Made by a program: the position numbers and the translations under genes. Below, piece after piece: positions 1 through 64,000 of a stretch of DNA of 64,000 nucleotides (positions are counted from its first letter, which is position 1; every line of letters starts with the position of its first letter). The stretch covers positions 1-64,000 of the IMG/VR virus record IMGVR_UViG_3300037067_022020; one strand, given 5' to 3'. The notes below the pieces were generated by a model, which did not search any database, was not told where the DNA came from, and saw nothing but the letters and a program-made list of their open reading frames with translations. The DNA is from a virus. Its lineage: Duplodnaviria > Caudoviricetes.

Positions 1-245
1 CATTTTCATAGGAACTCTTGTTTCTTTTGGTTTTATAATGGATTTAATAAATATTGATGTTTTCCATCATGGAGAACTATCAAAAGATTCATTAAAATAC
101 TATGTACAAACATTTTTAGACGGAGCGATTTTTTTAGCAATTTTAACAATATTAACCCTTATAGGTATTTTCGGATATAGTATAGTTGACGATATTTGGG
201 GAAGAGTTGAACGTAAATTTAGAAATAAGAAAAAAATCAAGTAAA

Positions 246-674
246 ATGGAAAAAGAAATAAAAGTAATACCGCCCGATGGATTTAGGATAGTCAGCGTTA
301 ATCTTTTTAACAACGAAATAACGGCAACCATCGAAAAGAAAAAAGAAGATGACTTTGGCAAGTATTGGAAAAGATGTTGGTTTGAAAGGTATAACATAAT
401 TAATTATAAATCATTTGATTATTACGATTGGGAGGTATTAATCAACTTCTACCGTTGGTTTGCAAAAGAACTTAACGGAGATTGGAAACCGAATTGGAAA
501 TGTGAAACTCAAAAAAAATACTGCATTTGCTATGACTATGATTTTGGAAAATATGAAATAGATTGTAAGTATAGTCATTCTATTTCTTTTGGTATTACCT
601 TTTCAAAAGAAACAGCAGAAAAAGCACTTGAAATCTGTCCAAAAGAATTTCTTGATAAACTCTTCCAGATATAA
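246..674 (+). CDS. hypothetical phage protein
   Basis: ATG at 246 inside the called ORF 186..674; LNGDWKPNW..Q.KY motif resembles small proteins of Bacteroidota phages. Confidence 0.6.
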   Translation: MEKEIKVIPPDGFRIVSVNLFNNEITATIEKKKEDDFGKYWKRCWFERYNIINYKSFDYYDWEVLINFYRWFAKELNGDWKPNWKCETQKKYCICYDYDFGKYEIDCKYSHSISFGITFSKETAEKALEICPKEFLDKLFQI

Positions 675-852
675 ATCAAATACTATTCAATAGATGATAT
701 GAATATAGGATATGCAATACGTAAAGTCCGTAAACGGAAAAAAAATGAAATAGATAATAAATGTGACCTACACCAGCATTGGAAAAATGAGGAAGCTGAA
801 ATGGAATATGATAGTAAATCTATTGATGGATTTGGGAAATAATATAAAGAAT

Positions 853-1038
853 ATGAAGAAAAATAGAAATTGGAAATCTGGTGATAGGTCATTTAATTGG
901 TCTCCGGAATACAAAGAAACTCCTCTTTGTCTGCAATCAAGGGAATATAATCGGGACATGAAGGGTGTTACGTGGGTTTATTATTCGGAAAAAGATGCAA
1001 AAAGATTATTGAAATTTCTTAAAAAAGTATTTAAATGA
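853..1038 (+). CDS. small hypothetical protein
   Basis: ATG at 853 after an A-rich stretch, within ORF 763..1038. Confidence 0.45.
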   Translation: MKKNRNWKSGDRSFNWSPEYKETPLCLQSREYNRDMKGVTWVYYSEKDAKRLLKFLKKVFK

Positions 1039-1197
1039 AAAATCAGATTGGCACAACAAGGTCATTAAACTTGAAAAAAGAATATGATAATAAAATATGG
1101 CTGTTCAAGATTTGTTATCTTAACTAAAAAATACGCTTTTAAATTTCCGCAATTTCAATATGGGTGACGAAATTTTTTACTTGGATTACTACACAAT

Positions 1198-1473
1198 ATG
1201 CAAGAATCTAAATGGAATAAATTAAAAGATGAAAGGCTATGCCCTATTGTTTTTTATTTACCTGGTGGTTGGCTTACAGTCATGATAAAATGTAGGGAAT
1301 TAACCAGAAAAGAGTTTTTAACTTTTGATAGAAATATTTTTTATCCTTATCCAGAAGATATATCCAGATTTAACATCCCAGTCGAAGATAAAGAAGATAG
1401 TTTTGGATGGTATAGAAACAAAATAGTTGCAGTTGATTATGGATCTTGGCATGATTTATTCAAAGCGAAATGA
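1198..1473 (+). CDS. hypothetical protein
   Basis: ORF with ATGA overlap into the next gene. Confidence 0.55.
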   Translation: MQESKWNKLKDERLCPIVFYLPGGWLTVMIKCRELTRKEFLTFDRNIFYPYPEDISRFNIPVEDKEDSFGWYRNKIVAVDYGSWHDLFKAK

Positions 1474-1823
1474 AAAATAATAAACAAAAATGTTCTTGTA
1501 AAAATATTATTCCACAAAGCAAAAAAAGTTATAAACAAATGATCATCATTGATATTCCGACACATATGTCAAAATATAAAGAATCCAGAATCAAAAATGG
1601 ATTAAGTGATAAAGTTTCTATTGATCCTTGTATCATCGAAGAAATTAAAGAATTATGGAATAAAGGAATAATTACATATGGTTCTTGTTGTGGACATAAT
1701 TTATATGAATCATTTGTAAATGTCGATGAAAGTAATATAGAACAAATGTTGTCAATGGGATATGTTATGAATCACAAAGATAAGTCACGAAAAGATACAT
1801 TTAGATTAAAAATGATTAATTAG
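1470..1823 (+). CDS. hypothetical phage protein (D.CI...GI.T.GSCCGH family)
   Basis: IDPCI..EIKELWNKGIITYGSCCGH motif. Confidence 0.65.
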   Translation: MKNNKQKCSCKNIIPQSKKSYKQMIIIDIPTHMSKYKESRIKNGLSDKVSIDPCIIEEIKELWNKGIITYGSCCGHNLYESFVNVDESNIEQMLSMGYVMNHKDKSRKDTFRLKMIN

Positions 1824-1840
1824 CTAAAAATAGTAAAATT

Positions 1841-2126
1841 ATGAGAACAGGAATAGAACTTATCGCTGTCGAAAGGCAAGAACAGATCGAAAAGCATCAT
1901 AGAACAATCGAAGATGATGTAAAATTTAATAATTGTTATCAATTATCAATTGGTGCAATAGATTTAATTAACATCAATCATTCTAATGATGAAGTTATAC
2001 CGGAAGCCCCCTTTGGGTGGGATGATGAACTATGGGTAAAAATGTGCAATAAGCCACTGAAAAAAACGGCTGATTATTGCAGGTTCTTTAATCGCAGCCG
2101 AAATTGACAGACTCCAAAATATATAA
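1841..2126 (+). pseudogene. frameshifted phage helical protein (ERxxQ...AxLIAAEIDRL family)
   Basis: A7 run at 2060-2066; removing one A gives the C-terminus RLIIAGSLIAAEIDRLQNI* ending at 2126. Confidence 0.7.
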
Positions 2127-2254
2127 CATGGATAAAGAGCGAGCCATATTATTTCGAGTAAATATTAAAAAGTAGCCAATAAATTCAACACTTGACACAG
2201 AATCCTTGTTTGAGTTTATCATAATATTAGATTCTGTCAAAAAATCTTACAAAT

Positions 2255-2425
2255 ATGTCAGAGCAAAACTTGGAGAACGAAAGAGACCAACAGACGCGTA
2301 TGGATTGTATAGATATGGCAACAAGAGTTGTAGGGAAACCATTCTTTTTACCAGACGGAACAAAACATCATGACGATGTTATAAGCGTTGCGTTACAGAT
2401 ATACAATTTTGTATTGGGTAAATAA
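2255..2425 (+). CDS. small hypothetical protein, 56 aa (not in ORF track)
   Basis: MSEQNLENERDQQTRMDCIDMATRVVGKPFFLPDGTKHHDDVISVALQIYNFVLGK*. Confidence 0.55.
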   Translation: MSEQNLENERDQQTRMDCIDMATRVVGKPFFLPDGTKHHDDVISVALQIYNFVLGK

Positions 2426-2433
2426 GTCTCTTT

Positions 2434-2481
2434 GTTAGGGTAGGAGCAGAATTAAAATTATTTTCTGCTCCTACATCTAAC
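2434..2481 (+). terminator. strong hairpin, probable terminator or processing stem
   Basis: gtaggagcagaa (2440-2451) / ttctgctcctac (2463-2474) is a perfect 12-bp stem, extended by gttag/ctaac; weak U-tract. Confidence 0.55.
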
Positions 2482-2540
2482 AATTATAATAAAATATTTT
2501 TATTATGGGAACAAGATCAATAGACTTCAATATATAAAAT

Positions 2541-2891
2541 ATGGAAAATAAAATTTTGAAAACAGAATTATTACCTGACTTTGACCTAGGTCAAAAAATA
2601 TGGTTTTATGGAGAAGAAAGACCATATAAAATACGTGCATGTGATAATCGATTTGCAATTTGTACAAAGCCATTTAATCTTCAAAAAACTGTTTTGTATA
2701 CTATAATTGATAGAAAGGAAAACATTCGAGGAACAGAAAATTTTATTTTCTGCCATGGATTTGAAACGGATAAGCAATGTAAAGACGCATTACACAGATT
2801 GCAAAAAGGAAAATCAGAAATAAGTCATAGAAATAGAGTTCCTCTTAAAATTATAAAAATCGTTTGGGAAATATTGGAATATTCAAAATGA
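2541..2891 (+). CDS. hypothetical phage protein
   Basis: RFAICTKPFNL.KTVLYTIID...RG motif. Confidence 0.65.
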   Translation: MENKILKTELLPDFDLGQKIWFYGEERPYKIRACDNRFAICTKPFNLQKTVLYTIIDRKENIRGTENFIFCHGFETDKQCKDALHRLQKGKSEISHRNRVPLKIIKIVWEILEYSK

Positions 2892-2919
2892 ATATAAAAA
2901 TCAATAAAACGAAAGGAAA

Positions 2920-3231
2920 ATGAGTAACGGAGTTATCGATTTTGCGCCTGTAAAAAACTGCAAATCACTAGAACTGACTTACGGAGAAATCTGCGTATGG
3001 TGTAATAAATGTGATTGTTTTAATCAGAAATGTCTGATTTGTAACAAGGTCATTAAACCGGGTAATTGTGTAATTGAGGTTGAACTTTATGATGTATTCA
3101 GTGCGGTTGTTTGTCCGGGTCATGAAGAGTTGATTAAGAAATACGGGAAATTCGATAAGAAGTATAAAAAATATATTATCAACATGACCAAAAGGGAATT
3201 TAAAAACAAAACGAAAGGAGAAAAACAATGA
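2920..3231 (+). CDS. Cys-rich hypothetical protein
   Basis: several CxxC pairs; aaagga upstream. Confidence 0.55.
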   Translation: MSNGVIDFAPVKNCKSLELTYGEICVWCNKCDCFNQKCLICNKVIKPGNCVIEVELYDVFSAVVCPGHEELIKKYGKFDKKYKKYIINMTKREFKNKTKGEKQ

Positions 3232-3473
3232 ATTATAAAGAATTACGTGATTTTCTGAATAATCTTTCAGAAGATCAACTTCAACAAGAAGTAAAAGTAT
3301 GGCCGGAAGAATCATCTGCAATTAAGGTGAATAGAGTTAGTATAACAAAAGAGGACCTATACTACTCTTCATATAACGAATCATGGTGTGGTCCAATCGA
3401 TTGCTTTGATGAACCTAACAGAGCTGATTTAATACTTGGTATAACAAAAGGAACAATAATGCTTGAGATTTAA
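3228..3473 (+). CDS. hypothetical protein
   Basis: ATGA overlap; aggag SD; MxYKELxxxLxxLxExQL start common in phages. Confidence 0.6.
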   Translation: MNYKELRDFLNNLSEDQLQQEVKVWPEESSAIKVNRVSITKEDLYYSSYNESWCGPIDCFDEPNRADLILGITKGTIMLEI

Positions 3474-3514
3474 TTTACATACAAAATAAATTAAAAACAC
3501 TTAAAAATAAAAAT

Positions 3515-4150
3515 ATGAATACTAACGTTTCTAAATTACTTAACTGGGCGGATTCGTATATATCTCGCCATAATCCTGGATATAATAACCCCTATCATAA
3601 TAATGAGCATATGAAATTTGTTAAGGATATGTCATTAGATATTTTCGATGATTATTTAACAAAACATAAGGAATCAGAATTATTTATAGAACAAGGAACA
3701 CTTATTCTTGGATTGTCGGCTTTATTTCATGATTTTGATCATTTTGGTAAAGCAAGTATTGATTTATACAATATTAAAAAGGCTATTGACGGATTTCAAT
3801 CATTTATAATTGATTATAAAATTAAAGAGAGATTTAATGATATTAATATATTGATAATTGAGAAAGAAGTAATATCTTTAATTGAATCTACAGAATTTCC
3901 GCATAAACCTGTAGCTGATTCTGCTTTGTTTATTCATATTATAAGAGATGCTGATTTATTACCTGGAGTTAGTGATGGGTGGGAAGAAGTAGTTAAGAAT
4001 ATATGCAAGGAAATGAATAAAACAATCGATCAGTGGAGACCAATACAAATTAAATTTATCTCTAATCTTCAATTCAAAACCGATTTAGCTAATCAGATTT
4101 ATGAAGAAAAAAGGAATGATGTGTTAGAAAAATTAAAAGAGTTAAAATAA
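3515..4150 (+). CDS. HD-domain phosphohydrolase (class I PDE-like signature)
   Basis: NPYHNNEH...SALFHDFDHFG...IIRDADL. Confidence 0.8.
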   Translation: MNTNVSKLLNWADSYISRHNPGYNNPYHNNEHMKFVKDMSLDIFDDYLTKHKESELFIEQGTLILGLSALFHDFDHFGKASIDLYNIKKAIDGFQSFIIDYKIKERFNDINILIIEKEVISLIESTEFPHKPVADSALFIHIIRDADLLPGVSDGWEEVVKNICKEMNKTIDQWRPIQIKFISNLQFKTDLANQIYEEKRNDVLEKLKELK

Positions 4151-4392
4151 TGAAAAGCTATGATTTTAATACTTTTCATAGAAGAAGAGATGAGTTTATA
4201 GAAAAATACAACTTGCTTCATAAATATTGCCCGAAATGTGGGAGTACTTTTTATAAAACCACTTTAGTTGGTTATCCCATTGATTCATCTAATCCGGATG
4301 AATATAAGGATCTTAATAAATGTACATGTGCAAATTGTAAGGATGTTCATACATATCATGATAGAGTTTCTGCGAATAACCAAAAAATTTAA
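4150..4392 (+). CDS. zinc-ribbon protein
   Basis: CPKCGS...CTCANC. Confidence 0.55.
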   Translation: MKSYDFNTFHRRRDEFIEKYNLLHKYCPKCGSTFYKTTLVGYPIDSSNPDEYKDLNKCTCANCKDVHTYHDRVSANNQKI

Positions 4393-4568
4393 GATGAAAA
4401 ATAACAAGTTGATAAAAAAATTAATTTCTGAATTAGAAAAAGCCCCGTTGAGTTCGGGGAATTTTGAAATTGGAGTTATTGTCGGAAAAATTATTTCTGA
4501 AAACACAAAAAATGATAGAAAAGAAAATTTTTTAGAAGGACTGCAAGCCCACATATAATCATTAAAAA

Positions 4569-4853
4569 ATGAAAATAGGAACATTAGAACATTCAGATTT
4601 ATGCCCAAAATGTGGGCAAGATTCATTAATACAAACATCACTATGTGAGTCGAGAAAGGAAACCGGGTCTTCTTGGAATGTGTTCACTATAAAATGCATA
4701 AATGATAAATGTGATTATGAATCTGATACTTATCGAATAAAATATCACCCAATAAAAGATAAGAAAATTATTGATATAACCCCTCGGAGAACTCCAATTT
4801 TAAATTTTTTAAAAAAGTTATTTTTAACCACCCCTAAAATAAATTTAAAATAA
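4569..4853 (+). CDS. zinc-ribbon protein
   Basis: CPKCGQ...CINDKC. Confidence 0.55.
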   Translation: MKIGTLEHSDLCPKCGQDSLIQTSLCESRKETGSSWNVFTIKCINDKCDYESDTYRIKYHPIKDKKIIDITPRRTPILNFLKKLFLTTPKINLK

Positions 4854-4859
4854 ATAAAT

Positions 4860-5540
4860 ATGAAATTAATTAAAGCGTCATATAAAATTATTAGTGATAT
4901 CAATTCGAATTATCTACTACAATTAATTGAATCAGCTGGAAGAACATGTTATAAAAGTGAAGATAAAATAACTGATTCATCAGCTAAAGAATTTATTAAA
5001 ATGATTTTATCAAAAGGTCATGAATCCGTTATAGAACATGGTAGTATGACTGTGAGATTTATTATTGACCGAGGTGTATCGCATGAATTAGTAAGGCATA
5101 GATTAGCATCTTTTTCTCAAGAAAGTACAAGATATTGCAATTATTCAAAAGATAAATTTGACAACCAGATTACTTTTATAATTCCTCCATGGATTGATAC
5201 GCATGAAGGAGTGTATCCACTAGGGTGTGCAGGAATTTCTGACTTTCATTCTTTTGAGGATGATTCTCCAGAAGAATCTTGGTTCTGGAGTTTATTAAAC
5301 GCCGAAAAAACTTATAACTATCTAATAAAGAAAGGGTGGAGACCTGAACAAGCTCGTTCCGTTCTTCCTAATTCATTAAAAACTGAAATTGTTGTCACCG
5401 CTAATCTTCGTGAATGGAGAACTATTTTTAAGCAACGAACAACTAAAGCAGCTCATCCTCAAATGAGAGAAGTAATGATTCCTTTGCTAAATGAAGTTAA
5501 AGAAAAAATACCTGTCGTCTTTGACGATATTCTGATTTGA
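4860..5540 (+). CDS. thyX: flavin-dependent thymidylate synthase
   Basis: GHESVIEH, RGVSHELVRHR.ASFSQESTRY, ARSVLPN, AHPQMR. Confidence 0.97.
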   Translation: MKLIKASYKIISDINSNYLLQLIESAGRTCYKSEDKITDSSAKEFIKMILSKGHESVIEHGSMTVRFIIDRGVSHELVRHRLASFSQESTRYCNYSKDKFDNQITFIIPPWIDTHEGVYPLGCAGISDFHSFEDDSPEESWFWSLLNAEKTYNYLIKKGWRPEQARSVLPNSLKTEIVVTANLREWRTIFKQRTTKAAHPQMREVMIPLLNEVKEKIPVVFDDILI

Positions 5541-5655
5541 AATAATCAGAAAAAAATTTTATATTTTATATTACCCCGAAGAGTCTAAGTAGATTCATTC
5601 CACACGCCTTCTTAAAAGTTACGTAAATCAATAACTGATGTAAATTATCAGCCAA

Positions 5656-7035
5656 ATGAATTATGTAACTACAGAAAATTCTATTGATGAAATAGATGAA
5701 ATATTACGTAAAAGCAAAGGACAAATAATTTTTAAACATAATAATTTAAACCTTCCAATTGATACTGGAAAATATAAAAATGGTTATGCGCAAAGAATAT
5801 TTTCTTTTTGTCGAAACGAAATAATTTTAAAATATTCAAAAAAAATTATTATATTATTAGAGAAGTTAAGTTCCACACAATATTCAGAAATAAATTCATT
5901 GCTTTCTGAATTAAATGCTGGGGGTGTAAATATTAATCTAACTAACCCCATTCGCATTTCACCCAAAATAAAAAAATGTCAAATTAGAATTGGTAGTTTA
6001 CCAGTATTTATATTGGAAGACGATTCTAAATTAAAAGATAATTGTGAGTTCTCATCACAGATATGTAAAAATGATTCGAGAAATTTTAAGCCACAATTTT
6101 TATTACAATATCAAGAAAAAATAGATTTGAATGAAAAATTTTCTAAGAACGATTTTAATTTTTTAAATTCAAAATATATATTATGTGGGAAATATAATGA
6201 TGACACAATTTTTGATATTATCTCGTCTGGTATTTTAACTACAATTAAACAAAATAAAGATATTTTTGATAATAATGAATTACTTGGATTAAAAAGATTT
6301 TGTTACAATTTGAAGGAAATAAAAAAGATGGTTATTTTATCTGATAAACATAAAGTTTTAGAACAATCATATCAAAATTTAATGAATTGTTCATTGCGAT
6401 CAAATGAAATTCATAAAAATTTTGGAGAGTTATATGCGGCTATTAAATATTCATTATATCATCCTAATTCAGAAATATATTTACCAATAACTGGTCAAAC
6501 ATCATTTTTTGATTTTATTTCTATCGAGCAAAAAAGAAATGATAAATATGTTATTGTTAAGAAAATTCCTATTAAAATAAAACCAAGGGGAGCAGCTACA
6601 TCATTTACTGCGTTATTAAACTGTTTATATTTTAATGAAAAGCATCCTTTATATAAACAGATTAAAACGATTATTGATAATTGCCCAAAAAATAATTCTA
6701 TTATTCATAAACTAAAAACTATTGATAAATTTGATGAATTAGAAATGGCAATATCTAATTTTTATAAATCTATAGATTATAATCAGGATGGAAGAATTTA
6801 TGAATATATGAAACCAATTTTTAAAGATATTAAAATAGCCAGGAAATTTTGGGAATATATTTTACCAGTTATAGATATCGAAAAAACAAAATCAAAAATA
6901 GAAATAGGAATGGTAGATACAAATGGAAAAGTAGATTTTATAGAATTTAATCCAAAAAAGGTAAGTATCTGTTCACCCAAAAGAAGATATGAAAATGTAA
7001 CAGCATTATTAACTAATAAAAGAGAAAAATACTAA
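5656..7035 (+). CDS. hypothetical protein with a possible restriction-endonuclease-like (PD-(D/E)XK) C-terminal half
   Basis: NFGEL...IYLP...FFDF...IPIKIK..GAATS pattern. Confidence 0.4.
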   Translation: MNYVTTENSIDEIDEILRKSKGQIIFKHNNLNLPIDTGKYKNGYAQRIFSFCRNEIILKYSKKIIILLEKLSSTQYSEINSLLSELNAGGVNINLTNPIRISPKIKKCQIRIGSLPVFILEDDSKLKDNCEFSSQICKNDSRNFKPQFLLQYQEKIDLNEKFSKNDFNFLNSKYILCGKYNDDTIFDIISSGILTTIKQNKDIFDNNELLGLKRFCYNLKEIKKMVILSDKHKVLEQSYQNLMNCSLRSNEIHKNFGELYAAIKYSLYHPNSEIYLPITGQTSFFDFISIEQKRNDKYVIVKKIPIKIKPRGAATSFTALLNCLYFNEKHPLYKQIKTIIDNCPKNNSIIHKLKTIDKFDELEMAISNFYKSIDYNQDGRIYEYMKPIFKDIKIARKFWEYILPVIDIEKTKSKIEIGMVDTNGKVDFIEFNPKKVSICSPKRRYENVTALLTNKREKY

Positions 7036-7040
7036 ACAAC

Positions 7041-7472
7041 ATGAGTAATAAAAAATATCAATTGCTTTGTACATTTGCACCGAAAGAAACACTAATTTCA
7101 ACAGCAAAAACTATTTCGACATCATTTGAATTACCATATAAAAAGATTTATATATATGAAAATGATAAAAACAAATCTGAATTAATTTTTACATATAACA
7201 TTTCTGGGGAATATTCGTCTGATCAATTCCTAAGATGTACAATATTAGTTCATAGAAATAAAGATACAAATACTTTATATACTATTAACGCATTGAATTT
7301 TTTAATATGTGAAATTAATAATGGGATCCTCGATCGCAAATTTCCGATTCCATGGGAAAATTATAATAATTTACTTTTACTTAACAATAAAGATGAACTT
7401 AGAAAAATAAATTTGAAATTAAAAGATATTGTGTGCTGGGGTAAGGATAATTCATTAATTTCAAATAACTAA
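7041..7472 (+). CDS. conserved large-phage hypothetical protein
   Basis: QLLCTF...HRNKDTNTLYTINALN..I...NNG.LD motif; lies in the replication block. Confidence 0.6.
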   Translation: MSNKKYQLLCTFAPKETLISTAKTISTSFELPYKKIYIYENDKNKSELIFTYNISGEYSSDQFLRCTILVHRNKDTNTLYTINALNFLICEINNGILDRKFPIPWENYNNLLLLNNKDELRKINLKLKDIVCWGKDNSLISNN

Positions 7473-7475
7473 AAA

Positions 7476-8225
7476 ATGACTGGGTTAAAGGATTTATTGA
7501 ATGAGATATTAAAATATCAAGAAGACTCTGTATTAATTTCTGAGGGATTGCTTTATACTTATCCTCCATCAACAATATTTTCGTATTTACAACATTCGTT
7601 GGGGTTTGATAAATATCAAATTCAATTAATTCAAGAAGATGAAAAAATTAAATCAAAATATTTTGAAATTCTAATATTACAAAGAAATTTAAATAATGTT
7701 GAAAAGTTGATGAAATTTATGGAAAATATTTGTGGGTGGGCTCCAGGTATTTTTATTTCTACATTTGGAACTAATTTGGGAAAATTCACTTATTCTACTT
7801 TTGAAAAATTATATGATGAGTTAATAGAAAATGAAAGATCGACGTTTATAATTCGGTTTGAGGCAAAATTTAATATTTCATTAGACAATAAATATTTACC
7901 AGATTATTTATATCATGTTTCTTTAAATTCAAATGTAAAGAAAATCTTAAAAATAGGAATTAAACCAACTTCAAAATCGAAAATATCATCTCATCTAGAT
8001 AGAATATATCTTACATTAACATTAGATGATGCATATACATTAAAATCATTATTTTTAAAAAATTATCCCCAAAAAGAATTTGCAATTTTAAAGATCGACA
8101 CTAAATCATTAGCTAATAATGTTATTTTTTTCGAAGATCCAATGTTTCAAAAGTTTGAAAAAATAGGAATATACACGTTAAGTAATATACCTCCTACGGT
8201 AATACAATTAGTAAAAACAACATAA
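7476..8225 (+). CDS. ADP-ribosyltransferase / Tpt1-KptA-like fold protein with N-terminal leader
   Basis: YLYHVS...ILKIGIKP...DRIYL...ILKID...FEDP...IYTLSNIPP. Confidence 0.6.
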   Translation: MTGLKDLLNEILKYQEDSVLISEGLLYTYPPSTIFSYLQHSLGFDKYQIQLIQEDEKIKSKYFEILILQRNLNNVEKLMKFMENICGWAPGIFISTFGTNLGKFTYSTFEKLYDELIENERSTFIIRFEAKFNISLDNKYLPDYLYHVSLNSNVKKILKIGIKPTSKSKISSHLDRIYLTLTLDDAYTLKSLFLKNYPQKEFAILKIDTKSLANNVIFFEDPMFQKFEKIGIYTLSNIPPTVIQLVKTT

Positions 8226-8227
8226 AA

Positions 8228-8304
8228 TCAAGTTTTAGGCTGTTTCTTGAAAAAACAGTGATAATTAACAAATTAACAATTTAAATATTAAAAAAGGAGT
8301 TATT
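8228..8304 (+). promoter_or_regulatory. putative translational operator of the SSB gene (H-type pseudoknot + AU-rich tract + SD)
   Basis: tcaag/cttga and ctgttt/aaacag interleaved; then aattaacaaattaacaatttaaa; ggag at 8296-8299. Confidence 0.5.
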
Positions 8305-9219
8305 ATGAGTATTAATTTAGATGTAATCAGACAAAAATTAAATGCATTACAATCACAACAAGCCGGGAATAAAAATATTTGGAAGCCCGAACCAGGAGAT
8401 AATTTAATTAGAATTATTCCATATCAACATAACAAAGAAAATCCATTTGTTGAAATTTATTTTCATTATAATATTGGAAAAAAAGCTTTGGTATCACCAT
8501 TTACAGTAGGAGAATCAGATCCAATTGTTGAATTTAGCGATAAACTAAAGAATACAGGAAGTAAAGATGATTGGGTTCTTGGTAAAAGAATGGAACCAAA
8601 AATGAGAGCATTCGCCCCAATTATTGTTCGCGGTAAAGAAAAAGAAGGCGTTAAATTTTGGGGATTTGGCCAAGAGATTTACCAAGAACTTTTAAATATC
8701 ATGGTCGATCCCGATTATGGTGATATTGCTGATCTTACTTCTGGTCGTGATATCACTGTGACATATTTAACACCAAAAGAAGCTGGTAATAAATATGGTA
8801 AAGTATCAATAAGAGTAAAACCAAATGCTTCGATTGCAACCAACAATAAAGAAATTGCACAAAAAATTGTCAAAGAGCAACCGAATCTTTCTGAAATTTA
8901 TCCTTGTAATACTTATGAAGAATTAAAATCAGCTTTAAATAAATGGTTAAACCCAGAAGATGCTGGTGATGTATCTAATGATGAAATCAATAAAGCACGA
9001 ACAGCCGCGATTGAATCAGGTATTATCAAAGATACAGTAAGTGAAGATAAAGAAGAAGTTGATGGAGAGGTCGAGGAAAAACAGCAAGAAAAACCACCGT
9101 TAACTAAACCAAAGACCGAATCTTCCTCATCTAAAACAAAGACAGAAAAATCAACAACTAAAACTGATCCAAAGGTTGACGACCTATTATCATCTTTTGA
9201 TGAGTTACTTAACTCTTAA
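8305..9219 (+). CDS. single-stranded DNA-binding protein, T4 gp32-like
   Basis: WKP.....IRIIP, FHY, GVKFWGFG..IY..L, DYGDI.D...GRDI, acidic tail ending FDELLNS. Confidence 0.88.
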   Translation: MSINLDVIRQKLNALQSQQAGNKNIWKPEPGDNLIRIIPYQHNKENPFVEIYFHYNIGKKALVSPFTVGESDPIVEFSDKLKNTGSKDDWVLGKRMEPKMRAFAPIIVRGKEKEGVKFWGFGQEIYQELLNIMVDPDYGDIADLTSGRDITVTYLTPKEAGNKYGKVSIRVKPNASIATNNKEIAQKIVKEQPNLSEIYPCNTYEELKSALNKWLNPEDAGDVSNDEINKARTAAIESGIIKDTVSEDKEEVDGEVEEKQQEKPPLTKPKTESSSSKTKTEKSTTKTDPKVDDLLSSFDELLNS

Positions 9220-9230
9220 ATAAAATAAAT

Positions 9231-10385
9231 ATGGCAAAAAAGAAACAAGAAGCAATAGAAGTAAATGATATAAATGACAGAGAAGAACTTGTTGGTCTAT
9301 TGGCTGATTCTTTAAATGCATCTGTCAAAGGTGGTAAAATTGCATATATATTAGATAGAGACCGTAGTGTTCCAGCCGACATAACCGGCTGGATTTCTAC
9401 TGGTTCTGATATGCTTGATATAGCAGTTTCAAATATCCCCAACGGTGGATTACCGCTGGGTAGGGCTGTGGAAATTTTAGGGTTCGAATCAGCAGGAAAA
9501 AGTCTCCTTGCTCTTCATGCTTGTAAAGACACACAAGCCCAAGGGGGTATTGCTGTTTATCTTGATACTGAATCTTCAATGAATCGACAGTTTGCTCAGG
9601 CAATTGGAGTTGATATTTCTGTAATGATTTATTCTCAACCCGATTATCTTGAACAAGTTTATGAGTCTGTTGAAAAAATAGTTGAAAAAGTAAGAGAATT
9701 GGGGTCTAATAAACCGATAACTATTATTGTTGACACAATTATGGGTACCCCAACTAAAACAGAGCTCGATGGGACATTTGATAAAGCGGGATGGAATACC
9801 GAAAAAGCAATTATAAACTCGTTGGCAATGAGGAAATTAACAAATCTTATAGCAAAGAATAAGATTTTATTAATTTTTGTAAATCAGTTGAGGGACCGGC
9901 TCGGAATTAGCTTCGGAGATAATTCTTCTACATCGGGGGGTCATGCTATAAAATTTCATTCTTCAATTAGAATCAGACTTAAAAAACAAGGGCAAATAAA
10001 AGCTAAAGTAAATGGAGTTGAACAAGTAATTGGAATTAAAACTCAAGCTCAAGTTATTAAAAGTAAAATTGGCCCGCCTTTAAGAACAGCGACATTTAAT
10101 ATATATTTCGATTCAGGAATAGATAATATTGGTAGTTGGCTTGAAACTTCTGTTAATTATGACTTAATTAAACAGGGTGGAGCCTGGTATACTTATACCA
10201 CAGATTCAGGGGAAGATATTAAGTTTCAAGAAAAAACTTTTCAAGAAAAAGTATTAGATAACCCAAAATTAAAAGATGAAATCTATAAAAAGATTTGCGA
10301 TAAATTAATTATGAGTTATAAGACGAAAAATCTTAATCCTGAAGATGTAGTTCACGAAGAATCTGAATCAGAAGAGGCAGATTAA
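9231..10385 (+). CDS. recA: RecA/UvsX recombinase
   Basis: ISTGS..LDIA, Walker A GFESAGKS, FVNQLR, SGGHAIKFHSSIRI, QGGAWY. Confidence 0.95.
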   Translation: MAKKKQEAIEVNDINDREELVGLLADSLNASVKGGKIAYILDRDRSVPADITGWISTGSDMLDIAVSNIPNGGLPLGRAVEILGFESAGKSLLALHACKDTQAQGGIAVYLDTESSMNRQFAQAIGVDISVMIYSQPDYLEQVYESVEKIVEKVRELGSNKPITIIVDTIMGTPTKTELDGTFDKAGWNTEKAIINSLAMRKLTNLIAKNKILLIFVNQLRDRLGISFGDNSSTSGGHAIKFHSSIRIRLKKQGQIKAKVNGVEQVIGIKTQAQVIKSKIGPPLRTATFNIYFDSGIDNIGSWLETSVNYDLIKQGGAWYTYTTDSGEDIKFQEKTFQEKVLDNPKLKDEIYKKICDKLIMSYKTKNLNPEDVVHEESESEEAD

Positions 10386-10398
10386 ATATTATAATATG

Positions 10399-10437
10399 TG
10401 AAGAAATAATGGATATAATTATTTCTTCATATTTTTT
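10399..10437 (+). terminator. intrinsic terminator after recA
   Basis: tgaagaaataat / attatttcttca 12-bp stem followed by T-rich tract. Confidence 0.65.
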
Positions 10438-10457
10438 ACATTTTTTTAAGTTATCAA

Positions 10458-11507
10458 ATGCTCAATAAAAAAACACTTTCTCGATATTCAGAATTAGCAA
10501 GAACTATAGAAAAATCTCCAGAGGTCGATTCATCAAAAACACGAATATTGTTTTGCGATGGAACGAATACATTCATGAGAAGTATAGCCGCTAATAATAT
10601 GATTGGTGAAAACGGAATGCATATAGGTGGTGTATCTGGATTTTTATTATCACTTGGATTTGCAATTAAAACTGTTCGCCCAAATAAAGTTATAATCGTG
10701 TTTGACGGAAAAGGTGGGTCGTTAAGAAGAAAAAAATTATTTCCAGAATATAAAGCTCAACGTAATGAAAGAAAACGAATAATATCATCTTTATTTAAAT
10801 CTAAAAAAGAAGAGCAAGAAGCTATTTGTTTTGAAATAAACAGGTTGACATTATATTTAAAATCACTACCAGTAAATATAGTAGTTGCAGAAAATATAGA
10901 AGCTGACGATGCTATTGCGTATTTTTGTACAGATGTATTTAAAAACGATGATAAAATAATTATGTCATCAGATAAAGATTTTTTACAATTAGTTAATGAA
11001 AATACAAAAGTTTGGAGTCCAACAAAAAAAATTCTTTATGATGAAGAAAAAATAAAAGAAGAATTTTTATTTTTATCACAAAATTTTATTATATTCAAAG
11101 TATTAACTGGGGATATTTCAGATAATATTTCTGGAATTAAAGGATTAGGATTAAAGACTCTTCAAAAACATATTCCCTTTTTATTTGAAAGTAGAAAAGT
11201 AGAACTTCAAGAAGTTATCAATTTCAGTGAAAAATATTCTACTTTATCTAAAACAATAAAAAAAATATTTGAACAAAAAGAAAAATTATATTTAAATTAT
11301 AAATTAATGCAATTATCAGATGTTAATATATCTGATCATACTAAAATAATCTTAACTAATGACATCAAACGTCCAGCAAACAGATTAAATAAGTTTAATT
11401 TATCCAAATTATTTTTAGAAGATAGTATGAATAATCAGATAAAAGATTTAAATGGGTGGATAAGAGACATTTGGTGGGCATTAGAAATGCACAATCTAAA
11501 ACAATAG
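10458..11507 (+). CDS. 5'-3' exonuclease / flap endonuclease (T4 RNase H-like)
   Basis: DGTN, VFDG, RKKLFPEYKAQR, EADD, SSDKDFLQL, GDISDNISGIKGLG.KT. Confidence 0.93.
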   Translation: MLNKKTLSRYSELARTIEKSPEVDSSKTRILFCDGTNTFMRSIAANNMIGENGMHIGGVSGFLLSLGFAIKTVRPNKVIIVFDGKGGSLRRKKLFPEYKAQRNERKRIISSLFKSKKEEQEAICFEINRLTLYLKSLPVNIVVAENIEADDAIAYFCTDVFKNDDKIIMSSDKDFLQLVNENTKVWSPTKKILYDEEKIKEEFLFLSQNFIIFKVLTGDISDNISGIKGLGLKTLQKHIPFLFESRKVELQEVINFSEKYSTLSKTIKKIFEQKEKLYLNYKLMQLSDVNISDHTKIILTNDIKRPANRLNKFNLSKLFLEDSMNNQIKDLNGWIRDIWWALEMHNLKQ

Positions 11508-11522
11508 ATTTAAAATTAGTTA

Positions 11523-12890
11523 ATGGATACTTTAATCGAATACGGACATAACTTTCAACAAAAATTTATCGCTTCATTAATCTCTGATAAAGATTATCTT
11601 CATCAAATTATTGATATTTTAGATGAAACACAATTTGATTCTGAGGCCAATATATTTATAGTAAAAATTATTAAAGACTATTTTCTTCAATATAATAATA
11701 TCCCAACCCTCGAAGTTTTTTCAACAGAAATTAAAAAATTAAATAATGAATTATTAAAAGCATCATCTATTGAAAATTTAAAGGGGGTTCTAAAACACAT
11801 CCAGGGAGCCACAGACTTAGATTATATTAAAGAAGAAGCTTTAAATTTTTTTAAAAATCAAAACTTAAAAGGAGCATTACTTGAATCAGCTGATTTATTA
11901 GAATTAAATAAATTTGATGAAATTAGAAATCGATTAGAACTTGCATTTAGAGCCGGTGAAAGTAAAAAATCGGGTCATAATTATAAAAAAGATATTGAAC
12001 AAAGATATGCGGAGAATAAAAGAAATCCATTATCAACTGGACATGATTTAATAGACGAAATTACAGATGGTGGATTGGGTGCAGGTGACTTGGGGGTATT
12101 AATTGGGGGGAAGGGAAGCGGAAAATCGTGGAATTTAGTGAATATCGCAGCTGCTGCATTAAAGCAAGGAAAATTTGTAGTATATTATACTTTAGAATTA
12201 TTAGATACTTATGTTGCACTGAGATTTGATACATTATTAACTGGTATTACTCCTTCGAGTTTAAAATATCACATTGACGACGTCAGGGAAAGTGTAAAAA
12301 ACATTCATCCAGATGGAGAGTTATTGACACAATATTATCCACCAAGTAGTGCGTCATCATTAACAATCGAATCAAATTTACAGTTAATTAAATTAATGCA
12401 CCGAAGAAAGCCAGATTTAATTTTGGTTGATTATGCTGATTTATTAAAACCATCTTATATCGATCGAAGATTAAGAACTGATGAAAATTTAAGTAATATT
12501 TATACTGAATTAAAGGGGATAGCTGGAAAATTTGAATGTCCAATGTACACCGTTAGTCAGACCAATCGGAGTGGGAGCCAAAAAGAAATAATTGAGGGGT
12601 TTGATATATCTGATGCATTTAGTAAAATTTTCATAGCTGATTTAGTTTTATCATTCTCTCGATTATTAAATGATAAAATATCTGGAACGGGTAGAATGAC
12701 AGCTCTACATAATAGATATGGTCCGGACGGAATAACATTTCCAAGTAAAATAAATTTTGCAACAGGAAAAGTATCATTATATGCTCCCGAATCTGAATCT
12801 GGTAAAGAACTTAAAAAAGATATGGAAAATGGTGGTGAAGGAACTAGAAAATATTTGAAAAATAAATTAGATGAATTAGGAATTCATTAG
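11523..12890 (+). CDS. replicative helicase, DnaB/gp41-like
   Basis: Walker A GGKGSGKS, YYTLE, LILVDYADLL, SQTNR, NRYG. Confidence 0.93.
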   Translation: MDTLIEYGHNFQQKFIASLISDKDYLHQIIDILDETQFDSEANIFIVKIIKDYFLQYNNIPTLEVFSTEIKKLNNELLKASSIENLKGVLKHIQGATDLDYIKEEALNFFKNQNLKGALLESADLLELNKFDEIRNRLELAFRAGESKKSGHNYKKDIEQRYAENKRNPLSTGHDLIDEITDGGLGAGDLGVLIGGKGSGKSWNLVNIAAAALKQGKFVVYYTLELLDTYVALRFDTLLTGITPSSLKYHIDDVRESVKNIHPDGELLTQYYPPSSASSLTIESNLQLIKLMHRRKPDLILVDYADLLKPSYIDRRLRTDENLSNIYTELKGIAGKFECPMYTVSQTNRSGSQKEIIEGFDISDAFSKIFIADLVLSFSRLLNDKISGTGRMTALHNRYGPDGITFPSKINFATGKVSLYAPESESGKELKKDMENGGEGTRKYLKNKLDELGIH

Positions 12891-12899
12891 AAGAAAATA

Positions 12900-13466
12900 A
12901 TGGACAAATCAAAATTAAAAAAAATAATTAAAGAAGAAATAAATGATTTTTTCTTCGATAAACTTATAGAAAATTATGATTGGTTAAAAACAAATAATTT
13001 TGGATTTATTCAATCTAGTTTTCTGCATTTATTAAAAGAATATAGAGTAAATTTAAACAACATTTATGAATCTAAAAAAATTGTGTTTCCTCAATTTGGA
13101 ACTGGTTATGTATTTAAAGATTCAACTGATAAGGAGCATGTGTCAGCAATACAAAAAACAGGAACAATAAAAATAGGAGTATTAGTTAAAACAACTAATG
13201 ATAACCCTGTTATTTTAACACGTAAAATAAATTCAACAAATGATGAAAAAATTCTTAATACTCATATATCGAACATCATTAAATTAATCGATGAATTAAA
13301 ATTAATAAAAATAGATTTTTCTCCCGAATCAAGTGATCAATTTTACAATGCAAGAAAAAGATTATTTATGAATATAGTAAATCAATTTCCTGATAAAGTT
13401 GAAGATGTTAGAACTAATGGAGATAATTTTGAAATATTTTTGAAACAACAAAATTTGGAGAAATAA
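12900..13466 (+). CDS. hypothetical protein with KKIIKEEI leader
   Basis: MDKSKLKKIIKEEI start; C-terminal pattern shared with 18819 and 40349. Confidence 0.6.
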   Translation: MDKSKLKKIIKEEINDFFFDKLIENYDWLKTNNFGFIQSSFLHLLKEYRVNLNNIYESKKIVFPQFGTGYVFKDSTDKEHVSAIQKTGTIKIGVLVKTTNDNPVILTRKINSTNDEKILNTHISNIIKLIDELKLIKIDFSPESSDQFYNARKRLFMNIVNQFPDKVEDVRTNGDNFEIFLKQQNLEK

Positions 13467-15980
13467 ATGGATACTTATACAAGAGAAGAAGTATATAATG
13501 CAACATTGGATTATTTTAAAGGAGACACATTTGCAACAGATGTTTGGGTGAATAAATATTCATTAAAGGAAGTTAATAATGAAACAAATCAAATAATTTA
13601 TTATGAAAAAACTCCCAATGATATGTTTCATAGGCTTTCTAAAGAATTCGCAAGAATAGAAAAGAAATATCCTAACCCATTATCAGAAGATGAAATATTT
13701 GAATTATTAAAAGATTTTAAATATGTTATACCACAAGGGGGACCATTATCAGGAATAGGTAATGATTTTCAAGTTAATTCATTATCTAATTGTTTTGTTA
13801 TTGGAAATAAATTAGATTCATATGGTGCAATATTTCAAACCGATCAAGAGCAGGTTCAATTAATGAAACGTAGAGGTGGAGTCGGTCATGATTTATCCTA
13901 TTTACGACCGAAAGGTACTAAAGTAAATAATTCAGCATTAACATCAACTGGAATAGTCCCTTTCATGGAAAGATATTCTAATTCAACTAAAGAAGTAGCA
14001 CAAGAAGGAAGAAGGGGGGCTTTGTTATTGTCTATTGACGTGAAGCATCCCGATGCAGAAAGTTTTATTGATGCCAAGTTAACAGAAGGAAAAGTAACTG
14101 GGGCGAATATATCTGTTAAATTATCAGATGAATTTATGAACTCGGCTTTTTCCGACGGAAAGTTTATTCAACAATTTCCAATTGATTCTAGTAATCCAAG
14201 TATTAAAAAGGAAATTGACTCTATACAACTTTGGAAAAAAATAGTTCATAATGCATGGAGCTCAGCCGAGCCAGGAATTTTATTTTGGGATAATATTATT
14301 AAAGAGTCATTACCAGATTGTTATAAAGATTTCGGATTCGAATCAATTAGCACAAACCCTTGTTCAGAAATTTCGATTTGTTTTTATGGAACGTGCATTT
14401 TAATAACCAATAATTTATATTCATATGTTATAAATCCTTTTACTAAAAATGCAAGTTTTGATTTTGACCGATTTAAATCAAATATCATGAAGGCTCAAAG
14501 GTTAATTGATGATCTTGTAGATTTAGAACTTGAAAAAGTTGATAAAATTTTACTAAAAATAAAAAATGACCCCGAACCAAAAGAAGTAAAAATAATTGAA
14601 TTGAATCTTTGGAACAAAATAAAAGAAAAAATAATTCAAGGTCGGCGAACTGGGTTAGGTATAACAGCTGAAGGTGATATGCTCGCTGCTATGGGGTTAA
14701 TATATGGTACTAAAGAAGCTACTGAATTTGCAGTTCAAGTTCAAAAAGAATTTACTATTTCAGCATATTTATCAGATAGTATTCTTGCTAAAGAACGCGG
14801 GCCATTTCCAATTTATAATTTTGAATTAGAAAAAGAAAATTTATTTTTGAAAAGAATATTTAATGAATCTAATAAATTAAAAGAATCTATAAAAAAATAT
14901 GGCCGAAGAAATATTGCATGTCTTACTATTTCTCCAACTGGTTCTGTAAGTACATTAACTCAAACCACGTCTGGTATTGAACCAGCTTTTTTGATATCAT
15001 ATAAAAGAAGAAGAAAAATCAATCCAACTGATAAAAATTCTACAGTTAGTTATACTGATAAAGAAGGAGTTCGATGGGAAGAATATAATGTGTTTCATCA
15101 TAAATTTGAGAAATGGCTTGAAGTAAACGGGTATAATGTAGAAGAAGTAAAATCCTATTCAAATGATGAGTTAAATCTTATTATAGAAAAATCTCCATAT
15201 TTCAAAGCAACAACTCGAGATGTAAATTGGGTAGAAAAAGTAAAAATGCAGGGGAAGTTGCAAAAGTGGACAGATCATAGCATTTCAGCGACTACAAATC
15301 TCCCAAATTCAGCAACTGAAGAATTGGTTTCTCAAGTTTATGAGACGGCGTGGAGATCAGGATGTAAAGGTCATACTGTTTATAGAGAAGGATCGAGGCA
15401 AGGTGTATTAATATCTAATGAAATAAAACCAAGAGAATTAAATACTATTACAAAAAATAATGCTCCCAAAAGACCAGTAAAACTAAAATGTAACATACAT
15501 CAAATTACAGCTAAAGGACAAGAGTGGATTGTTTTAGTTGGAATGATGAATGGGGGTGATAGTAAACCTACACCATATGAAGTATTTGCATTTAAAAAGA
15601 AAAATATTGCAATTGGTCCAAAAATTGATAAAGGAATATTACATAGAAAAAAATCAGGCTATTATAATTTAGAAATCGAAGGTGTCATTACATTAGAAAA
15701 TATTACTGAATTATTTGAACAGGATGAAGAAGAAGCATTAACAAGGCAAATTTCTTTGAATTTAAGACATGGATGTGATGTTAAGTTTATTGTAGAACAA
15801 TTAAATAAAGCTGAAGGAACTGTTGCATCGTTTAGTAAAGCTATTATGAGGGCATTAAAAAAATATATTGATGACTCAACAGAAGTTAAAGGTGAACTTT
15901 GCCCAACATGTGGAGAAAAATTAGTATATATTGAGGGATGTGTTAGATGTGTAAGTTGTAGTTTTAGTAAATGTGGATAA
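13467..15980 (+). CDS. nrdJ: class II (adenosylcobalamin-dependent) ribonucleotide reductase
   Basis: SLSNCFV, RRGGVG, QEGRRGA, NPCSEI, RRTGLG, SPTG, TTSGIEP, C-terminal zinc ribbon ending SKCG; Bacteroides-like N-terminus. Confidence 0.95.
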   Translation: MDTYTREEVYNATLDYFKGDTFATDVWVNKYSLKEVNNETNQIIYYEKTPNDMFHRLSKEFARIEKKYPNPLSEDEIFELLKDFKYVIPQGGPLSGIGNDFQVNSLSNCFVIGNKLDSYGAIFQTDQEQVQLMKRRGGVGHDLSYLRPKGTKVNNSALTSTGIVPFMERYSNSTKEVAQEGRRGALLLSIDVKHPDAESFIDAKLTEGKVTGANISVKLSDEFMNSAFSDGKFIQQFPIDSSNPSIKKEIDSIQLWKKIVHNAWSSAEPGILFWDNIIKESLPDCYKDFGFESISTNPCSEISICFYGTCILITNNLYSYVINPFTKNASFDFDRFKSNIMKAQRLIDDLVDLELEKVDKILLKIKNDPEPKEVKIIELNLWNKIKEKIIQGRRTGLGITAEGDMLAAMGLIYGTKEATEFAVQVQKEFTISAYLSDSILAKERGPFPIYNFELEKENLFLKRIFNESNKLKESIKKYGRRNIACLTISPTGSVSTLTQTTSGIEPAFLISYKRRRKINPTDKNSTVSYTDKEGVRWEEYNVFHHKFEKWLEVNGYNVEEVKSYSNDELNLIIEKSPYFKATTRDVNWVEKVKMQGKLQKWTDHSISATTNLPNSATEELVSQVYETAWRSGCKGHTVYREGSRQGVLISNEIKPRELNTITKNNAPKRPVKLKCNIHQITAKGQEWIVLVGMMNGGDSKPTPYEVFAFKKKNIAIGPKIDKGILHRKKSGYYNLEIEGVITLENITELFEQDEEEALTRQISLNLRHGCDVKFIVEQLNKAEGTVASFSKAIMRALKKYIDDSTEVKGELCPTCGEKLVYIEGCVRCVSCSFSKCG

Positions 15981-16066
15981 TAGTTTTGAATTATTAACAA
16001 AATTTTTTTATATTTATAAAAAATTGTTAATTATTTTTAATATGAGAAACAAAAAAAATAAATGAA

Positions 16067-16303
16067 ATGATTGATCGAATACTTACCGACAATCACATAA
16101 GATTTATGTTTAGTCCAGATGGCAAGGATCAAGTTTGGTTTGATGACAATTCTGATCTTCAAATAGTGGTGGAAGAAGACGAAACTATGTTATTTTTTCG
16201 TGGAACTACTGAAGTCAAAAGGTTATCTAATAATGAATATAACGTTGATCCTTTAAATGAAACCAATATCTATCAGACATTAATCGAGCAAGGAATATGT
16301 TGA
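16067..16303 (+). CDS. hypothetical protein
   Basis: ORF downstream of the recurring promoter-like motif. Confidence 0.5.
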   Translation: MIDRILTDNHIRFMFSPDGKDQVWFDDNSDLQIVVEEDETMLFFRGTTEVKRLSNNEYNVDPLNETNIYQTLIEQGIC

Positions 16304-16329
16304 TTCATTATCAAAAAAAATTATTTATT

Positions 16330-16440
16330 ATGAAAAATGAAGAAGAAAAAATACCCCTTTTAATAAAAATAGCTTTGGGATTTTCAGTATTTTGGTTGGT
16401 AATACTTTGTTTAGCTTTAATTGTAAAATTCTCATTATAA
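16330..16440 (+). CDS. small single-pass membrane protein, 36 aa (not in ORF track)
   Basis: MKNEEEKIPLLIKIALGFSVFWLVILCLALIVKFSL*. Confidence 0.45.
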   Translation: MKNEEEKIPLLIKIALGFSVFWLVILCLALIVKFSL

Positions 16441-16450
16441 AAATAAAATC

Positions 16451-17299
16451 ATGATTTGTATTTATCATTCAATAGATTTAGATGGTTGGGCTAGTGCGGC
16501 AATTGTTCTAAAAAAATATCCTGAAGTTAAATTATTTGGGTATGATTATGGACAAAAAATTCCTAATATTCCCGAGGATACTGAAATAATTTTAACAGAT
16601 ATTTCTTTTCCAATGGAAGAAATGAAAAAATTAAAATCTAAGTTTAAAAAGGTTATTTGGATTGATCATCATATAAGCGCAATTAAAGAATTTCAAAAAA
16701 CTTTTACTAAAGAGGAAGCTGATGAATTTATAACCGAATTTCCAAAAACTAATGAATTAGTTTCGGCTTGTGAATTAACATGGAGATATTTATACCCCGA
16801 TACAGAAAAACTAGATTCAATAGAATTACTGGGATCATATGATAGTTTTAGACATAAAGAAGCAAATCAAAAATTTACTGAGGATGAAACAATGAATTAT
16901 CAGTATGGAGCTAGATCAAAAGCTAATTCACCCGAATCTTGTTATGATGTAATTTTTAAGGATGATATACATGATATAATGAATGACGGTAAAATAATTT
17001 TCAATTATATAAAAATCGAAGCAAGAAATGCTTATGAAAAATTATCATTTCCGATGATGATAGGTGGTAAGAAATTTATTGCCATAAATGCTGACAGATT
17101 AAATTTTAAAACATTTGGTATAGATTATCACGCAGATGGATATGATGGACAAGCTTGTTTTAGATTTCAAGATAAAATTTGGAAATTTAGTATTTATAAT
17201 GAAAATGGAAAAATAGATTGTTCCGAAATTGCTAAAAAATATGGGGGTGGGGGTCATCACGGAGCTGCTGGATTTAGTTTGAACCGGTTGCCATTTTAG
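16451..17299 (+). CDS. DHH/DHHA1 phosphoesterase
   Basis: YH..DLDG, TDISF, WIDHH, GGGGHHGAAGF. Confidence 0.92.
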   Translation: MICIYHSIDLDGWASAAIVLKKYPEVKLFGYDYGQKIPNIPEDTEIILTDISFPMEEMKKLKSKFKKVIWIDHHISAIKEFQKTFTKEEADEFITEFPKTNELVSACELTWRYLYPDTEKLDSIELLGSYDSFRHKEANQKFTEDETMNYQYGARSKANSPESCYDVIFKDDIHDIMNDGKIIFNYIKIEARNAYEKLSFPMMIGGKKFIAINADRLNFKTFGIDYHADGYDGQACFRFQDKIWKFSIYNENGKIDCSEIAKKYGGGGHHGAAGFSLNRLPF

Positions 17300-17374
17300 C
17301 ATTTTTCGGATTCTATTCAATATTATAATTTTGACATCTTGAAATTTTTAATGGGATATTTCAAATAATTAAAT

Positions 17375-17911
17375 ATGCAAAAAGTATTTCAGACAATAAT
17401 TGATGTAAATCATGGAAATTGTGAACAAGCTGTTATAGCATCGATTTTTGAACTTCCATTAGACGATGTTCCTAATTTTATTGAATACAAAAAAGGTAAA
17501 GAATTTGATAAGAGTTTATTTGGGTGGTTATATGAAAAAGGATTTTCGCCTGGCTCTATTTATAAAAGTAACTATGGGTTAGAAAAATTAAAAAGTATTG
17601 CTAAATCTGATGGAGGATATAAAGGTTATTTTCATGCATTAGTCCCAAGTCAAACTTTTGAAAATGTTATGCATGCAGTTGTTGCAGATACTGAGTTAAA
17701 CATTGTTCATGATCCAAATCCCAATCAATTAGCATTAAATTTATCACCGGAAGATATTATTAGCATTATTGTTTTAAAAGATATGATAATCGGTAAAACT
17801 GGTAAATTGTATACTAAAGAAAAATGGAATTTAATAAGTGAAGAAGAACGAGAAGCTAACACATATAAAGTTATATATGATGAAAATGATAAAATAATAG
17901 GGAAAGAATAG
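17375..17911 (+). CDS. hypothetical protein, possible papain-like Cys-His-Asp fold
   Basis: GNCEQAVIAS.....L..VPNF...HAVV...VHDPNP. Confidence 0.5.
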   Translation: MQKVFQTIIDVNHGNCEQAVIASIFELPLDDVPNFIEYKKGKEFDKSLFGWLYEKGFSPGSIYKSNYGLEKLKSIAKSDGGYKGYFHALVPSQTFENVMHAVVADTELNIVHDPNPNQLALNLSPEDIISIIVLKDMIIGKTGKLYTKEKWNLISEEEREANTYKVIYDENDKIIGKE

Positions 17912-18030
17912 AAAATTAAAGATACAAATGAAAACCAAGAACCATACAGCAATTGAAAAACTAATATAGATATTTTCTTACGAAATTTTCTACCATTAAA
18001 TAATGAATTTCATAAAAACGTAAAATAATT

Positions 18031-18327
18031 ATGAGCTGGGGATTAATTTTAAATGGTCTTTATCTAAATAAAACAAAAAAATCAGATTTAGATTCAGAAT
18101 TAGAAGGAACAAATTCTATAATTAAATTATTAGAGAATAAATTAGTAGCATTGGTGGCATATACAACTCCAACATATTACGAAGATAATTCAACAAATTG
18201 GCCATTACCAGAATATGCTGCCCTAAAAGTTCCAGAAATTTTAGAAGAACTATCTGAACTATATGAAAAAAGAATGTTAATAAAATTTGCAATTGAAAAT
18301 CCAAAGGAAATAACAGAAGATTATTAA
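18031..18327 (+). CDS. hypothetical protein
   Basis: ORF in a co-oriented run. Confidence 0.55.
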   Translation: MSWGLILNGLYLNKTKKSDLDSELEGTNSIIKLLENKLVALVAYTTPTYYEDNSTNWPLPEYAALKVPEILEELSELYEKRMLIKFAIENPKEITEDY

Positions 18328-18330
18328 AAC

Positions 18331-18822
18331 ATGGAAACAAAAATTTTAAATCAAAATAGATATCGAATTTGGGATACAATCAATAAAAAAATGATAACTC
18401 CAGAAATGGCTGAGAATGATATGAGTAATATTATTGCCATAGGATTACATGGATTACCAATAGAGATAAATTCAGATTCAGTAAAAGATGGATTATTTAA
18501 AGCTTGGAATAGACATGATTTAATTTTATTAAAATCATTTGGATTTAATGATAAGACTGATAGAGAATTATTTGAAGAAGATTTAGTTATATATAAACCA
18601 TTGTCATATTCTATAACTACTCCTTATATAGTAAAATTTGGTTGGTATCAAATTCCAACTTACTATCAAAATAAGAAAGAGGAAATAAAAATTTGTGGAT
18701 GGTATTTATTACCCGATTTAGATGAGGCATATAAATATAATTATGTGGAATCATTTACTGAATCTTCCGCAAATCGCTGTGAAAAAATTGGCAACACATT
18801 TGAAACAGAAATAGTAAAATGA
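18331..18822 (+). CDS. YopX-family protein
   Basis: YRIWD..KKM, FG.NDK.DRELFEEDLV, EKIGNTFE. Confidence 0.8.
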   Translation: METKILNQNRYRIWDTINKKMITPEMAENDMSNIIAIGLHGLPIEINSDSVKDGLFKAWNRHDLILLKSFGFNDKTDRELFEEDLVIYKPLSYSITTPYIVKFGWYQIPTYYQNKKEEIKICGWYLLPDLDEAYKYNYVESFTESSANRCEKIGNTFETEIVK

Positions 18823-19280
18823 AAATAGATAAAATAAAAAAAATTTTAAAAGAAGAAATTTTAAACGTGTTAATAGAAAGTATTGATCTTGTTGATGTAA
18901 ATAAAATAGAAAATTTAACAGAACAAAATTTTTTAAACAAAATAATTAGATTCGGATTTTCAATTCATGATGATAATTATGTTTTAGAAATTCCATTAAA
19001 AGATGAATTATATATTGAAGGAGTTAGATTTGGAATTAAAGATAATGAAACAAATGTAATAAATACATCGAGAAAAGTAAACGAGGGATATGTTTTAAAA
19101 ACATTAAGCATCGTTTTTAGTTTATTAATTTATGCATTGAAAAAATACAATATACAAAAGTTTCATTTTATGGTTTTAGATAAAAGAAATGAACGATTAT
19201 ATTTATTTTATTTGGAGAAATATTTTAAAGATTTTAATCTAACAAAGGATGGAATCCAATATATATTTGATAAAAAATAA
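18819..19280 (+). CDS. hypothetical protein with KKILKEEI leader
   Basis: MKIDKIKKILKEEILNVLIE; ATGA overlap. Confidence 0.6.
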   Translation: MKIDKIKKILKEEILNVLIESIDLVDVNKIENLTEQNFLNKIIRFGFSIHDDNYVLEIPLKDELYIEGVRFGIKDNETNVINTSRKVNEGYVLKTLSIVFSLLIYALKKYNIQKFHFMVLDKRNERLYLFYLEKYFKDFNLTKDGIQYIFDKK

Positions 19281-19863
19281 AATTCTTAACCATTTTAATC
19301 TTGTAGAAAAATGGTGGTATGAATGTGATTTTCCTATTAATTTATTAGGGAGTAAAATTAACAGTATCAAAAATAATATTTCTTTTGAAGAAAGATTAAT
19401 AAATGATTATAATGAGTCATATAATACTTTTACTCCATTTTTAATATATTATTTTGAATTAGCGCAATGGGTAGAAAAGGAATTCAATGTTGAAATTCAT
19501 GATAACGAAATGCCAGAATTTTTTATTCAATTTTGTCGACTGATATATGAAAAAATAAATGATATTAAACTTGAAATTAATTTACAAAAATTATTTTCAG
19601 AACACAAGAATGAAAATGTCACTATAAATTCGCGAAATGATAGGAAATATACAATAGCTAATGAATTAAAAAATTATTTTTTAATTAATGATATTAATTG
19701 GATTAACAGCAATGAAACATCTATTTCTTTTCAATTTAGAACAATTCCGTGGGGTGATCTATATAAGAATGATAATGTGTCATTTTATATTCATTCAATA
19801 AATCATCAAGTTTTTCATGATGATTTGGGGTCTATAACTTTTTTAACAGGTTATTTTAAATAA
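19249..19863 (+). CDS. hypothetical protein
   Basis: 204-aa ORF. Confidence 0.55.
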   Translation: MESNIYLIKNKILNHFNLVEKWWYECDFPINLLGSKINSIKNNISFEERLINDYNESYNTFTPFLIYYFELAQWVEKEFNVEIHDNEMPEFFIQFCRLIYEKINDIKLEINLQKLFSEHKNENVTINSRNDRKYTIANELKNYFLINDINWINSNETSISFQFRTIPWGDLYKNDNVSFYIHSINHQVFHDDLGSITFLTGYFK

Positions 19864-19904
19864 AAAAAATAAAATATGAAACCATTTAACAAATACAAAA
19901 TTTT

Positions 19905-20439
19905 ATGAAAACATTTTTTATCTCTGGAAGGCAAACAGGAAAAACTCATATGGCAGTATATGAATTTATATAGAAAAGTATATTTAATTATTGATGACTA
20001 TCTGTGTTTTGATAATAAAAATATTGAGCGGATATATAAGCAATGTAAAAATTTTAATGGAAATATTTACATTTTTTCAACCCCCAAAAAACAATTTGAT
20101 AAAAAGTTATTTGAAAAAATAAAACAAATAAAAGAAAATAATGTTAAATCGATTTGGTCCGCTGCAGAATTTTTAAAACTTGGAAATCTAAATGAAATTG
20201 AAGAATTGTATTTTAACTTCATAACTGACCCCGATTGTAACATTATATTTGATGAAACTCATTCTTATTTCATTAATGAATTTATTAGAAAAGAAAGTGA
20301 AAATTGGGTAAATAATTTAGGTCAAAATGAATTTGATACATTCAACTTTGGAAAATATTTAAAAGATGATACAATCAAATGCCCCAAAGATAAATTAGAA
20401 TGCCCATATTTTCAAAAGAGTTCTAAGATTAATTTTTGA
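19905..20439 (+). pseudogene. broken P-loop NTPase relic
   Basis: 19905-19973 encodes MKTFFISGRQTGKTHMAVYEFI* (Walker A-like); ORF 19960..20439 in another frame starts with a Walker B-like VYLIIDDY. Confidence 0.5.
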
Positions 20440-20525
20440 TTAAAAAATAACATAAAATTTCTGAAACTGTCACGGAAATTTATTATATTTTATTTTAATT
20501 GACAGGAAATTTAAATTTTAAAAAC

Positions 20526-20735
20526 ATGGCAAAACAACCAATCGAATCAGTTGCATTAACTGAATTATTTACAAAAATGAATGAACAGTGGGATCTTTTT
20601 ATGATTAATCACGCTGATCTAGCAAAGGGAAATAAATCCGCTGCAAAGAAAGCCCGTGCTGCTTTAGGAGAAATTAAGAAACTGGTAACTCCATATAGAA
20701 AAGAATCAGTCATAGCAGTCAAAGGCCAAAAGTAA
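20526..20735 (+). CDS. histone H1-like (Hc1-type) small basic protein
   Basis: KGNKSAAKKARAALGEIKKLVTPYRKESV; ATG at 20526. Confidence 0.8.
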   Translation: MAKQPIESVALTELFTKMNEQWDLFMINHADLAKGNKSAAKKARAALGEIKKLVTPYRKESVIAVKGQK

Positions 20736-20756
20736 ATACATTACATTGACGAGAAT

Positions 20757-20783
20757 TTGGATCTCAGCAACACACCAATAACA
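20757..20783 (+). repeat. orphan copy of the LRR-gene repeat unit
   Basis: gatctcagcaacacaccaataaca matches 32679-32702 at 23/24 nt. Confidence 0.8.
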
Positions 20784-20801
20784 ATTTCGCAATGATGTAT
20801 T

Positions 20802-20838
20802 AATAATGGCTGAAATAACTTCAGCCATTATTTTTTTT
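20802..20838 (+). terminator. intrinsic terminator
   Basis: aataatggctgaa-ataac-ttcagccattatt perfect 13-bp stem followed by T-run. Confidence 0.85.
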
Positions 20839-20840
20839 AA

Positions 20841-20870
20841 TTATTCATAAAATTTTTTTATATTATACAT
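20841..20870 (+). promoter_or_regulatory. recurring promoter-like motif (representative copy)
   Basis: ttattcataaaattttttTATATTATA; similar copies near 5541, 15991, 20461, 24741, 25161, 28831, 32331 and 35581. Confidence 0.6.
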
Positions 20871-21359
20871 ATGCAAACATCAATTATTAAAAAAACCTAT
20901 CGTTCTGAAACAGCTCATCGAGTGCTAAATGCTGTATCTTCAAGATGTAAATATAATATTCATGGTCACTCATATTTATGGGAAATAAATATTGAAGGAA
21001 CAATTAATCAAGAAACCGGAATGGTGTTGGATTTTAAAGAATTGCAACCAATTAAAGATTTCATTGATAAATTTGATCATGCTATGGTTCTTTGGGAAAA
21101 AGAAGATGATGAAATAAAACAATTTTATCTAAAGCATTATTCTCGAATTATAATCATGAAACAAAATTGTACAGCAGAAAATATGGCTAAGGTAGTTTAT
21201 AAATTCGTCTCCGACTGGTTACAAAAAATTAACAACATAAGATATACTAATTTTTATTGTACTCAAGTCGACGTTTGGGAAACTACTACTGGTTGTGGGG
21301 TTGCTGTTGATTATGATGAAAATGATGTTTTAATTTATTTACATGACGATGATAAATAA
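20871..21359 (+). CDS. queD: 6-carboxytetrahydropterin synthase
   Basis: ETAHR...C...IHGHSY, GMVLDF..L, FDHA, TAENMA, VWET. Confidence 0.93.
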   Translation: MQTSIIKKTYRSETAHRVLNAVSSRCKYNIHGHSYLWEINIEGTINQETGMVLDFKELQPIKDFIDKFDHAMVLWEKEDDEIKQFYLKHYSRIIIMKQNCTAENMAKVVYKFVSDWLQKINNIRYTNFYCTQVDVWETTTGCGVAVDYDENDVLIYLHDDDK

Positions 21360-21406
21360 TGAATTTATCTAAGTTACGATAGTATTTATTTTTACAAAAA
21401 AGATAA

Positions 21407-22054
21407 ATGGAGAAAAAAGAAGAATTAATTCAATCAAATGGAAATATTGTACTCTCTGAAAAGCAAAGGGATGAAATGAAACTAAAAGCTGAAATTGCTT
21501 ATGGTCAATTTCTTGATGCCTTACGATTTGATTGGAAGAATGATGTTCAAATGAAAGAAACTCCAATGAGGGTTGCTAAAATGTATGTTGATGAATTATT
21601 TAGGGGCTGCTATACAAACATTCCCGATTTGAAAGAATTTGACAATGAAGGAGGATATGATGGAATGGTATTCAGTGGTGGAATCGATTTATTTTCAACT
21701 TGTGCACATCATTCAGTCGTATTTTTTGGGAAAGCATATATTGGATATCTTCCATCACCCATTGGAAAAGTAGTTGGATTAAGCAAATTAAATAGAATTG
21801 TTGATTTTTACAGCCGAAGGCCAGAAATTCAGGAATCGCTTACGATGCAGATTCATTCTCATCTTAATAAAGTATTAACAGGAAATTTTGGCGTAGCAGT
21901 ATTACTTGAAGCGGCTCATATGTGTGTTCGAAGTAGAGGTGTTAAACAAAATAGTACCATGATCACTAGTAAATTAAGTGGGGGATTTCTCGATCCTGAT
22001 GGGGCTTCAAGAAAAGAATTTTATGATAATATACAATATACAAAAAATCAATAA
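21407..22054 (+). CDS. folE: GTP cyclohydrolase I
   Basis: ETPMRVAKMY, STCAHH, VVGLSKLNRIV....RRP.IQE.LT, H.C...RGV. Confidence 0.96.
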   Translation: MEKKEELIQSNGNIVLSEKQRDEMKLKAEIAYGQFLDALRFDWKNDVQMKETPMRVAKMYVDELFRGCYTNIPDLKEFDNEGGYDGMVFSGGIDLFSTCAHHSVVFFGKAYIGYLPSPIGKVVGLSKLNRIVDFYSRRPEIQESLTMQIHSHLNKVLTGNFGVAVLLEAAHMCVRSRGVKQNSTMITSKLSGGFLDPDGASRKEFYDNIQYTKNQ

Positions 22055-24741
22055 TGTATAAATCAATTTTTTTCGATAAAAAAACTTCTACAATACATTT
22101 ATGGGATGATATTAAAGGATATCATAAATTTCCATTTCAAAAATATGCATATAAAAAAGATTCAACTGGATCTTTTTCTTCTTTATTTGGGCATAAATTA
22201 AAAAAAGTAACTTCTTGGGATAAAACTGACATTGAAGACGAATTAATGTTTGAAAGTGATGTAAATCCAGAAATGAGAACATTAATAGATATGTATCGAG
22301 ACGATGATACCATATCAAAAAATGTCAAAATTATGTTTACTGATATTGAAGTAAATGGAGAAAATGGATATAGTGAAGCAATTAATGCTGAAAATGAAAT
22401 TACAGCTATTTCTATTTATAATAAATTAGACGGGCAAAAACATATTTTTGTAGTTAATCCTTCATCTAATCTAATTTCAATAAAAAGAAATTATAAAATT
22501 CATGAAGTCCAAACTGAAAAGGAGTTACTAAAAAACTTTTTGACTATATATAAAACTATAATTCCTGACATTTTATCTGGGTGGAATAGTAATAATTATG
22601 ATATTCCTTATTTATGTAATAGAATTAAATCCCAAATTGGATCTAAATTTTTGGCAATATTAAGTCCTATTGGAATTGTAGAAAAAGATGATTGGGGGGA
22701 ATATACAATTGCTGGAGTTTCCTTACTTGACTTAATGACACTATATAAACAATTTACATATAATGAAGAACCATCTTATTCATTGGAAGCTATATGTAGA
22801 AAAGAACTTGGTAGAGGAAAAATCGAATATGATGGAAACTTAGATAATTTATATAAATATGATATAAATAAATTTTGTGAATATAATATTGAAGATGTAG
22901 AGTTATTAATAGCATTGGATTTAAAATTAGATCATATTACATTAGCGAGATCTATTTGTCATAAAGGTCATGTTCCATATGAAGATATTTCCTTTGTTAG
23001 CTCATATCTAGATGGGGCATCATTAACTTATTTAAAAAATATAGAAGTAATTGCTCCAAATCGACCAAAAGTAAATAAATTAAAATTTTCAGAAGTTCAA
23101 TTAAAAGGTAGTAAAAAGGTATATATTTCAAATAAAATTCCGTCTGAGACACCAAAATCTGGAGTGTTATTGATTAGAAGATCCAAAACTGCATATATTA
23201 AAGTAGAATATTCAAAATTTTCTGATGATGTTTTTTATTTAATTGATCCATTACCAATTGATTGCTTACCAATTTTTGAAATTTCGGTTAGTTTACCGGG
23301 TGCGTATGTAAAAGATCCTCTTGTTGGATTACATGATTGGGTATTTGATTTAGATTTAACATCATTGTATCCTTCGATTATTATGACGTTAAATATTTCC
23401 CCAGAAACAAAAATTGGATCAGTATTAAATTGGGATGAAAATAAATTTATTAAAAATGAATATGAACAGTTAATCATTCAATCCAAACATCAAAAAACTA
23501 CTTTTTCATTATCTGAATTTAATCAATTTTTAAAAGAGAAAAATTATTCAATATCTTCATCAGGAATAATATATAATTTAAATCATAGAGGATTTATTCC
23601 AACTATTCTCGAAACATGGTTTAATGAAAGAGATGAATTTAAAAATAAAATGAAAAGATATGGCAATGAAAAGAATGAAGAAATGTATAAGTTTTATCAT
23701 TCTCGGCAGCTTACTATGAAAGTTTTATTAAATTCATTTTATGGTGTAATGGCATTAGCTAGATTTCGATTTTATGATCTTGAAAATGCTGTGAGTGTGA
23801 CCTCAACCGGTCAGAGTATTATTAAATTTTCTGGAAAAGTTGCTAACCAATATTATAATAAGCAATTAAATGATAATTTAGATCATGTTATTGCTGTTGA
23901 TACTGACAGTATCTTTTCATCTGCTTTGCCAATTGTTCAAAAAAGATACCCAAAACTAGATTTTGATGACAATGATAAAATGATTCCTAAAGTGTTAGAG
24001 GTTGCTACAGAAGTTCAAAACTATATTAATAAATCTTATGATTTATATGCGTTAAAGTTACATAATTGTAAAGAACACAAATTAAAAATTAAACAAGAAA
24101 ATATATCAAGAACAGGATTATTTATTGCTAAAAAACGATATGCCCTTTGGCAAATATTTGCAGAGGGGGTCTCATCGGATAAATTGGAGGTAAAAGGAAT
24201 TGATGTTGTAAGATCAGATTTTCCTAAAGCATTTAAAATATTTATGTCAGATGTATTAAAAGATTTATTACATAAAATGAATAAAGATGATTATACTAAT
24301 AAATTATGTGATTTCAAAGATTCATTAAATGAAATAGATATAAAAGATATTATGATAACGAAATCAGTAAAAAAACTTTCTGATTATGATCATGAATCCC
24401 GCGAAAAATTTAATTATTTTCTTGGAACACCGGGTCATGTTAAAGCAGCATTATCATATAATGATTTTTTGAATCAAACAAAAAATAAATCTGCAAGACG
24501 TATTTCTAATGGAATGAAAATTAAATTTGCATATTTACGAAAAAATCCATATAATTTAGAGAGTATTGCAATGATGGGATTCGAGGATCCCCCCGATGTT
24601 ATTAAGTTTATTAATGATTATATTGATCGAGATAAAATTTTTGATTCTATATTAGCTAATAAGTTACAATCTTTTTACGATGCGTTAGGTTGGGGGGCAG
24701 TAATTGTTAATAGAGTAGTTGGGACCTTTTTTAATTTTTAA
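22054..24741 (+). CDS. family B DNA polymerase (T4 gp43-like) with ~70-aa insertion
   Basis: Exo DIE, GWNS..YDIPY, YNIEDV; Pol DLTSLYPSII, KVLLNSFYG, DTDS, KKRY. Confidence 0.96.
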   Translation: MYKSIFFDKKTSTIHLWDDIKGYHKFPFQKYAYKKDSTGSFSSLFGHKLKKVTSWDKTDIEDELMFESDVNPEMRTLIDMYRDDDTISKNVKIMFTDIEVNGENGYSEAINAENEITAISIYNKLDGQKHIFVVNPSSNLISIKRNYKIHEVQTEKELLKNFLTIYKTIIPDILSGWNSNNYDIPYLCNRIKSQIGSKFLAILSPIGIVEKDDWGEYTIAGVSLLDLMTLYKQFTYNEEPSYSLEAICRKELGRGKIEYDGNLDNLYKYDINKFCEYNIEDVELLIALDLKLDHITLARSICHKGHVPYEDISFVSSYLDGASLTYLKNIEVIAPNRPKVNKLKFSEVQLKGSKKVYISNKIPSETPKSGVLLIRRSKTAYIKVEYSKFSDDVFYLIDPLPIDCLPIFEISVSLPGAYVKDPLVGLHDWVFDLDLTSLYPSIIMTLNISPETKIGSVLNWDENKFIKNEYEQLIIQSKHQKTTFSLSEFNQFLKEKNYSISSSGIIYNLNHRGFIPTILETWFNERDEFKNKMKRYGNEKNEEMYKFYHSRQLTMKVLLNSFYGVMALARFRFYDLENAVSVTSTGQSIIKFSGKVANQYYNKQLNDNLDHVIAVDTDSIFSSALPIVQKRYPKLDFDDNDKMIPKVLEVATEVQNYINKSYDLYALKLHNCKEHKLKIKQENISRTGLFIAKKRYALWQIFAEGVSSDKLEVKGIDVVRSDFPKAFKIFMSDVLKDLLHKMNKDDYTNKLCDFKDSLNEIDIKDIMITKSVKKLSDYDHESREKFNYFLGTPGHVKAALSYNDFLNQTKNKSARRISNGMKIKFAYLRKNPYNLESIAMMGFEDPPDVIKFINDYIDRDKIFDSILANKLQSFYDALGWGAVIVNRVVGTFFNF

Positions 24742-24804
24742 AAAAAATATTTTTATATATTTATTTAATACGAATAAAATAAATTATTTAACAGGAGAAA
24801 TAAT

Positions 24805-25125
24805 ATGAAAAAATCAGAATTAGTGCAACTTATTAAAGAAGTTATTTCAGAAACTAATAAATATTATCATGTTTTTTGGACAGATGATAATGATGATGAA
24901 ATTCAAGTAATTGATAACAATGCTTTAGTTAAGGCCAATTCAGTTTCAGAAGCAAAAGCTTTAATAAAATCGAAATGTTTTACAGATAAAACATCTATAT
25001 ATAAATTTCAAAATGTTGAAGTGGCAAAACCAGAGGATGAACAATTTGCTGAATATTTTAAGTCTAAAAAAATAATGAATGCTTTAAATTCTAGAGGTTA
25101 TTATATTTATGATTCTGGATCTTAA
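24805..25125 (+). CDS. hypothetical protein with KKSELVQLIKE leader
   Basis: aggag SD; MKKSELVQLIKEVISE. Confidence 0.65.
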   Translation: MKKSELVQLIKEVISETNKYYHVFWTDDNDDEIQVIDNNALVKANSVSEAKALIKSKCFTDKTSIYKFQNVEVAKPEDEQFAEYFKSKKIMNALNSRGYYIYDSGS

Positions 25126-25195
25126 CTTGAAAAAAAAAGAATTAATTAAAATCATTTTTGATTATCTGAATAAAAATTCTTATATTTTAGTTACA

Positions 25196-25302
25196 ATTAA
25201 TCGTTTTTGACCCGATAAACGTTATAAATACTCGGTACTGGAGTCAATTCTGCTACTCAGTAAAACACCGCAGATTAATGTTAAAACATTAATATATTTT
25301 TT
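25196..25302 (+). ncRNA. candidate structured 5' leader of the MIPS operon
   Basis: nested stems attaatc/gattaat, gttt/aaac, cggt/accg, act-g-gagt/actc-agt; competing hairpin attaatgt/acattaat before the ATG. Confidence 0.35.
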
Positions 25303-26448
25303 ATGAATACAAAAATTAAAGTCGCCATTATTGGTGTTGGCAATTGTGCCAAATCTTTGATACAAGGTGTTGATCTTTATAAAAGAGGAAAATTAAATAC
25401 CAATGAAGGTATTATGCGGTCTGATATCGGTGGGTATACACCAAAAGATATTGAATTTGTCTTAGCTTTTGATGTAGATGGAAGAAAAGTTGGAAAGCAT
25501 TTACATGACGCAATTTATGAATTACCAAATTGTGCTATTGATTTAGTTAAACGGGAAGATATGATTCCTATAAAAATTATAGTACAGAAGGCACCAGTTA
25601 TGGATGGTGTTGCACCACATATGCGGACAACCGATATTAATGATCCCGAAAGATTTTATATTGATGATACACAAAAAGAAGTAGATATAATTCAATGTCT
25701 AAAAGACACTGCCCCCGATATTCTTATTAACTATTGTCCAGTTGGTTCTCAACAAGCGGTTGAATTTTATGCACAATGTGCCATCGAAGCAAATGTTGCT
25801 TTTTTAAATTGTATGCCAATTTTTATTGCGTCTGATCCTATTTGGGAGAAAAAGTTTATTGATGCTGGATTACCATTAATTGGGGATGATATGAAATCTC
25901 AATTTGGTGCGAGTATAGTTTCTCAAATTTTGCAAGAATTGGCTTTTTCGAGAGGGCATAAAGTAAAATGTCATATTCAAGAAAATGTCGGAGGAAATAC
26001 CGATTTTCATAATATGAAAGATCAAACTCGGTTAACAACTAAAAAGATTTCAAAAGAAAATGTTATCAGATCACAAAATACAATTAGAGGAATTGATCCA
26101 AAAGATTCATTTTTATATGCGGGGCCATCTAATTATATTCGTTATTATGGTGATAATAAAATCGCGAATTTTCATTTAGAACTTGAAGGATTTGGTGGGT
26201 CTCCAGTTATATTTGATGCAAGAATGTCAGTTCAGGATTCTCCAAATTCTGCAGGCGTTGTTATTGATGCTATTAGATATTTAAAAGTAGCTAAAGAACT
26301 TGGAATAGTTGGAGCATTAAGAGGACCGTCAGCTTGGACTCAAAAATCACCACCATTACAAATGCAGGGAGAACATGCTCAACATGAATGTGATGCATTA
26401 GCTAATAGATGCTTAACCGAAATTACCAGGAATCAATTAAAGAAATAA
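25303..26448 (+). CDS. ino1: myo-inositol-1-phosphate synthase
   Basis: VAIIGVGNCA.SL.QG, IGDD.KSQ.GA, N.GGNTDF.NM, KK.SK, DSPNSAGVVIDA.R. Confidence 0.95.
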   Translation: MNTKIKVAIIGVGNCAKSLIQGVDLYKRGKLNTNEGIMRSDIGGYTPKDIEFVLAFDVDGRKVGKHLHDAIYELPNCAIDLVKREDMIPIKIIVQKAPVMDGVAPHMRTTDINDPERFYIDDTQKEVDIIQCLKDTAPDILINYCPVGSQQAVEFYAQCAIEANVAFLNCMPIFIASDPIWEKKFIDAGLPLIGDDMKSQFGASIVSQILQELAFSRGHKVKCHIQENVGGNTDFHNMKDQTRLTTKKISKENVIRSQNTIRGIDPKDSFLYAGPSNYIRYYGDNKIANFHLELEGFGGSPVIFDARMSVQDSPNSAGVVIDAIRYLKVAKELGIVGALRGPSAWTQKSPPLQMQGEHAQHECDALANRCLTEITRNQLKK

Positions 26449-26451
26449 TAT

Positions 26452-26814
26452 ATGAATGGATTCGATTTTGATGGAGTTATTTCATTAGGAATATACCCAG
26501 GTCCAGAAGATATTATTATTACGGGTAGAAGCTTTGAAGAACAAGCTGAAACAATTAGTTTTATAAGATCGAAAAATATTCAAAACATTATTTATTTTAA
26601 TCCACAGCCATTTTCAAAAAAGTCACGAAAATCAAGTGGAATTTATAAAGCTAAAAAGATCAAAGAACTTGGCATAACTAGATTTTTTGAAGATGACCCA
26701 GTTCAAATAAAAGAAATATTAAAAATTAACCCGGATCTAGAAATAATATATATCAAACATAATTTAGAGCCAAAAGAAAATGTTAGACGAAATTCAAAAA
26801 ACGAAATAGTATGA
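26452..26814 (+). CDS. minimal capless HAD-superfamily phosphatase
   Basis: FDFDGVI (motif I), ITGR (II), K (III), FFEDD (IV). Confidence 0.85.
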   Translation: MNGFDFDGVISLGIYPGPEDIIITGRSFEEQAETISFIRSKNIQNIIYFNPQPFSKKSRKSSGIYKAKKIKELGITRFFEDDPVQIKEILKINPDLEIIYIKHNLEPKENVRRNSKNEIV

Positions 26815-27641
26815 AAAACATAATTATTCTTTATTCAGGTGGTTTAGACAGTTATATTCTTTATCAATATGCAAAAAAGAATTATCCCAATGATAATATT
26901 AAAGCAATTTATTGGAATTATTATCAAGATGTTGCAAAGATAGAAATATCAAAACTTCCAAACTTTGTCGAAATTAGAAATTTAGATTGGATGAATCTAA
27001 AAGGAAAAACATCAATAGAATGCCCCGGAAGAAATGAAGGTCCAATCTTCATCCCTGGTAGAAATTTAGTATTTGCTGTATTATGTGCTTGTGAAGACCT
27101 ACCAGATGAAATTTGGTTGGGGACATTGGCTGGAGAAACACATAACAAAGGAACTGATAAAAATTATCAATTTCTTTGGAATATGAATGCCACATTAAAT
27201 TATGTACTTGGACCATTTTTGGGTGAAAAGAAAATCGAATGTAAATTCCCATTAGCTGATGCTGGAATGAATAAATTAGATTGTGTAAACTGGGCATTAA
27301 ATAATGGAATAACAAAAGAAGAATTAATCTCAACATATTCATGTCATTCTGGAAAAGATATTCCTTGTGGAGAATGTGTACAGTGTATTAAAAGATGGTC
27401 AATTTTTGGCCAAAATGGATTTACAGAAAAATATAATGTTAATCCAGCTACTACAAAACAAGGATTATTAATGTTCGAAGAGATGATAAGATGTAAACTT
27501 GGAGGTGATAACCCATATTATAATCAGGAATCTATACAAGAAATTTTACCATTCTTTATGCAATACGCATTAAAAAATCAGCATCTATTCGATGCTAAAT
27601 TAATTAATAATATAGTCATGGTAAAAAATTTAAAAAATTAA
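26811..27641 (+). CDS. queC: QueC-family ATP pyrophosphatase (7-cyano-7-deazaguanine synthase-like, divergent)
   Basis: YSGGLDS PP-loop, IPGRN, PL....K, SCH....CGECVQC..R zinc site. Confidence 0.85.
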   Translation: MKNIIILYSGGLDSYILYQYAKKNYPNDNIKAIYWNYYQDVAKIEISKLPNFVEIRNLDWMNLKGKTSIECPGRNEGPIFIPGRNLVFAVLCACEDLPDEIWLGTLAGETHNKGTDKNYQFLWNMNATLNYVLGPFLGEKKIECKFPLADAGMNKLDCVNWALNNGITKEELISTYSCHSGKDIPCGECVQCIKRWSIFGQNGFTEKYNVNPATTKQGLLMFEEMIRCKLGGDNPYYNQESIQEILPFFMQYALKNQHLFDAKLINNIVMVKNLKN

Positions 27642-27642
27642 C

Positions 27643-28836
27643 ATGGAAAAAAAATCATTCTTGTATATTCCTTCCTTTTCAGTTGGATATTTTGCGACAT
27701 TATTAGCTAAAAATTATTACTTAACTAACAACTTACCAGCCAGATTTTATGCAGACGATTTCCCCAAATTATTCAGACATAATTCTTTTTTATTAACTGC
27801 CGGGCATTTTTATAAAAAAATGAATACGTTTGACAGTTTTGGATTTGATCGAAAGAAACATTTAGTATTGGGGGATTCCGGGGGATATCAAATTGCATCT
27901 GGTGCTCTAACTTGGTCGAATGATTTAAGATATAAAATTTTTAATTGGTTGGAAAATAATTCGACAGTAGCAATGAATCTAGACATTCCACCCAGAATGA
28001 ATAATATTGGAAAATGGGATGAATGTATAGCTCAAAGCGAAGAAAATTTTAAATATTTTTATGAGAAACAAACAGGAAAAACAGAGTTTCTAAATGTTTT
28101 ACAAGGAACCAATGAAACATCTTATAAGATTTGGTATGATAGAATGAAAAAATTTGAATTTTCTGGGTGGGCAATAGGTGGGGCAGGAGGAATATTATAT
28201 CGTTTAATTAGTTCTATCGCAGTATTATTAGATGGAAAAGAACATTTAAAAACATCTAATAAATACTTACATATGTTAGGATCTTCCAGTTTAAGCGAAT
28301 TTTTTATTCTAGCTCAGCTACAAAAATCATTAAACGATATTGGAAGCAGTTTACAAGTAATGACTGATAGTTCATCCCCATCTTTTTCAGTTGCATTTGG
28401 AACATATTATACCGCAGCTAATTTGAAAAAATGTGTATATTCTACTGTCAATGTCCCAAAACAAAAACAACATTCAATTGACAATAATATGTTTTTACCA
28501 AAGACACATTATTTTGATGCTTTATTTAATAATGTATTAACTCCACAAGATATATTTGACTATAAAGAAAAATGTATTTGTGTAATGACGTTACATAATT
28601 TTTTCGTTCTTAAAGATACAATTACGGCGATTAATGAATTCATTTATAATGATCCATATTTACTACAAGAGGTTACAGACCCGAATCTTTTTATTGTATT
28701 AAAATCAATTGATGAAATGGTAAAAAATGATAATTCAATGAAAGTATTTGAAAAATATAAACCAGCTTATGTTAATGCAAGTAAGTTATTTGATTCATCT
28801 GATGACACTCATATTAATACATTTTTTGAATTTTAG
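27643..28836 (+). CDS. TGT-fold guanine transglycosylase (DpdA-like)
   Basis: GDSGGYQ, MNLDIPP, VLQG, GWAIGG, HMLG, DSSS, LHN. Confidence 0.85.
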   Translation: MEKKSFLYIPSFSVGYFATLLAKNYYLTNNLPARFYADDFPKLFRHNSFLLTAGHFYKKMNTFDSFGFDRKKHLVLGDSGGYQIASGALTWSNDLRYKIFNWLENNSTVAMNLDIPPRMNNIGKWDECIAQSEENFKYFYEKQTGKTEFLNVLQGTNETSYKIWYDRMKKFEFSGWAIGGAGGILYRLISSIAVLLDGKEHLKTSNKYLHMLGSSSLSEFFILAQLQKSLNDIGSSLQVMTDSSSPSFSVAFGTYYTAANLKKCVYSTVNVPKQKQHSIDNNMFLPKTHYFDALFNNVLTPQDIFDYKEKCICVMTLHNFFVLKDTITAINEFIYNDPYLLQEVTDPNLFIVLKSIDEMVKNDNSMKVFEKYKPAYVNASKLFDSSDDTHINTFFEF

Positions 28837-28878
28837 AAAAAAATTTTTTATATTATATACATATTAAATTCACTAAAC

Positions 28879-29589
28879 ATGGATAAAACAAAGTTAACAA
28901 AATTTATTGATAAATATCATCTTGGTGGTAATGTCGAATCTATTAAAATAGAAATAAAAGACAACAGTTTAAAAACAGGATTTTCAACCGAAGATAGAAC
29001 TTTAATTGGAAAAGTAGTTGTTAAAGATTTTAAATTCGAAGATAGTGAATTTGGAATTTTTGCGACATCTGAATTATCAAAAATTTTAGGCGCATTGGAA
29101 TCTGAAATTTCGATGGGGATAAATAAGGTTGATGATAAACCAGTTAATTTAAAAATAGAAGATAGCATTTTAAAAACTATTTTTGTATTAGCCGACCCCG
29201 AAATTATATCTACAAAAGCAGGTTCAATAAAACAACTTCCAGAATTTGATGCTGAATTGAAAATTGATTCGACATTTATTACAACATATTTAAAATCATT
29301 CTCGGCTATTCAAGCTAATAATGTAGCTATTAAAGCAGATAATACTGATGTTACATTTATTATTGGATTTAGTGATATTAATACTAATAGAATTTCATTT
29401 AAATCTCCGGGAACTATCAAAAAAACATTTAGTCCAATTTCATTTAGTTCTGAATATTTTAAACAGATATTAGTAGCTAATAAAGATTGTTCAGCTGGAA
29501 AATTATCTATTAGTCAACAAGGATTATTGAAGTTTCAATTTAAAGAAGGAGATTTTAGTTCAGAATATTTTTTAGTTAAATTAGTTTAA
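28879..29589 (+). CDS. sliding clamp (gp45/PCNA-like)
   Basis: size, EFGIF...L, LADP.II, terminal SEYFLV; directly upstream of the clamp loader. Confidence 0.8.
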   Translation: MDKTKLTKFIDKYHLGGNVESIKIEIKDNSLKTGFSTEDRTLIGKVVVKDFKFEDSEFGIFATSELSKILGALESEISMGINKVDDKPVNLKIEDSILKTIFVLADPEIISTKAGSIKQLPEFDAELKIDSTFITTYLKSFSAIQANNVAIKADNTDVTFIIGFSDINTNRISFKSPGTIKKTFSPISFSSEYFKQILVANKDCSAGKLSISQQGLLKFQFKEGDFSSEYFLVKLV

Positions 29590-29590
29590 A

Positions 29591-30529
29591 ATGTTAAATC
29601 AAAGATCAGAAAATACATTGTGGGTAGAAAAATATCGTCCAACAACATTAAATGATTTTATCGGTAATGATACAGTTAAAGCAAAAATTAAATCATTTAT
29701 TGATGGTAATGATATAAATCATTTACTTTTTACCGGTCCAGCCGGAGTTGGGAAAACAACCTGCGCTAAAATTATCGTGAATTCATTAGAGTGTGATTAT
29801 ATTTATATTAATGCTTCCGATGAAAATTCTATTGATGTTCTGCGAAATAAAATTAAAAGCTTCGTAAGTTCAGTTGGGTTTAAAGATTTGAAAATAGTTA
29901 TTCTTGATGAAGCAGATGGGACAACAGTAAATTTTCAATCGGCACTTAGAAATTTGCAAGAAACATTTAGTAAACATTCTAGATTTATCTTAACTTGTAA
30001 TTATTTAGAAAAAATAATTGAGCCAATTAAGAGTAGATGTCAGTTATTTGAAATATTTCCTCCAAGTAAAGCACAAGTAGCGAAAAGATTATTAGAAATT
30101 TTGCAAAAAGAAAATGTAATTTTTACTAAGGAGGATATTGCATTTATAGTGAATGCTGAATATCCTGATATCAGAAAAATAATCAATAGTGCGCAGTTAT
30201 ATACTATTAATAATGAATTAAAAATAGATAAAAAAATAATTGTGGCACAAAATTATATGTTACAAATTATTGAACTACTAAAAAATAAAGGAAAAAAAGA
30301 ACAAATTTTTACTGATATTAGACAAATAATTGCAGATAATAAAACGAAATATTATGAATCATTATTTAAATTAATATTTGATTCAATTGATTTATTATCC
30401 GATGATTATGTCAAGCGAGCTGGGTTAATTTCAATTATTGCCGATGCTCAACTACATGATGCTACAATAATTAATAAAGAAATTAATGTAATGGCTATGT
30501 TTGTAAAAATAATTGAAATTCTTTTTTAA
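29591..30529 (+). CDS. clamp loader large subunit (gp44/RFC)
   Basis: LWVEKYRP, GPAGVGKTT, INASDE, ILDEAD, TCNY, SRC. Confidence 0.96.
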   Translation: MLNQRSENTLWVEKYRPTTLNDFIGNDTVKAKIKSFIDGNDINHLLFTGPAGVGKTTCAKIIVNSLECDYIYINASDENSIDVLRNKIKSFVSSVGFKDLKIVILDEADGTTVNFQSALRNLQETFSKHSRFILTCNYLEKIIEPIKSRCQLFEIFPPSKAQVAKRLLEILQKENVIFTKEDIAFIVNAEYPDIRKIINSAQLYTINNELKIDKKIIVAQNYMLQIIELLKNKGKKEQIFTDIRQIIADNKTKYYESLFKLIFDSIDLLSDDYVKRAGLISIIADAQLHDATIINKEINVMAMFVKIIEILF

Positions 30530-30546
30530 AAAAATAGTAATAATTA

Positions 30547-30999
30547 ATGATAAAAGAAAAATCTATTTCAATAATTGATTTTATTAAAAATATCACAATA
30601 AACAAAGTTCCATGGGAATCATATTCAGAGAATGATGTAAAAGCATGTTCTTCTTACATGATAACACAATGGATGTCAATGAACTATAATACAGTAGAAT
30701 TTGTTAATGAATTACAACGTTATTTGGGTATATTGGATAAAAGAGAATATTATAAATTATTTATGTATGCTTTTCCGAAAGTATCAATTTATATTCAATA
30801 TATAAAATCAAAATCTGAAAAAAAATATAATACTGAATTATTATCTTTACTTAGTAAATATTATGAAATTAGTAATTCTGAAGTAAGAGACTACTTAGAT
30901 ATTTTTTTAAAAAATGACGAAAATATTAAAGAATTAATTGCAATTATACGAAAATATGGAAAATCAGATAAAGAAATAAAAAAACTTTTAACAACTTAG
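30547..30999 (+). CDS. clamp loader small subunit (gp62-like)
   Basis: YMI.QWMSM....VE.VNELQ, YIK, YYEIS..E..DYL; follows the gp44-like gene. Confidence 0.75.
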   Translation: MIKEKSISIIDFIKNITINKVPWESYSENDVKACSSYMITQWMSMNYNTVEFVNELQRYLGILDKREYYKLFMYAFPKVSIYIQYIKSKSEKKYNTELLSLLSKYYEISNSEVRDYLDIFLKNDENIKELIAIIRKYGKSDKEIKKLLTT

Positions 31000-31008
31000 A
31001 ATAGATAT

Positions 31009-31791
31009 ATGAACAACAGATTTGAAAAATTAAATTTAAATAAAATTCAGCCAATTGTAGAAGTATGTGTATGTATCCAGGGAGAAGGTCAGAATGCGGG
31101 GATTCCTCATTTTTTGGTTCGCACATCGGGATGTAATTTAAATTGTCAATATTCTAATTCGATTTGTGATACTGCTTATGCATCATGGAATCCAGAAAAA
31201 GGAAGTAAAACTTATCAAGATATTATTGATATAATTAAATTAAATCCACAAATTAATCATGCATTTGTTACTGGTGGTGAACCAACCATTTATAAAGAAC
31301 TGCTTGTTGATATATTAACAATTTTTAAAAATTATAATATTGTAACTGCAATCGAATCAAATGGAAGTATATTCATTCCTGGATTAGAGGATTTATTGGA
31401 TTTAGTAACTATTTCCCCCAAATTAAAAAATTCAGTTCCCAAACTTGGAACATTTGCTAAAAGTAAATGGATAGATAAAATTGTAACTCAAATTGAAATT
31501 GATAAACATGAAAAGAATAGATCTAATTATGATCAAATGAAGTTATGGACTAATTATCATGATGTTCAATTTAAATTTGTTGTTAGTAGTAAATCAGATT
31601 TAGACGAAATAAAACAAATACAAAAGATATTAGATCTTCCACAGCATCTTATATACTTAATGCCTGAAGGAGATTTAAATGATAAACTTCAAGAAAAAAG
31701 AAAAATGGTTATTGAAATATGTATTAAAGAAGGATATAATTATTCTGATCGCCTACATATTTTAACTTATGGTGAAAAACGCGGTGTATAA
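31009..31791 (+). CDS. queE: 7-carboxy-7-deazaguanine synthase (radical SAM)
   Basis: IQGEG..AG.P...VR.SGCNLNC......CDT, TGGEP, ESNG, TISPKL, KFVV, LMPEG, RLH. Confidence 0.93.
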   Translation: MNNRFEKLNLNKIQPIVEVCVCIQGEGQNAGIPHFLVRTSGCNLNCQYSNSICDTAYASWNPEKGSKTYQDIIDIIKLNPQINHAFVTGGEPTIYKELLVDILTIFKNYNIVTAIESNGSIFIPGLEDLLDLVTISPKLKNSVPKLGTFAKSKWIDKIVTQIEIDKHEKNRSNYDQMKLWTNYHDVQFKFVVSSKSDLDEIKQIQKILDLPQHLIYLMPEGDLNDKLQEKRKMVIEICIKEGYNYSDRLHILTYGEKRGV

Positions 31792-31803
31792 AATTAAAAA
31801 AAA

Positions 31804-32076
31804 ATGGAAGAAGAATTTAAAGAAATAAAACAGGCTAAGGTAAAGTTTTATGAGAAATACATAGAACAATTTAAAAAAGTCGGATTGAAATTTAATGCAT
31901 TTATCACTATTAGACATGGTAGTTATGTCATATATGCATTAACAGAACAAACCACCGAAGATGCTAGATTATTTGCAAATAATTTATTGCCAAGAACATT
32001 TGAATATGATAATATTATCTATGATGTAATTATCGATTTTGGTAAATTTAATTGGATTAAAGATGATAAAAAATAA
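31804..32076 (+). CDS. hypothetical protein
   Basis: ORF in a co-oriented run. Confidence 0.5.
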   Translation: MEEEFKEIKQAKVKFYEKYIEQFKKVGLKFNAFITIRHGSYVIYALTEQTTEDARLFANNLLPRTFEYDNIIYDVIIDFGKFNWIKDDKK

Positions 32077-32329
32077 CCCCAAAATCCCACATTGTCAAAA
32101 AGTACAACTTGAATACAAAGCCAATTTAAATTTATTAAGAGAATTTTGCGCGGCCATAAAAGATGGTCAGCCCCCAGCTTATGAAGTCTTTATTTCTTGT
32201 ATGGAATTTATTTACCGAGAAGGATGGGGAGATTGTTTTTTATGGGATGGGCAAATTCCGGGTGAAATGACAAGAGAAGAATTCTTTAAAATTATCCCAA
32301 TTAAACGATATGGGCGAAATAAAAATTGA
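32063..32329 (+). CDS. hypothetical protein
   Basis: ATG at 32063 within ORF 32039..32329. Confidence 0.5.
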   Translation: MIKNNPKIPHCQKVQLEYKANLNLLREFCAAIKDGQPPAYEVFISCMEFIYREGWGDCFLWDGQIPGEMTREEFFKIIPIKRYGRNKN

Positions 32330-32359
32330 AATTATCAAAAATATTTTTTATATTATATC

Positions 32360-32533
32360 ATGAAAGAAGATATGCATCAAATAATGGAAAATGTGCGAAT
32401 TGCACTAGAAGATGCTAAAGAATATGGATTAGAAGTAGAAGTTATAACATGGGCGTTAAAATACTTAAAAGAAGATCCAACTATTTCAATTGATCAAGCA
32501 ATTAGTTATGGGTACTATGAATGGATTAAATAA
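32360..32533 (+). CDS. small hypothetical protein, 57 aa (not in ORF track)
   Basis: MKEDMHQIMENVRIALEDAKEYGLEVEVITWALKYLKEDPTISIDQAISYGYYEWIK*; directly after the promoter-like motif. Confidence 0.65.
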   Translation: MKEDMHQIMENVRIALEDAKEYGLEVEVITWALKYLKEDPTISIDQAISYGYYEWIK

Positions 32534-32540
32534 CAAAAAT

Positions 32541-32930
32541 ATGAATAATTTAATCTCTCTCACTGAAGAAAAAATCCTAATCCCTCGACGTACTCCGGAA
32601 GAACGACGGAAAAATTTCATAAAAGCTATCCAACAGAAGATTCAACAATACATCAAAAATGGCAGCAAAGGTGACCTTGATCTCAGCAACACTCCAATAA
32701 CATCACTTCCCGACAATTTAACAAGAGTCGGTGGGAGTCTGGATCTCAACAACACGCCAATAACATCTCTACCAGATAACTTAACAGTCGGCGGATGGTT
32801 GGATCTCTACAACACCAAAATAACATCACTACCAGATAACTTGACAGTCAACGGAGATCTAAGTCTTTACAACACCAAAATAACATCAATCCCAACTTCA
32901 GTAAAAATAAAAGGTAAAATATTAAAATAA
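32541..32930 (+). CDS. leucine-rich-repeat protein
   Basis: four 20-21-aa units of the form LDLxNTxITSLPDNLTVxG; ATG at 32541. Confidence 0.85.
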   Translation: MNNLISLTEEKILIPRRTPEERRKNFIKAIQQKIQQYIKNGSKGDLDLSNTPITSLPDNLTRVGGSLDLNNTPITSLPDNLTVGGWLDLYNTKITSLPDNLTVNGDLSLYNTKITSIPTSVKIKGKILK

Positions 32931-32950
32931 TTAAAAAAAACATATAAGCA

Positions 32951-33352
32951 ATGAAACAAATCACAAAACCATTAGAAGACAAAATTATTGTAAAAAGAAT
33001 TGAAAATCCTGAAGCAACAGCTAACGGTGTAATTTTACCAGATATTGCCCAAGAAAATGCAGTTATGGGTAAAGTTATTGCAGTTGGTCCTGGTCGTTTA
33101 ACTTTTGATGGGAAAAGAATTCCCAATGAATGTCATGTTGGAGATACAGTTTATTATCTTAAATTTGAAGCATATAAAATTGATGTGGATGGCGAAGAAG
33201 TAACAGTTGTTCGTGAAGCAAATGTTTTAGCTCGAAATTGTAATGACGATGAAGGAAAGTCCACTGATATTGAGAACCAACTAATAAACTTAATGTGTAA
33301 AGAATCTATTGGTGAGGAATCCATTGAGGACCCAATTTATCCAAATATTTAA
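32951..33352 (+). CDS. groES: co-chaperonin GroES with acidic C-terminal extension
   Basis: KPLEDKIIVK, TANGVILPD, GKVIAVGPGR, VGDTV, RE.NVLA. Confidence 0.92.
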   Translation: MKQITKPLEDKIIVKRIENPEATANGVILPDIAQENAVMGKVIAVGPGRLTFDGKRIPNECHVGDTVYYLKFEAYKIDVDGEEVTVVREANVLARNCNDDEGKSTDIENQLINLMCKESIGEESIEDPIYPNI

Positions 33353-33363
33353 TAAATTTTATA

Positions 33364-33795
33364 ATGAAAATCGCGTTTGATTTTGACGGAACGTTGGAGT
33401 TCTTAGAACTTCAAGAACTTGCAAGAGAATTAAAAGAACGAGGGCATGACGTACAAATTGTAACAACTCGTTATGATGAGGAGAATAAATGCAAATATCC
33501 TTTTTATAAAAACATGAAACAAAAACAACGCGATGAATTACATAATGATTTGTATGAGGTTGCAAAAAAATTAAATATTCCATATAATTTTACTAATTAT
33601 GTTCTTAAAGCTCAATTTTTAATCGATAATAATTTTGATATATTAATCGATGACAATTCAGAAGAAGGTGATTTATTAAATTCACTATCCAATAAAATAA
33701 AATTTTATGATTGTTATTATTCATTCGATAAAATGAAAAACGAATTATTAACACTAAATATAACAGATAAAAACAATGAAGAACAAACAAATTAA
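33364..33795 (+). CDS. HAD-superfamily hydrolase
   Basis: IAFDFDGTL, IVTTR, K, LIDDN. Confidence 0.85.
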   Translation: MKIAFDFDGTLEFLELQELARELKERGHDVQIVTTRYDEENKCKYPFYKNMKQKQRDELHNDLYEVAKKLNIPYNFTNYVLKAQFLIDNNFDILIDDNSEEGDLLNSLSNKIKFYDCYYSFDKMKNELLTLNITDKNNEEQTN

Positions 33796-35437
33796 ACTTA
33801 ACACTGAGGCTCGCTCCTCATTACTAAAAGGAATTGAAATCCTTTCAAAATCAGTTGGTATCACATTGGGACCAGCTGGTCGCAATGTAGTAATCGAAAC
33901 AGAATATGAAATGCCATATTCAACTAAAGATGGTGTTACAGTAGCTAAAGCAATTAAATTAAAAGATTCTTTTGAAAATACTGGAGCACAATTAGTAAAA
34001 GAAGCAGCAATCCAAACAAATGATTCTGTTGGCGACGGAACTACAACGGCAGTTATTCTTGCCCATGAAATTATTTCTGAAGGATTAAAGACGCTTACTA
34101 ATGGTGTTAATGCTATAGAATTAAAAAGAGGTATTGAAAAAGCAACAAAGTATGTAGTTTCAGAACTCGAAAAACAAAGTATTAATGTTACTAATAATAA
34201 AGAATTAAATCAAATTGCTACTATTTCAGCTAATGGTGATGAAGAAATTGGAAAAATAATTGCTGAAGCTATGGATGAAGTTGGGAAAGATGGTGTTATA
34301 ATGATCGAAGATGCTAAAACATCTGAAACAATTTTGGAAATTGTTGAAGGCATGCAATTTGATAGGGGATATCTTTCTCCTTATTTTATTAATAATAATC
34401 AAACTATGCAATGTGAATTAGAAAATCCATATATTCTAATTTATGATAGAAAACTCAATAATTTAAAAGGAATAACAAAAGTTTTGGATCAAATTATTAA
34501 AACTGATACTCCACTATTTGTTATTGCAGAAGATGTTGAAGGTGAAGCCTTAGCAGTATTAGTAGTAAATAAAGTTAGGGGAACGATGAAAGTTGCTGCA
34601 ACAAAAGCTCCAGAATTTGGTGATAGAAGAAAAGAAATTCTTGAAGATATTGCTGTATTAACTGGTGGGACTGTTATTTCAGCTGATAAAGGTCTTTCAT
34701 TAGAAAAACTTACTATTGATCAACTTGGACGAGCAAGAATGGTTACTATAACTGGAAAGAAAACAACTATTGTTGATGGCAAAGGAGATGAAAATAAAAT
34801 TCTTGACCGTGCCGAAGAAATTAAGAAACAGATTGAATTAGCTACATCTGATTATGATAAAGAAAAATATCAAGCAAGATTAGCAAGATTTTCTGGCGGA
34901 GTTGCTGTAATTCAAATTGGAGCAGAATCTGAATTAGAAATGAAAGATAAAAAATATAGAGCAGAAGATGCTCTTCATGCAGTCAGAGCCGCAGTTGAAA
35001 AAGGAATTCTTCCTGGTGGTGGTATTGTGTTAATGAATATATTTAATTATTTTGACGATAATAAAGAAATGATTCTTGAATATAATTCAATTCCTAAAAT
35101 TGAAAAAAGAGGTTTTGAAATACTTATGGAAGCAATTAAAGCTCCATTTAGGTTAATAATTGAAAATTCAGGAAAAAATGCTGAAGCTATTTTTGAAACT
35201 ATTAAATTTGAAAGGAAAATGCAAGATAGTCAAAATATTGGATTTGACGCCAAAAGATTAATCATATGTAATCTTATTAAAGAAGGAATTATTGATCCAA
35301 CTAAAGTAACTATTACAGCATTACAAAAAGCAGCAAGTGTAGCAGGAATGATTTTAACCACCGAATCAGTGATTTGTAACGAAGAAGAAAAAGAAAAACA
35401 ATTTATTCCACAGCAATATGAAAATCAGGGGTATTGA
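33776..35437 (+). CDS. groEL: chaperonin GroEL
   Basis: TLGPAGRNV, TKDGVTVA, GDGTTTA, GMQFDRGYLSPYF, GIIDPTKV. Confidence 0.98.
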   Translation: MKNKQIKLNTEARSSLLKGIEILSKSVGITLGPAGRNVVIETEYEMPYSTKDGVTVAKAIKLKDSFENTGAQLVKEAAIQTNDSVGDGTTTAVILAHEIISEGLKTLTNGVNAIELKRGIEKATKYVVSELEKQSINVTNNKELNQIATISANGDEEIGKIIAEAMDEVGKDGVIMIEDAKTSETILEIVEGMQFDRGYLSPYFINNNQTMQCELENPYILIYDRKLNNLKGITKVLDQIIKTDTPLFVIAEDVEGEALAVLVVNKVRGTMKVAATKAPEFGDRRKEILEDIAVLTGGTVISADKGLSLEKLTIDQLGRARMVTITGKKTTIVDGKGDENKILDRAEEIKKQIELATSDYDKEKYQARLARFSGGVAVIQIGAESELEMKDKKYRAEDALHAVRAAVEKGILPGGGIVLMNIFNYFDDNKEMILEYNSIPKIEKRGFEILMEAIKAPFRLIIENSGKNAEAIFETIKFERKMQDSQNIGFDAKRLIICNLIKEGIIDPTKVTITALQKAASVAGMILTTESVICNEEEKEKQFIPQQYENQGY

Positions 35438-35579
35438 AACTAAATATGGGATTAAGAAAAACGTTCCTCATAATAACAGAAAAGAATACGGAAGAAGATA
35501 TCGTATTCAAAGAATTAAATTTTATGATGACCTCGGAAGATTATATACCGAGAAGATAATATATCATGAAACAAATTAA
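35418..35579 (+). CDS. small basic protein, 53 aa (not in ORF track)
   Basis: MKIRGIETKYGIKKNVPHNNRKEYGRRYRIQRIKFYDDLGRLYTEKIIYHETN*. Confidence 0.4.
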   Translation: MKIRGIETKYGIKKNVPHNNRKEYGRRYRIQRIKFYDDLGRLYTEKIIYHETN

Positions 35580-35605
35580 GTTATTTCAAAAAAAATTATT
35601 ATATT

Positions 35606-35992
35606 ATGAAAAAAGAAAAGCGATTAGAGAAAGTTTATGAAATGAAAATAAATTCATTTTGTAACTTATTATTTTTTGAGTTAGTCACTATTAAAGAAAA
35701 AATAAAAAATGATTATGGTGTATTTAAACATAATAGGGCGATAAAAAGCGCGTTAAAACATATAAAAAAATGTCCAGATATTCCAGATTCTCCTGAATTT
35801 GTTTATTCTCGTGTGGCAAAGGTGTTTGATCGATATGATTGGTTAAATGAATTACCGCTTGATAGAATTTCTGAAAATTGTAAAAATCAAATTAGAGAAT
35901 TAATTTTAGTTGATATTAATGAACAACTCGAAGAACAAAAGAATCTTGTTTTACAAACAGAATTAAATGATCATATTTTAGAATCAAAATAA
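35606..35992 (+). CDS. hypothetical protein
   Basis: follows the promoter-like motif. Confidence 0.55.
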   Translation: MKKEKRLEKVYEMKINSFCNLLFFELVTIKEKIKNDYGVFKHNRAIKSALKHIKKCPDIPDSPEFVYSRVAKVFDRYDWLNELPLDRISENCKNQIRELILVDINEQLEEQKNLVLQTELNDHILESK

Positions 35993-36186
35993 TAACTCCC
36001 CCATCAAAATGAAACATAAAGAAAAAAAAATTACATTTAATGATTTAGCTGATGATCTAATGTTTGAAGTATTTCAAAAAATGACATTTAAAAATACTCT
36101 TACAGAAGAAGTAGCGATGAAAAAAATATTTAAAAAATATTTTAAAAAAGCAATTAAAATTAATAATCCTGATATAAACAAAGAAA

Positions 36187-36408
36187 ATGGATCCGACTCA
36201 ACAACGAATTAAAATAGATTTAAAAGACTCTGAACAAATAGTTTGTAAAGAATGTGGAAATAAAACATTTAAACAAGTTGTATTTTTACATAAGTTAAGT
36301 GCTTTGTTATCACCCTATGGGCAAGATTCTATCATACCTGTCGCAGTATTTCAATGTACTAAATGTGGTGCATTACCTGAAGAAACCCTACCCCAATTAG
36401 ATGAGTAA
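36187..36408 (+). CDS. zinc-ribbon protein
   Basis: CKECGN..F...S.L.SP.G...IIP..VF.CTKCG. Confidence 0.7.
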   Translation: MDPTQQRIKIDLKDSEQIVCKECGNKTFKQVVFLHKLSALLSPYGQDSIIPVAVFQCTKCGALPEETLPQLDE

Positions 36409-37324
36409 TAGAGATAATTCGATTTATAAAGAAGCTAATTCAAGAGGATTAAAAACTGTTTCATATAGCCAATTTAATTTATTTTCTTCATGTCCTTATT
36501 CTTGGTATAAACAATATGTTGAAAAAATAAGAATAGACAGTAAAGGAATAGATATGCTATTTGGTTCGGCATTTCATGATACTTTTCAAACTTATTTGCA
36601 AATATATTTTACAAAAACTATAAGAGAAGCAGACGCTTTAGATCTTAACAAAATTTTGAATGAAAATATGCTGAAAAGATTTAAAGAAATGGCGAAAGAT
36701 GGAGATACTTCTTTTACTACTAAAGATGAATTATCCAGTTACTTTCTTGATGGAGTAGATATATTAGCTTATTTGAAACGTAATAAACAAAAATATTTTG
36801 ATAAATCTAAATATGAATTAGTTGGAACCGAAGTTCCATTATTGGTACCAATAGATGAAGGAATTAATAAACTTGCCATAGTTTCATTTCTTGATGTAGT
36901 ATTAAAAGAAAAATCCGGTCCGAATCATTTGATAATTGATTTAAAAACATCATATATGGGCTGGAAGAAAAATAAAAAAAATGATTTTATAACAAAAAGT
37001 CAACTTTTATTTTATAAAAAATATTATGCGAAATTATTTAATATTTCAGAAAAAAATATTACAACAAAATTTTTTGTAGTTAAAAGAAAAGTGTTTATCA
37101 ATGAATCCATGACATTTAAACCAGGCAGAGTCCAGCAAATAGAACCTGCGTCTGGTACAACAACTATGAAAAAATTTGATGAGTTATTTGGTAAGTTCCT
37201 GAAAATTTTTGATGAAAATGGACAAATAAAATCCGGTTTAATTTTCAATAAAGCTTCATCAAAGAAAGCATGTACATATTGTAATTATAAAAATACAATT
37301 CATTGTGATAGAAAAAACAAATAA
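36401..37324 (+). CDS. PD-(D/E)XK exonuclease (RecB/Cas4-like)
   Basis: SYSQ....CP, FG.A.H, E, LDVV, IIDLKTS, QL.FY, C.YC......C. Confidence 0.88.
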   Translation: MSNRDNSIYKEANSRGLKTVSYSQFNLFSSCPYSWYKQYVEKIRIDSKGIDMLFGSAFHDTFQTYLQIYFTKTIREADALDLNKILNENMLKRFKEMAKDGDTSFTTKDELSSYFLDGVDILAYLKRNKQKYFDKSKYELVGTEVPLLVPIDEGINKLAIVSFLDVVLKEKSGPNHLIIDLKTSYMGWKKNKKNDFITKSQLLFYKKYYAKLFNISEKNITTKFFVVKRKVFINESMTFKPGRVQQIEPASGTTTMKKFDELFGKFLKIFDENGQIKSGLIFNKASSKKACTYCNYKNTIHCDRKNK

Positions 37325-37335
37325 AAAAAACAATT

Positions 37336-37587
37336 ATGAAAAAATTTAGAGAAATACCAAGAGAAGTCGAAGCAATTCAATTTAAAATTACTAATGATTC
37401 TGCTATGGATCCTTATGTAAATTTTTGGGATCATGAATTTGTTTTAAGAAAAGATCAGTTGGGATTTTACGTCCAGTTATCTCATAGAGTTAATAATTTG
37501 GATTGGGTCGTCAGATACCCCGATGATTTAGACTTTTATGTGTACTCCCCAGAAGAATTTGAGGAACGTTTCGAAGAAATTGAATAA
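37336..37587 (+). CDS. hypothetical phage protein
   Basis: KKFR..P.EVEAIQF...DWVV....FY...PE.FE..FE family pattern. Confidence 0.65.
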   Translation: MKKFREIPREVEAIQFKITNDSAMDPYVNFWDHEFVLRKDQLGFYVQLSHRVNNLDWVVRYPDDLDFYVYSPEEFEERFEEIE

Positions 37588-38016
37588 ATGAAATTTAGAA
37601 TTGGTATAACTGGATCAGACCAATATCCAACTAAAATCAAAATCAAAAATATTATCTTCAATTTAAAAAAACAATTTGGAGATGAATTAGTTATTTATTC
37701 TCGTGGATCATTGAAAGGAGTTGATTTATATGTTAAAAAATTTTCTATAGAATTTGGAATCGATTATGCTGAATTTACTCCCAGTTATCATTCAAAAACA
37801 TTATATTCAGTTAATAAAAATGAATATTATTATAACAAACCATATTCAGGAAGAGATATTTATAAAAGGAGTCTTCAAATGATAAAACAGTGTCATGCTT
37901 TTATATTATTTAAATATGAGGACGATAAAGTTATAGATTATATGATTACCCAAATAACTAAATCAAACAAAAAATTTAAATTAATTGAAAAACATGAAGC
38001 AATTAGAGTTAGGTGA
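37588..38016 (+). CDS. SLOG/YspA-like Rossmannoid protein
   Basis: IGITGS...G...GVD..V...E.G..Y.EF.P. Confidence 0.6.
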   Translation: MKFRIGITGSDQYPTKIKIKNIIFNLKKQFGDELVIYSRGSLKGVDLYVKKFSIEFGIDYAEFTPSYHSKTLYSVNKNEYYYNKPYSGRDIYKRSLQMIKQCHAFILFKYEDDKVIDYMITQITKSNKKFKLIEKHEAIRVR

Positions 38017-39508
38017 AATTAGAAACGGATTTCCTGTTTTAGAAAAAAAGGATAGAGAGACATTACTATTATTAGCTGATGATATACAATTTCATTCCGG
38101 AGTTGCGACAATTGCAAGACAAGTAGTATTAGGAACTTGTCATTATTTTAATTGGGTACAACTTGGTGGAGCTATGAAACACCCACATGAAGGAAAAAAA
38201 GTTAATATTGATATTGCTGTAGCAAATGAAATAGGTTTAAAAGATCCATCCGTTGAAATATTTTGTATTTCTGGTTATGGATCCCCTCATTTAGTTAGAG
38301 ATATTTTACATTCTTACGACATTTCTGCGATTTTTCATATTACAGATCCAAGATTTTGGAATTGGTTATATTCAATGAGAGCCGAACTCGAAACAATATG
38401 TCCAGTAATATATCTTGATCTTTGGGATTGCCCCCCCGTTCCTGCTTGGAATGAACCCTTCTACAGGAGTTCAGATTTGCTTTTAAATATAAATAGACAA
38501 ACTCATCAATTTGTAAAGACATTATTAAAAGATAATGTATTTGATTTATATAAATCAGATTATAATAATTCATTACAACAACTCCCGAAACTTATTGACT
38601 ATGTTCCACATGGACAAGATGAAAATACTTTTTTCAAAATTAATAAAACTGATGAAAAAGTAGTTAACTTAAAAAAGGAAATTTTTAATGATAAAGCTGA
38701 TGATATAAAATTTATTTGTTTTTATAATAACAGAAATATTCGTAGAAAAATGCTAATCGATTTAATCATTGCCTATAGAGATTTTTGTTTAGATGATGAA
38801 AAAAAGATTAATTCGACCGCATTAATTTTACATACAGATGCTAAGGATGAAAATGGAACTGATTTATCAGTTGTTATAAATGATCTTGCGAATGAATTAA
38901 ATATTATAATTATTGAAAAGAAAATATCTCCACAAGAGATGAATGTATTATATAATCTTTCAGATGTAACGATTAATATTGGTTCAAATGAAGGATTTGG
39001 GTTATCATCATTAGAATCTATTATGACTGAGACAATGATAATTAATAATACAACAGGTGGACTTCAAGACCAGATGCGATTTGAAGATGAAAATGGAAGG
39101 TGGATAGAATTCACTGAGGAGTTTCCTACTAATCATAATGGAAGATACAAAAAATGTGGTGAATGGGCTATTCCCATATTCCCAAAAACAAGAAGCATAC
39201 AGGGATCAATCCCTACTCCCTATATATTCGACGATCGTTGTGATTGGGAAGATGTGTCAAAAGCAATATTAAAAGTTTATGAAATGTCTCAAGAAGAAAG
39301 AGAAATTCGAGGAAAAAAAGGAAGAGAGTGGGTTCTTAGTAAAGAATCAAGAATGTCGACAACAGAAATGAGCCATCATATAATAATGGATATTAATTTA
39401 TTGCTGGAAAAATGGATTCCGACTCGTACGATTGAAATGATAAATGTGAATAAAGAATTAGAAAAAAAGAAAACTATTAACATGGGGATTTTAAAATCAG
39501 AATTATAA
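37994..39508 (+). CDS. GT-B (GT4-like) glycosyltransferase
   Basis: SGVAT, NNRNIRRK, YNLSDVTIN...NEGFGLSSLES...TGGLQDQ. Confidence 0.88.
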   Translation: MKQLELGEIRNGFPVLEKKDRETLLLLADDIQFHSGVATIARQVVLGTCHYFNWVQLGGAMKHPHEGKKVNIDIAVANEIGLKDPSVEIFCISGYGSPHLVRDILHSYDISAIFHITDPRFWNWLYSMRAELETICPVIYLDLWDCPPVPAWNEPFYRSSDLLLNINRQTHQFVKTLLKDNVFDLYKSDYNNSLQQLPKLIDYVPHGQDENTFFKINKTDEKVVNLKKEIFNDKADDIKFICFYNNRNIRRKMLIDLIIAYRDFCLDDEKKINSTALILHTDAKDENGTDLSVVINDLANELNIIIIEKKISPQEMNVLYNLSDVTINIGSNEGFGLSSLESIMTETMIINNTTGGLQDQMRFEDENGRWIEFTEEFPTNHNGRYKKCGEWAIPIFPKTRSIQGSIPTPYIFDDRCDWEDVSKAILKVYEMSQEEREIRGKKGREWVLSKESRMSTTEMSHHIIMDINLLLEKWIPTRTIEMINVNKELEKKKTINMGILKSEL

Positions 39509-39531
39509 ATTAATTTAAAGTAGATCGAAAA

Positions 39532-39729
39532 ATGACAAATAAAGAAAAAGAAGATTGGGAACGTGTTCAATATAGAATGAATAACGAAGGATTTGATTAC
39601 TGCTTTACTCATTATAGTAATTGGGATGAAATCAAAGATAAAACATTTCATGAATTAAGAATCAATTATTTAAATTCTCAAAAAAAGTTAGAAGAATATA
39701 TAGATAGAATGAATGAAGATGATGAATGA
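39532..39729 (+). CDS. small hypothetical phage protein
   Basis: EGFDYCF..YS.W.EIKD..FH.LR..Y. Confidence 0.6.
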   Translation: MTNKEKEDWERVQYRMNNEGFDYCFTHYSNWDEIKDKTFHELRINYLNSQKKLEEYIDRMNEDDE

Positions 39730-39753
39730 AGAATTAATTTAAAAGAGTTAAAA

Positions 39754-40359
39754 ATGAAATATTTTTTAGACACCGAATTCTTTGAAACAGAATTAAGTAT
39801 TCGGCAAATTGGAGTTATACCAACTATAGATTTAATTAGTATTGGAATTGTTGATGAAGATGGAAGAGAATTTTATAAGTTGAATAATGAGCATAAATTG
39901 GATTACAGTTGGGAGAATGATTGGTTAAAAAAGAATGTATTCAAACAGATTTATAACGAAATTATTCCTAACTTTGATCATGATAAAAATTTCATTTTTG
40001 ATGAAGAAACTTTGAAACTTCTTTTTTCTGTATTTGGAAGTACTAGAAAAGAAATAGTTGAAGAAATTTTATCATTTGTTGGTAAGGATAAAACTCCTAA
40101 ATTCTATGGATATTATGCTGATTATGACTGGGTAGTTTTCGCACAACTTTTCGGCAGAATGACAGATTTACCAAAGGGATGGCCGATGTATTGTGTTGAT
40201 TTAAGACAAATGATGGATCAGAATGGATTAACCAGAAAATGGAAAGAAAAAAATTGTCCCGACCCATTGATGGAACATTCGGCTCTTGAAGATGCGAGAT
40301 GGAATAGAGAGTTATACAACCAAATATGTATATTTAACGATCGCAATAATGTCAATTAA
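39754..40359 (+). CDS. DEDDh 3'-5' exonuclease (Rv2179c/RNase AS-like)
   Basis: FLDTEF, LISIG, YYADYDWV...LFG.M..LP.G.PM, HSALEDARW. Confidence 0.88.
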   Translation: MKYFLDTEFFETELSIRQIGVIPTIDLISIGIVDEDGREFYKLNNEHKLDYSWENDWLKKNVFKQIYNEIIPNFDHDKNFIFDEETLKLLFSVFGSTRKEIVEEILSFVGKDKTPKFYGYYADYDWVVFAQLFGRMTDLPKGWPMYCVDLRQMMDQNGLTRKWKEKNCPDPLMEHSALEDARWNRELYNQICIFNDRNNVN

Positions 40360-40864
40360 AGTATCACAATTGTTAACTACAAATGAAATTCATCTTCTTA
40401 ATGAAATTGGGGAAGCTAATGCTAAACAATTTCCTTGGCAGAAAAAATTTTATCAAATTAATGATATAGGATATTTTACAATATTTTTAGCCCCAATTAA
40501 TGATAAAGAAAAAATTCCTGAAGTTCAAATTGAATTCTTTCGATTACAAGAAAATGAATATTCAGTTGGTTATTCAGTAAACAACGAAGAACTTCAAGCA
40601 TTTAAAGCATCAATGACGTATTATTTGCGATTAATAGCTACTATAGTAACAATCATTAAAGATTTTATTAAGAAATATAATCCAAAAGTACTTGAGATCA
40701 AAGGGGTAGATAAAAAAAACATAATTATTCCGGGTCAAAAAAACCGAATTTATTTTGCATATATTGAAAAACAAGTTTCTTCACTCGGATCAAATTGGGA
40801 ATCAGCGAGGAGTGACAATAAATTAATATTGATACAAAGAAATTTTGAAAAATTAGAAAACTAA
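40349..40864 (+). CDS. hypothetical protein with KVSQLL...LLNEIGE leader
   Basis: ATG at 40349; C-terminal pattern shared with 18819 and 12900. Confidence 0.6.
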   Translation: MSIKVSQLLTTNEIHLLNEIGEANAKQFPWQKKFYQINDIGYFTIFLAPINDKEKIPEVQIEFFRLQENEYSVGYSVNNEELQAFKASMTYYLRLIATIVTIIKDFIKKYNPKVLEIKGVDKKNIIIPGQKNRIYFAYIEKQVSSLGSNWESARSDNKLILIQRNFEKLEN

Positions 40865-40867
40865 AAT

Positions 40868-42259
40868 ATGAATAAAAAAACATGCATCTTTCAAGCACCC
40901 ATAGATACATTCTCGGGATATGGAAACCATTCTCGAGATTTGTGTAAATCATTATTCAAGATCCTTCCAGAATCAGAATATGAAATCGTAATAATTCCAA
41001 CAATGTGGGGGAATACTGCTTGGGGAGCATTAAATAAAAATAAACCAGATGAATTACAAATATTAACTCATTTTATTAAAGAACCACAAGTTAAGCAACA
41101 ACCTGATTTATTTATTCAAATAACCATCCCATCAGAATTTCAACCAATAGGAAAGTATTCGATTGGTATTACCGCTGGAACTGAAACAAGTCTTGCTTCA
41201 ATTGAATTTGTTACCGGATGTGACCAAATGGATCTTAATATTGTACCATCACAATTTACTAAACAGGTATTAGGGAGTACTCGTTGGACTAAAAAAAATA
41301 CGCAAACAGGTCAAATAGAGGGTGAATTATTTTGTAAAAAACCTATTGAGGTTTTATTTGAAGGATTAAATACTGAAATTTATACGAAAACAACTGAAAT
41401 TAATCCTGTAATTAAATCTCTTTTAGATCCTATTCCGGAAGATTTTTTGTTTTTGACTGTGGGTCATTGGTTGAAAGGTGACCTTGGACAAGATAGAAAA
41501 GATATTGGGAATGTTATTAAAGTATTTTATGAAGTATTTAAGAATAGATCTAAACAACCTGGATTACTTTTGAAATTAGGAACAAATTGTGAAGTAGATA
41601 AAGACTTTACTTTAAAAAGAATCAAAGAAATAAAAAAATTATTTAATAAAAAAGATAATCTTCCCCAAGTATATTTATTAAATGGTAATCTTTTAGATGA
41701 TGAAATGAATAGTTTATATAATCATCCAAAGATTAAATCAATGGTAAGTTTTACTCATGGTGAAGGATTCGGGCGACCATTATTAGAATTTTCTGTAACT
41801 GGGAAACCTATATTAGTTTCTGATTGGAGTGGTCAAAAAGACTTTCTTCCAAATGGAAATGCTATTTTATTAAAAGGAAAATTAGAAAAAATTCATCCCT
41901 CTGCGGTCTGGGATACAATTTTAATAAAAGAATCAAGTTGGTTTAGAGTTGATTATGAATATGCTGGGGTGAAAATGGATTATGTTTATAATAATTTAGG
42001 AAAATGTATTGAGATGGGGAGAAAGCAAACCAACAATGCTAAAAATTTTACTTTGGAAAAAATGACCGAGAAATTTGAAAATATCATAAAAAATTATTAT
42101 ATTAATAAACAGATAGCGGAGACTGATTTATTTATCCCACAACTACCAAAATTAACTAAGTTAAATAAAACAATGGATCAACTAATTAATGAAAATGATG
42201 AGATTAAATCAAATATCGATATAACTAAGATAGAAGGATTTGAAGATGTAAAAATATAA
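40868..42259 (+). CDS. GT-B (GT4-like) glycosyltransferase
   Basis: SGYG.HSR, VGHW...DRKD, SFTHGEGFGRPLLEF..TGKPI..S.WSG..DF. Confidence 0.88.
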   Translation: MNKKTCIFQAPIDTFSGYGNHSRDLCKSLFKILPESEYEIVIIPTMWGNTAWGALNKNKPDELQILTHFIKEPQVKQQPDLFIQITIPSEFQPIGKYSIGITAGTETSLASIEFVTGCDQMDLNIVPSQFTKQVLGSTRWTKKNTQTGQIEGELFCKKPIEVLFEGLNTEIYTKTTEINPVIKSLLDPIPEDFLFLTVGHWLKGDLGQDRKDIGNVIKVFYEVFKNRSKQPGLLLKLGTNCEVDKDFTLKRIKEIKKLFNKKDNLPQVYLLNGNLLDDEMNSLYNHPKIKSMVSFTHGEGFGRPLLEFSVTGKPILVSDWSGQKDFLPNGNAILLKGKLEKIHPSAVWDTILIKESSWFRVDYEYAGVKMDYVYNNLGKCIEMGRKQTNNAKNFTLEKMTEKFENIIKNYYINKQIAETDLFIPQLPKLTKLNKTMDQLINENDEIKSNIDITKIEGFEDVKI

Positions 42260-42292
42260 CTCAAAAAGAAATAACTAAAAAAAATATAAAAA

Positions 42293-42766
42293 ATGGATGA
42301 AAAAGTAATAGTCTGCCCTAATTGTGATGGTGTAAATATTGAAACAAAAAAGATTTTGACGGCAACTGGGGAGATAAATAGATATATATGTATAATGTGC
42401 GGATATTATACACAAGATGATTTTGTCTATGAAAATAAAAAAACTATTGATGAATGTCTTCCAAGATTATATAGAGATTTATGTAAATTAAGTAAAGAAA
42501 CAGAATTATTTTGGTACCCAATAATAATGGATTATTCTAATTTAGTAATATTATTTCCTGATGGAACTAATGTTGATGATTGGCAATGGTGTGTAGCACC
42601 TTATGAAGTAATTCCAAAAGAAGAAAGATCAAAATATCCAATACAAGGAAAAGCCAATGAATACCATTCACATAGAGTATCATTAAAGCATTCCCAACAT
42701 TATAATAAAGATAATTTTATTTCGGCGATGACATTTTTAAATTTTTTACTTAAAGACACAAATTGA
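42293..42766 (+). CDS. zinc-ribbon-containing hypothetical protein
   Basis: CPNC...CIMCGY; W.P; FPDGT. Confidence 0.6.
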   Translation: MDEKVIVCPNCDGVNIETKKILTATGEINRYICIMCGYYTQDDFVYENKKTIDECLPRLYRDLCKLSKETELFWYPIIMDYSNLVILFPDGTNVDDWQWCVAPYEVIPKEERSKYPIQGKANEYHSHRVSLKHSQHYNKDNFISAMTFLNFLLKDTN

Positions 42767-42767
42767 T

Positions 42768-43160
42768 ATGAAAAAAGTATTTTTGGGCGGAACTTGTAAT
42801 AAAAGTAATTGGAGAGATAAATTAATCCCAATGCTGAAGATAAATTATTTTAATCCAGTAGTAGATAATCGAGATGATGAAGCAGCAAAAATAGAATTAC
42901 AAGAAAGAAAAAATTGTGATTATGTTCTATATGTTATAACTCCCAAAATGACTGGGGTTTATAGCATAGCAGAAGTGGTAGATGATAGTAATAAACAGCC
43001 AGAAAAAACAATTCTTTGTATTCTCGGAAAAGATAGCGAGTTAACCTTTTCCGAAAGTCAACTAAAATCTCTAAAAGCAGTAATAAAAATGGTCACTTTA
43101 AATGGTGCAAAATATTGCAGTTCATTAAAAAATGTTGCAAATTATTTAAATGCAAATTGA
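42768..43160 (+). CDS. nucleoside 2-deoxyribosyltransferase-like protein
   Basis: KVFLGGTC..S.WR, YFNPVV, E, YVITP.M.GVYSIAEVVD. Confidence 0.8.
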   Translation: MKKVFLGGTCNKSNWRDKLIPMLKINYFNPVVDNRDDEAAKIELQERKNCDYVLYVITPKMTGVYSIAEVVDDSNKQPEKTILCILGKDSELTFSESQLKSLKAVIKMVTLNGAKYCSSLKNVANYLNAN

Positions 43161-43413
43161 TATGACTGACGAAATTTTCAATAAAATCCTTCTATTATTA
43201 GATGAATTTCAATTTAAAATAAGTTCATATTCTACTCCTACTGAAGTAGTTTTTCATGGACCATATGGGTATGAAGTTTATATTGATAAAGAATGGGGAA
43301 TTTCAATTTTAGATGAAGTTAATGAAACCGAATCAATTTATCAATTACCTGAGTTTACTTATGATCAAATTAAAAGAAGATTAGAACAAATTCCAAAAGA
43401 AAGATTTAAATAG
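43150..43413 (+). CDS. hypothetical protein
   Basis: overlapping ORF in the run. Confidence 0.5.
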   Translation: MQIDMTDEIFNKILLLLDEFQFKISSYSTPTEVVFHGPYGYEVYIDKEWGISILDEVNETESIYQLPEFTYDQIKRRLEQIPKERFK

Positions 43414-43432
43414 TTACTAAAAATATATACTT

Positions 43433-44068
43433 ATGAAAACAATATCTTATGCAATTACTGTATGTGACGAGCACGTCGAGCTAGAAATGCTATTAGGTCA
43501 ACTTAACATTTCAATAGCAAATAAGGAACAATGTGAAGTTATTATTTTAAAAGATATAGGGAAAACATCCGAACATATTACAAGAGTTATTAATAAATAT
43601 GTAGATAAATTACCGATTAAAGTTTTTGAAAGAAAATTTGATAATGACTTTTCCGAACATAAAAATTTTTTATTTTCAAATTGTACAAAAGATTATATTT
43701 TTAATATCGACGCCGATGAAATTCCAAGCTCGATTTTAATTAAACAACTTCAAGCACAATTAGAATTAAATAATTATCCAGATTTAATGTTAGTTGCGAG
43801 AATTAATATAGTAAAAGGATTAACTCAACAATTATTAAAAAAATGGAATTGGCATATTGATGATAAAGGAATGATAAATTTTCCAGATTGGCAGGGGAGA
43901 ATCATAAGAAATTCTCCCGATATTAAATGGATTGGAAAAGTACATGAAAGAATTGATGGGGCAAAAATTGTGAAATATCTTCCACAAGATGAAAAAATGG
44001 CTTTTCTTCATGTAAAGGAAATAGCACGACAAATTCAGCAAAATAATTTTTATGAAACTTTAATATAG
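43433..44068 (+). CDS. GT2 glycosyltransferase
   Basis: ISYAITVCDE, DFSEHKN, YIFNIDADE, PD.Q.R, W.GKVHE. Confidence 0.88.
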   Translation: MKTISYAITVCDEHVELEMLLGQLNISIANKEQCEVIILKDIGKTSEHITRVINKYVDKLPIKVFERKFDNDFSEHKNFLFSNCTKDYIFNIDADEIPSSILIKQLQAQLELNNYPDLMLVARINIVKGLTQQLLKKWNWHIDDKGMINFPDWQGRIIRNSPDIKWIGKVHERIDGAKIVKYLPQDEKMAFLHVKEIARQIQQNNFYETLI

Positions 44069-44073
44069 TCATT

Positions 44074-45045
44074 ATGAGAGACAGAAAAAATACAGAAATG
44101 CCTGAAGAAGCTTGTAAATCTTCAGGGGAATATCATAACATAGATGAAAATACAAATAATTTCTCAGAATATATTATTGGTGCTAATAATACATTTATCC
44201 CAACCCCCAAGATAAAAATAACAAAAAAGTTACCTCCTGGATATTATCATATTCAATATAATTCTAAATATGAGGTGTATACATTTGTTAAAGACAAAAT
44301 TATCACCGATGAATTAATTTTGCTTCCAAATAATATTTTTAATGAAATTTTAAATGATATCGATTTCTTTTTCAAAAATAAACACAAATTTGACGAATAT
44401 AAATATGTTTATAAAAGAGGAATTCTTTTATATGGTGAACCAGGCTGCGGAAAAACTTGTCTGACTCAACTTTTGATCCACAAAACAATAAAAAACAATG
44501 GAGTTGTTTTTGGGATTAAAAATTCAGATGATTTATCAATGTTTGGTCGGGGTATATCGGAATATTTAAAAAACATTGAACCAGAAACATTAATTTTAGT
44601 GATTATAGAAGATGTTGACGGATTAGTGGTCAATAATGAATCCGAAACTTATTTACTTAATCTTCTTGATGGGGCAAATCAAATGTCTCATTGTGTATAT
44701 ATTGGTTGCACGAATTATCCTGAAAAATTAAAGGAACGAGTATTAAATCGACCATCAAGATTTGATAAACGATATCATATCGGACTTCCGAATAAAGAAA
44801 TTCGTTTAGCATATTTATCATATAAAATATCTGAGGAGGATAAAAGGAAACTCAATTTGAATGAATTAGCAGAAAAGACAGAAGGATTATCATTAGCACA
44901 TTTAGGAGAATTTATCAAATCAGTATTTATTTTTGGTAAAGATATTCAAACAAGTATTGGGGAATTAAAAGATATGCGTGAATATCTCAGCAGTACAAAA
45001 TTTTCAGACACAAATAAAATAGGATTCGGTAAAAACGAGAAATGA
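44074..45045 (+). CDS. AAA+ ATPase
   Basis: RGILLYGEPGCGKT, IIEDVD, LLNLLDG, TNYPE, RPSRFD. Confidence 0.93.
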   Translation: MRDRKNTEMPEEACKSSGEYHNIDENTNNFSEYIIGANNTFIPTPKIKITKKLPPGYYHIQYNSKYEVYTFVKDKIITDELILLPNNIFNEILNDIDFFFKNKHKFDEYKYVYKRGILLYGEPGCGKTCLTQLLIHKTIKNNGVVFGIKNSDDLSMFGRGISEYLKNIEPETLILVIIEDVDGLVVNNESETYLLNLLDGANQMSHCVYIGCTNYPEKLKERVLNRPSRFDKRYHIGLPNKEIRLAYLSYKISEEDKRKLNLNELAEKTEGLSLAHLGEFIKSVFIFGKDIQTSIGELKDMREYLSSTKFSDTNKIGFGKNEK

Positions 45046-46358
45046 ATTCGACATTGATACAAAATAATCATAGACTTTCTTGTAGATCTTGTTCTTCTGA
45101 AAACCTTCGTTTAATCTGGGATTTGGGATACCAACCTTGGGGAAATAATATATTAACTAATGAACAAATAAGAACAGAATCTTATTATCCATTAAGACTC
45201 TTTTATTGTAATGATTGTACTCTTTTACAACTTGATCATACAGTCCCAAAAGAAACAATGTTTTTAAATCACTGCTATTTATCAGGTACTACAGAAACAT
45301 TACAAAATCATTTTTATGAATTAGCAAAAGAAAATATTAAACAATTCAATTTAAATAAAGATGATTTAATTGTTGATATTGGGGGGAATGATGGAACGCA
45401 ATTATTACAATATAAAAAATTGGGATATAAAAAGGTAATAAATATTGAACCATCTTATGAAGTTGTTAAAATTGCTACAAAAAATAAAATCAATACCTAT
45501 CGTCAGTTTTTCAATAAAGAATTTATAGATTGTCAAAATACTTGGAGGTTATTTCAAATAGGCAATGAATGGGAAGAAAGTTTAACAAATAATTTATTAT
45601 TTTCTGAAAAAGCAAAATTAATAAATGCTTCAGGAGTATTTTTTCATTTAGAAGAACTTCATAGTGTACTACAAGGAATTAAAAAAATATTAGATAATGA
45701 TGGTGTTTTAATTATTCAATTTATGTATGCTGGAATGATAATCGATAAATTATCATTTGATATGATTTATCATGAACATCTTTGTTATTATACATTAAAA
45801 AGCCTAATTAATTTATTACGACAATATGATTTAGAAATTTTCGACGCATATTTTTCTGAAATTCATAATGGTAGTATAATTGCTAAAGTATCACATTCAA
45901 ATAACTCGCTAACAAATTCAAAAACCGAAAGATATCAAAAAACTTATTTAAAAGATAATGATTATGAAATATCAGAATTTGAAAAAGCATTTAAAAAGAT
46001 TGATAAACATCTGACGAAATTGAACAATTTATTATATTCTTTATCAGATGAAGGTAAAACAATTTATGCTTTGGGCGCTCCTGTTAAAGGAAATACATTA
46101 CTAAATACTATGAATATTGGGTCAAATGTAATTCAAAAAGCATTTGAAAAAAATAAATTAAAATGTGGGCATTTTATGCCAGAATCATATATTCCAATTG
46201 TAGAACAAAACAAAAATGATATACCTGATTATTTCTTATTATTGGCCTACAACTTTGAAAAAGAAATACTCAATGACTTTAAAGAAGAAATTAATTCAAA
46301 TAAAGTTAAAATTATCATACCCTTTCCAAAAATTAGAATTCTTGACCATATCAATTAA
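45042..46358 (+). CDS. NDP-sugar C-methyltransferase (zinc-binding N-terminus, C-methyltransferase C-terminus)
   Basis: CRSC, DLG.QP..N, YPL....C..C.L.QL, DIGGNDG, IYHEHL.YY, GAP.KGNTLLN. Confidence 0.9.
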   Translation: MNSTLIQNNHRLSCRSCSSENLRLIWDLGYQPWGNNILTNEQIRTESYYPLRLFYCNDCTLLQLDHTVPKETMFLNHCYLSGTTETLQNHFYELAKENIKQFNLNKDDLIVDIGGNDGTQLLQYKKLGYKKVINIEPSYEVVKIATKNKINTYRQFFNKEFIDCQNTWRLFQIGNEWEESLTNNLLFSEKAKLINASGVFFHLEELHSVLQGIKKILDNDGVLIIQFMYAGMIIDKLSFDMIYHEHLCYYTLKSLINLLRQYDLEIFDAYFSEIHNGSIIAKVSHSNNSLTNSKTERYQKTYLKDNDYEISEFEKAFKKIDKHLTKLNNLLYSLSDEGKTIYALGAPVKGNTLLNTMNIGSNVIQKAFEKNKLKCGHFMPESYIPIVEQNKNDIPDYFLLLAYNFEKEILNDFKEEINSNKVKIIIPFPKIRILDHIN

Positions 46359-46367
46359 AAAAAATAA

Positions 46368-47204
46368 ATGAAAATAGAATTTTTTAATAATTTTAATAAT
46401 GGAGATATTCATGTTTCAAGAGAATTTATAAAAGATATAATTAAAAAGACAAATTCATCTAATGTTGATTATTTTCATAAAAATTCAGAAAGAATTTTAT
46501 TAGATATCCCAGAAATAAAAACTCAACCCAAAATAAATAATATTGATGACCATATTTCCTATTATAAATATTACGACAGGCATCCTGAAGTGTTTTTAAT
46601 TAATACCTGGTATAATTCCCAACCAGAAAATTACAAAAAATATAGTTGTACCTTAAAAACACTTTATGAAAATTTCAAATTAATTTATTCGGAATTGAAG
46701 ATATCTATAGAAACAGAAGATTTTTATATTCCGTTTATTGATTTTTCTAAATATCAATTACCACAATTATTAGAAACCAATCAATTTGAAAAAAGAATAT
46801 TTATTTCTAATTGTGAAGCAATTTCTGGGCAGTCGCCACAAATTTATTGGGATGAATTAATTTTTGATTTAACTATTAAATTTCCCAATTATCTTTTCTT
46901 TATAACTAATCCAAGTTTTGTTAAAAGAAATAATTGTATACACATAAATAAAATTTTAAATGAACAATTAGATAATAACTTATGCGAAAATGCCTATATA
47001 AGTACAATATGTGATGTTATAATTGGAAATAATAGTGGTCCACATACATTTTCATTTATTAAAGAAAATATTTTGGGGGATAAAAAACAAATAAACATTA
47101 TGTGCTCATATTATCCAATATTTACTGAGTTATATAATAAAGAACATAAAACATTTATTTCTCTAAAAAACATTAATAGTGTTGAAATTATGAAATTTTT
47201 ATGA
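46368..47204 (+). CDS. putative glycosyltransferase (GT9/GT-B-like)
   Basis: GDIH.SR, CDVIIG..SGP. Confidence 0.5.
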   Translation: MKIEFFNNFNNGDIHVSREFIKDIIKKTNSSNVDYFHKNSERILLDIPEIKTQPKINNIDDHISYYKYYDRHPEVFLINTWYNSQPENYKKYSCTLKTLYENFKLIYSELKISIETEDFYIPFIDFSKYQLPQLLETNQFEKRIFISNCEAISGQSPQIYWDELIFDLTIKFPNYLFFITNPSFVKRNNCIHINKILNEQLDNNLCENAYISTICDVIIGNNSGPHTFSFIKENILGDKKQINIMCSYYPIFTELYNKEHKTFISLKNINSVEIMKFL

Positions 47205-47968
47205 ATGATACTATCAAATATATAGCCAGTGGATTTTTGGGTGATTTCATTTATCAGTTATCAGTAGTAAATGAAAACTATTTAACAACAGGTAAAAAAG
47301 GAGTAATTTTTCTTGCTGATAAATCGTTTTCTCCAAATATGGAAGGATGGAAATTTGGAATAGAACAAGCTTATGATGATTTAAGAAATATAATTTCGGC
47401 GCAAAATTACATAGAAGAATTTAAAATCTATAATAAAGAATGGTTTTATAGTTATATTAATTTGAGTAAATGGAGACAAAATTCTCTTTTATTTAAAATG
47501 GATTTTAGTGATCTATGTAAGAATGAATATAATGTAAACTGGGGAGAACATATTTGGTTAACATTGCCAATAAACAAAAAATATTCCGATAATATTTTTA
47601 TTTCATCGGTTGATACACCAAGATTAAATCCTCTTTTTAATTATAATAGTTTAAAAAAATACAATAAAGATATTTACTTTATTTCAAATTCAAAAGGAGA
47701 ATATGAAAATTTTTGTGAAGTTACTGGATGTAATTTTGAATTAATTTTCTTTGATACATTATATGAATATTGGTCAGCTATAAATAGTTGTTATCTATTT
47801 GTTTCTTCATTTGGATCATTTTTATGTGCTGCACATGCAATGCATAAAAACAATATAGCTCTCTTACCATATTCAAATGCTGATATAATGGTTAAGAAAG
47901 ATTTTATTAATACATATTGGTTTAAAAATTATAATGAATGTAATCTACCAGATATTTTAAAGATATGA
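47201..47968 (+). CDS. putative glycosyltransferase (GT9/GT-B-like)
   Basis: SG.LGDFI..L, INSC.LFV...S....AHA. Confidence 0.5.
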   Translation: MNDTIKYIASGFLGDFIYQLSVVNENYLTTGKKGVIFLADKSFSPNMEGWKFGIEQAYDDLRNIISAQNYIEEFKIYNKEWFYSYINLSKWRQNSLLFKMDFSDLCKNEYNVNWGEHIWLTLPINKKYSDNIFISSVDTPRLNPLFNYNSLKKYNKDIYFISNSKGEYENFCEVTGCNFELIFFDTLYEYWSAINSCYLFVSSFGSFLCAAHAMHKNNIALLPYSNADIMVKKDFINTYWFKNYNECNLPDILKI

Positions 47969-48666
47969 AAATAGTTATTATTGGAACAGGCGGATTAGCA
48001 AAAGAAATGAGATATCTTTTGAAAGAAATAATAAATTCTTGTTTTGACTCAAAGGATCAATCTTCCAACTCAGAATATTTAAAAACTATATTTAATTTTT
48101 TAGGCTATATTGATATTGACACAACAAAACAAATTCATGGAGAAAAAGTTATAGGAGATGATGATTGGTTAATATCTTCGGATTCTTCAATAGGAGTAAT
48201 GTTTGGAATTGGCAATCCTTTAATTGTTAAAAGATTATCTGAAAAATATAAGCAAAATAAAAATCTATTTTTTCCAAATTTTATTCATCCGAAGGTTATA
48301 GGAAATTTTTCTAGTATTAGAATGGGTGAAGGAAATATTATTACTGCGGGGTGTATTCTTTCGACAGATATTTCAATTGGAAATTTTAACATTTTTAATG
48401 TACATTCAACAATAGGGCATGATTCTATAATAGGCAATTGTAATTTAATTAATCCAACAGTTAATATTTCTGGATATGTAACTGTGGGGGATGGATGTTT
48501 TTTTGGTGTCGGTTGCCAGATTTTAGAGAGATTACAAATAGCTAATAATACAATTATAGGAGGGGGAGCTGTTTTGACTAAATCGATCAACATCCCAAAT
48601 AGTACTTATGTTGGAATTCCGGCTAAGCAAATAAAACAAGATGGATTTCGAATTAAAAATAATTAA
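47965..48666 (+). CDS. sugar O/N-acyltransferase (NeuD/PglD-like)
   Basis: IIGTGG.AKE, GIGNP, hexapeptide repeats, IGHD, GIPAK. Confidence 0.92.
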   Translation: MKIVIIGTGGLAKEMRYLLKEIINSCFDSKDQSSNSEYLKTIFNFLGYIDIDTTKQIHGEKVIGDDDWLISSDSSIGVMFGIGNPLIVKRLSEKYKQNKNLFFPNFIHPKVIGNFSSIRMGEGNIITAGCILSTDISIGNFNIFNVHSTIGHDSIIGNCNLINPTVNISGYVTVGDGCFFGVGCQILERLQIANNTIIGGGAVLTKSINIPNSTYVGIPAKQIKQDGFRIKNN

Positions 48667-48966
48667 ATGACAGAGACATTAGGAAGCATAATAGATAAAT
48701 TAACAACCGTTAATTTAAAAATGTGGAACGCCCAAGAGCTTCTTTATGAAATTAGAAGAATGACCTTTGAAGAATACAAAAAAAAATATTTTGAAAATGA
48801 AGAAGGTGCGAAGATTCTTTGGAGTATACTTAAAAATTCATGTGATTTAAATATTCAAAGAAATGTTTTAATTGATGGAATTGATGAACATATATTAAAT
48901 TTACTTAATGAAGATTTAACTGAATTGAATTCTACATATTTACAAAAAAAACATAAAACATACTAA
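48667..48966 (+). CDS. DUF4254-like helical protein
   Basis: ETLGSIIDKL...NLKMW..QE...N.QRN.LI..IDE. Confidence 0.6.
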   Translation: MTETLGSIIDKLTTVNLKMWNAQELLYEIRRMTFEEYKKKYFENEEGAKILWSILKNSCDLNIQRNVLIDGIDEHILNLLNEDLTELNSTYLQKKHKTY

Positions 48967-48971
48967 ATCCA

Positions 48972-49811
48972 ATGGTAAGATTACAAGTTGAAGTTAGTTC
49001 ATATTGTAATATGAAGTGTCCCATTTGTTCTCATAAAATATTAACAAGACAAATGGGATTTATGCCGATTGAGTTATGGCAAAAAATAGTATTAGATGCA
49101 AAGGAAAATGGGCATTTAATAGATTATCTTCATCATATGGGTGAACCTTTGTTATGGCCACATATTATAAATGGAATTAATTTTTTAACAAAAAATGGAT
49201 TAAAAACGCAAATATCTACAAATGGAATTCTTTTAACAGAAGAAATGGCAAAAAATTTGTATTACGCTGGACAAGAAGAAATAATCGTTGCTATAGATAC
49301 TTTAAATCCCATTGCTTATGAAAAAATAAGAGGGTCAAAAACTATTTTAGAAAATATTAAAAAGAATATTTATACTGTATTAAGTAATACTAATTTGAAA
49401 ATAAAGGCTCAATTTATGCCTACTAAATATAACTTGGATGAAACTAAAGATGATTTTTTGAAAGAATTTAAATCACCAAATTTTTTTATAGATGATTGGT
49501 TTGTTGTGAGACCGGAGGGGGCTGAAAATGCTTCTACTTTTCTTACTCATACAATAGATGAAATTGATAAATCACTTTGTGATAAACTTTATGAACGATT
49601 AGTAGTATTATGGAATGGACAGACAGTTTTATGCTGTTTAGATGTCCAGGGGGAAATGATAACCGGTGATTTAAATAAAAATTCTATAAGTGAAATATTT
49701 TATGGTGATCGGGCCGAATTTTTTAGAGAACAAATAAAATCAAAAAAATTTCCACAAACATGTAAAAAATGTTTTGCAGATCATTTAATTTTACATAACA
49801 TAGTAAAATGA
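48972..49811 (+). CDS. radical SAM protein with SPASM/twitch domain
   Basis: CNMKCPIC, GEPLL, STNG, C...G....CC.D...G.L...SI.EI...CKKC. Confidence 0.92.
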   Translation: MVRLQVEVSSYCNMKCPICSHKILTRQMGFMPIELWQKIVLDAKENGHLIDYLHHMGEPLLWPHIINGINFLTKNGLKTQISTNGILLTEEMAKNLYYAGQEEIIVAIDTLNPIAYEKIRGSKTILENIKKNIYTVLSNTNLKIKAQFMPTKYNLDETKDDFLKEFKSPNFFIDDWFVVRPEGAENASTFLTHTIDEIDKSLCDKLYERLVVLWNGQTVLCCLDVQGEMITGDLNKNSISEIFYGDRAEFFREQIKSKKFPQTCKKCFADHLILHNIVK

Positions 49812-50344
49812 AAAAAAGAGTAGAAGAGCTTTTGAAACAATATAGGATGGGTAATATTCTTGATGATTGCGGGGGTGTAAATTTGTTAATAGGATTAAAG
49901 CAAATGATAGAAGAGAATCTAAATAATGATTCGATCATTTGTGAAATTGGTTCATATGAAGGAAAATCATCGGAAATGTTTGCAATATTTTGTAAAGAAA
50001 TTTATTGCATTGACGTTTTTACTAACAATGCTGTCGAAGAAACATTTGATAAAATGCTGCAAAATTATGACAATATAAAAAAAATAAAAAATTCCAGTAT
50101 AAATGCAGCAGAATTATTTTCTGATCATTTTTTTGATTGTGTTTATATAGATGCAAATCATGATTATAATTCCGTAAAACAAGATATTTTATTATGGAGA
50201 AATAAAGTAAAATTTGGTGGATTTTTATCCGGCCATGATTATCATTATGGTGCTGGTGGGGTATATGAAGCATTACAAGAATTATATAAATATACTGAAA
50301 TAGAAATTTATCAAGATTCGAGTTGGATTTTAAAACTAAATTAA
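49808..50344 (+). CDS. class I SAM methyltransferase (Methyltransf_24-like)
   Basis: EIGSYEGKS, YIDANHDY..V..DI..W..KVK.GG.L.GHDY. Confidence 0.9.
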   Translation: MKKRVEELLKQYRMGNILDDCGGVNLLIGLKQMIEENLNNDSIICEIGSYEGKSSEMFAIFCKEIYCIDVFTNNAVEETFDKMLQNYDNIKKIKNSSINAAELFSDHFFDCVYIDANHDYNSVKQDILLWRNKVKFGGFLSGHDYHYGAGGVYEALQELYKYTEIEIYQDSSWILKLN

Positions 50345-50345
50345 T

Positions 50346-50978
50346 ATGCTAGAAGAACTCGCTAAAAAATATCATGTTGATAAAGCAAATCTGGGTCAAT
50401 CTGGTGGGCATAATTATATTCCTTTTTATGAACAAATTTTAAGAAATAAAAAAGAATCTATAAAAAATGTTCTTGAAATAGGTGTCGCCAAAGGTGTCTC
50501 GTTAAAAATGTGGCGAGATTATTTTCAAAATGCTACAATTTATGGCTGGGATATATTAGATTCCTCATTCATAAATGATGAAAGAATACAAACATTTATT
50601 GTAGATCAGTCAAATATTTCTCAAATTAATGATTTCTTTTCATATATTGGTAATATTGAATTTGATTTTATAATTGATGATGGAAGCCATCAATTCTTAC
50701 ATCAAATGATAAGTTTATTTAATTTATTTCCTAAACTAGTTTCAGATGGTATATATATTATAGAAGATTTATGGCATAATGTACCGGATTGTTTTTTGAA
50801 ATTAGAACGAAAATCAAATTATTTTAATGTAATTGATCCTACAATAAAACAGATTATTCCTAAGTATCAAATTGAATATTTGCTTGATAATTTGATCTGT
50901 TGTCAAAAAAATAATGTCACATTTTCATCTGCAGATGATAAAACAGATCATCAGTTTTATGTATTTTATAAAAAATAA
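50346..50978 (+). CDS. class I SAM methyltransferase (sugar O-methyltransferase-like)
   Basis: H.Y...YE, VLEIGV..G.SL.MW..YF, DQS, IIDDGSH, GIYIIEDL. Confidence 0.88.
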   Translation: MLEELAKKYHVDKANLGQSGGHNYIPFYEQILRNKKESIKNVLEIGVAKGVSLKMWRDYFQNATIYGWDILDSSFINDERIQTFIVDQSNISQINDFFSYIGNIEFDFIIDDGSHQFLHQMISLFNLFPKLVSDGIYIIEDLWHNVPDCFLKLERKSNYFNVIDPTIKQIIPKYQIEYLLDNLICCQKNNVTFSSADDKTDHQFYVFYKK

Positions 50979-50980
50979 AT

Positions 50981-51589
50981 ATGATATTTTACAGTCAACA
51001 AAATGAAGATAAACTACTCTACGAAAAATACTTAAATTATAAGAATGGATTTTTCATTGAAGTTGGAGCGATGAACGGTATTTCATATTCAAATACTAAA
51101 TTTTTTGAAGATGAATTAAATTGGACTGGTATTTTAATAGAACCGACAAACCAGTTTGATCAATTAATACAAAATAGACCAAAATGTCATAATTATAATT
51201 TTGCTATTTCAAAAACAGATGGCGAAATAAGTTTTATTGGGGTTGGAGCATTAAGTGGAGCCATTGATTCAATGGCATCATCATATATTGATATTTGGAA
51301 AATAAATTCCAAAAATTCATACAAAGTAAAGTCAATACCACTTCATAAAATAACTAATGAATTATTTATTGAAAAAATTGATTTGCTATCAATCGATGTC
51401 GAAGGTGGAGAATTGGAGGTATTAAATACAATTGACTGGGAAATACCAATTTTTATAATTTTGATCGAATTAGATGGGCATAATAAAGAAAAAGATGAAG
51501 AATGTAGAAAAATATTAATAATCAATGGATTCGAGTTCGATACTAGAATAGGATTAAATGATATTTGGATTAACAGGGACTTTCTATGA
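50981..51589 (+). CDS. FkbM-family methyltransferase
   Basis: YSQ..ED, FIEVGA.NG...SNT, GILIEP, IDLLSIDVEGGE. Confidence 0.9.
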   Translation: MIFYSQQNEDKLLYEKYLNYKNGFFIEVGAMNGISYSNTKFFEDELNWTGILIEPTNQFDQLIQNRPKCHNYNFAISKTDGEISFIGVGALSGAIDSMASSYIDIWKINSKNSYKVKSIPLHKITNELFIEKIDLLSIDVEGGELEVLNTIDWEIPIFIILIELDGHNKEKDEECRKILIINGFEFDTRIGLNDIWINRDFL

Positions 51590-52485
51590 AAATAATTTAT
51601 TTTTTAGCCTTCGATGAAAGTAAAGCACACGCTGAATATAAAGATGATGTTCTTTTAAGTTGGATTATTCCATCTATCAGGCAATGTATGTTTTTAAACC
51701 AATCATGTGAAATTCATATTATTACTAATATAGAAAATATAAAAAGTTATATTAAATCTAATAAAATCTTTTATCATTCATTTGAATCTTATTATTCTGA
51801 AGACATTGGTTGGTTTAATAAACATTATATTCATTTAAGTCCTAATCATTATCAATTTGAAAAGAATGCAATAATGCGATTATTTTATTTACGAAATTTT
51901 TGTATTATAAATAATATAGATTCTTTCCTCCACCTTGAGCCAGATGTTTTAGTTTACAGTGATGTTATCGAAGACAAGAAATTTTTTGAACCTAATTTTG
52001 ATATGACCCTAGTTCATAATCTTGGATGCGGCGTTAATTTCTTAAATAATAGTATAAATGCATTACATGAAATTTGTGAAAATATATGTAATTCATATTC
52101 AATTCCACAAAAAGAACCAAGGGCATTTGATTTAACTTTTGAACAAAAAAATAAATTAGCCAGTATCTCGGATATGAATTTTTGGCAACATTATGGAACT
52201 ACACATGAAAGAGTTTTTAAAGAAATGGATCAAAATTTAAACGGGATATTCTACCAAACTTATATACATACTCCAAATAATAGTGGAATATATTCAATAA
52301 ATGATTGGGAAAATGTTATTGATCCCGAACTTGATGTTAGATTAAAAAAAATTGATATAAATGATAATAAATGTTTTTCTATTTATAAAGGAGAAAAAGT
52401 ACAAATCAAATATTTACATTTTCATGGTAATAGAAAAAGAATAATTAAAAATTATCTATTGAATGAGAGGTGGAGAACTAGTTAA
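51586..52485 (+). CDS. putative GT-A glycosyltransferase
   Basis: FE...I.R.F.L, HLEPDVLVY, SDM, LHFHG..K. Confidence 0.6.
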   Translation: MKIIYFLAFDESKAHAEYKDDVLLSWIIPSIRQCMFLNQSCEIHIITNIENIKSYIKSNKIFYHSFESYYSEDIGWFNKHYIHLSPNHYQFEKNAIMRLFYLRNFCIINNIDSFLHLEPDVLVYSDVIEDKKFFEPNFDMTLVHNLGCGVNFLNNSINALHEICENICNSYSIPQKEPRAFDLTFEQKNKLASISDMNFWQHYGTTHERVFKEMDQNLNGIFYQTYIHTPNNSGIYSINDWENVIDPELDVRLKKIDINDNKCFSIYKGEKVQIKYLHFHGNRKRIIKNYLLNERWRTS

Positions 52486-53351
52486 TGAAAAATTTTGAAA
52501 TTTTAAAAAATATATACATATGCTCTAATGGATTAATATTTGACGAAAATGGATTAATAATTAAAGTGCATAAAGATCATGAATTTATTTATAAATCAGC
52601 AAAGAAAAACTTATCGGATTATAAAATAATTAATCTTTTAGAAAATGAGTATGTAGATCTTACACATTATTATAATCATTGGCCGTTTGCCCACAGATAT
52701 GACTGTTTATCAAGATTAAGACATTTAGAACAAATAAAAAATGAAAATACAAATTTTATCATTGGCATACCCCAGGGGTATATTGGGAGCCAAAGATTTG
52801 AATTAGAATGTAAACTTTTTGGAATCAATAAAAAAATTTATTATTCAAATAATTCGTTTACATTTAAAGTTAAATCTCTAATTTATCCGTTTTGGTTAAT
52901 TGGGGAAAATCCCTGTCATTTCACTAATGATTCGTTTTTATTTTGTCGGTCAAAATATGAAAACTATTTTACAAATAATAATACAAAATATAAATTATTT
53001 TTATCGAGACTTAATTATAGAAAAATCTTAAATTATTCGGAAGTTCATGAGTTTTTTGAAAAAAATGGATTCATTATAATAAACGGATCTGAAGATTTAG
53101 AATCGATAATAAATTATTTCTTCAATGCTGAAATAATAATCGGGGTCCATGGGGGACTTTTTTCCAATTTAATTTTTTGTGATAATTTAAAAAAAGTAAT
53201 TGAGATATTTCCCGAAAATTATTATAACGGATGTTATTATGGATGGAAAGATATTATAAAAATAAAATTATATGAAACAATAATTGTCCCATCAGAAAAT
53301 ATTGATATTGTTCTTTCACAGCAAATTATGAATAAATTAGTTAGTTTGTAA
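52485..53351 (+). CDS. GT61-like glycosyltransferase
   Basis: LFLSR...R.ILN..EV, F.NA.IIIGVHGG.FSNLIFC....VIEIFP. Confidence 0.85.
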   Translation: MKNFEILKNIYICSNGLIFDENGLIIKVHKDHEFIYKSAKKNLSDYKIINLLENEYVDLTHYYNHWPFAHRYDCLSRLRHLEQIKNENTNFIIGIPQGYIGSQRFELECKLFGINKKIYYSNNSFTFKVKSLIYPFWLIGENPCHFTNDSFLFCRSKYENYFTNNNTKYKLFLSRLNYRKILNYSEVHEFFEKNGFIIINGSEDLESIINYFFNAEIIIGVHGGLFSNLIFCDNLKKVIEIFPENYYNGCYYGWKDIIKIKLYETIIVPSENIDIVLSQQIMNKLVSL

Positions 53352-53405
53352 AAAGCTAACCATAACATCAAAATTATATTTCAATAATATTTAGTATCTA
53401 AAAAA

Positions 53406-56400
53406 ATGAAAAAAACTTATCAAAATAAAATAATTGTGGAAACAAAGGAATTTAGACCGAAACCACAATATCCAACATATCCCCCATATCATAAAGGTTA
53501 TTATCTGGAGGAGTCGTTTTTTAATTATTTTAATAAAAATAATGTTGAATTAGATCGGATTTATATTCCTATTTTTTGGACAAATTGTTATAATAATAAT
53601 TGGTATAATAAAATATCTACCTCAAGTATACAAGATTATTTAAACACGTTAGATCCTGATTTAAAATATTTTACTATTTGCCAACATGAAAGAGCTCCAC
53701 TTGAAAAATTACCAAAAAATACATTGATTTTCATATCTTCGGGTAAAATTTCTGAAAATAATGATAGTAATAATATTATTCCTATTCCGTTAATTTGCTC
53801 CAAAATTCCCAAGCCAAATAAAAATAAAAAACGAGATATTTTTTGTTCATTTATCGGGTCAAATACACATGAGATAAGAACGAAATTATATGACCAATTA
53901 AAGAATGATGAAAAATATTATATTGAAATGGATAAATGGGATTTAAATATCTCTGAAACCAAGACGGCTAATTTTAAAAATATTATGGAGCGATCATTGT
54001 TTTCTCTTTGTCCAAGAGGTAATGGCCCAACTAGTTTTCGTTTATATGAGGCTATGCAACTTGGCTCAATTCCTGTATATGTTTATAATAAAAAATGGCT
54101 TCCGTATGAAGAAGAATTAAATTGGTTAAATTTATGCATTCTTATTCACGAAAATGAAATATCACATATTAAAGATATTCTCGAAAATATTTCCCAGGAG
54201 AGAATAGATTTTATGAAAAATTTTATAGCTGAAGTTTATGATGACTGGTTCACTTTAGAAAAAGTATGTGAAAAAATAACCACATATATAAAAAATGAAA
54301 AAATGAGGTTACTTACTTTTTATTCTACTTCACATGAAATATTATTAAAAAACTATTTTTTACCGTCATTAAAAAAAATTAATGAATTTGATATTATTGC
54401 TGAAAAATTTAATCAAATCGGAGCAGCCGGTTCTTATTTTGAAAATGGCTGGAGAGAATCTATGTTACAAAAATTAAAATTTTTAGTTAAAACGGTAAAT
54501 GAACGTTGGGGAGAATATTTCGTCTTTTCAGATGTAGATGTTATTTTTATTGATAAAATTAAAAACTTTTTACTAAATGAAATAAAAAAAGAAAACTCTG
54601 ATGTTGTATTTCAACGTGATTGCAATAATTTATGTGCTGGATTTTTTATGATGAAAAGTAATGAAGCGACGTTACAATTTTTAAATAAATGTATCGACAC
54701 CTATCAGTCATATCCTCAATACGATGATCAAGATGTAATGAGAGTCCATGCAAAAACAATGTTGAATTATAAATTACTTCCAGATGAAATATTTAATATT
54801 TCTATGATTAATAATGGTAAAGTATGGGATGGGGAATATTATGAAATTCCCCGTAATATTTTAGCTTTTCATGCAAATTGGACCATTGGTGTTAAAGCTA
54901 AAATTGATTTATTTAAGCATGCAATAAATAGTTTAAAAAGTTTAGCATTTCTTAAGCAAAAAAACTTAGATTTATATTTTCATACTTTTAAAGATGGGTC
55001 TGTATTTGTTGGTGATATTCAAAGTGGAAGAATGATTGAAGGTCATTATTTAAAAGAAGAAAATAAAATAATATTATCAGATAATAAAAATAGTAATAAA
55101 AAATTAAAAGTTAATGTGTATTTTAATTATTTTGAGGCAAAATCAGAACAAAGAAATAAAGAAATAATATATTGTTTAGATCAATTAATTTTGAATAAAA
55201 AAATTGATAAAATATACTTAATTTGTTCGGATGAATATAAAAATAAATTAAATAAAAAAATTACAAAAATTAACATGTTTAATATTCAACCAACATTTAA
55301 TGATATGTTTAATATTATTAATTTTAATACAAAAGCTGATGATTTAAATATTTTATTAAATTCCGATTGCTATATTGATGAAGAAAATATTGATATTATT
55401 TTAGAAAATATAACATCAAATACAGTTTACTGTCTTTCAAGGTGGAATATTGAAAAAATTCAGCCATTTAAAACTAAACATTATGATATAGATTGTAGTC
55501 AAGATGCATGGATTTTTAAAGGTGGGGTACACAATGTAAATGCTGATTTTCAAATGGGTGTAGTTGGTTGTGACAATGCTATAGCATTTGAATTTGAAAA
55601 GGCTAATTTTTATGTATCTAATCCATCGAAGGATATAAAAATTTATCATTATCATTTTTCAGAAATTAGAACTCATGGAGTATTACATGAGGAAAAAGAA
55701 AAAAATAGAATAAAAAGGCAATATAAATTTATTCCAAGTTCATTTTTAAAAGGATTAACTCCCCCCACACATATGATCAAAGAATCTAATTTAAAAGAAT
55801 TAAATCCCCCCACACATATGATCAAAGAATCTAATTTAAAAGAAACTATAATACCCGAAATAAAATCTCAAGTAAATAAAGAAAAAATCAAAAATAAAAG
55901 AATTAAAGTTAATATATATTTTAATTATTATAAATCAACTTTACCAGAAAGAACAAAGGAAATAAAATTTTGTTTATCGAAATTAATAAATAATAAAGAA
56001 ATATCTCGATTATTTTTATTATGTAATGATAATATCAATATTAAAAATAATAAAGTTTTTAAGACATTAATATCTGATAAAAAACCAACATATAAAGAAA
56101 TTTTTAATTTAATTAATATTAATTCTGGAATTAATGATATTAATATTATTGTTAATTCCGATTGTTATATCGATGAAAAAAATATTAAACTTATCAAAGA
56201 AAACATTTCAAATAATCAGGTTTATTGTTTATCAAGATGGAATATTACAAATTTAAAAACTCTAACCTCCGAGCATTTTAATAAAGAATCAAGTCAAGAT
56301 GCTTGGGTTTTTAGGGGGATGATTTCTGATAAAATTAATGGTAATTATATGATGGGAATACCCGGATGTGATAATGCCATAGCGTTTGAATTTAATGATT

Positions 56401-56843
56401 TAAAATACGAAGTTCTCAACCCATCATTAGATATTAAAGTATTTCATGTCCACCTTTCGGGGTATAGAACTTATAAAGAAAAAGATAGACTTAGAATGCA
56501 ATATAAATTTGTTGAACCAAGTAAATTGAAACTAAAAATTAATGATCAATTGAAAACAAAAGAAACCGAAGTTGATGAATCCCCATCAACTAGATATGGA
56601 GTAAAAATACATTCTGCTGGTTCTGGGGTTATTTTAGAATTACCCCCCGAAATGTCTGGAGCTGAATTAAAACAATTTAAGCAAGATCAACAATCTCAAC
56701 TTTCTGAATTAAGGCCCAAGGAGATACCCCCAAATCAAAAAACTGCAGCGCAACTTTGGGAAGAAGAAGTTAAACAAGCTGAAAAAGAATGTAGGGAACC
56801 AAGAAAACGAAATATGCAGTCGGATGGAGGGATAATACCATGA
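53406..56843 (+). CDS. multidomain glycosyltransferase: exostosin/GT47-like + GT77-like + two duplicated GT-A-like domains
   Basis: SLFSLCPRG.GPTSFRLYEAMQLGSIPVY; FSDVDV...CAGFF...DDQ...FHANW; two copies of NSDCYIDE...LSRW...SQDAW.F.G...GCDNAIA. Confidence 0.85.
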   Translation: MKKTYQNKIIVETKEFRPKPQYPTYPPYHKGYYLEESFFNYFNKNNVELDRIYIPIFWTNCYNNNWYNKISTSSIQDYLNTLDPDLKYFTICQHERAPLEKLPKNTLIFISSGKISENNDSNNIIPIPLICSKIPKPNKNKKRDIFCSFIGSNTHEIRTKLYDQLKNDEKYYIEMDKWDLNISETKTANFKNIMERSLFSLCPRGNGPTSFRLYEAMQLGSIPVYVYNKKWLPYEEELNWLNLCILIHENEISHIKDILENISQERIDFMKNFIAEVYDDWFTLEKVCEKITTYIKNEKMRLLTFYSTSHEILLKNYFLPSLKKINEFDIIAEKFNQIGAAGSYFENGWRESMLQKLKFLVKTVNERWGEYFVFSDVDVIFIDKIKNFLLNEIKKENSDVVFQRDCNNLCAGFFMMKSNEATLQFLNKCIDTYQSYPQYDDQDVMRVHAKTMLNYKLLPDEIFNISMINNGKVWDGEYYEIPRNILAFHANWTIGVKAKIDLFKHAINSLKSLAFLKQKNLDLYFHTFKDGSVFVGDIQSGRMIEGHYLKEENKIILSDNKNSNKKLKVNVYFNYFEAKSEQRNKEIIYCLDQLILNKKIDKIYLICSDEYKNKLNKKITKINMFNIQPTFNDMFNIINFNTKADDLNILLNSDCYIDEENIDIILENITSNTVYCLSRWNIEKIQPFKTKHYDIDCSQDAWIFKGGVHNVNADFQMGVVGCDNAIAFEFEKANFYVSNPSKDIKIYHYHFSEIRTHGVLHEEKEKNRIKRQYKFIPSSFLKGLTPPTHMIKESNLKELNPPTHMIKESNLKETIIPEIKSQVNKEKIKNKRIKVNIYFNYYKSTLPERTKEIKFCLSKLINNKEISRLFLLCNDNINIKNNKVFKTLISDKKPTYKEIFNLININSGINDINIIVNSDCYIDEKNIKLIKENISNNQVYCLSRWNITNLKTLTSEHFNKESSQDAWVFRGMISDKINGNYMMGIPGCDNAIAFEFNDLKYEVLNPSLDIKVFHVHLSGYRTYKEKDRLRMQYKFVEPSKLKLKINDQLKTKETEVDESPSTRYGVKIHSAGSGVILELPPEMSGAELKQFKQDQQSQLSELRPKEIPPNQKTAAQLWEEEVKQAEKECREPRKRNMQSDGGIIP
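55755..55844 (+). repeat. 45-nt tandem duplication in an interdomain linker
   Basis: ttaa(c/a)tccccccacacatatgatcaaagaatctaatttaaaagaa twice, 44/45 identical. Confidence 0.95.
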
Positions 56844-57727
56844 AAACAGCATTAATAACAGGAGCAACAGGATATTTGGGATCGTATTTATTGCCAGCTT
56901 TAGAAAATTTTGAAATAAATTGTTATATCTCAAATCAAAAAAATGCAAATTTGAGTAACTATGAAAACTTATATCAATTTAATAATATTGAATTTGATTA
57001 TATATTTCATTTAGCGGCTTGGACAAAAGCCGGTGATTTTTGTTTATATTATCCTTATTCTCAATGGGATATAAATAATAAAATGAATCATAATATTATA
57101 AAATATTGGAAAAATTTTCAACCACAAGCAAAGTTTATTGGTATAGGTACTAGTTGTTCTTATGATCCAGACTTACCATTTGAAGAAAATTTTTATTTAG
57201 ATGGTAAATTGGATAAAGATTTATTTGCTTATGCAATGACAAAAAGAATGATGTTAATTGGATTACAATCAGCACGAAAGCAATATGGGTTAGATTATTT
57301 ATATTTTATTCCTTCGACAATTTATGGACCAAATTTTTCAGATAAAGATGATCATTTTATTTATGATATAGTAAGAAAAATAAAATTTGCTAAAAAAACT
57401 AATTTAGATGCTACACTTTGGGGTACTGGATATCAAATTAGAGATTTAATTTATATTGATAATCTAATTGGGGCGATTATACAAGCTACAATTATAGATA
57501 ATTTTAAAAATGAAATATTTAATATAAGTTCAGGAGAAGCATTCAGTATTAGAGAATATGCAAAAAAGATTTGTGATAAATTAGAATATGATTTTGAAAA
57601 AATTAAATTCGATAAAACAGCATTTTCTGGTGTATACTGTAAAAAACTTGATATAACAAAAGCTGAACAAGCTGGGCTTTTGAATTATATAACTAAATTT
57701 GATGATGGTATTTTAAAATTACTTTAA
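56840..57727 (+). CDS. NDP-sugar epimerase/reductase (GDP-fucose synthase-like SDR)
   Basis: TGATGYLGS, HLAA, GTSCSY, YAMTKR, YGP, LWGTG.QIRDLIY. Confidence 0.9.
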   Translation: MKTALITGATGYLGSYLLPALENFEINCYISNQKNANLSNYENLYQFNNIEFDYIFHLAAWTKAGDFCLYYPYSQWDINNKMNHNIIKYWKNFQPQAKFIGIGTSCSYDPDLPFEENFYLDGKLDKDLFAYAMTKRMMLIGLQSARKQYGLDYLYFIPSTIYGPNFSDKDDHFIYDIVRKIKFAKKTNLDATLWGTGYQIRDLIYIDNLIGAIIQATIIDNFKNEIFNISSGEAFSIREYAKKICDKLEYDFEKIKFDKTAFSGVYCKKLDITKAEQAGLLNYITKFDDGILKLL

Positions 57728-58410
57728 TGTTAGTATCGGTACTAATTCCTTCCAGAGATCGGGTTGATATTTTAAAAAATTCGATTTCATCATTATTAGA
57801 TAATGCTAAAAATTCAGATAGGATTGAGATTTTAGTAAAATTTGATTTTGATGATGTTCAAACTATAACAAGGTTTAATAGTTTAACATTTAGAAAACAA
57901 GATAAAGTCTTATTTGGCGAAAGATTTCGTGGATATAAGGATCATTATTTGTTTCTAAATGATTTAGCAAAATTATCTACTGGGGAATTTCTATTTACCT
58001 GGAATGATGATACTACTATGATGAGTAAAGATTGGGACGAAGAAATTTCTAATTATTCAAGTCAATTTGTCGTTCTTAAACCTCAACATAATATGTCAAC
58101 ATTACAATGGTTCAACGGAAATCCGATTTATCCAAAAAAATGGGTTGAAATTTGTGGTCATGTTGCAATGAATTGTCACACAGATAATTGGATTCATGAC
58201 ATAGCTACTGAATTAGGAATTCAAAAAGAAGCAAAAATGATTATTAGAAATGATGCTAAACATTGGGGTGGATTTGTAGATGATCAAACTTATAGGCAAG
58301 GAAGTATTTTTCAATATGATCATCAAGATTATTATGGTTTAGAAAAAACTCGATTAAGAGAATATGATAAAGAACAAATTAAAAACTATTTAAACACATG
58401 CAAAAAATAG
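57727..58410 (+). CDS. GT2-like glycosyltransferase (paralog A)
   Basis: VSVLIPSR.R, D.DD, WNDD. Confidence 0.8.
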   Translation: MLVSVLIPSRDRVDILKNSISSLLDNAKNSDRIEILVKFDFDDVQTITRFNSLTFRKQDKVLFGERFRGYKDHYLFLNDLAKLSTGEFLFTWNDDTTMMSKDWDEEISNYSSQFVVLKPQHNMSTLQWFNGNPIYPKKWVEICGHVAMNCHTDNWIHDIATELGIQKEAKMIIRNDAKHWGGFVDDQTYRQGSIFQYDHQDYYGLEKTRLREYDKEQIKNYLNTCKK

Positions 58411-59138
58411 TATCGGTATTAATACCAACTCGTGGACGGGTCAAGAGGCTTGAAAAATGTATTAAAAGTTTTGAAACCAATACAGAAGACTTATCTAAAG
58501 TCGAATTAATTTGTAAAGTAGATGATGATGACGAAGATACAATGAAATTTATTATGAATTATAAAACAAACATTTCATTAAATTTTATAATTTCACCAAG
58601 AAAAGATGGATATGGGAGTTTACATGAATTCTATAATAAAATGGCTGAAATATCAACAGGAAAATTTTTATATATTTTCAATGATGATATTTATATGAAT
58701 ACTTTCGGCTGGGAAAAAATAATTGAGGAACATTCTAATCAATTTTGCGTTTTAGCTCATAATACTTATGTGGAAAATAATGCTCCAAAAATTCAAGCAA
58801 CAAAAACTAATATATTCACTCCTAATTATAATGGCAACCCCATATTTCCAAGAAAACTGGTTGAAATTTGTGGGTTTGTATCCCCGCATCAATTAGTAGA
58901 TCATTGGTTTGTTGTATTGCTACGCGAATTAAAATGTAAAAGAATTGATATTGAAAAATGGGTGGATATCAGTTGTATAACTGATCGACCCGACGGAAAT
59001 TATGCTAGTACTGACTTAGATAATACTTACTCAGAAGGAAGAGAGCATATAAATTGGGATCAACCAATTGATTTACGAAAAAATTGTGTATATAAAATAA
59101 TAGAATACTTAAACAATGCAGGATATAAATTAGATTAG
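58398..59138 (+). CDS. GT2-like glycosyltransferase (paralog B)
   Basis: VSVLIPTR.R, DDDD, FNDD. Confidence 0.8.
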   Translation: MQKIVSVLIPTRGRVKRLEKCIKSFETNTEDLSKVELICKVDDDDEDTMKFIMNYKTNISLNFIISPRKDGYGSLHEFYNKMAEISTGKFLYIFNDDIYMNTFGWEKIIEEHSNQFCVLAHNTYVENNAPKIQATKTNIFTPNYNGNPIFPRKLVEICGFVSPHQLVDHWFVVLLRELKCKRIDIEKWVDISCITDRPDGNYASTDLDNTYSEGREHINWDQPIDLRKNCVYKIIEYLNNAGYKLD

Positions 59139-59160
59139 CAAATCTTTTTGAATTAATTAA

Positions 59161-59997
59161 ATGAAAATATTATTCACCGGTCCTAACGGATTTATTGCCA
59201 AAAATTTAATAAATTATTATTCTAAATTTCCTTTTATAAAAATAATTGGTGTAAATAAAGAGGATCGATTAAATGAAATTTTGTATAAAGAAAAACCAGA
59301 AATAATTATACATACTGGTGCTGAAATATATAATGACGATAAAATGTTTGAATATAATGTATTATCATCAAAAGTTATTTTAGACTACTGTAAAAATAAT
59401 ACAATTGACAAATTAATTATTTTTGGAAGTTCTTCTGAATATGGAAGAAAGGAAAAATATATTAGTGAACAAGATTTTCTTGATCCGACAACATTATATG
59501 AGGCAACAAAAGGAATGGTTAGTTTACTCTCACAAGGATATGCAAATACATATAATATACCAATTACAGTAATACGGCCATTCACTATCGTAGGAAGATA
59601 TGAAAAGCCGCATAAATTGTTTCCAACATTATATCGAGCTTATAAAAAGAATGAAGAAATTCAAATTACGCAGGCCATGCATGATTATGTTTTTATTGAC
59701 GACTTTATTCGAGTATTTGATATAATTTTAAATTACAAAGAAAAAGAATTTTCGATTATAAATATTGGTTCTGGAAAGCAGACTTCTAATTTTGATATAG
59801 TAAGATCTTTTGAAAAAGTATTAGATTATAAATTTGATAAATTATATAAGTTGCAGTTAAGAAAGTTTGATTCAATGAATTGGGTTTGTAATACAATTAA
59901 ATTAAAAACAAAATATAATATAGAAATTAATACAAGTATTGAAGTTGGAATAAAAAGATTTTGCGAAGATTGCGATCAATTAAATTTATACAGATGA
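59161..59997 (+). CDS. NAD-dependent epimerase/dehydratase (SDR)
   Basis: TGPNGFIA, GSSSEYG, YEATK, RPF, DYVFIDD, NIGSG. Confidence 0.9.
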   Translation: MKILFTGPNGFIAKNLINYYSKFPFIKIIGVNKEDRLNEILYKEKPEIIIHTGAEIYNDDKMFEYNVLSSKVILDYCKNNTIDKLIIFGSSSEYGRKEKYISEQDFLDPTTLYEATKGMVSLLSQGYANTYNIPITVIRPFTIVGRYEKPHKLFPTLYRAYKKNEEIQITQAMHDYVFIDDFIRVFDIILNYKEKEFSIINIGSGKQTSNFDIVRSFEKVLDYKFDKLYKLQLRKFDSMNWVCNTIKLKTKYNIEINTSIEVGIKRFCEDCDQLNLYR

Positions 59998-60218
59998 GCT
60001 TAACAAGAGAAATATGTAGTGTCTGTGGCAATGTTGTTCGAATAGGATTTTATGTCCCGGATGATATATGGTCTAATATTATCCCATACAAAAAAAGAAA
60101 TGATAACTATTGTTTGGATTGTTTTACAAAAATAGCCGACGAAACGTTGATAGAATGGGATAAAAGTATAAAATTTTTTCCAGTTAGTCTTAAAACACAT
60201 TTAAGTAAAATTGAATGA
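59994..60218 (+). CDS. small Cys-rich protein
   Basis: CSVC...F.VPD.IW...CLDCF; ATG at 59994. Confidence 0.55.
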   Translation: MSLTREICSVCGNVVRIGFYVPDDIWSNIIPYKKRNDNYCLDCFTKIADETLIEWDKSIKFFPVSLKTHLSKIE

Positions 60219-60931
60219 AAATGAAAACAGTTGAATTAAATAGAATAGATGGGTCGGTTATTAGTATTCCATTAATTGGTAAAATAAAAGATCATTTTGG
60301 TGATGAAATTAAATATATGCAAGATTCTCCAAACTATGCATATACTATCGTGCAGCAAATAAATAATGGCATGTATAAAAAAATATTGAATAATTTACAA
60401 AATTTATTTATATTAGATATTGGAGCCAATATTGGTCTGGTTGCCCTCCATTTACTACCAAATTGTGAAAGATTAATATGCATTGAACCAACACCATCTC
60501 ATTTTGAATTATTAACAGATCTTACAAATAAAACAAAAATCGAAAATATTAACATAGCTTTATCAGATATTGATGGGGAAATAGATTTTTATTTCAGTAA
60601 AACAAATACAACAACTAATTCATTAATTAAACAGTTTAATCATGACGAATATAAAACAATAAAAACAAAAACTCTAAGCACATTAATTAAAGATTTAAAT
60701 CTTGATCATGTCGATTTTATTAAAGTTGATATAGAGGGATCCGAAATGATCGCATTAAATGAAAAGGAACTTAAAACTGTTTTTGATAAAGTTAGTTCGT
60801 ATTATGTTGAAGGTCACACAATTCAAAAAATTAGTTCAGAAGAAAATGCCAAAGAATTAGTATCCAGATTTACTAATGTTGGATACAAAGTAATGTATTT
60901 AACTTATGATTCATTCTATGCTTTTAAGTAA
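60215..60931 (+). CDS. FkbM-family methyltransferase
   Basis: LDIGANIG, IEP, IALSD.DG, IKVDIEGSE. Confidence 0.9.
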   Translation: MKMKTVELNRIDGSVISIPLIGKIKDHFGDEIKYMQDSPNYAYTIVQQINNGMYKKILNNLQNLFILDIGANIGLVALHLLPNCERLICIEPTPSHFELLTDLTNKTKIENINIALSDIDGEIDFYFSKTNTTTNSLIKQFNHDEYKTIKTKTLSTLIKDLNLDHVDFIKVDIEGSEMIALNEKELKTVFDKVSSYYVEGHTIQKISSEENAKELVSRFTNVGYKVMYLTYDSFYAFK

Positions 60932-61538
60932 ACTCGAAAAAAGAATAATTGAAATTAGTTATAAAAATAAATTATCTCATTTAAGTAGCTGTCTAACCAC
61001 GTTACCAATTCTTTTAGATATTTATGAAAATAAAAAAATAGATGAAAAACTTGTGTTATCATCTGGCCATGCAGGATTAGCTTTATATGTGGTATTAGAA
61101 CATTATTATCAAATTGATGCCGAACAACTATTAAATGATTTTGGTATTCATCCATATAAGGATATTTCGAGATATTGTTATGTTAGTTCAGGATCATTAG
61201 GATTGGGGATATTAATTGCCACAGGAATGGCTTTAGCAAATAAAAATAAAAATATTTATTGCATTATTAGTGATGGAGAATGTGCGGAAGGAAGTGTTTG
61301 GGAAGCATTAAGATTTGCAAATGAAAAAAAATTAAATAATTTAAAAATATATGTAAACATAAATGGATTTAGTGCATATGATAAAATTGATAAGAGTTAT
61401 CTAATTAATAGATTAACTATATTTCTTCCGGAAATAAATATATATATAACAAATTCTTATCGATTTGATTTTTTAAAAGGTTTGGATGCACATTATCACA
61501 TAATTACAGAACCTGAATTTAATTCTATTAAATTTTGA
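60918..61538 (+). CDS. transketolase-like TPP enzyme, N-terminal subunit
   Basis: SHLSS, LSSGHA..ALY, HP, SSGSLG.G...A.G.A, SDGECAEGSVWEA. Confidence 0.9.
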   Translation: MLLSKLEKRIIEISYKNKLSHLSSCLTTLPILLDIYENKKIDEKLVLSSGHAGLALYVVLEHYYQIDAEQLLNDFGIHPYKDISRYCYVSSGSLGLGILIATGMALANKNKNIYCIISDGECAEGSVWEALRFANEKKLNNLKIYVNINGFSAYDKIDKSYLINRLTIFLPEINIYITNSYRFDFLKGLDAHYHIITEPEFNSIKF

Positions 61539-62191
61539 ATTTATTAAAAAATCTTAATGACACAAATGGTTCTGCAGAATTAATTTTAAATTGTGCAGAA
61601 AATTGTTTAACAGAATTTGATGAAAGTCTATTTGGATGTGAAATGGGGATTGCGTATGGAGGAGGAATTGAATCAATTGGAAAGATTTGGAAAAATAGAG
61701 GTACAATCTATGGGGTCGATACATTTGAGGGGCATCCAAAATATTTAGCTGAAACTTGCAGTTATTCTAAAAAAATTGGGGGTATTAATTCATTTGCTGC
61801 GAAATGTATGGATTACTGGTATTATGTGAGGAAAGATGATTATGGAATTGAAAAAATTAAACAAGAATACATTCAATCTCAATTAGATAAACAAAAACTT
61901 GATAATGTAATTTTAATTAAAGAATTAATTACTAACCAAACAAAAATTGATTTTATACAAAAACTTCATTATGTTCTTATTGATTTAGATATACCAACAT
62001 CAATATGGGATGCATACAATTTAGTAAAAGATAAAATCGTTTCAAAAGGTTATCTATGCTTACACGATTGCCTACCAGAAAATCATATATTTGGTTGTTA
62101 TGACATTTATCAAAATATTTTAAAAGAAAATTTATTTAATATCATTAAAGAATATCCAAAAAATTTTTTAGTAATCTTAAGAAAAAAATGA
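61535..62191 (+). CDS. TylF/MycF-like O-methyltransferase
   Basis: E.G.AYGG, YGVDTFEG.P, IDLD, G....HD; TTG start. Confidence 0.75.
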   Translation: MNLLKNLNDTNGSAELILNCAENCLTEFDESLFGCEMGIAYGGGIESIGKIWKNRGTIYGVDTFEGHPKYLAETCSYSKKIGGINSFAAKCMDYWYYVRKDDYGIEKIKQEYIQSQLDKQKLDNVILIKELITNQTKIDFIQKLHYVLIDLDIPTSIWDAYNLVKDKIVSKGYLCLHDCLPENHIFGCYDIYQNILKENLFNIIKEYPKNFLVILRKK

Positions 62192-62670
62192 GACCAACTT
62201 TCGCAAAATTACTTTATGACGAGATGCAAAAAGATAAATTACTTTATTGTTTAACAGCTGATCTTGGGTATAAAATGTTTGATAAAATAAGAGATAATTT
62301 TCCTAATAATTTTTTTAACGTTGGGGCGGCTGAACAATTAATGATTGGACTTGCTATAGGTTTATCATATGAAGGGTATATTCCAATATGCTATTCTATA
62401 ACTCCATTCCTGCTTGCAAGACCATTTGAAATAATAAGAAATTATATTAATTTAGAAAAAATTCCGATAAAACTAGTTGGATCAGGCAGGAATAAAGAAT
62501 ATAAATTAGATGGGTTTTCACATTGGGCTGAAGATGATAAAATAATTTTAAATTGCTTTCCGAATATCAAATCATATTTTCCAAAAGCAAAAGAAGATTT
62601 AAAAAATATATTGGGTGAGTTTTTGTATTCTAACTCTCCAGCATTTTTAAGTTTAAGTAAAAATGGATGA
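62188..62670 (+). CDS. transketolase-like TPP enzyme, pyrimidine-binding subunit
   Basis: LTADLGY, FFNVGAAEQ.MIG.A.GL, YSITPF...RPFE.IR, G.SH.A.DD. Confidence 0.9.
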   Translation: MRPTFAKLLYDEMQKDKLLYCLTADLGYKMFDKIRDNFPNNFFNVGAAEQLMIGLAIGLSYEGYIPICYSITPFLLARPFEIIRNYINLEKIPIKLVGSGRNKEYKLDGFSHWAEDDKIILNCFPNIKSYFPKAKEDLKNILGEFLYSNSPAFLSLSKNG

Positions 62671-63599
62671 ATAAAATTGCATGCTCATTTTTCTATACTG
62701 ATGATAGATATGAATTACTCGCAAATATAGCTATTTCTAGTTTTAAGACATTTCATCCTGATATTGATGTTTTTATTTTTAATAAAGCAATCATCGACCA
62801 GGAACTAGTTTTAGATTATACAGCTGGTTATTGTAAATTTTTTTATGCAAGAACATTATTTGATAAGGGATATGATAAAGTAATTAGTCTCGGTGTAGAT
62901 ACGATAACTTGTGGAAAACTCGACGAATTTTTAAATAATAATGAAGATGTATTAACAAGTTTGGATTTTAATTATGCTATTACATTTAATGGAATTCATA
63001 TTCCGGCTGATAAACATATAAATGCTGATGTTGTTTGCTTTAATAATAAAGAGATTATTGATGAATGTCTTTTATTAATGAAAGAATATCCAAATGAGTA
63101 TTTTGAACAAGGAGCATTAAATCAAATTTTAGTTTTTGATAATATTAAATATACATCAAAAATAGTTGATAAAAATGCAGAGGTGGTATATAATAATCGA
63201 TTATATGAAATTGATCCATTAAAATCGATTTGGGGATATCATAAAACATATCCTTATAATTTTAAAATAGAAAATAATAATTTAATATCACCAACAAATA
63301 AAATTATTAAAATAATTCATTTGGTAAGAGGGTTTGGGTGTTTAAATAAAGATCAATTCATCCGCGAAGTTAATCTTTGCAAAACAACTATTTTTAATGA
63401 GCAAACAAAAAATTTTCTTATTTCAATATGTGGAATCAACGAAAATTGGTTTACAGAAAAAATGAAACCAGAAGATTGGCCAAATGATTTAATATTAAAC
63501 TTAAAAAAAGTTCCATCCGGATTTCCATCAGGAAGAAAATTAAATTTTAATAAACATTTAGATATTTCATCATATTTAAACGAAAAACTAAAAAAATGA
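62667..63599 (+). CDS. GT8-like glycosyltransferase
   Basis: SFK.FHPD, YDKVI.LG.D, INADVV, EQG.LN, IIH. Confidence 0.7.
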   Translation: MNKIACSFFYTDDRYELLANIAISSFKTFHPDIDVFIFNKAIIDQELVLDYTAGYCKFFYARTLFDKGYDKVISLGVDTITCGKLDEFLNNNEDVLTSLDFNYAITFNGIHIPADKHINADVVCFNNKEIIDECLLLMKEYPNEYFEQGALNQILVFDNIKYTSKIVDKNAEVVYNNRLYEIDPLKSIWGYHKTYPYNFKIENNNLISPTNKIIKIIHLVRGFGCLNKDQFIREVNLCKTTIFNEQTKNFLISICGINENWFTEKMKPEDWPNDLILNLKKVPSGFPSGRKLNFNKHLDISSYLNEKLKK

Positions 63600-64000
63600 A
63601 TATACTAATTACTGGGGGTGCAGGGTATATTGGAAGTGTTTTAGTCAATAAACTTATTACCCTTTCGAATGAAACAAATTATTCAGAAAAAAAATCTGGG
63701 AGAATTTCTAGTTTTGATGAAGCAAGCCATTTTGTAGAATCAGGTGATATTGTCGTTTTCGATAATTTAATGTATCATCAGACAACTCTTACTGAACATT
63801 GTTATAGATCAAATTTTAAATTTATTTATGGAGATATAAGAGATAAGGAATCATTGAAAAAACAGGTCGAACAAGCCGATATAATTATTCCTTTAGCCGC
63901 TCTTGTTGGATTCCCAATATGTGAAAAACTTCCGCAACAAGCAGTAGAAATAAATTATAAACAAATAGAAGATATAATTTCTTTTTGTAATAATAATCAG
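63596..64000 (+). CDS. NAD-dependent epimerase/dehydratase, truncated by window end
   Basis: MNILITGGAGYIGSVL...DNLMY...GDIRD...IIPLAALVG.P.C. Confidence 0.9.
   Translation, partial: MNILITGGAGYIGSVLVNKLITLSNETNYSEKKSGRISSFDEASHFVESGDIVVFDNLMYHQTTLTEHCYRSNFKFIYGDIRDKESLKKQVEQADIIIPLAALVGFPICEKLPQQAVEINYKQIEDIISFCNNNQ

Follow-up and report, generated by a model that had tools for sequence, protein, structure and literature searches.

An inositol-3-phosphate synthase gene coupled to a QueC-like gene in a T4-like phage: a candidate tailoring arm of 7-deazaguanine DNA modification

Why would a bacteriophage place a gene for inositol synthesis among its genes for deazaguanine synthesis? The question is raised by a 64,000-nucleotide stretch of DNA (here called the window) from an uncultured T4-like phage with 27% GC. 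Four tightly coupled plus-strand genes encode an inositol-3-phosphate synthase of the MIPS/Ino1 type (MIPS; 25303..26448), a predicted minimal (capless) HAD-type phosphatase of 120 amino acids (26452..26814), a QueC-like PP-loop ATP-pyrophosphatase (26811..27641) and a putative base transglycosylase of the TGT/DpdA fold (27643..28836). The ORF coordinates agree with the packing described in the initial annotation: MIPS and HAD are separated by 3 nt, HAD and the QueC-like gene overlap by 4 nt (ATGA), and the QueC-like and TGT-like genes lie 1 nt apart. No plus-strand terminator was found between the four genes.

The flanking genes, all on the plus strand, were likewise recovered by profile matches at the places given for them. 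The cassette follows a family B DNA polymerase resembling T4 gp43 (22054..24741; PF00136, PF03104) and precedes the sliding clamp (28879..29589; phrog_223, E 3.5e-7), with a 106-aa ORF without family match (24805..25125) in the interval between polymerase and cassette. Upstream lie QueD (6-carboxytetrahydropterin synthase; 20871..21359; PF01242, E 3e-20) and FolE (GTP cyclohydrolase I; 21407..22054; PF01227, E 4e-46), and downstream lies QueE, the radical SAM 7-carboxy-7-deazaguanine (CDG) synthase (31009..31791; phrog_2076, E 5e-43; matches to TIGR03963 and TIGR03365). The bracketing of the cassette by a promoter-like motif stood only in part. Both sites exist, TTGATT-17-TATATT as a candidate promoter 5' of MIPS (25158..25186) and TTGAAT-17-TATATT as a motif match before the clamp gene (28826..28854), but sigma-70-like sites are no commoner than chance in DNA of 27% GC (32 observed, 37.7 expected). 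A 15-mer promoter-like motif is only mildly enriched (9 observed, 3.9 expected). The claimed absence of QueF and of a CDP-alcohol phosphotransferase holds across the 153-kb record, which is about 70% complete. In the same record, neither an aminotransferase nor members of the HMUDK_hel, ADDT, HMUD2 and ThyA families were found, and no base-modification system besides the deazaguanine cassette is detectable.

The MIPS-like protein matches PF01658 (75 bits; cut-off 27), phrog_33138 (E 2e-156) and, from end to end, Ino1 of Mycobacterium tuberculosis (PDB 1GR0; residues 2-361, E 3e-92, 313 bits). Its match to TIGR03450 is full length at 336 bits, below the equivalog cut-off of 638. The protein contains the blocks GVGNCA, GDDMKSQ, NVGGNTDF, SKKISKEN, DSPNSAG and KSPP, all of them conserved across 25 homologues from viruses; these blocks, which include the NAD-binding Gly-rich loop, are presumably catalytic, as in the yeast and archaeal enzymes. 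By these family matches the protein is predicted to be an inositol-3-phosphate synthase. The HAD protein has no match in Pfam or NCBIfam and only a weak one to phrog_415 (E 1e-4), and in an alignment of 20 homologues its HAD motifs are invariant or nearly so (D5xD7GV, T24GRS27, K57/K66, E80-D81-D82).

The QueC-like protein belongs to PF06508 (54 bits) and scores 55 bits against TIGR00364, whose cut-off is 150. Its AlphaFold2 model (pLDDT 94) was matched by Foldseek to QueC (3BL5, from Bacillus subtilis), 2PG3 and Cap9 (9NTO), and has a zinc site and a helical C-terminal extension of about 70 amino acids. The canonical QueC signature consists of SGGxDS, Cx8CxxCxxC, YxQxHxxE and YPDC (PMC13329287). 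The PP-loop is present as SGGLDS. All four zinc ligands (C178, C186, C189, C192) are invariant, the first two being spaced C-x7-C in the window protein. YxQxHxxE and YPDC are absent, YYQ-(x)5-E without the His and GTDKN standing in their places. Because the substrate motifs and the TIGR00364 score fall short, the protein is regarded as a PF06508 member and not classed with the preQ0 synthases. The TDK motif and the missing His are common to QueC-like clades without MIPS too, and no residue signature in the alignment splits MIPS-linked proteins from other phage QueC-like proteins. Thus, the enzyme could be an ordinary phage-type ADG or preQ0 synthase.

The last protein of the cassette is assigned by fold and motifs to the TGT/DpdA base transglycosylases. 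DSGGxQ (D78-S-G-G-x-Q83), D114, HxLG and D242 do not vary among 18 homologues, and the AlphaFold2 model (pLDDT 89, pTM 0.90) returned only tRNA-guanine transglycosylases among the top 50 Foldseek matches (E about 3e-8, probability 1.0, TM about 0.5). The protein has no match to Pfam PF01702, against which the homologue in locus L007 reaches 23.7 bits, under the cut-off of 26.3. The cysteines of the TGT zinc subdomain (CxCxxC...H) are not conserved in the alignment.

A survey of MIPS-HAD-QueC-TGT neighbourhoods, proposed in the initial annotation as a check, was positive, with linkage recurring in deeply diverged loci, so that the refuting outcome named there, a lack of MIPS/HAD linkage to QueC/TGT in relatives, did not arise. 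In 35 loci, of which about 30 are non-redundant and whose GC spans 27-54%, MIPS lies upstream of a QueC-like gene on the same strand, usually with HAD between them; the median MIPS-QueC gap of 477 nt in these loci is the size of the HAD gene, and in the diverged loci MIPS-HAD often overlaps QueC. The order FolE-MIPS-HAD-QueC-TGT-QueE is found in cultured Stenotrophomonas phages (Menderavirus), which are among these carriers and to which the window proteins are 55% (MIPS), 47% (HAD) and 43% (QueC) identical, the polymerase only 28%. MIPS-HAD-QueC was present in all four sampled relatives from metagenome assemblies (46-52% identity to the QueC-like protein). In a QueC tree, 27 of the 29 members of one subclade, the window protein included, are MIPS-linked, as against none of 15 in the sister group; among the remaining 31 rows, the link occurs only in the HAD::QueC fusion of L007. 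MIPS is also upstream in two further QueC lineages (L007/L099 and L153/154). The fusion family is without MIPS in three of three further contexts, so the fusion is no evidence for a tie between QueC and inositol. One locus nested within the MIPS subclade, L018, carries a sugar-phosphate cyclase in the MIPS slot with a Gfo/Idh/MocA oxidoreductase beside it, and no HAD. With 4P53 as best PDB match (275 bits, where true dehydroquinate synthases reach about 118 bits), this cyclase is probably a cyclitol synthase of the sedoheptulose-7-phosphate-cyclase type. No further replacement of MIPS by a cyclase was found in a search for them. Among the window's closest QueC relatives with retrieved flanks, a TGT-like gene beside QueC is absent from the nearest three (L013, L019 and L020), which counts against the proposed coupling, and present in a fourth, L014.

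MIPS has a second context among phages. At least 531 viral contigs encode MIPS relatives, and a small HAD gene directly follows MIPS in 73 of the best 80 of these loci, so that the small HAD protein appears to be a constant partner of phage MIPS. Among the 69 evaluable loci of the best 80, 64 have a gene of the 5-hmdU DNA-kinase family within 5 kb, 4 lie beside QueC and 1, in a giant virus, lies beside neither. In the cultured phages Cr30 (Caulobacter) and RP13 (Ralstonia), MIPS-HAD stands beside an amino-acid:DNA transferase or an HMUD2 kinase. Because 68 of the 69 loci lie beside the kinase or QueC, MIPS-HAD can be said to travel with enzymes of DNA-base hypermodification, a link that the kinase context supports independently of QueC.

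On this evidence, there is a somewhat better than even chance that the cassette forms the tailoring arm of a phage 7-deazaguanine DNA modification, in which inositol is taken up by activated CDG. The inositol-linked reading of the initial annotation is thus supported in part, by the linkage of MIPS-HAD to QueC and to base-hypermodification genes, but not by the QueC-like residues. No paper describing this chemistry was found in the literature. Judged by their families, FolE, QueD and QueE would convert GTP to CDG, MIPS would convert glucose-6-phosphate to inositol-3-phosphate, and the small HAD protein would dephosphorylate the latter to free myo-inositol. From its context, the QueC-like enzyme may adenylate the CDG carboxylate and transfer the acyl group to a myo-inositol hydroxyl instead of ammonia, giving an inositol-conjugated deazaguanine, and the TGT/DpdA-fold enzyme may put the deazaguanine base in place of guanine in the phage genome. 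CDG could be inserted first and then tailored on DNA, or tailored before insertion. The bulky polyol would shield phage DNA from restriction and other nucleases. QueC itself uses ammonia, and the family ligases Cap9 and QatC hand activated CDG to a different nucleophile, the N-terminus of a protein (PMC11996544, PMC13329287). Against the proposal, a PP-loop enzyme would be unusual in forming an ester, the known relatives use amines, and an aminotransferase is missing from the record.

Several known systems resemble parts of this proposal. Phage deazaguanine pathways likewise combine these precursor genes with a QueC-family enzyme and a transglycosylase of TGT fold, all phage-encoded and located beside replication genes. 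Their products include dPreQ0, dADG, dG+, dPreQ1, dCDG and dDG, and the known tailoring enzymes are QueF, ArcS, Gat-QueC, DpdL, DpdM and DpdN (PMC6884629, PMC10516641). No described pathway, however, has an inositol-phosphate synthase or HAD partner, and the present cassette differs further in a QueC without YxQxHxxE and YPDC and in a transglycosylase too diverged for the Pfam TGT family. Cap9, a type IV CBASS protein, is a top structural match and shares the Y-x-Q-(x)5-E spacing, and Cap9 and QatC share with the QueC-like protein the fold, the ATP activation of the CDG carboxylate and the non-ammonia nucleophile. In contrast, both serve in bacterial defence and modify an amine of a protein, whereas the present enzyme is phage-encoded, has the helical extension and would take a small polyol as acceptor. 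In thymidine hypermodification by 5-hmdU kinase and amino-acid:DNA transferase, an ATP-activated base substituent is also captured by a nucleophile, which in O-serinylthymidine of phage ViI is a hydroxyl (PMC8989533). Most viral MIPS loci place MIPS-HAD in such clusters, where the same logic would apply, although the base and the activating enzyme differ and the window record is without those genes. Mycothiol synthesis offers a further parallel. It employs Ino1, MshA, the phosphatase MshA2, MshB and the ATP-dependent ligase MshC, and the acceptor amine lies on glucosamine, not inositol. Shared features are an Ino1-type MIPS (the best match being mycobacterial), a phosphatase step and an ATP-dependent carboxylate ligase acting on an inositol-containing acceptor; the cassette differs in having no MshA, MshB or MshC homologues and a ligase of another family.

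Among the alternatives, the strongest, although unlikely, is an ordinary deazaguanine pathway. A phage-type ADG or preQ0 synthase would lead to insertion of dADG, dPreQ0 or dCDG, and MIPS-HAD would feed inositol elsewhere, for example to a glycosyltransferase decorating DNA or virion proteins. The window does carry GT61, GT47, GT2, two weak GT-B genes, epimerases and methyltransferases, with many glycosyltransferases at 38-64 kb. In the QueC-like protein the PP-loop, an RN motif, a conserved Lys and the zinc site are all retained, and its departures from the canonical motifs recur in phage relatives lacking MIPS. Furthermore, Campylobacter phage CP220, also T4-like and of low GC, encodes a divergent homologue of QueC (26% identity) along with one of TGT that is very distant, and its QueC* was proposed to be an ADG synthase acting with DpdA3 in complete replacement of G by dADG (PMC10516641). 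CP220 differs in that no MIPS or HAD was found in Campylobacter phage records, and tblastn with the window TGT-like protein gave no match in Campylobacter or Cellulophaga phages. This alternative is opposed by the position of MIPS-HAD immediately 5' of QueC across about 30 diverged loci and by its mapping to one QueC subclade, and the glycan region was not seen beside the cassette in Menderavirus and most other carriers.

It is very unlikely that the genes are merely co-located, with MIPS-HAD as an auxiliary metabolic module (inositol for the host, as osmolyte or lipid) in variable slots of the replication and nucleotide region. The replication genes of T4-like phages are syntenic anyway, so adjacency is inflated. 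Giant-virus contigs (L006, L008-L011, L132) carry close MIPS relatives with no HAD or modification gene by tblastn, and in the Ps15 paper MIPS is treated as a stray bacterial gene (PMC9025141). Yet all but one of the evaluable phage loci place MIPS within 5 kb of base-hypermodification enzymes of two unrelated kinds. The block also shifts as a unit relative to the polymerase, which it follows in the window and in Moby and precedes in L007, L016, L045 and L051; it is translationally coupled to QueC, and in L018 a second cyclitol synthase fills the same slot.

Still more improbable is a tRNA target, in which the TGT-fold enzyme would act on tRNA of the phage or its host and insert a modified deazaguanine, an anticodon modification much like queuosine with a cyclitol replacing the cyclopentenediol. 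Queuosine itself bears a carbocyclic diol, and all structural matches act on tRNA. However, the family has not conserved the zinc site of TGT, the gene has replisome genes as neighbours, the parallel MIPS-HAD context, with a 5-hmdU DNA kinase, concerns DNA specifically, and the phage TGT homologues characterised so far are all DNA transglycosylases (PMC6884629, PMC10516641). Least probable of all is a different MIPS product, such as some other cyclitol phosphate or five-membered carbocycle in place of myo-inositol, for although the five-membered-cyclitol synthase Ari2 (PDB 6K96) belongs to the MIPS family and TIGR03450 scores below its cut-off, the protein is far nearer Ino1 than Ari2 (164 bits only) and the GDDxKS, NVGGNxDF, SKKISK and DSPNS blocks are conserved in its viral relatives.

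An extension of the favoured reading, in which activated CDG takes up inositol, is bolder and quite doubtful: cyclitol-bearing DNA bases may form a widespread, undescribed class with myo-inositol as general nucleophile (in L018 perhaps a C7-cyclitol), which phages would capture on bases activated by ATP, here CDG-adenylate and in other phages phosphorylated 5-hydroxymethylpyrimidines, and here inositol on 7-deazaguanine may offer a hydroxyl-rich handle and be extended to a DNA glycan by the export-less glycosyltransferases at 38-64 kb.

The inositol-deazaguanine hypothesis is directly testable because cultured phages, the Stenotrophomonas phages Moby, IME-SM1, Ps15 and YB07 among others, carry the full cassette, and Cr30 and RP13 are cultured representatives of the thymine-linked version. 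If it is true, a polyol acceptor would be a new reaction for the QueC family, and the enzymes could serve site-specific DNA derivatisation. Such DNA would likely resist restriction enzymes, with effects also likely on sequencing, cloning and nanopore base-calling. In viruses the module is not uncommon and stands nearly always beside base-modifying enzymes, and a nucleobase bearing a cyclitol would represent a DNA hypermodification of a new chemical type.

The cassette lies on the plus strand of the 153-kb IMG/VR record (about 27% GC and about 70% complete, with the window as its first 64 kb), downstream of the genes for QueD (20871-21359), FolE (21407-22054) and the family B DNA polymerase (22054-24741). 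After a 106-aa unknown ORF come inositol-3-phosphate synthase (MIPS; gene 1, 25303-26448), a small HAD phosphatase (gene 2, 26452-26814), a QueC-like protein (gene 3, 26811-27641) and a TGT-like transglycosylase (gene 4, 27643-28836), followed by the sliding clamp, the clamp loader subunits and QueE (31009-31791), all on the same strand. The tight packing described in the initial annotation matches exactly at each junction (a 3-nt gap, an ATGA overlap and a 1-nt gap), and no terminator-like site was found on the plus strand between the four genes. The promoter-like sites said to bracket the unit are both present (TTGATT-17-TATATT at 25158, before MIPS, and TTGAAT-17-TATATT at 28826, before the clamp gene), but their frequency does not exceed that in shuffled sequence in such AT-rich DNA, and a longer 15-mer common to both is only mildly enriched. 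The T4 late-promoter TATAAATA was rejected as a candidate: one of its copies is at 25223, but the window shows no enrichment of the motif (30 found versus 26 expected). Other genes in the window encode a YopX protein (18331-18822), an Hc1-type chlamydial histone-like protein just upstream of QueD (20499-20735; PF07432, E 3e-9) and the phage's own GroES and GroEL (32951-35437).

Gene 1 encodes a bacterial-type inositol-3-phosphate synthase. Its TIGR03450 match spans the full length, and M. tuberculosis Ino1 (1GR0, E 3e-92) can be aligned to it from one end to the other; the five-membered-cyclitol synthase Ari2 is much more distant. No curated family matched gene 2 (120 aa); all four HAD motifs are invariant across 20 homologues, and judged by its sequence the protein is a minimal, capless HAD. 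Fold searches were needed for the other two proteins because neither had a significant sequence match in the PDB. Gene 3 is a QueC-family protein (PF06508) with a PP-loop and a zinc site, and its AF2 model (pLDDT 94) matches QueC of B. subtilis and E. carotovora best, then Cap9. The canonical QueC signature (as defined in PMC13329287) is absent: the His is missing from YxQxHxxE, and GTDKN replaces YPDC. Its score is far under the preQ0-synthase equivalog cut-off. Longer fused forms of 484-2000 aa were not found, which is weak evidence, and a complex prediction with HAD (alignments A5 and A1; proteins from annotated GenBank loci left out) scored 0.00 and is neutral on physical binding. Gene 4 has no Pfam match. 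Its AF2 model (pLDDT 89, pTM 0.90) matches tRNA-guanine transglycosylases only, and DSGGxQ, D114, HxLG and D242 are invariant in its family; the TGT zinc cysteines are not conserved. In tblastn against deposited phage records (H22-H50), its sole relatives were unannotated jumbo-phage proteins (from the Pseudomonas PA5oct group, phages of P. putida, Sinorhizobium Phosso and Xanthomonas/Erwinia phages, and including Vibrio 'TGT domain' proteins).

The initial annotation had proposed linkage of MIPS, HAD, QueC and TGT, and a neighbourhood survey found this association to be conserved and repeated. At least 160 metagenomic sequences are related to the QueC-like protein. Among six whose gene contexts were inspected, four have MIPS-HAD-QueC, one a PRTase/kinase variant and one a different cyclitol-type enzyme pair. 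Scanning viral contigs with a QueC family alignment gave 79 loci. In about 43 of these, QueC shares 37% identity or more with the window protein, and tblastn with the window proteins placed MIPS immediately before QueC in 26 of them; it did so in 0 of about 36 with a more distant QueC. One clade of 44 in a quick maximum-likelihood tree (75 QueC sequences) divides into 15 members without MIPS and 29 others, 27 of them MIPS-linked, one with another cyclitol enzyme and one with neither. Overall, MIPS is upstream of QueC on the same strand at 35 loci (about 30 non-redundant; median gap 477 nt), with a GC content of 27-54% and PolB 24-49% identical to the window's. FolE and a TGT-like gene usually adjoin the MIPS-HAD-QueC trio, at one end or the other. 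Among the closest QueC relatives with retrieved flanks, L014 has an adjacent TGT-like gene, and L013, L019 and L020 have none. At L013, a T4 endonuclease V-like pyrimidine-dimer glycosylase (PF03013; 7816-8277) directly follows QueC, in the slot of the window's TGT-like gene. Cultured Stenotrophomonas Menderavirus phages have the order FolE-MIPS-HAD-QueC-TGT-QueE. The Ps15 paper lists MIPS as a stray bacterial gene and draws no link to the neighbouring queuosine genes (PMC9025141). The Menderavirus protein in the TGT position gave no tblastn match from the window TGT-like protein.

No residue pattern cleanly separates MIPS-linked QueC-like proteins from other phage ones; the TDK motif and missing His were rejected as an active-site signature, as both also occur in MIPS-less clades. 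In the 15 MIPS-less members, the gene just ahead of QueC encodes a PRTase-like protein, a methyltransferase or an NT5C nucleotidase. At L017, L021-L023, L025, L027-L029, L031, L032, L048 and L049, this gene lies at about 8200-9000 and fills the HAD slot; its product is a PRTase-like protein (accompanied by an APS-kinase-like gene), an NT5C-type nucleotidase or a SAM methyltransferase. These genes suggest other tailoring or nucleotide-level deazaguanine routes.

In one contig the MIPS-HAD pair is replaced. The QueC-like protein of L018, a 168-kb T4-like contig, is nested inside the MIPS subclade as sister to a MIPS-linked member, and a sugar-phosphate cyclase occupies its MIPS-HAD slot. The best solved relative of this cyclase is 4P53 (275 bits), then 5TPR, with true dehydroquinate synthases at about 118 bits. 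4P53 is ValA, a 2-epi-5-epi-valiolone synthase, which makes this enzyme one of the sedoheptulose-7-phosphate-cyclase type. Cyclases of this type free the phosphate on their own and yield a ketone, consistent with the lack of a HAD and with the Gfo/Idh/MocA oxidoreductase gene that follows. A LuxS-like gene, the cyclase and the oxidoreductase together occupy 4113-6653, before the QueC-like gene. A single-query search with the L018 protein found no second such replacement in viral contigs, making this one case only.

A HAD::QueC fusion was considered as a Rosetta stone for MIPS-QueC coupling and dropped. The fusion is real (about 38 cluster representatives, ~390-aa proteins) and adjoins MIPS in two contigs (L007:3600-4769 and L099:10679-11890). 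It is not counted as inositol evidence because the family also occurs, and indeed mostly, without MIPS: three of three further members (L177:6001-7173, L178:6001-7185 and L179:6001-7152) keep company with QueD/QueE/FolE and lack MIPS. The fused HAD domain resembles the window HAD in motif I only.

From the MIPS side, a 25-sequence viral MIPS alignment found at least 531 viral contigs encoding a relative. Among the best 80 of these loci, 69 had enough flank to judge; in 64 of the 69 a gene of the 5-hmdU DNA-kinase family (PF18723) lies no more than 5 kb from MIPS, four have QueC nearby, and the single exception is a giant-virus contig. A window-type HAD follows MIPS in 73 of the best 80. Among cultured phages, Caulobacter Cr30 has a TET-associated-glycosyltransferase-like gene and one for an amino-acid:DNA transferase (PF18724, E 1e-52) immediately ahead of MIPS, and in Ralstonia RP13 MIPS is 3 kb from an HMUD2 kinase. 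Phage MIPS-HAD is therefore essentially always found beside a DNA-base-activating or -decorating enzyme, which is of two unrelated kinds. Anti-CBASS genes also lie a few kb from MIPS-HAD and the thymidine-hypermodification genes, namely Acb3 in Cr30 (L002:13858-14658, E 2e-68) and Acb1 in RP13 (L003:10640-11230, E 9e-15).

The typical kinase-type order is GDSL-like, MIPS, HAD, FkbM-type methyltransferase and kinase, then PolB. The block from GDSL/SGNH-like gene to PF18723 is conserved and very common (L004:5730-10152 and about 60 further loci among L101-L176), and genes for a cytidylyltransferase-like protein (624 aa) and an unknown protein (651 aa) often precede it. Since ring hydroxyls are O-methylated by FkbM-type enzymes, the inositol could be methylated. 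In giant-virus (NCLDV-type) contigs (L006, L008-L011 and L132), MIPS is 57-63% identical to the phage enzyme and neighbours TFIIB, a fatty-acid desaturase and GT7; neither a window-type HAD nor a modification gene was detected in its surroundings by tblastn. These contigs suggest that phages and eukaryotic viruses have exchanged MIPS.

From family knowledge, the phage would synthesize 7-carboxy-7-deazaguanine (CDG) and inositol, and the QueC-family enzyme would adenylate the CDG carboxylate to an acyl-adenylate. The 5-hmdU DNA kinase phosphorylates the 5-hydroxymethyl group to give a phosphate ester. Both partners of MIPS-HAD spend ATP turning a base substituent into an electrophile, which then needs a nucleophile. 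Free myo-inositol supplied by MIPS and HAD would be that nucleophile, the simplest account covering the QueC and kinase contexts. Against this, amines are the normal nucleophiles of PP-loop enzymes, and the 153-kb record showed no aminotransferase. Non-ammonia nucleophiles have been documented for the QueC-family proteins QatC and Cap9, the latter a CBASS ligase attaching CDG to protein (PMC13329287), and hydroxyl capture on DNA for ViI O-serinylthymidine (PMC8989533). In this phage an inositol conjugate of CDG would be formed and placed in DNA by the TGT/DpdA-fold enzyme. That inositol is the acceptor and DNA the target, what kind of bond forms, and whether ligation precedes insertion are inferred only from gene context. 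Because capless HADs often take large substrates, inositol phosphate may instead be ligated first and the phosphate then taken off the conjugate or the DNA.

The deazaguanine genes are the sole base-modification system detectable in the record (153 kb, ~70% complete), which has no HMUDK, ADDT, HMUD2 or ThyA-family genes. A sugar-handling run with no obvious export parts occupies 37985-63599 of the window. It comprises weak GT-B matches (37985-39508 and 40868-42259), a GT2 (43433-44068), a sugar C-methyltransferase (45042-46358), a radical SAM/SPASM protein (48972-49811), a GT61 (52485-53351), a 1145-aa GT47 plus nucleotide-diphospho-sugar transferase (53406-56843), two NDP-sugar epimerases/dehydratases (56840-57727 and 59161-59997) and an FkbM methyltransferase (60215-60931). 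This region could decorate DNA, perhaps its inositol, or virion proteins.

The closest known systems are the phage 7-deazaguanine DNA modifications (PMC6884629; PMC10516641), which share with the window the genes for precursor synthesis, an enzyme of the QueC family and a transglycosylase with the TGT fold. The window departs from them in its inositol module, its non-canonical QueC and the high divergence of its transglycosylase. In full-text literature searches, no paper connected inositol with either deazaguanine or thymidine hypermodification in phages. The tie between MIPS-HAD and the deazaguanine genes is well supported by comparative genomics, though unproven chemically. As cultured Menderavirus phages carry the cassette, this reading is directly testable in them.

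Follow-up and report, generated by a model that had tools for sequence, protein, structure and literature searches.

The window, that is the whole stretch of 64,000 nucleotides that was analysed, is the beginning of a 153-kb viral record (IMGVR_UViG_3300037067_022020), and its carrier is a T4-like phage. It contains, on the plus strand, an open reading frame for a QueC-like PP-loop ATPase of 276 aa (26811..27641, PF06508), which is the sole QueC-family gene of the record. Two genes lie directly upstream on the same strand. The first encodes an inositol-3-phosphate synthase (MIPS, 25303..26448, PF01658), which matched over its full length the M. tuberculosis Ino1 (1gr0) with 313 bits, versus 164 bits for the five-membered-cyclitol synthase 6k96. 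The second encodes a minimal HAD-type phosphatase of 120 aa (26452..26814, with a weak phrog_415 match), whose end overlaps the start of the QueC-like gene, and in which DxDGV, TGRS, K66 and D81-D82 are invariant in 17 out of 17 homologues, including those of phages Cr30 and RP13.

Directly downstream, also on the plus strand, lies a gene for a TGT-fold transglycosylase resembling DpdA (27643..28836), recognised by its motifs, its model and Foldseek. All 21 sequences compared share its DSGGxQ, LDIP, HxLG and DS motifs unchanged, and the model (pLDDT 85.4) matched TGT chains with E values of about 1e-9 and TM scores of 0.5-0.58. Further plus-strand genes encode QueD (PTPS, 20871..21359, PF01242, 72.7 bits), FolE (GTP cyclohydrolase I, 21407..22054, PF01227, 157 bits) and a QueE-like radical SAM enzyme (31009..31791, PF04055 and Fer4_12), which matches the QueE genes of related loci. 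The 7-deazaguanine DNA-modification gene set, composed of FolE, QueD, QueE, a QueC-type enzyme and DpdA, is complete in this one phage. PADLOC returned a generic QueC model and a weak DpdA match.

Pfam scans of the record gave no match for an aminotransferase, an inositol dehydrogenase, a phosphoribosyltransferase, a 5-hmdU kinase or ADDT. The absence of the last two leaves the deazaguanine genes as the sole modification machinery next to the inositol pair. Phosphoribosyltransferase-like genes are present in some related loci. A blastn comparison of positions 25000-29000 with phage records gave the inositol synthase of Cr30 as its sole match.

Conserved core and altered motifs

The protein scores 54.4 bits against the Pfam QueC family PF06508 (gathering cut-off 22), which places it in the superfamily. 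Its scores against the NCBIfam equivalog TIGR00364 (55.1 bits, cut-off 150.3) and NF008317 (23.5, cut-off 378) fall far short of the cut-offs for a canonical QueC. Against PDB sequences a single-sequence phmmer search gave nothing, and an alignment profile was needed to reach QueC structures. The PP-loop begins at residue 9, and an N-terminal class-II glutamine amidotransferase domain is lacking, so that identity as a Gat-QueC was rejected.

An earlier note on this DNA had described SGGLDS, PGRN and the zinc-binding cysteines as intact, and the alignments agree with this. The PP-loop SGGLDS, the ATP pyrophosphatase motif (residues 9-14; 26835..26852, plus strand), is invariant in 38 of 38 family members and in every row of a wider alignment. 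PGRN (residues 82-85; 27054..27065, plus strand) is the counterpart of VPxRN and is read as IPGRN from residue 81 to 85, with R84 and N85 invariant in all groups; another PGRN, at residues 71-74, lies outside the alignment. The canonical C(x)8CxxCxxC zinc site is represented by C178-x7-C186-x2-C189-x2-C192 (27342..27386, plus strand), with H179 at the position of E. coli Y189.

The same note had read two other motifs as changed, and an alignment with 12 reference proteins confirmed both readings. YYQDVAKIE (residues 37-45; 26919..26945, plus strand), the counterpart of YxQxHxxE, is aligned with YGQRHR-AE of E. coli; Y37, the Gln and E45 are retained, the His is missing and one additional residue lies between Gln and Glu. 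The string YYQD is unique to the window protein, the family consensus at this site being (H/I)GQ. The second motif, GETHNKGTDKNYQF (residues 108-121; 27132..27173, plus strand), replaces E-T-D-F-S-G-YPDCR-x-x-F according to an HMM alignment to 2pg3 and 3bl5. In the 12-reference alignment it is written GETHN-KGTDKNYQF opposite ETDFSG-YPDCRDEF of E. coli, and the references have P-D-C-R there.

These changes are not due to chance, since E109, T115, D116, K117 and F121 are invariant across 38 homologues, together with the PP-loop, R84/N85 and the four cysteines. D116 is aligned with the Asp of YPDC, E45 is kept and K155 is the equivalent of K165. The canonical aromatic residue of YPDC and the Tyr following the first zinc cysteine are absent (G114-T-D-K and H179, respectively), and the family has G/A/S and W/H/L at the positions of E. 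coli Y131 and Y189. According to PMC13329287, the substitutions Y35A, R99A, Y131A and Y189A in E. coli QueC abolish queuosine formation. Of these four residues the window protein keeps two, as Y37 and R84, but Y131 and Y189 are replaced by G114 and H179, respectively. Judged from sequence, the ATP-adenylation machinery (PP-loop, RN motif, K155, zinc cluster and the Asp of YPDC) is kept, and the residues of the substrate and nucleophile pocket are rebuilt.

The C-terminal extension, estimated at about 75 residues in the earlier note, is real: 84 residues follow the last zinc cysteine, versus 19-43 in the 12 references, and the extra part comprises about 72-84 residues. In an AlphaFold2 model (pLDDT 93.7, pTM 0.90) the extension (residues 205-276; 27423..27638, plus strand) is predicted with high pLDDT to form three helices (216-229, 239-255 and 262-275), which have no counterpart in solved QueC or Cap9. 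The top structural matches were QueC 3bl5 (Z 15.3) and Cap9 9nto_B (Z 15.3, rmsd 2.5, 172 residues aligned), both alignments stopping at residue 200-204. QatC was absent from the 50 matches listed. Tails of 56-90 residues recur through the family. A family or fold for the tail was sought in the ESM Atlas, with nothing above noise. A DNA-binding domain was rejected, because the tails of most relatives carry a neutral to acidic net charge.

Phylogenetic placement

The phylogeny proposed in the earlier note as a check does not group the window protein with canonical phage QueC. In trees obtained by quick searches with SH-aLRT support only, built without RoyL, QatC and Cap9 sequences and with some long-branched rows, it lies in a phage-only clade of 61 rows (SH-aLRT 99), which excludes all 12 reference QueC, QueC* and Gat-QueC proteins. 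All 12 references keep (Y/F/W)PD(C/N) and short tails. The rebuilt motif and the tail are not private to the window protein; they mark the phage-only clade, and are also present in 14 sister rows and in 20-odd other viral rows, all without inositol genes. The motif and the tail are therefore clade traits and, taken alone, no sign of an inositol acceptor. Related QueC loci were collected using the pattern LYSGGLDS, which biases the viral rows outside the family.

Four alignment columns share no residue between relatives with and without inositol genes, and two of them, 37 and 179, are pocket columns that correspond to Y35 and Y189 of E. coli. With inositol genes, column 37 has H/Y and column 179 has W/H/F/Y; without them, the residues are I and L, respectively.

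Recurrence of the inositol genes

An inositol synthase lies at most 2.5 kb upstream in 21 of the 22 rows of the window's subclade, in 0/14 rows of the sister subclade and in 0/37 other QueC loci, counts which do not represent independent events, since many loci come from related phages. Three further QueC-like genes adjoining an inositol synthase (loci L116, L121 and L164) belong to the 61-row clade and lie outside the 36-row family. Mapped on the tree, the inositol label requires 3 changes, and a tree constrained to keep every row with inositol genes in one group is worse by 44.8 lnL (p-AU 0.027). The inositol pair adjoins at least three lineages of the QueC clade. Two of the three loci, L116 and L121, have a single open reading frame of 389 or 401 aa in which the QueC-like domain is joined to a HAD-type domain (DxDGT). 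This reading frame is located directly behind the inositol synthase and before a DpdA-like gene, and neither locus has a separate small phosphatase.

The pair of synthase and phosphatase is itself a widespread phage module, found in 535 viral stretches, and among the best 83 of these it has no nearby QueC-like gene in 78. In 40 long inositol-synthase loci, a gene of the 5-hmdU-DNA-kinase type was found in 32, ADDT in 2 and a QueC-like gene in 3. The usual neighbours of the pair are thus hypermodification genes, which favours its role as a hypermodification accessory. ADDT lies beside the pair in Cr30, and two 5-hmdU kinase genes surround it in RP13; the whole genomes of both phages lack a QueC-family gene, and the RP13 inositol synthase nests (support 100) among QueC-linked synthases. 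These observations indicate that the inositol pair does not require QueC. RP13 also has Tad6-like and Acb1-like anti-defence genes beside the pair, so that the adjacency might mirror a general anti-defence island.

Proposed function

We propose that the QueC-like enzyme adenylates 7-carboxy-7-deazaguanine (CDG) and couples it to inositol, a reading to which we assign a probability of about 0.4. FolE, QueD and QueE would produce CDG, the 7-carboxyl group of which would be adenylated by the QueC-like enzyme, and the activated carboxyl would be joined to myo-inositol instead of ammonia alone. The inositol would be supplied by the two genes directly upstream, the inositol-3-phosphate synthase acting first and the HAD phosphatase second, and the TGT-fold enzyme encoded directly downstream would place the deazaguanine in the phage DNA. 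The fold, the motifs, the clade, the recurrent gene order and the fusion are what we observed; we infer that CDG is the substrate and inositol the nucleophile, that the product is an ester and that its destination is DNA.

The steady pairing with inositol genes suggests that the enzyme may help to build an undescribed modified DNA base. More tentatively, the QueC clade could consist of ligases that adenylate CDG and receive their nucleophile from an exchangeable supply module. The inositol pair would be a portable donor for three unrelated chemistries of DNA activation, 5-hmdU pyrophosphorylation, ADDT and QueC-type adenylation, and the DNA of this phage would contain 7-carboxy-7-deazaguanine esterified with inositol, which would be a new class of base. 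Further points count against inositol as the acceptor. We know of no PP-loop enzyme of the QueC family that uses a hydroxyl nucleophile, and an ester-linked base would be labile. In the literature on phage 7-deazaguanine, inositol synthase and Menderavirus modification, we found no paper describing an inositol-linked base.

The earlier note had also inferred a changed acceptor, consistent with its operon hypothesis and with QueC-type proteins of defence systems as precedent. This interpretation is partly supported, by the recurrent link to inositol genes, by the fusion behind the synthase in two contigs and by the separate viral clade lacking the equivalents of Y131 and Y189. It is weakened by the relatives that have the same motif and tail without inositol genes and by the mostly QueC-less occurrence of the pair, and the protein is neither QatC nor Cap9.

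It is quite possible, if doubtful, that the protein performs the ordinary pathway step instead, adenylating CDG and using ammonia to give 7-amido-7-deazaguanine (ADG), or perhaps preQ0, for insertion by the DpdA-like enzyme. The motifs and the tail would then reflect lineage drift, and the inositol pair would have a separate role or act at a later step via another enzyme. The gene stands alone as a QueC-family member in the 153-kb record, and likewise in 24 of the 26 records of its family, including three rated 100% complete; in one of the two others the search had no match, and the second (G017) has a further weak match of 22 bits in another open reading frame. FolE, QueD and QueE always accompany the QueC-like gene, the same motif type occurs in relatives without inositol genes, and the protein still has the YPDC Asp, E45, R84/N85 and K155. 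Whether or not a phage carries the inositol pair, its DpdA-like protein is similar: that of the window shows 49% and 45% identity to two proteins from phages without it and 43% and 39% to two from phages with it, and a split of these proteins according to the presence of inositol genes was sought and not seen.

Against this ordinary step stand the score of 55 bits, far below the equivalog cut-off of 150, and the loss of two residues on which E. coli QueC depends, the YPDC aromatic and the Tyr behind the first zinc cysteine. A QueF-type gene, sought as a downstream user of the nitrile, was found in 0/47 clade records (46 related ones and the window's own). The search did recover its two controls, HVTV-1 and immuto, and the sub-threshold matches, and one at 27.9 bits, fell on FolE open reading frames. 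The HAD::QueC-like fusion is left unexplained by it. In addition, 5 of 20 further clade records also contain a gene resembling Gat-QueC. As the Gat-QueC of phage 9g can make preQ0 alone according to PMC6884629, the clade may have another task. In archaea QueC is likewise paired with Gat-QueC, which permits the opposite reading of this co-occurrence.

An acceptor other than ammonia or inositol seems unlikely to us. The protein would then be a ligase acting on an amine or amino acid, like RoyL, or on a protein N-terminus, like Cap9 and QatC, with its C-terminal domain holding the acceptor or a partner protein. Its YxQ(x)5E spacing is that of the Cap9 variant described in PMC13329287, Cap9 and QueC fit the model equally well (Z 15.3 each), and the TGT-like gene directly behind it recalls Cap10, the companion of Cap9 (10.1101/2025.04.06.647259). 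Moreover, the motif remodelled here is the one whose Tyr, His and Glu are described as contacting the nucleophile in RoyL (10.64898/2026.04.15.718813). However, homologues of CD-NTase, QatA, QatB and QatD are absent from the window and the rest of the record, none of the PADLOC QatC models matched at E values up to 1, the alignment profile covers Cap9 and QatC partially (23 and 19 bits, respectively), and no amine-supplying gene is conserved next to the QueC-like gene. A non-catalytic or regulatory protein that binds CDG or ATP without turnover would account for the loss of residues essential in E. coli QueC, and is very improbable, as 38 to 60 diverged sequences show no variation in the PP-loop, R84/N85, K155, D116 or the four cysteines, a pattern in keeping with a functional active site.

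Comparison with related systems

With canonical QueC (E. coli, B. subtilis 3bl5 and phage CAjan), the window protein shares the PF06508 fold, SGGxDS, RN, K155, the zinc site, the YPDC Asp and the setting among FolE, QueD and QueE. It differs by (G/A)TDKN in place of YPDC in its family, by the lost His with one additional residue, by H179 in place of Y189, by the helical tail of 72-84 extra residues and by its branch, separate from all references. The QueC* of Campylobacter phage CP220, proposed to be an ADG synthase that stops short of preQ0 (Hutinet 2023, PMC10516641), is likewise a phage homologue with one extra residue before the conserved Glu, but it keeps FPDCR, has a tail of 19 residues and groups with the reference QueCs and not with the window clade.

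The closest mechanistic analogues, by published description, are the RoyL-type amide-bond synthetases, QueC homologues reported to adenylate CDG for a non-ammonia nucleophile (10.64898/2026.04.15.718813); they are actinobacterial enzymes of secondary metabolism that use amino acids. Cap9 (type IV CBASS) and QatC (QatABCD) are QueC homologues described with other nucleophiles (PMC13329287), in which the QueC scaffold serves a new acceptor, as it would here. Cap9 resembles the window protein in its core fold and in the spacing mentioned above. Identity as Cap9 was rejected by length (about 185 aa versus 276), by TDKN in place of the YxDC of its H(x)4YxDCxxxF motif, and by the absence from the record of the CD-NTase that neighbours it. 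QatC has about 400 aa with N- and C-terminal extensions, and neither this length nor its own motifs and QatA/B/D neighbours are seen here; identity as QatC was rejected, the profile matching QatC 9vlk over the zinc region only (19 bits) and no PADLOC QatC model being matched. Genome scans of the record found no KAP NTPase or TatD genes.

According to the abstract of Hutinet 2023, eight 7-deazaguanine derivatives are known in phage DNA, and none of the eight carries a cyclitol. If the coupling of CDG to inositol is true, its product would be a ninth and much bulkier DNA base, inositol would be the first oxygen nucleophile for a QueC-type enzyme, and a role would be found for the inositol gene pair, which occurs in 535 stretches of viral contigs. 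If the protein is a plain ADG or preQ0 synthase instead, residues reported to be essential in E. coli QueC can be replaced.

The question is directly testable, since cultured carriers exist among the Stenotrophomonas Menderavirus phages. In the literature we found no report on the DNA chemistry of these phages. Their homologue is listed simply as QueC, with DpdA2, in supplementary file 7 of Hutinet 2019, which favours the ordinary step, and in the Ps15 paper (PMC9025141) the gene for the inositol synthase is regarded as bacterial-like and unrelated. The Menderavirus 'QueC' (phages IME-SM1, Moby and Ps15) comes from another phage with another host, shows 43% identity to the window protein and lies in an identical cassette of FolE, inositol synthase, small protein, QueC-like protein, TGT and QueE.

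Motifs and predicted structure of the QueC-like protein

The 276-residue QueC-like protein (window 26811-27641, + strand) scored 54.4 bits against the Pfam QueC model (cut-off 22) and only 55.1 bits against the NCBIfam QueC equivalog (cut-off 150.3). An earlier note had described intact ATP and zinc sites, a remodelled substrate region and a C-terminal extension, and this was confirmed, all the motifs that it named being present. SGGLDS occupies residues 9-14 and IPGRN residues 81-85, and the zinc-binding cysteines are C178, C186, C189 and C192. In an alignment with 12 reference QueC proteins, YGQRHR-AE of E. coli (the YxQxHxxE region) corresponds to YYQDVAKIE, and ETDFSG-YPDCRDEF (the YPDC region) to GETHN-KGTDKNYQF. 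The last cysteine is followed by 84 residues, against 19-43 in the references.

An AlphaFold2 model based on 38 homologues was confident (pLDDT 93.7, pTM 0.90). Its top structural matches were QueC 3bl5 (Z 15.3, rmsd 3.0, 181 residues aligned) and the type IV CBASS protein Cap9 9nto_B (Z 15.3, rmsd 2.5, 172 residues aligned); QueC 2pg3 also matched (Z 14.5). All three alignments stop at model residue 200-204, and residues 205-276 form three helices. This tail is not basic and therefore gives no sign of DNA binding. All 38 homologues share the PP-loop, E45, R84, N85, E109, T115, D116, K117, F121 and K155 as well as the four cysteines; these features are under selection. According to mutant data published in 2026 (PMC13329287), queuosine formation is lost in E. 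coli QueC Y35A, R99A, Y131A and Y189A; at the equivalent positions Y37 and R84 are kept here, while Y131 and Y189 are changed to G114 and H179.

Place in the QueC family

A word-index search returned 162 homologues, the best 120 being 214-295 aa long, and a profile search across 1.84 billion representatives yielded 106 proteins at E ≤ 1e-30, rising to 1360 at E ≤ 1e-10. The tree input consisted of 79 fetched viral loci (L-numbers) and the 12 references, namely E. coli QueC, those of phages CAjan, phi3:1, KVP40, HVTV-1, Rosebush, immuto 13-6C, MS1 and Youna2, the QueC* (proposed 7-amido-7-deazaguanine, ADG, synthase) of CP220 and WX1, and 9g Gat-QueC. Eight duplicates (L012, L018, L019, L036, L049, L052, L074, L080), six truncated rows (L017, L041, L050, L066, L070, L079), L023, whose PP-loop was missed by the search pattern, and L071, without a QueC match, were left out.

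In the resulting 77-row tree, 61 viral rows form one clade (SH-aLRT 99, stem 0.98) with every reference outside, and the QueC-like protein lies in a 36-row family (support 95) nested within it. Grouping with canonical phage QueC, which the earlier note had named, together with restored preQ0/queuosine, as the result that would contradict its reading, was thus not found. All 12 references keep (Y/F/W)PD(C/N); the cysteine of YPDC occurs in no row of the viral clade, and the 36-row family reads TDKN. The QueC-like protein belongs to an uncharacterised QueC clade that is restricted to phages and has a rebuilt pocket.

Defence-type QueC proteins (QatC, Cap9) were considered and rejected: the QatC models of PADLOC did not match the protein, the family profile gave partial matches to Cap9 and QatC (23 and 19 bits, where canonical QueC reached 36 and 35 bits), and neither CD-NTase nor Qat partner genes were found, either in the window or elsewhere in the record. 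Gat-QueC was ruled out because the protein has no amidotransferase domain.

Two side observations concern other members of the family. In the alignment, none of the four zinc cysteines is present in the QueC of Flavobacterium phage immuto 13-6C (L091:5983-6864, 293 aa), which does keep YPDCR. Four loci carry a Gat-QueC-like gene (L043:4889-6508, L045:3473-5050, L047:4091-5668, L048:7886-9235; MCGI start, 449-539 aa) near a short QueC-like gene of the viral clade, and these phages therefore have two QueC paralogues each.

Linkage to an inositol gene pair

The window has a low GC content (~27%) and comes from a 153,060-base record with a completeness rating of 70%, in which a Pfam scan found a T4-type major capsid protein. 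On the + strand lie, in order, QueD (20871-21359), FolE (21407-22054), a family-B DNA polymerase (22054-24741), an inositol-3-phosphate synthase (25303-26448), a 120-aa phosphatase with HAD motifs (26452-26814), the QueC-like gene, a gene resembling the TGT-fold DNA transglycosylase DpdA (27643-28836), the clamp and clamp loader (from 28879 and from 29591) and QueE (31009-31791). Over its full length the synthase scores 313 bits against M. tuberculosis Ino1 (1gr0), and it reaches only 164 bits against a five-membered-cyclitol synthase; the four HAD motifs of the phosphatase are kept in 17 of 17 homologues. The nearest named phages, the Stenotrophomonas Menderavirus group, with members in culture, have the same cassette, with 43% identity in the QueC-like protein.

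In the family tree, 21 of the 22 rows of the window's subclade have the synthase 5' of the QueC-like gene; it is absent from all 14 rows of the sister subclade and from all 37 non-family loci. Taken alone, the 21/22 versus 0/14 split could be a single evolutionary event. At four alignment columns, relatives with and without the inositol genes have no residue in common. Two of these are positions 37 (H/Y with the genes, I without) and 179 (W/H/F/Y versus L), equivalent to E. coli Y35 and Y189; this pocket difference rests essentially on one tree split.

An alignment-based scan detected synthase genes in 535 viral stretches. Among the best 83, the small phosphatase was present in 70 loci and a QueC-type gene adjoining the synthase in only 5 (L116, L120, L121, L164, L165). 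L120, a family member, shares its contig with L030; L164 and L165 belong to a different lineage. In L116 and L121, a HAD-type domain (DxDGT) and a QueC-like domain form a single ORF of 389 or 401 aa (L116:3600-4766; L121:9685-10887), directly 3' of the synthase and 5' of a DpdA-like gene, and neither locus has a separate small phosphatase. The QueC-like domains of the fusions match PF06508 at 56.5 and 54.6 bits, and their HAD-type domains have sub-threshold Pfam HAD matches only. A 73-row tree, omitting the long-branch rows L055, L063, L065, L073, L075 and L077 as well as WX1 (a near-duplicate of CP220), placed the L116, L121 and L164 lineages within the 61-row clade (support 99) and outside the 36-row family (support 99), and the inositol label requires 3 changes on it. 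Constraining all 25 inositol-linked rows, a group chosen after the tree was seen and including long branches, to one clade cost 44.8 lnL (p-AU 0.027).

The inositol pair in other phages

Caulobacter phage Cr30 and Ralstonia phage RP13 encode the synthase and small phosphatase with no QueC-family gene anywhere in their genomes, and the RP13 synthase nests among QueC-linked synthases (support 100). An amino-acid:DNA transferase (ADDT) gene adjoins the pair in Cr30, and in RP13 the pair is flanked on either side by a 5-hmdU DNA kinase gene. In five more representative loci it is found amid thymidylate-synthase-like, dUTPase, 5-hmdU kinase and Tet/JBP genes, together with ADDT, methyltransferase and DNA methylase genes. 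Among the best 83 of the 535 stretches, 56 have a 5-hmdU-kinase-type gene, 54 an FkbM methyltransferase, 3 an ADDT, and 68 an unknown ~350-aa protein directly 5' of the synthase (for example L145:6900-7949, L123:6908-7984, L153:6818-7888 and L159:6859-7959). The kinase and FkbM genes usually accompany this protein, and the set looks like a candidate system for inositol-bearing thymidine hypermodification. The 40 loci of ≥12 kb comprise 32 with the kinase, 2 with ADDT, 3 with a QueC-like gene and 3 with none of these. Judged by the company it keeps, the pair behaves like an accessory to DNA hypermodification systems. Its partner genes (5-hmdU kinase, ADDT and others) are absent from the QueC loci and from the window's genome; in the window's phage, no hypermodification system other than the deazaguanine genes lies beside the pair. 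Within 2 kb of the pair, RP13 also carries Tad6-like (anti-Thoeris) and Acb1-like (anti-CBASS) genes (L094:8311-9230).

Possible functions

We tentatively propose, with a probability of about 0.42, that the QueC-like protein adenylates 7-carboxy-7-deazaguanine (CDG) and joins it to inositol, which the two genes directly 5' of its own would supply. Against this reading, the TDKN motif and the tail are common to relatives without the pair, and the DpdA-like proteins are not divided by its presence, that of the window being 49% and 45% identical to two from loci without the pair and 43% and 39% to two from loci with it. Cr30, RP13 and the 5/83 count also speak against a dependence of the pair on QueC. 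No description of an inositol-linked DNA base was found in the literature searched.

Ordinary ADG or preQ0 synthesis, with ammonia as the nucleophile, is a somewhat less probable alternative. In supplementary file 7 of Hutinet 2019, the homologue from IME-SM1 appears as QueC and the gene beside it as DpdA2. A search of 47 clade records for QueF-type genes found none, both control phages being positive, and therefore nothing downstream requires a nitrile. A Gat-QueC-like gene adjoins the QueC-like one in 5 of 20 non-family records of the clade, and 9g Gat-QueC is described in PMC6884629 as able to make preQ0 unaided. This co-occurrence hints at a distinct role for the viral clade, but QueC and Gat-QueC are paired in archaea too, which leaves room for the opposite view. 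Coupling to an acceptor other than inositol or ammonia is unlikely, and a non-catalytic or regulatory protein, set beside the invariant PP-loop and cysteines, highly improbable.

Other genes of the phage

Just 5' of QueD lies a gene for Hc1, a chlamydial-type histone H1-like protein (20499-20735; PF07432, 37 bits). GroES and GroEL are encoded at 32951-35437, and another GroEL is found near the inositol pair in L153. A second small protein with an initial DxDGT HAD-type motif (33364-33795, 143 aa) resembles, by eye, the N-terminal domain of the HAD::QueC fusions; its Pfam matches are weak and unrelated. A 146-aa protein (32490-32930) with a repeated 'NTPITSLPDNLT' unit resembles leucine-rich repeats, and several further LRR proteins occur elsewhere in the record.

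A sugar-chemistry island of ~40 kb extends from 37985 to 63599 and on to ~78,500 of the record (L107:1-14545). It comprises at least 8 glycosyltransferase-domain genes, several methyltransferases (FkbM, C-methyl), three epimerase/dehydratases, a radical SAM-SPASM enzyme, split transketolase halves, an acetyltransferase, an IMPDH/GMP-reductase-like gene and a nucleoside 2-deoxyribosyltransferase-like protein (42768-43160; PF15891, 42 bits). Outside the window, the same record (L109:2700-5443, L110:4221-5480, L110:10961-11584, L108:2029-6993) encodes two proteins with type-IX-secretion sorting domains, which suggest a Bacteroidota host, a TnpB/Cas12f-like protein, a resolvase on the opposite strand and a collagen-repeat protein of 1654 aa.
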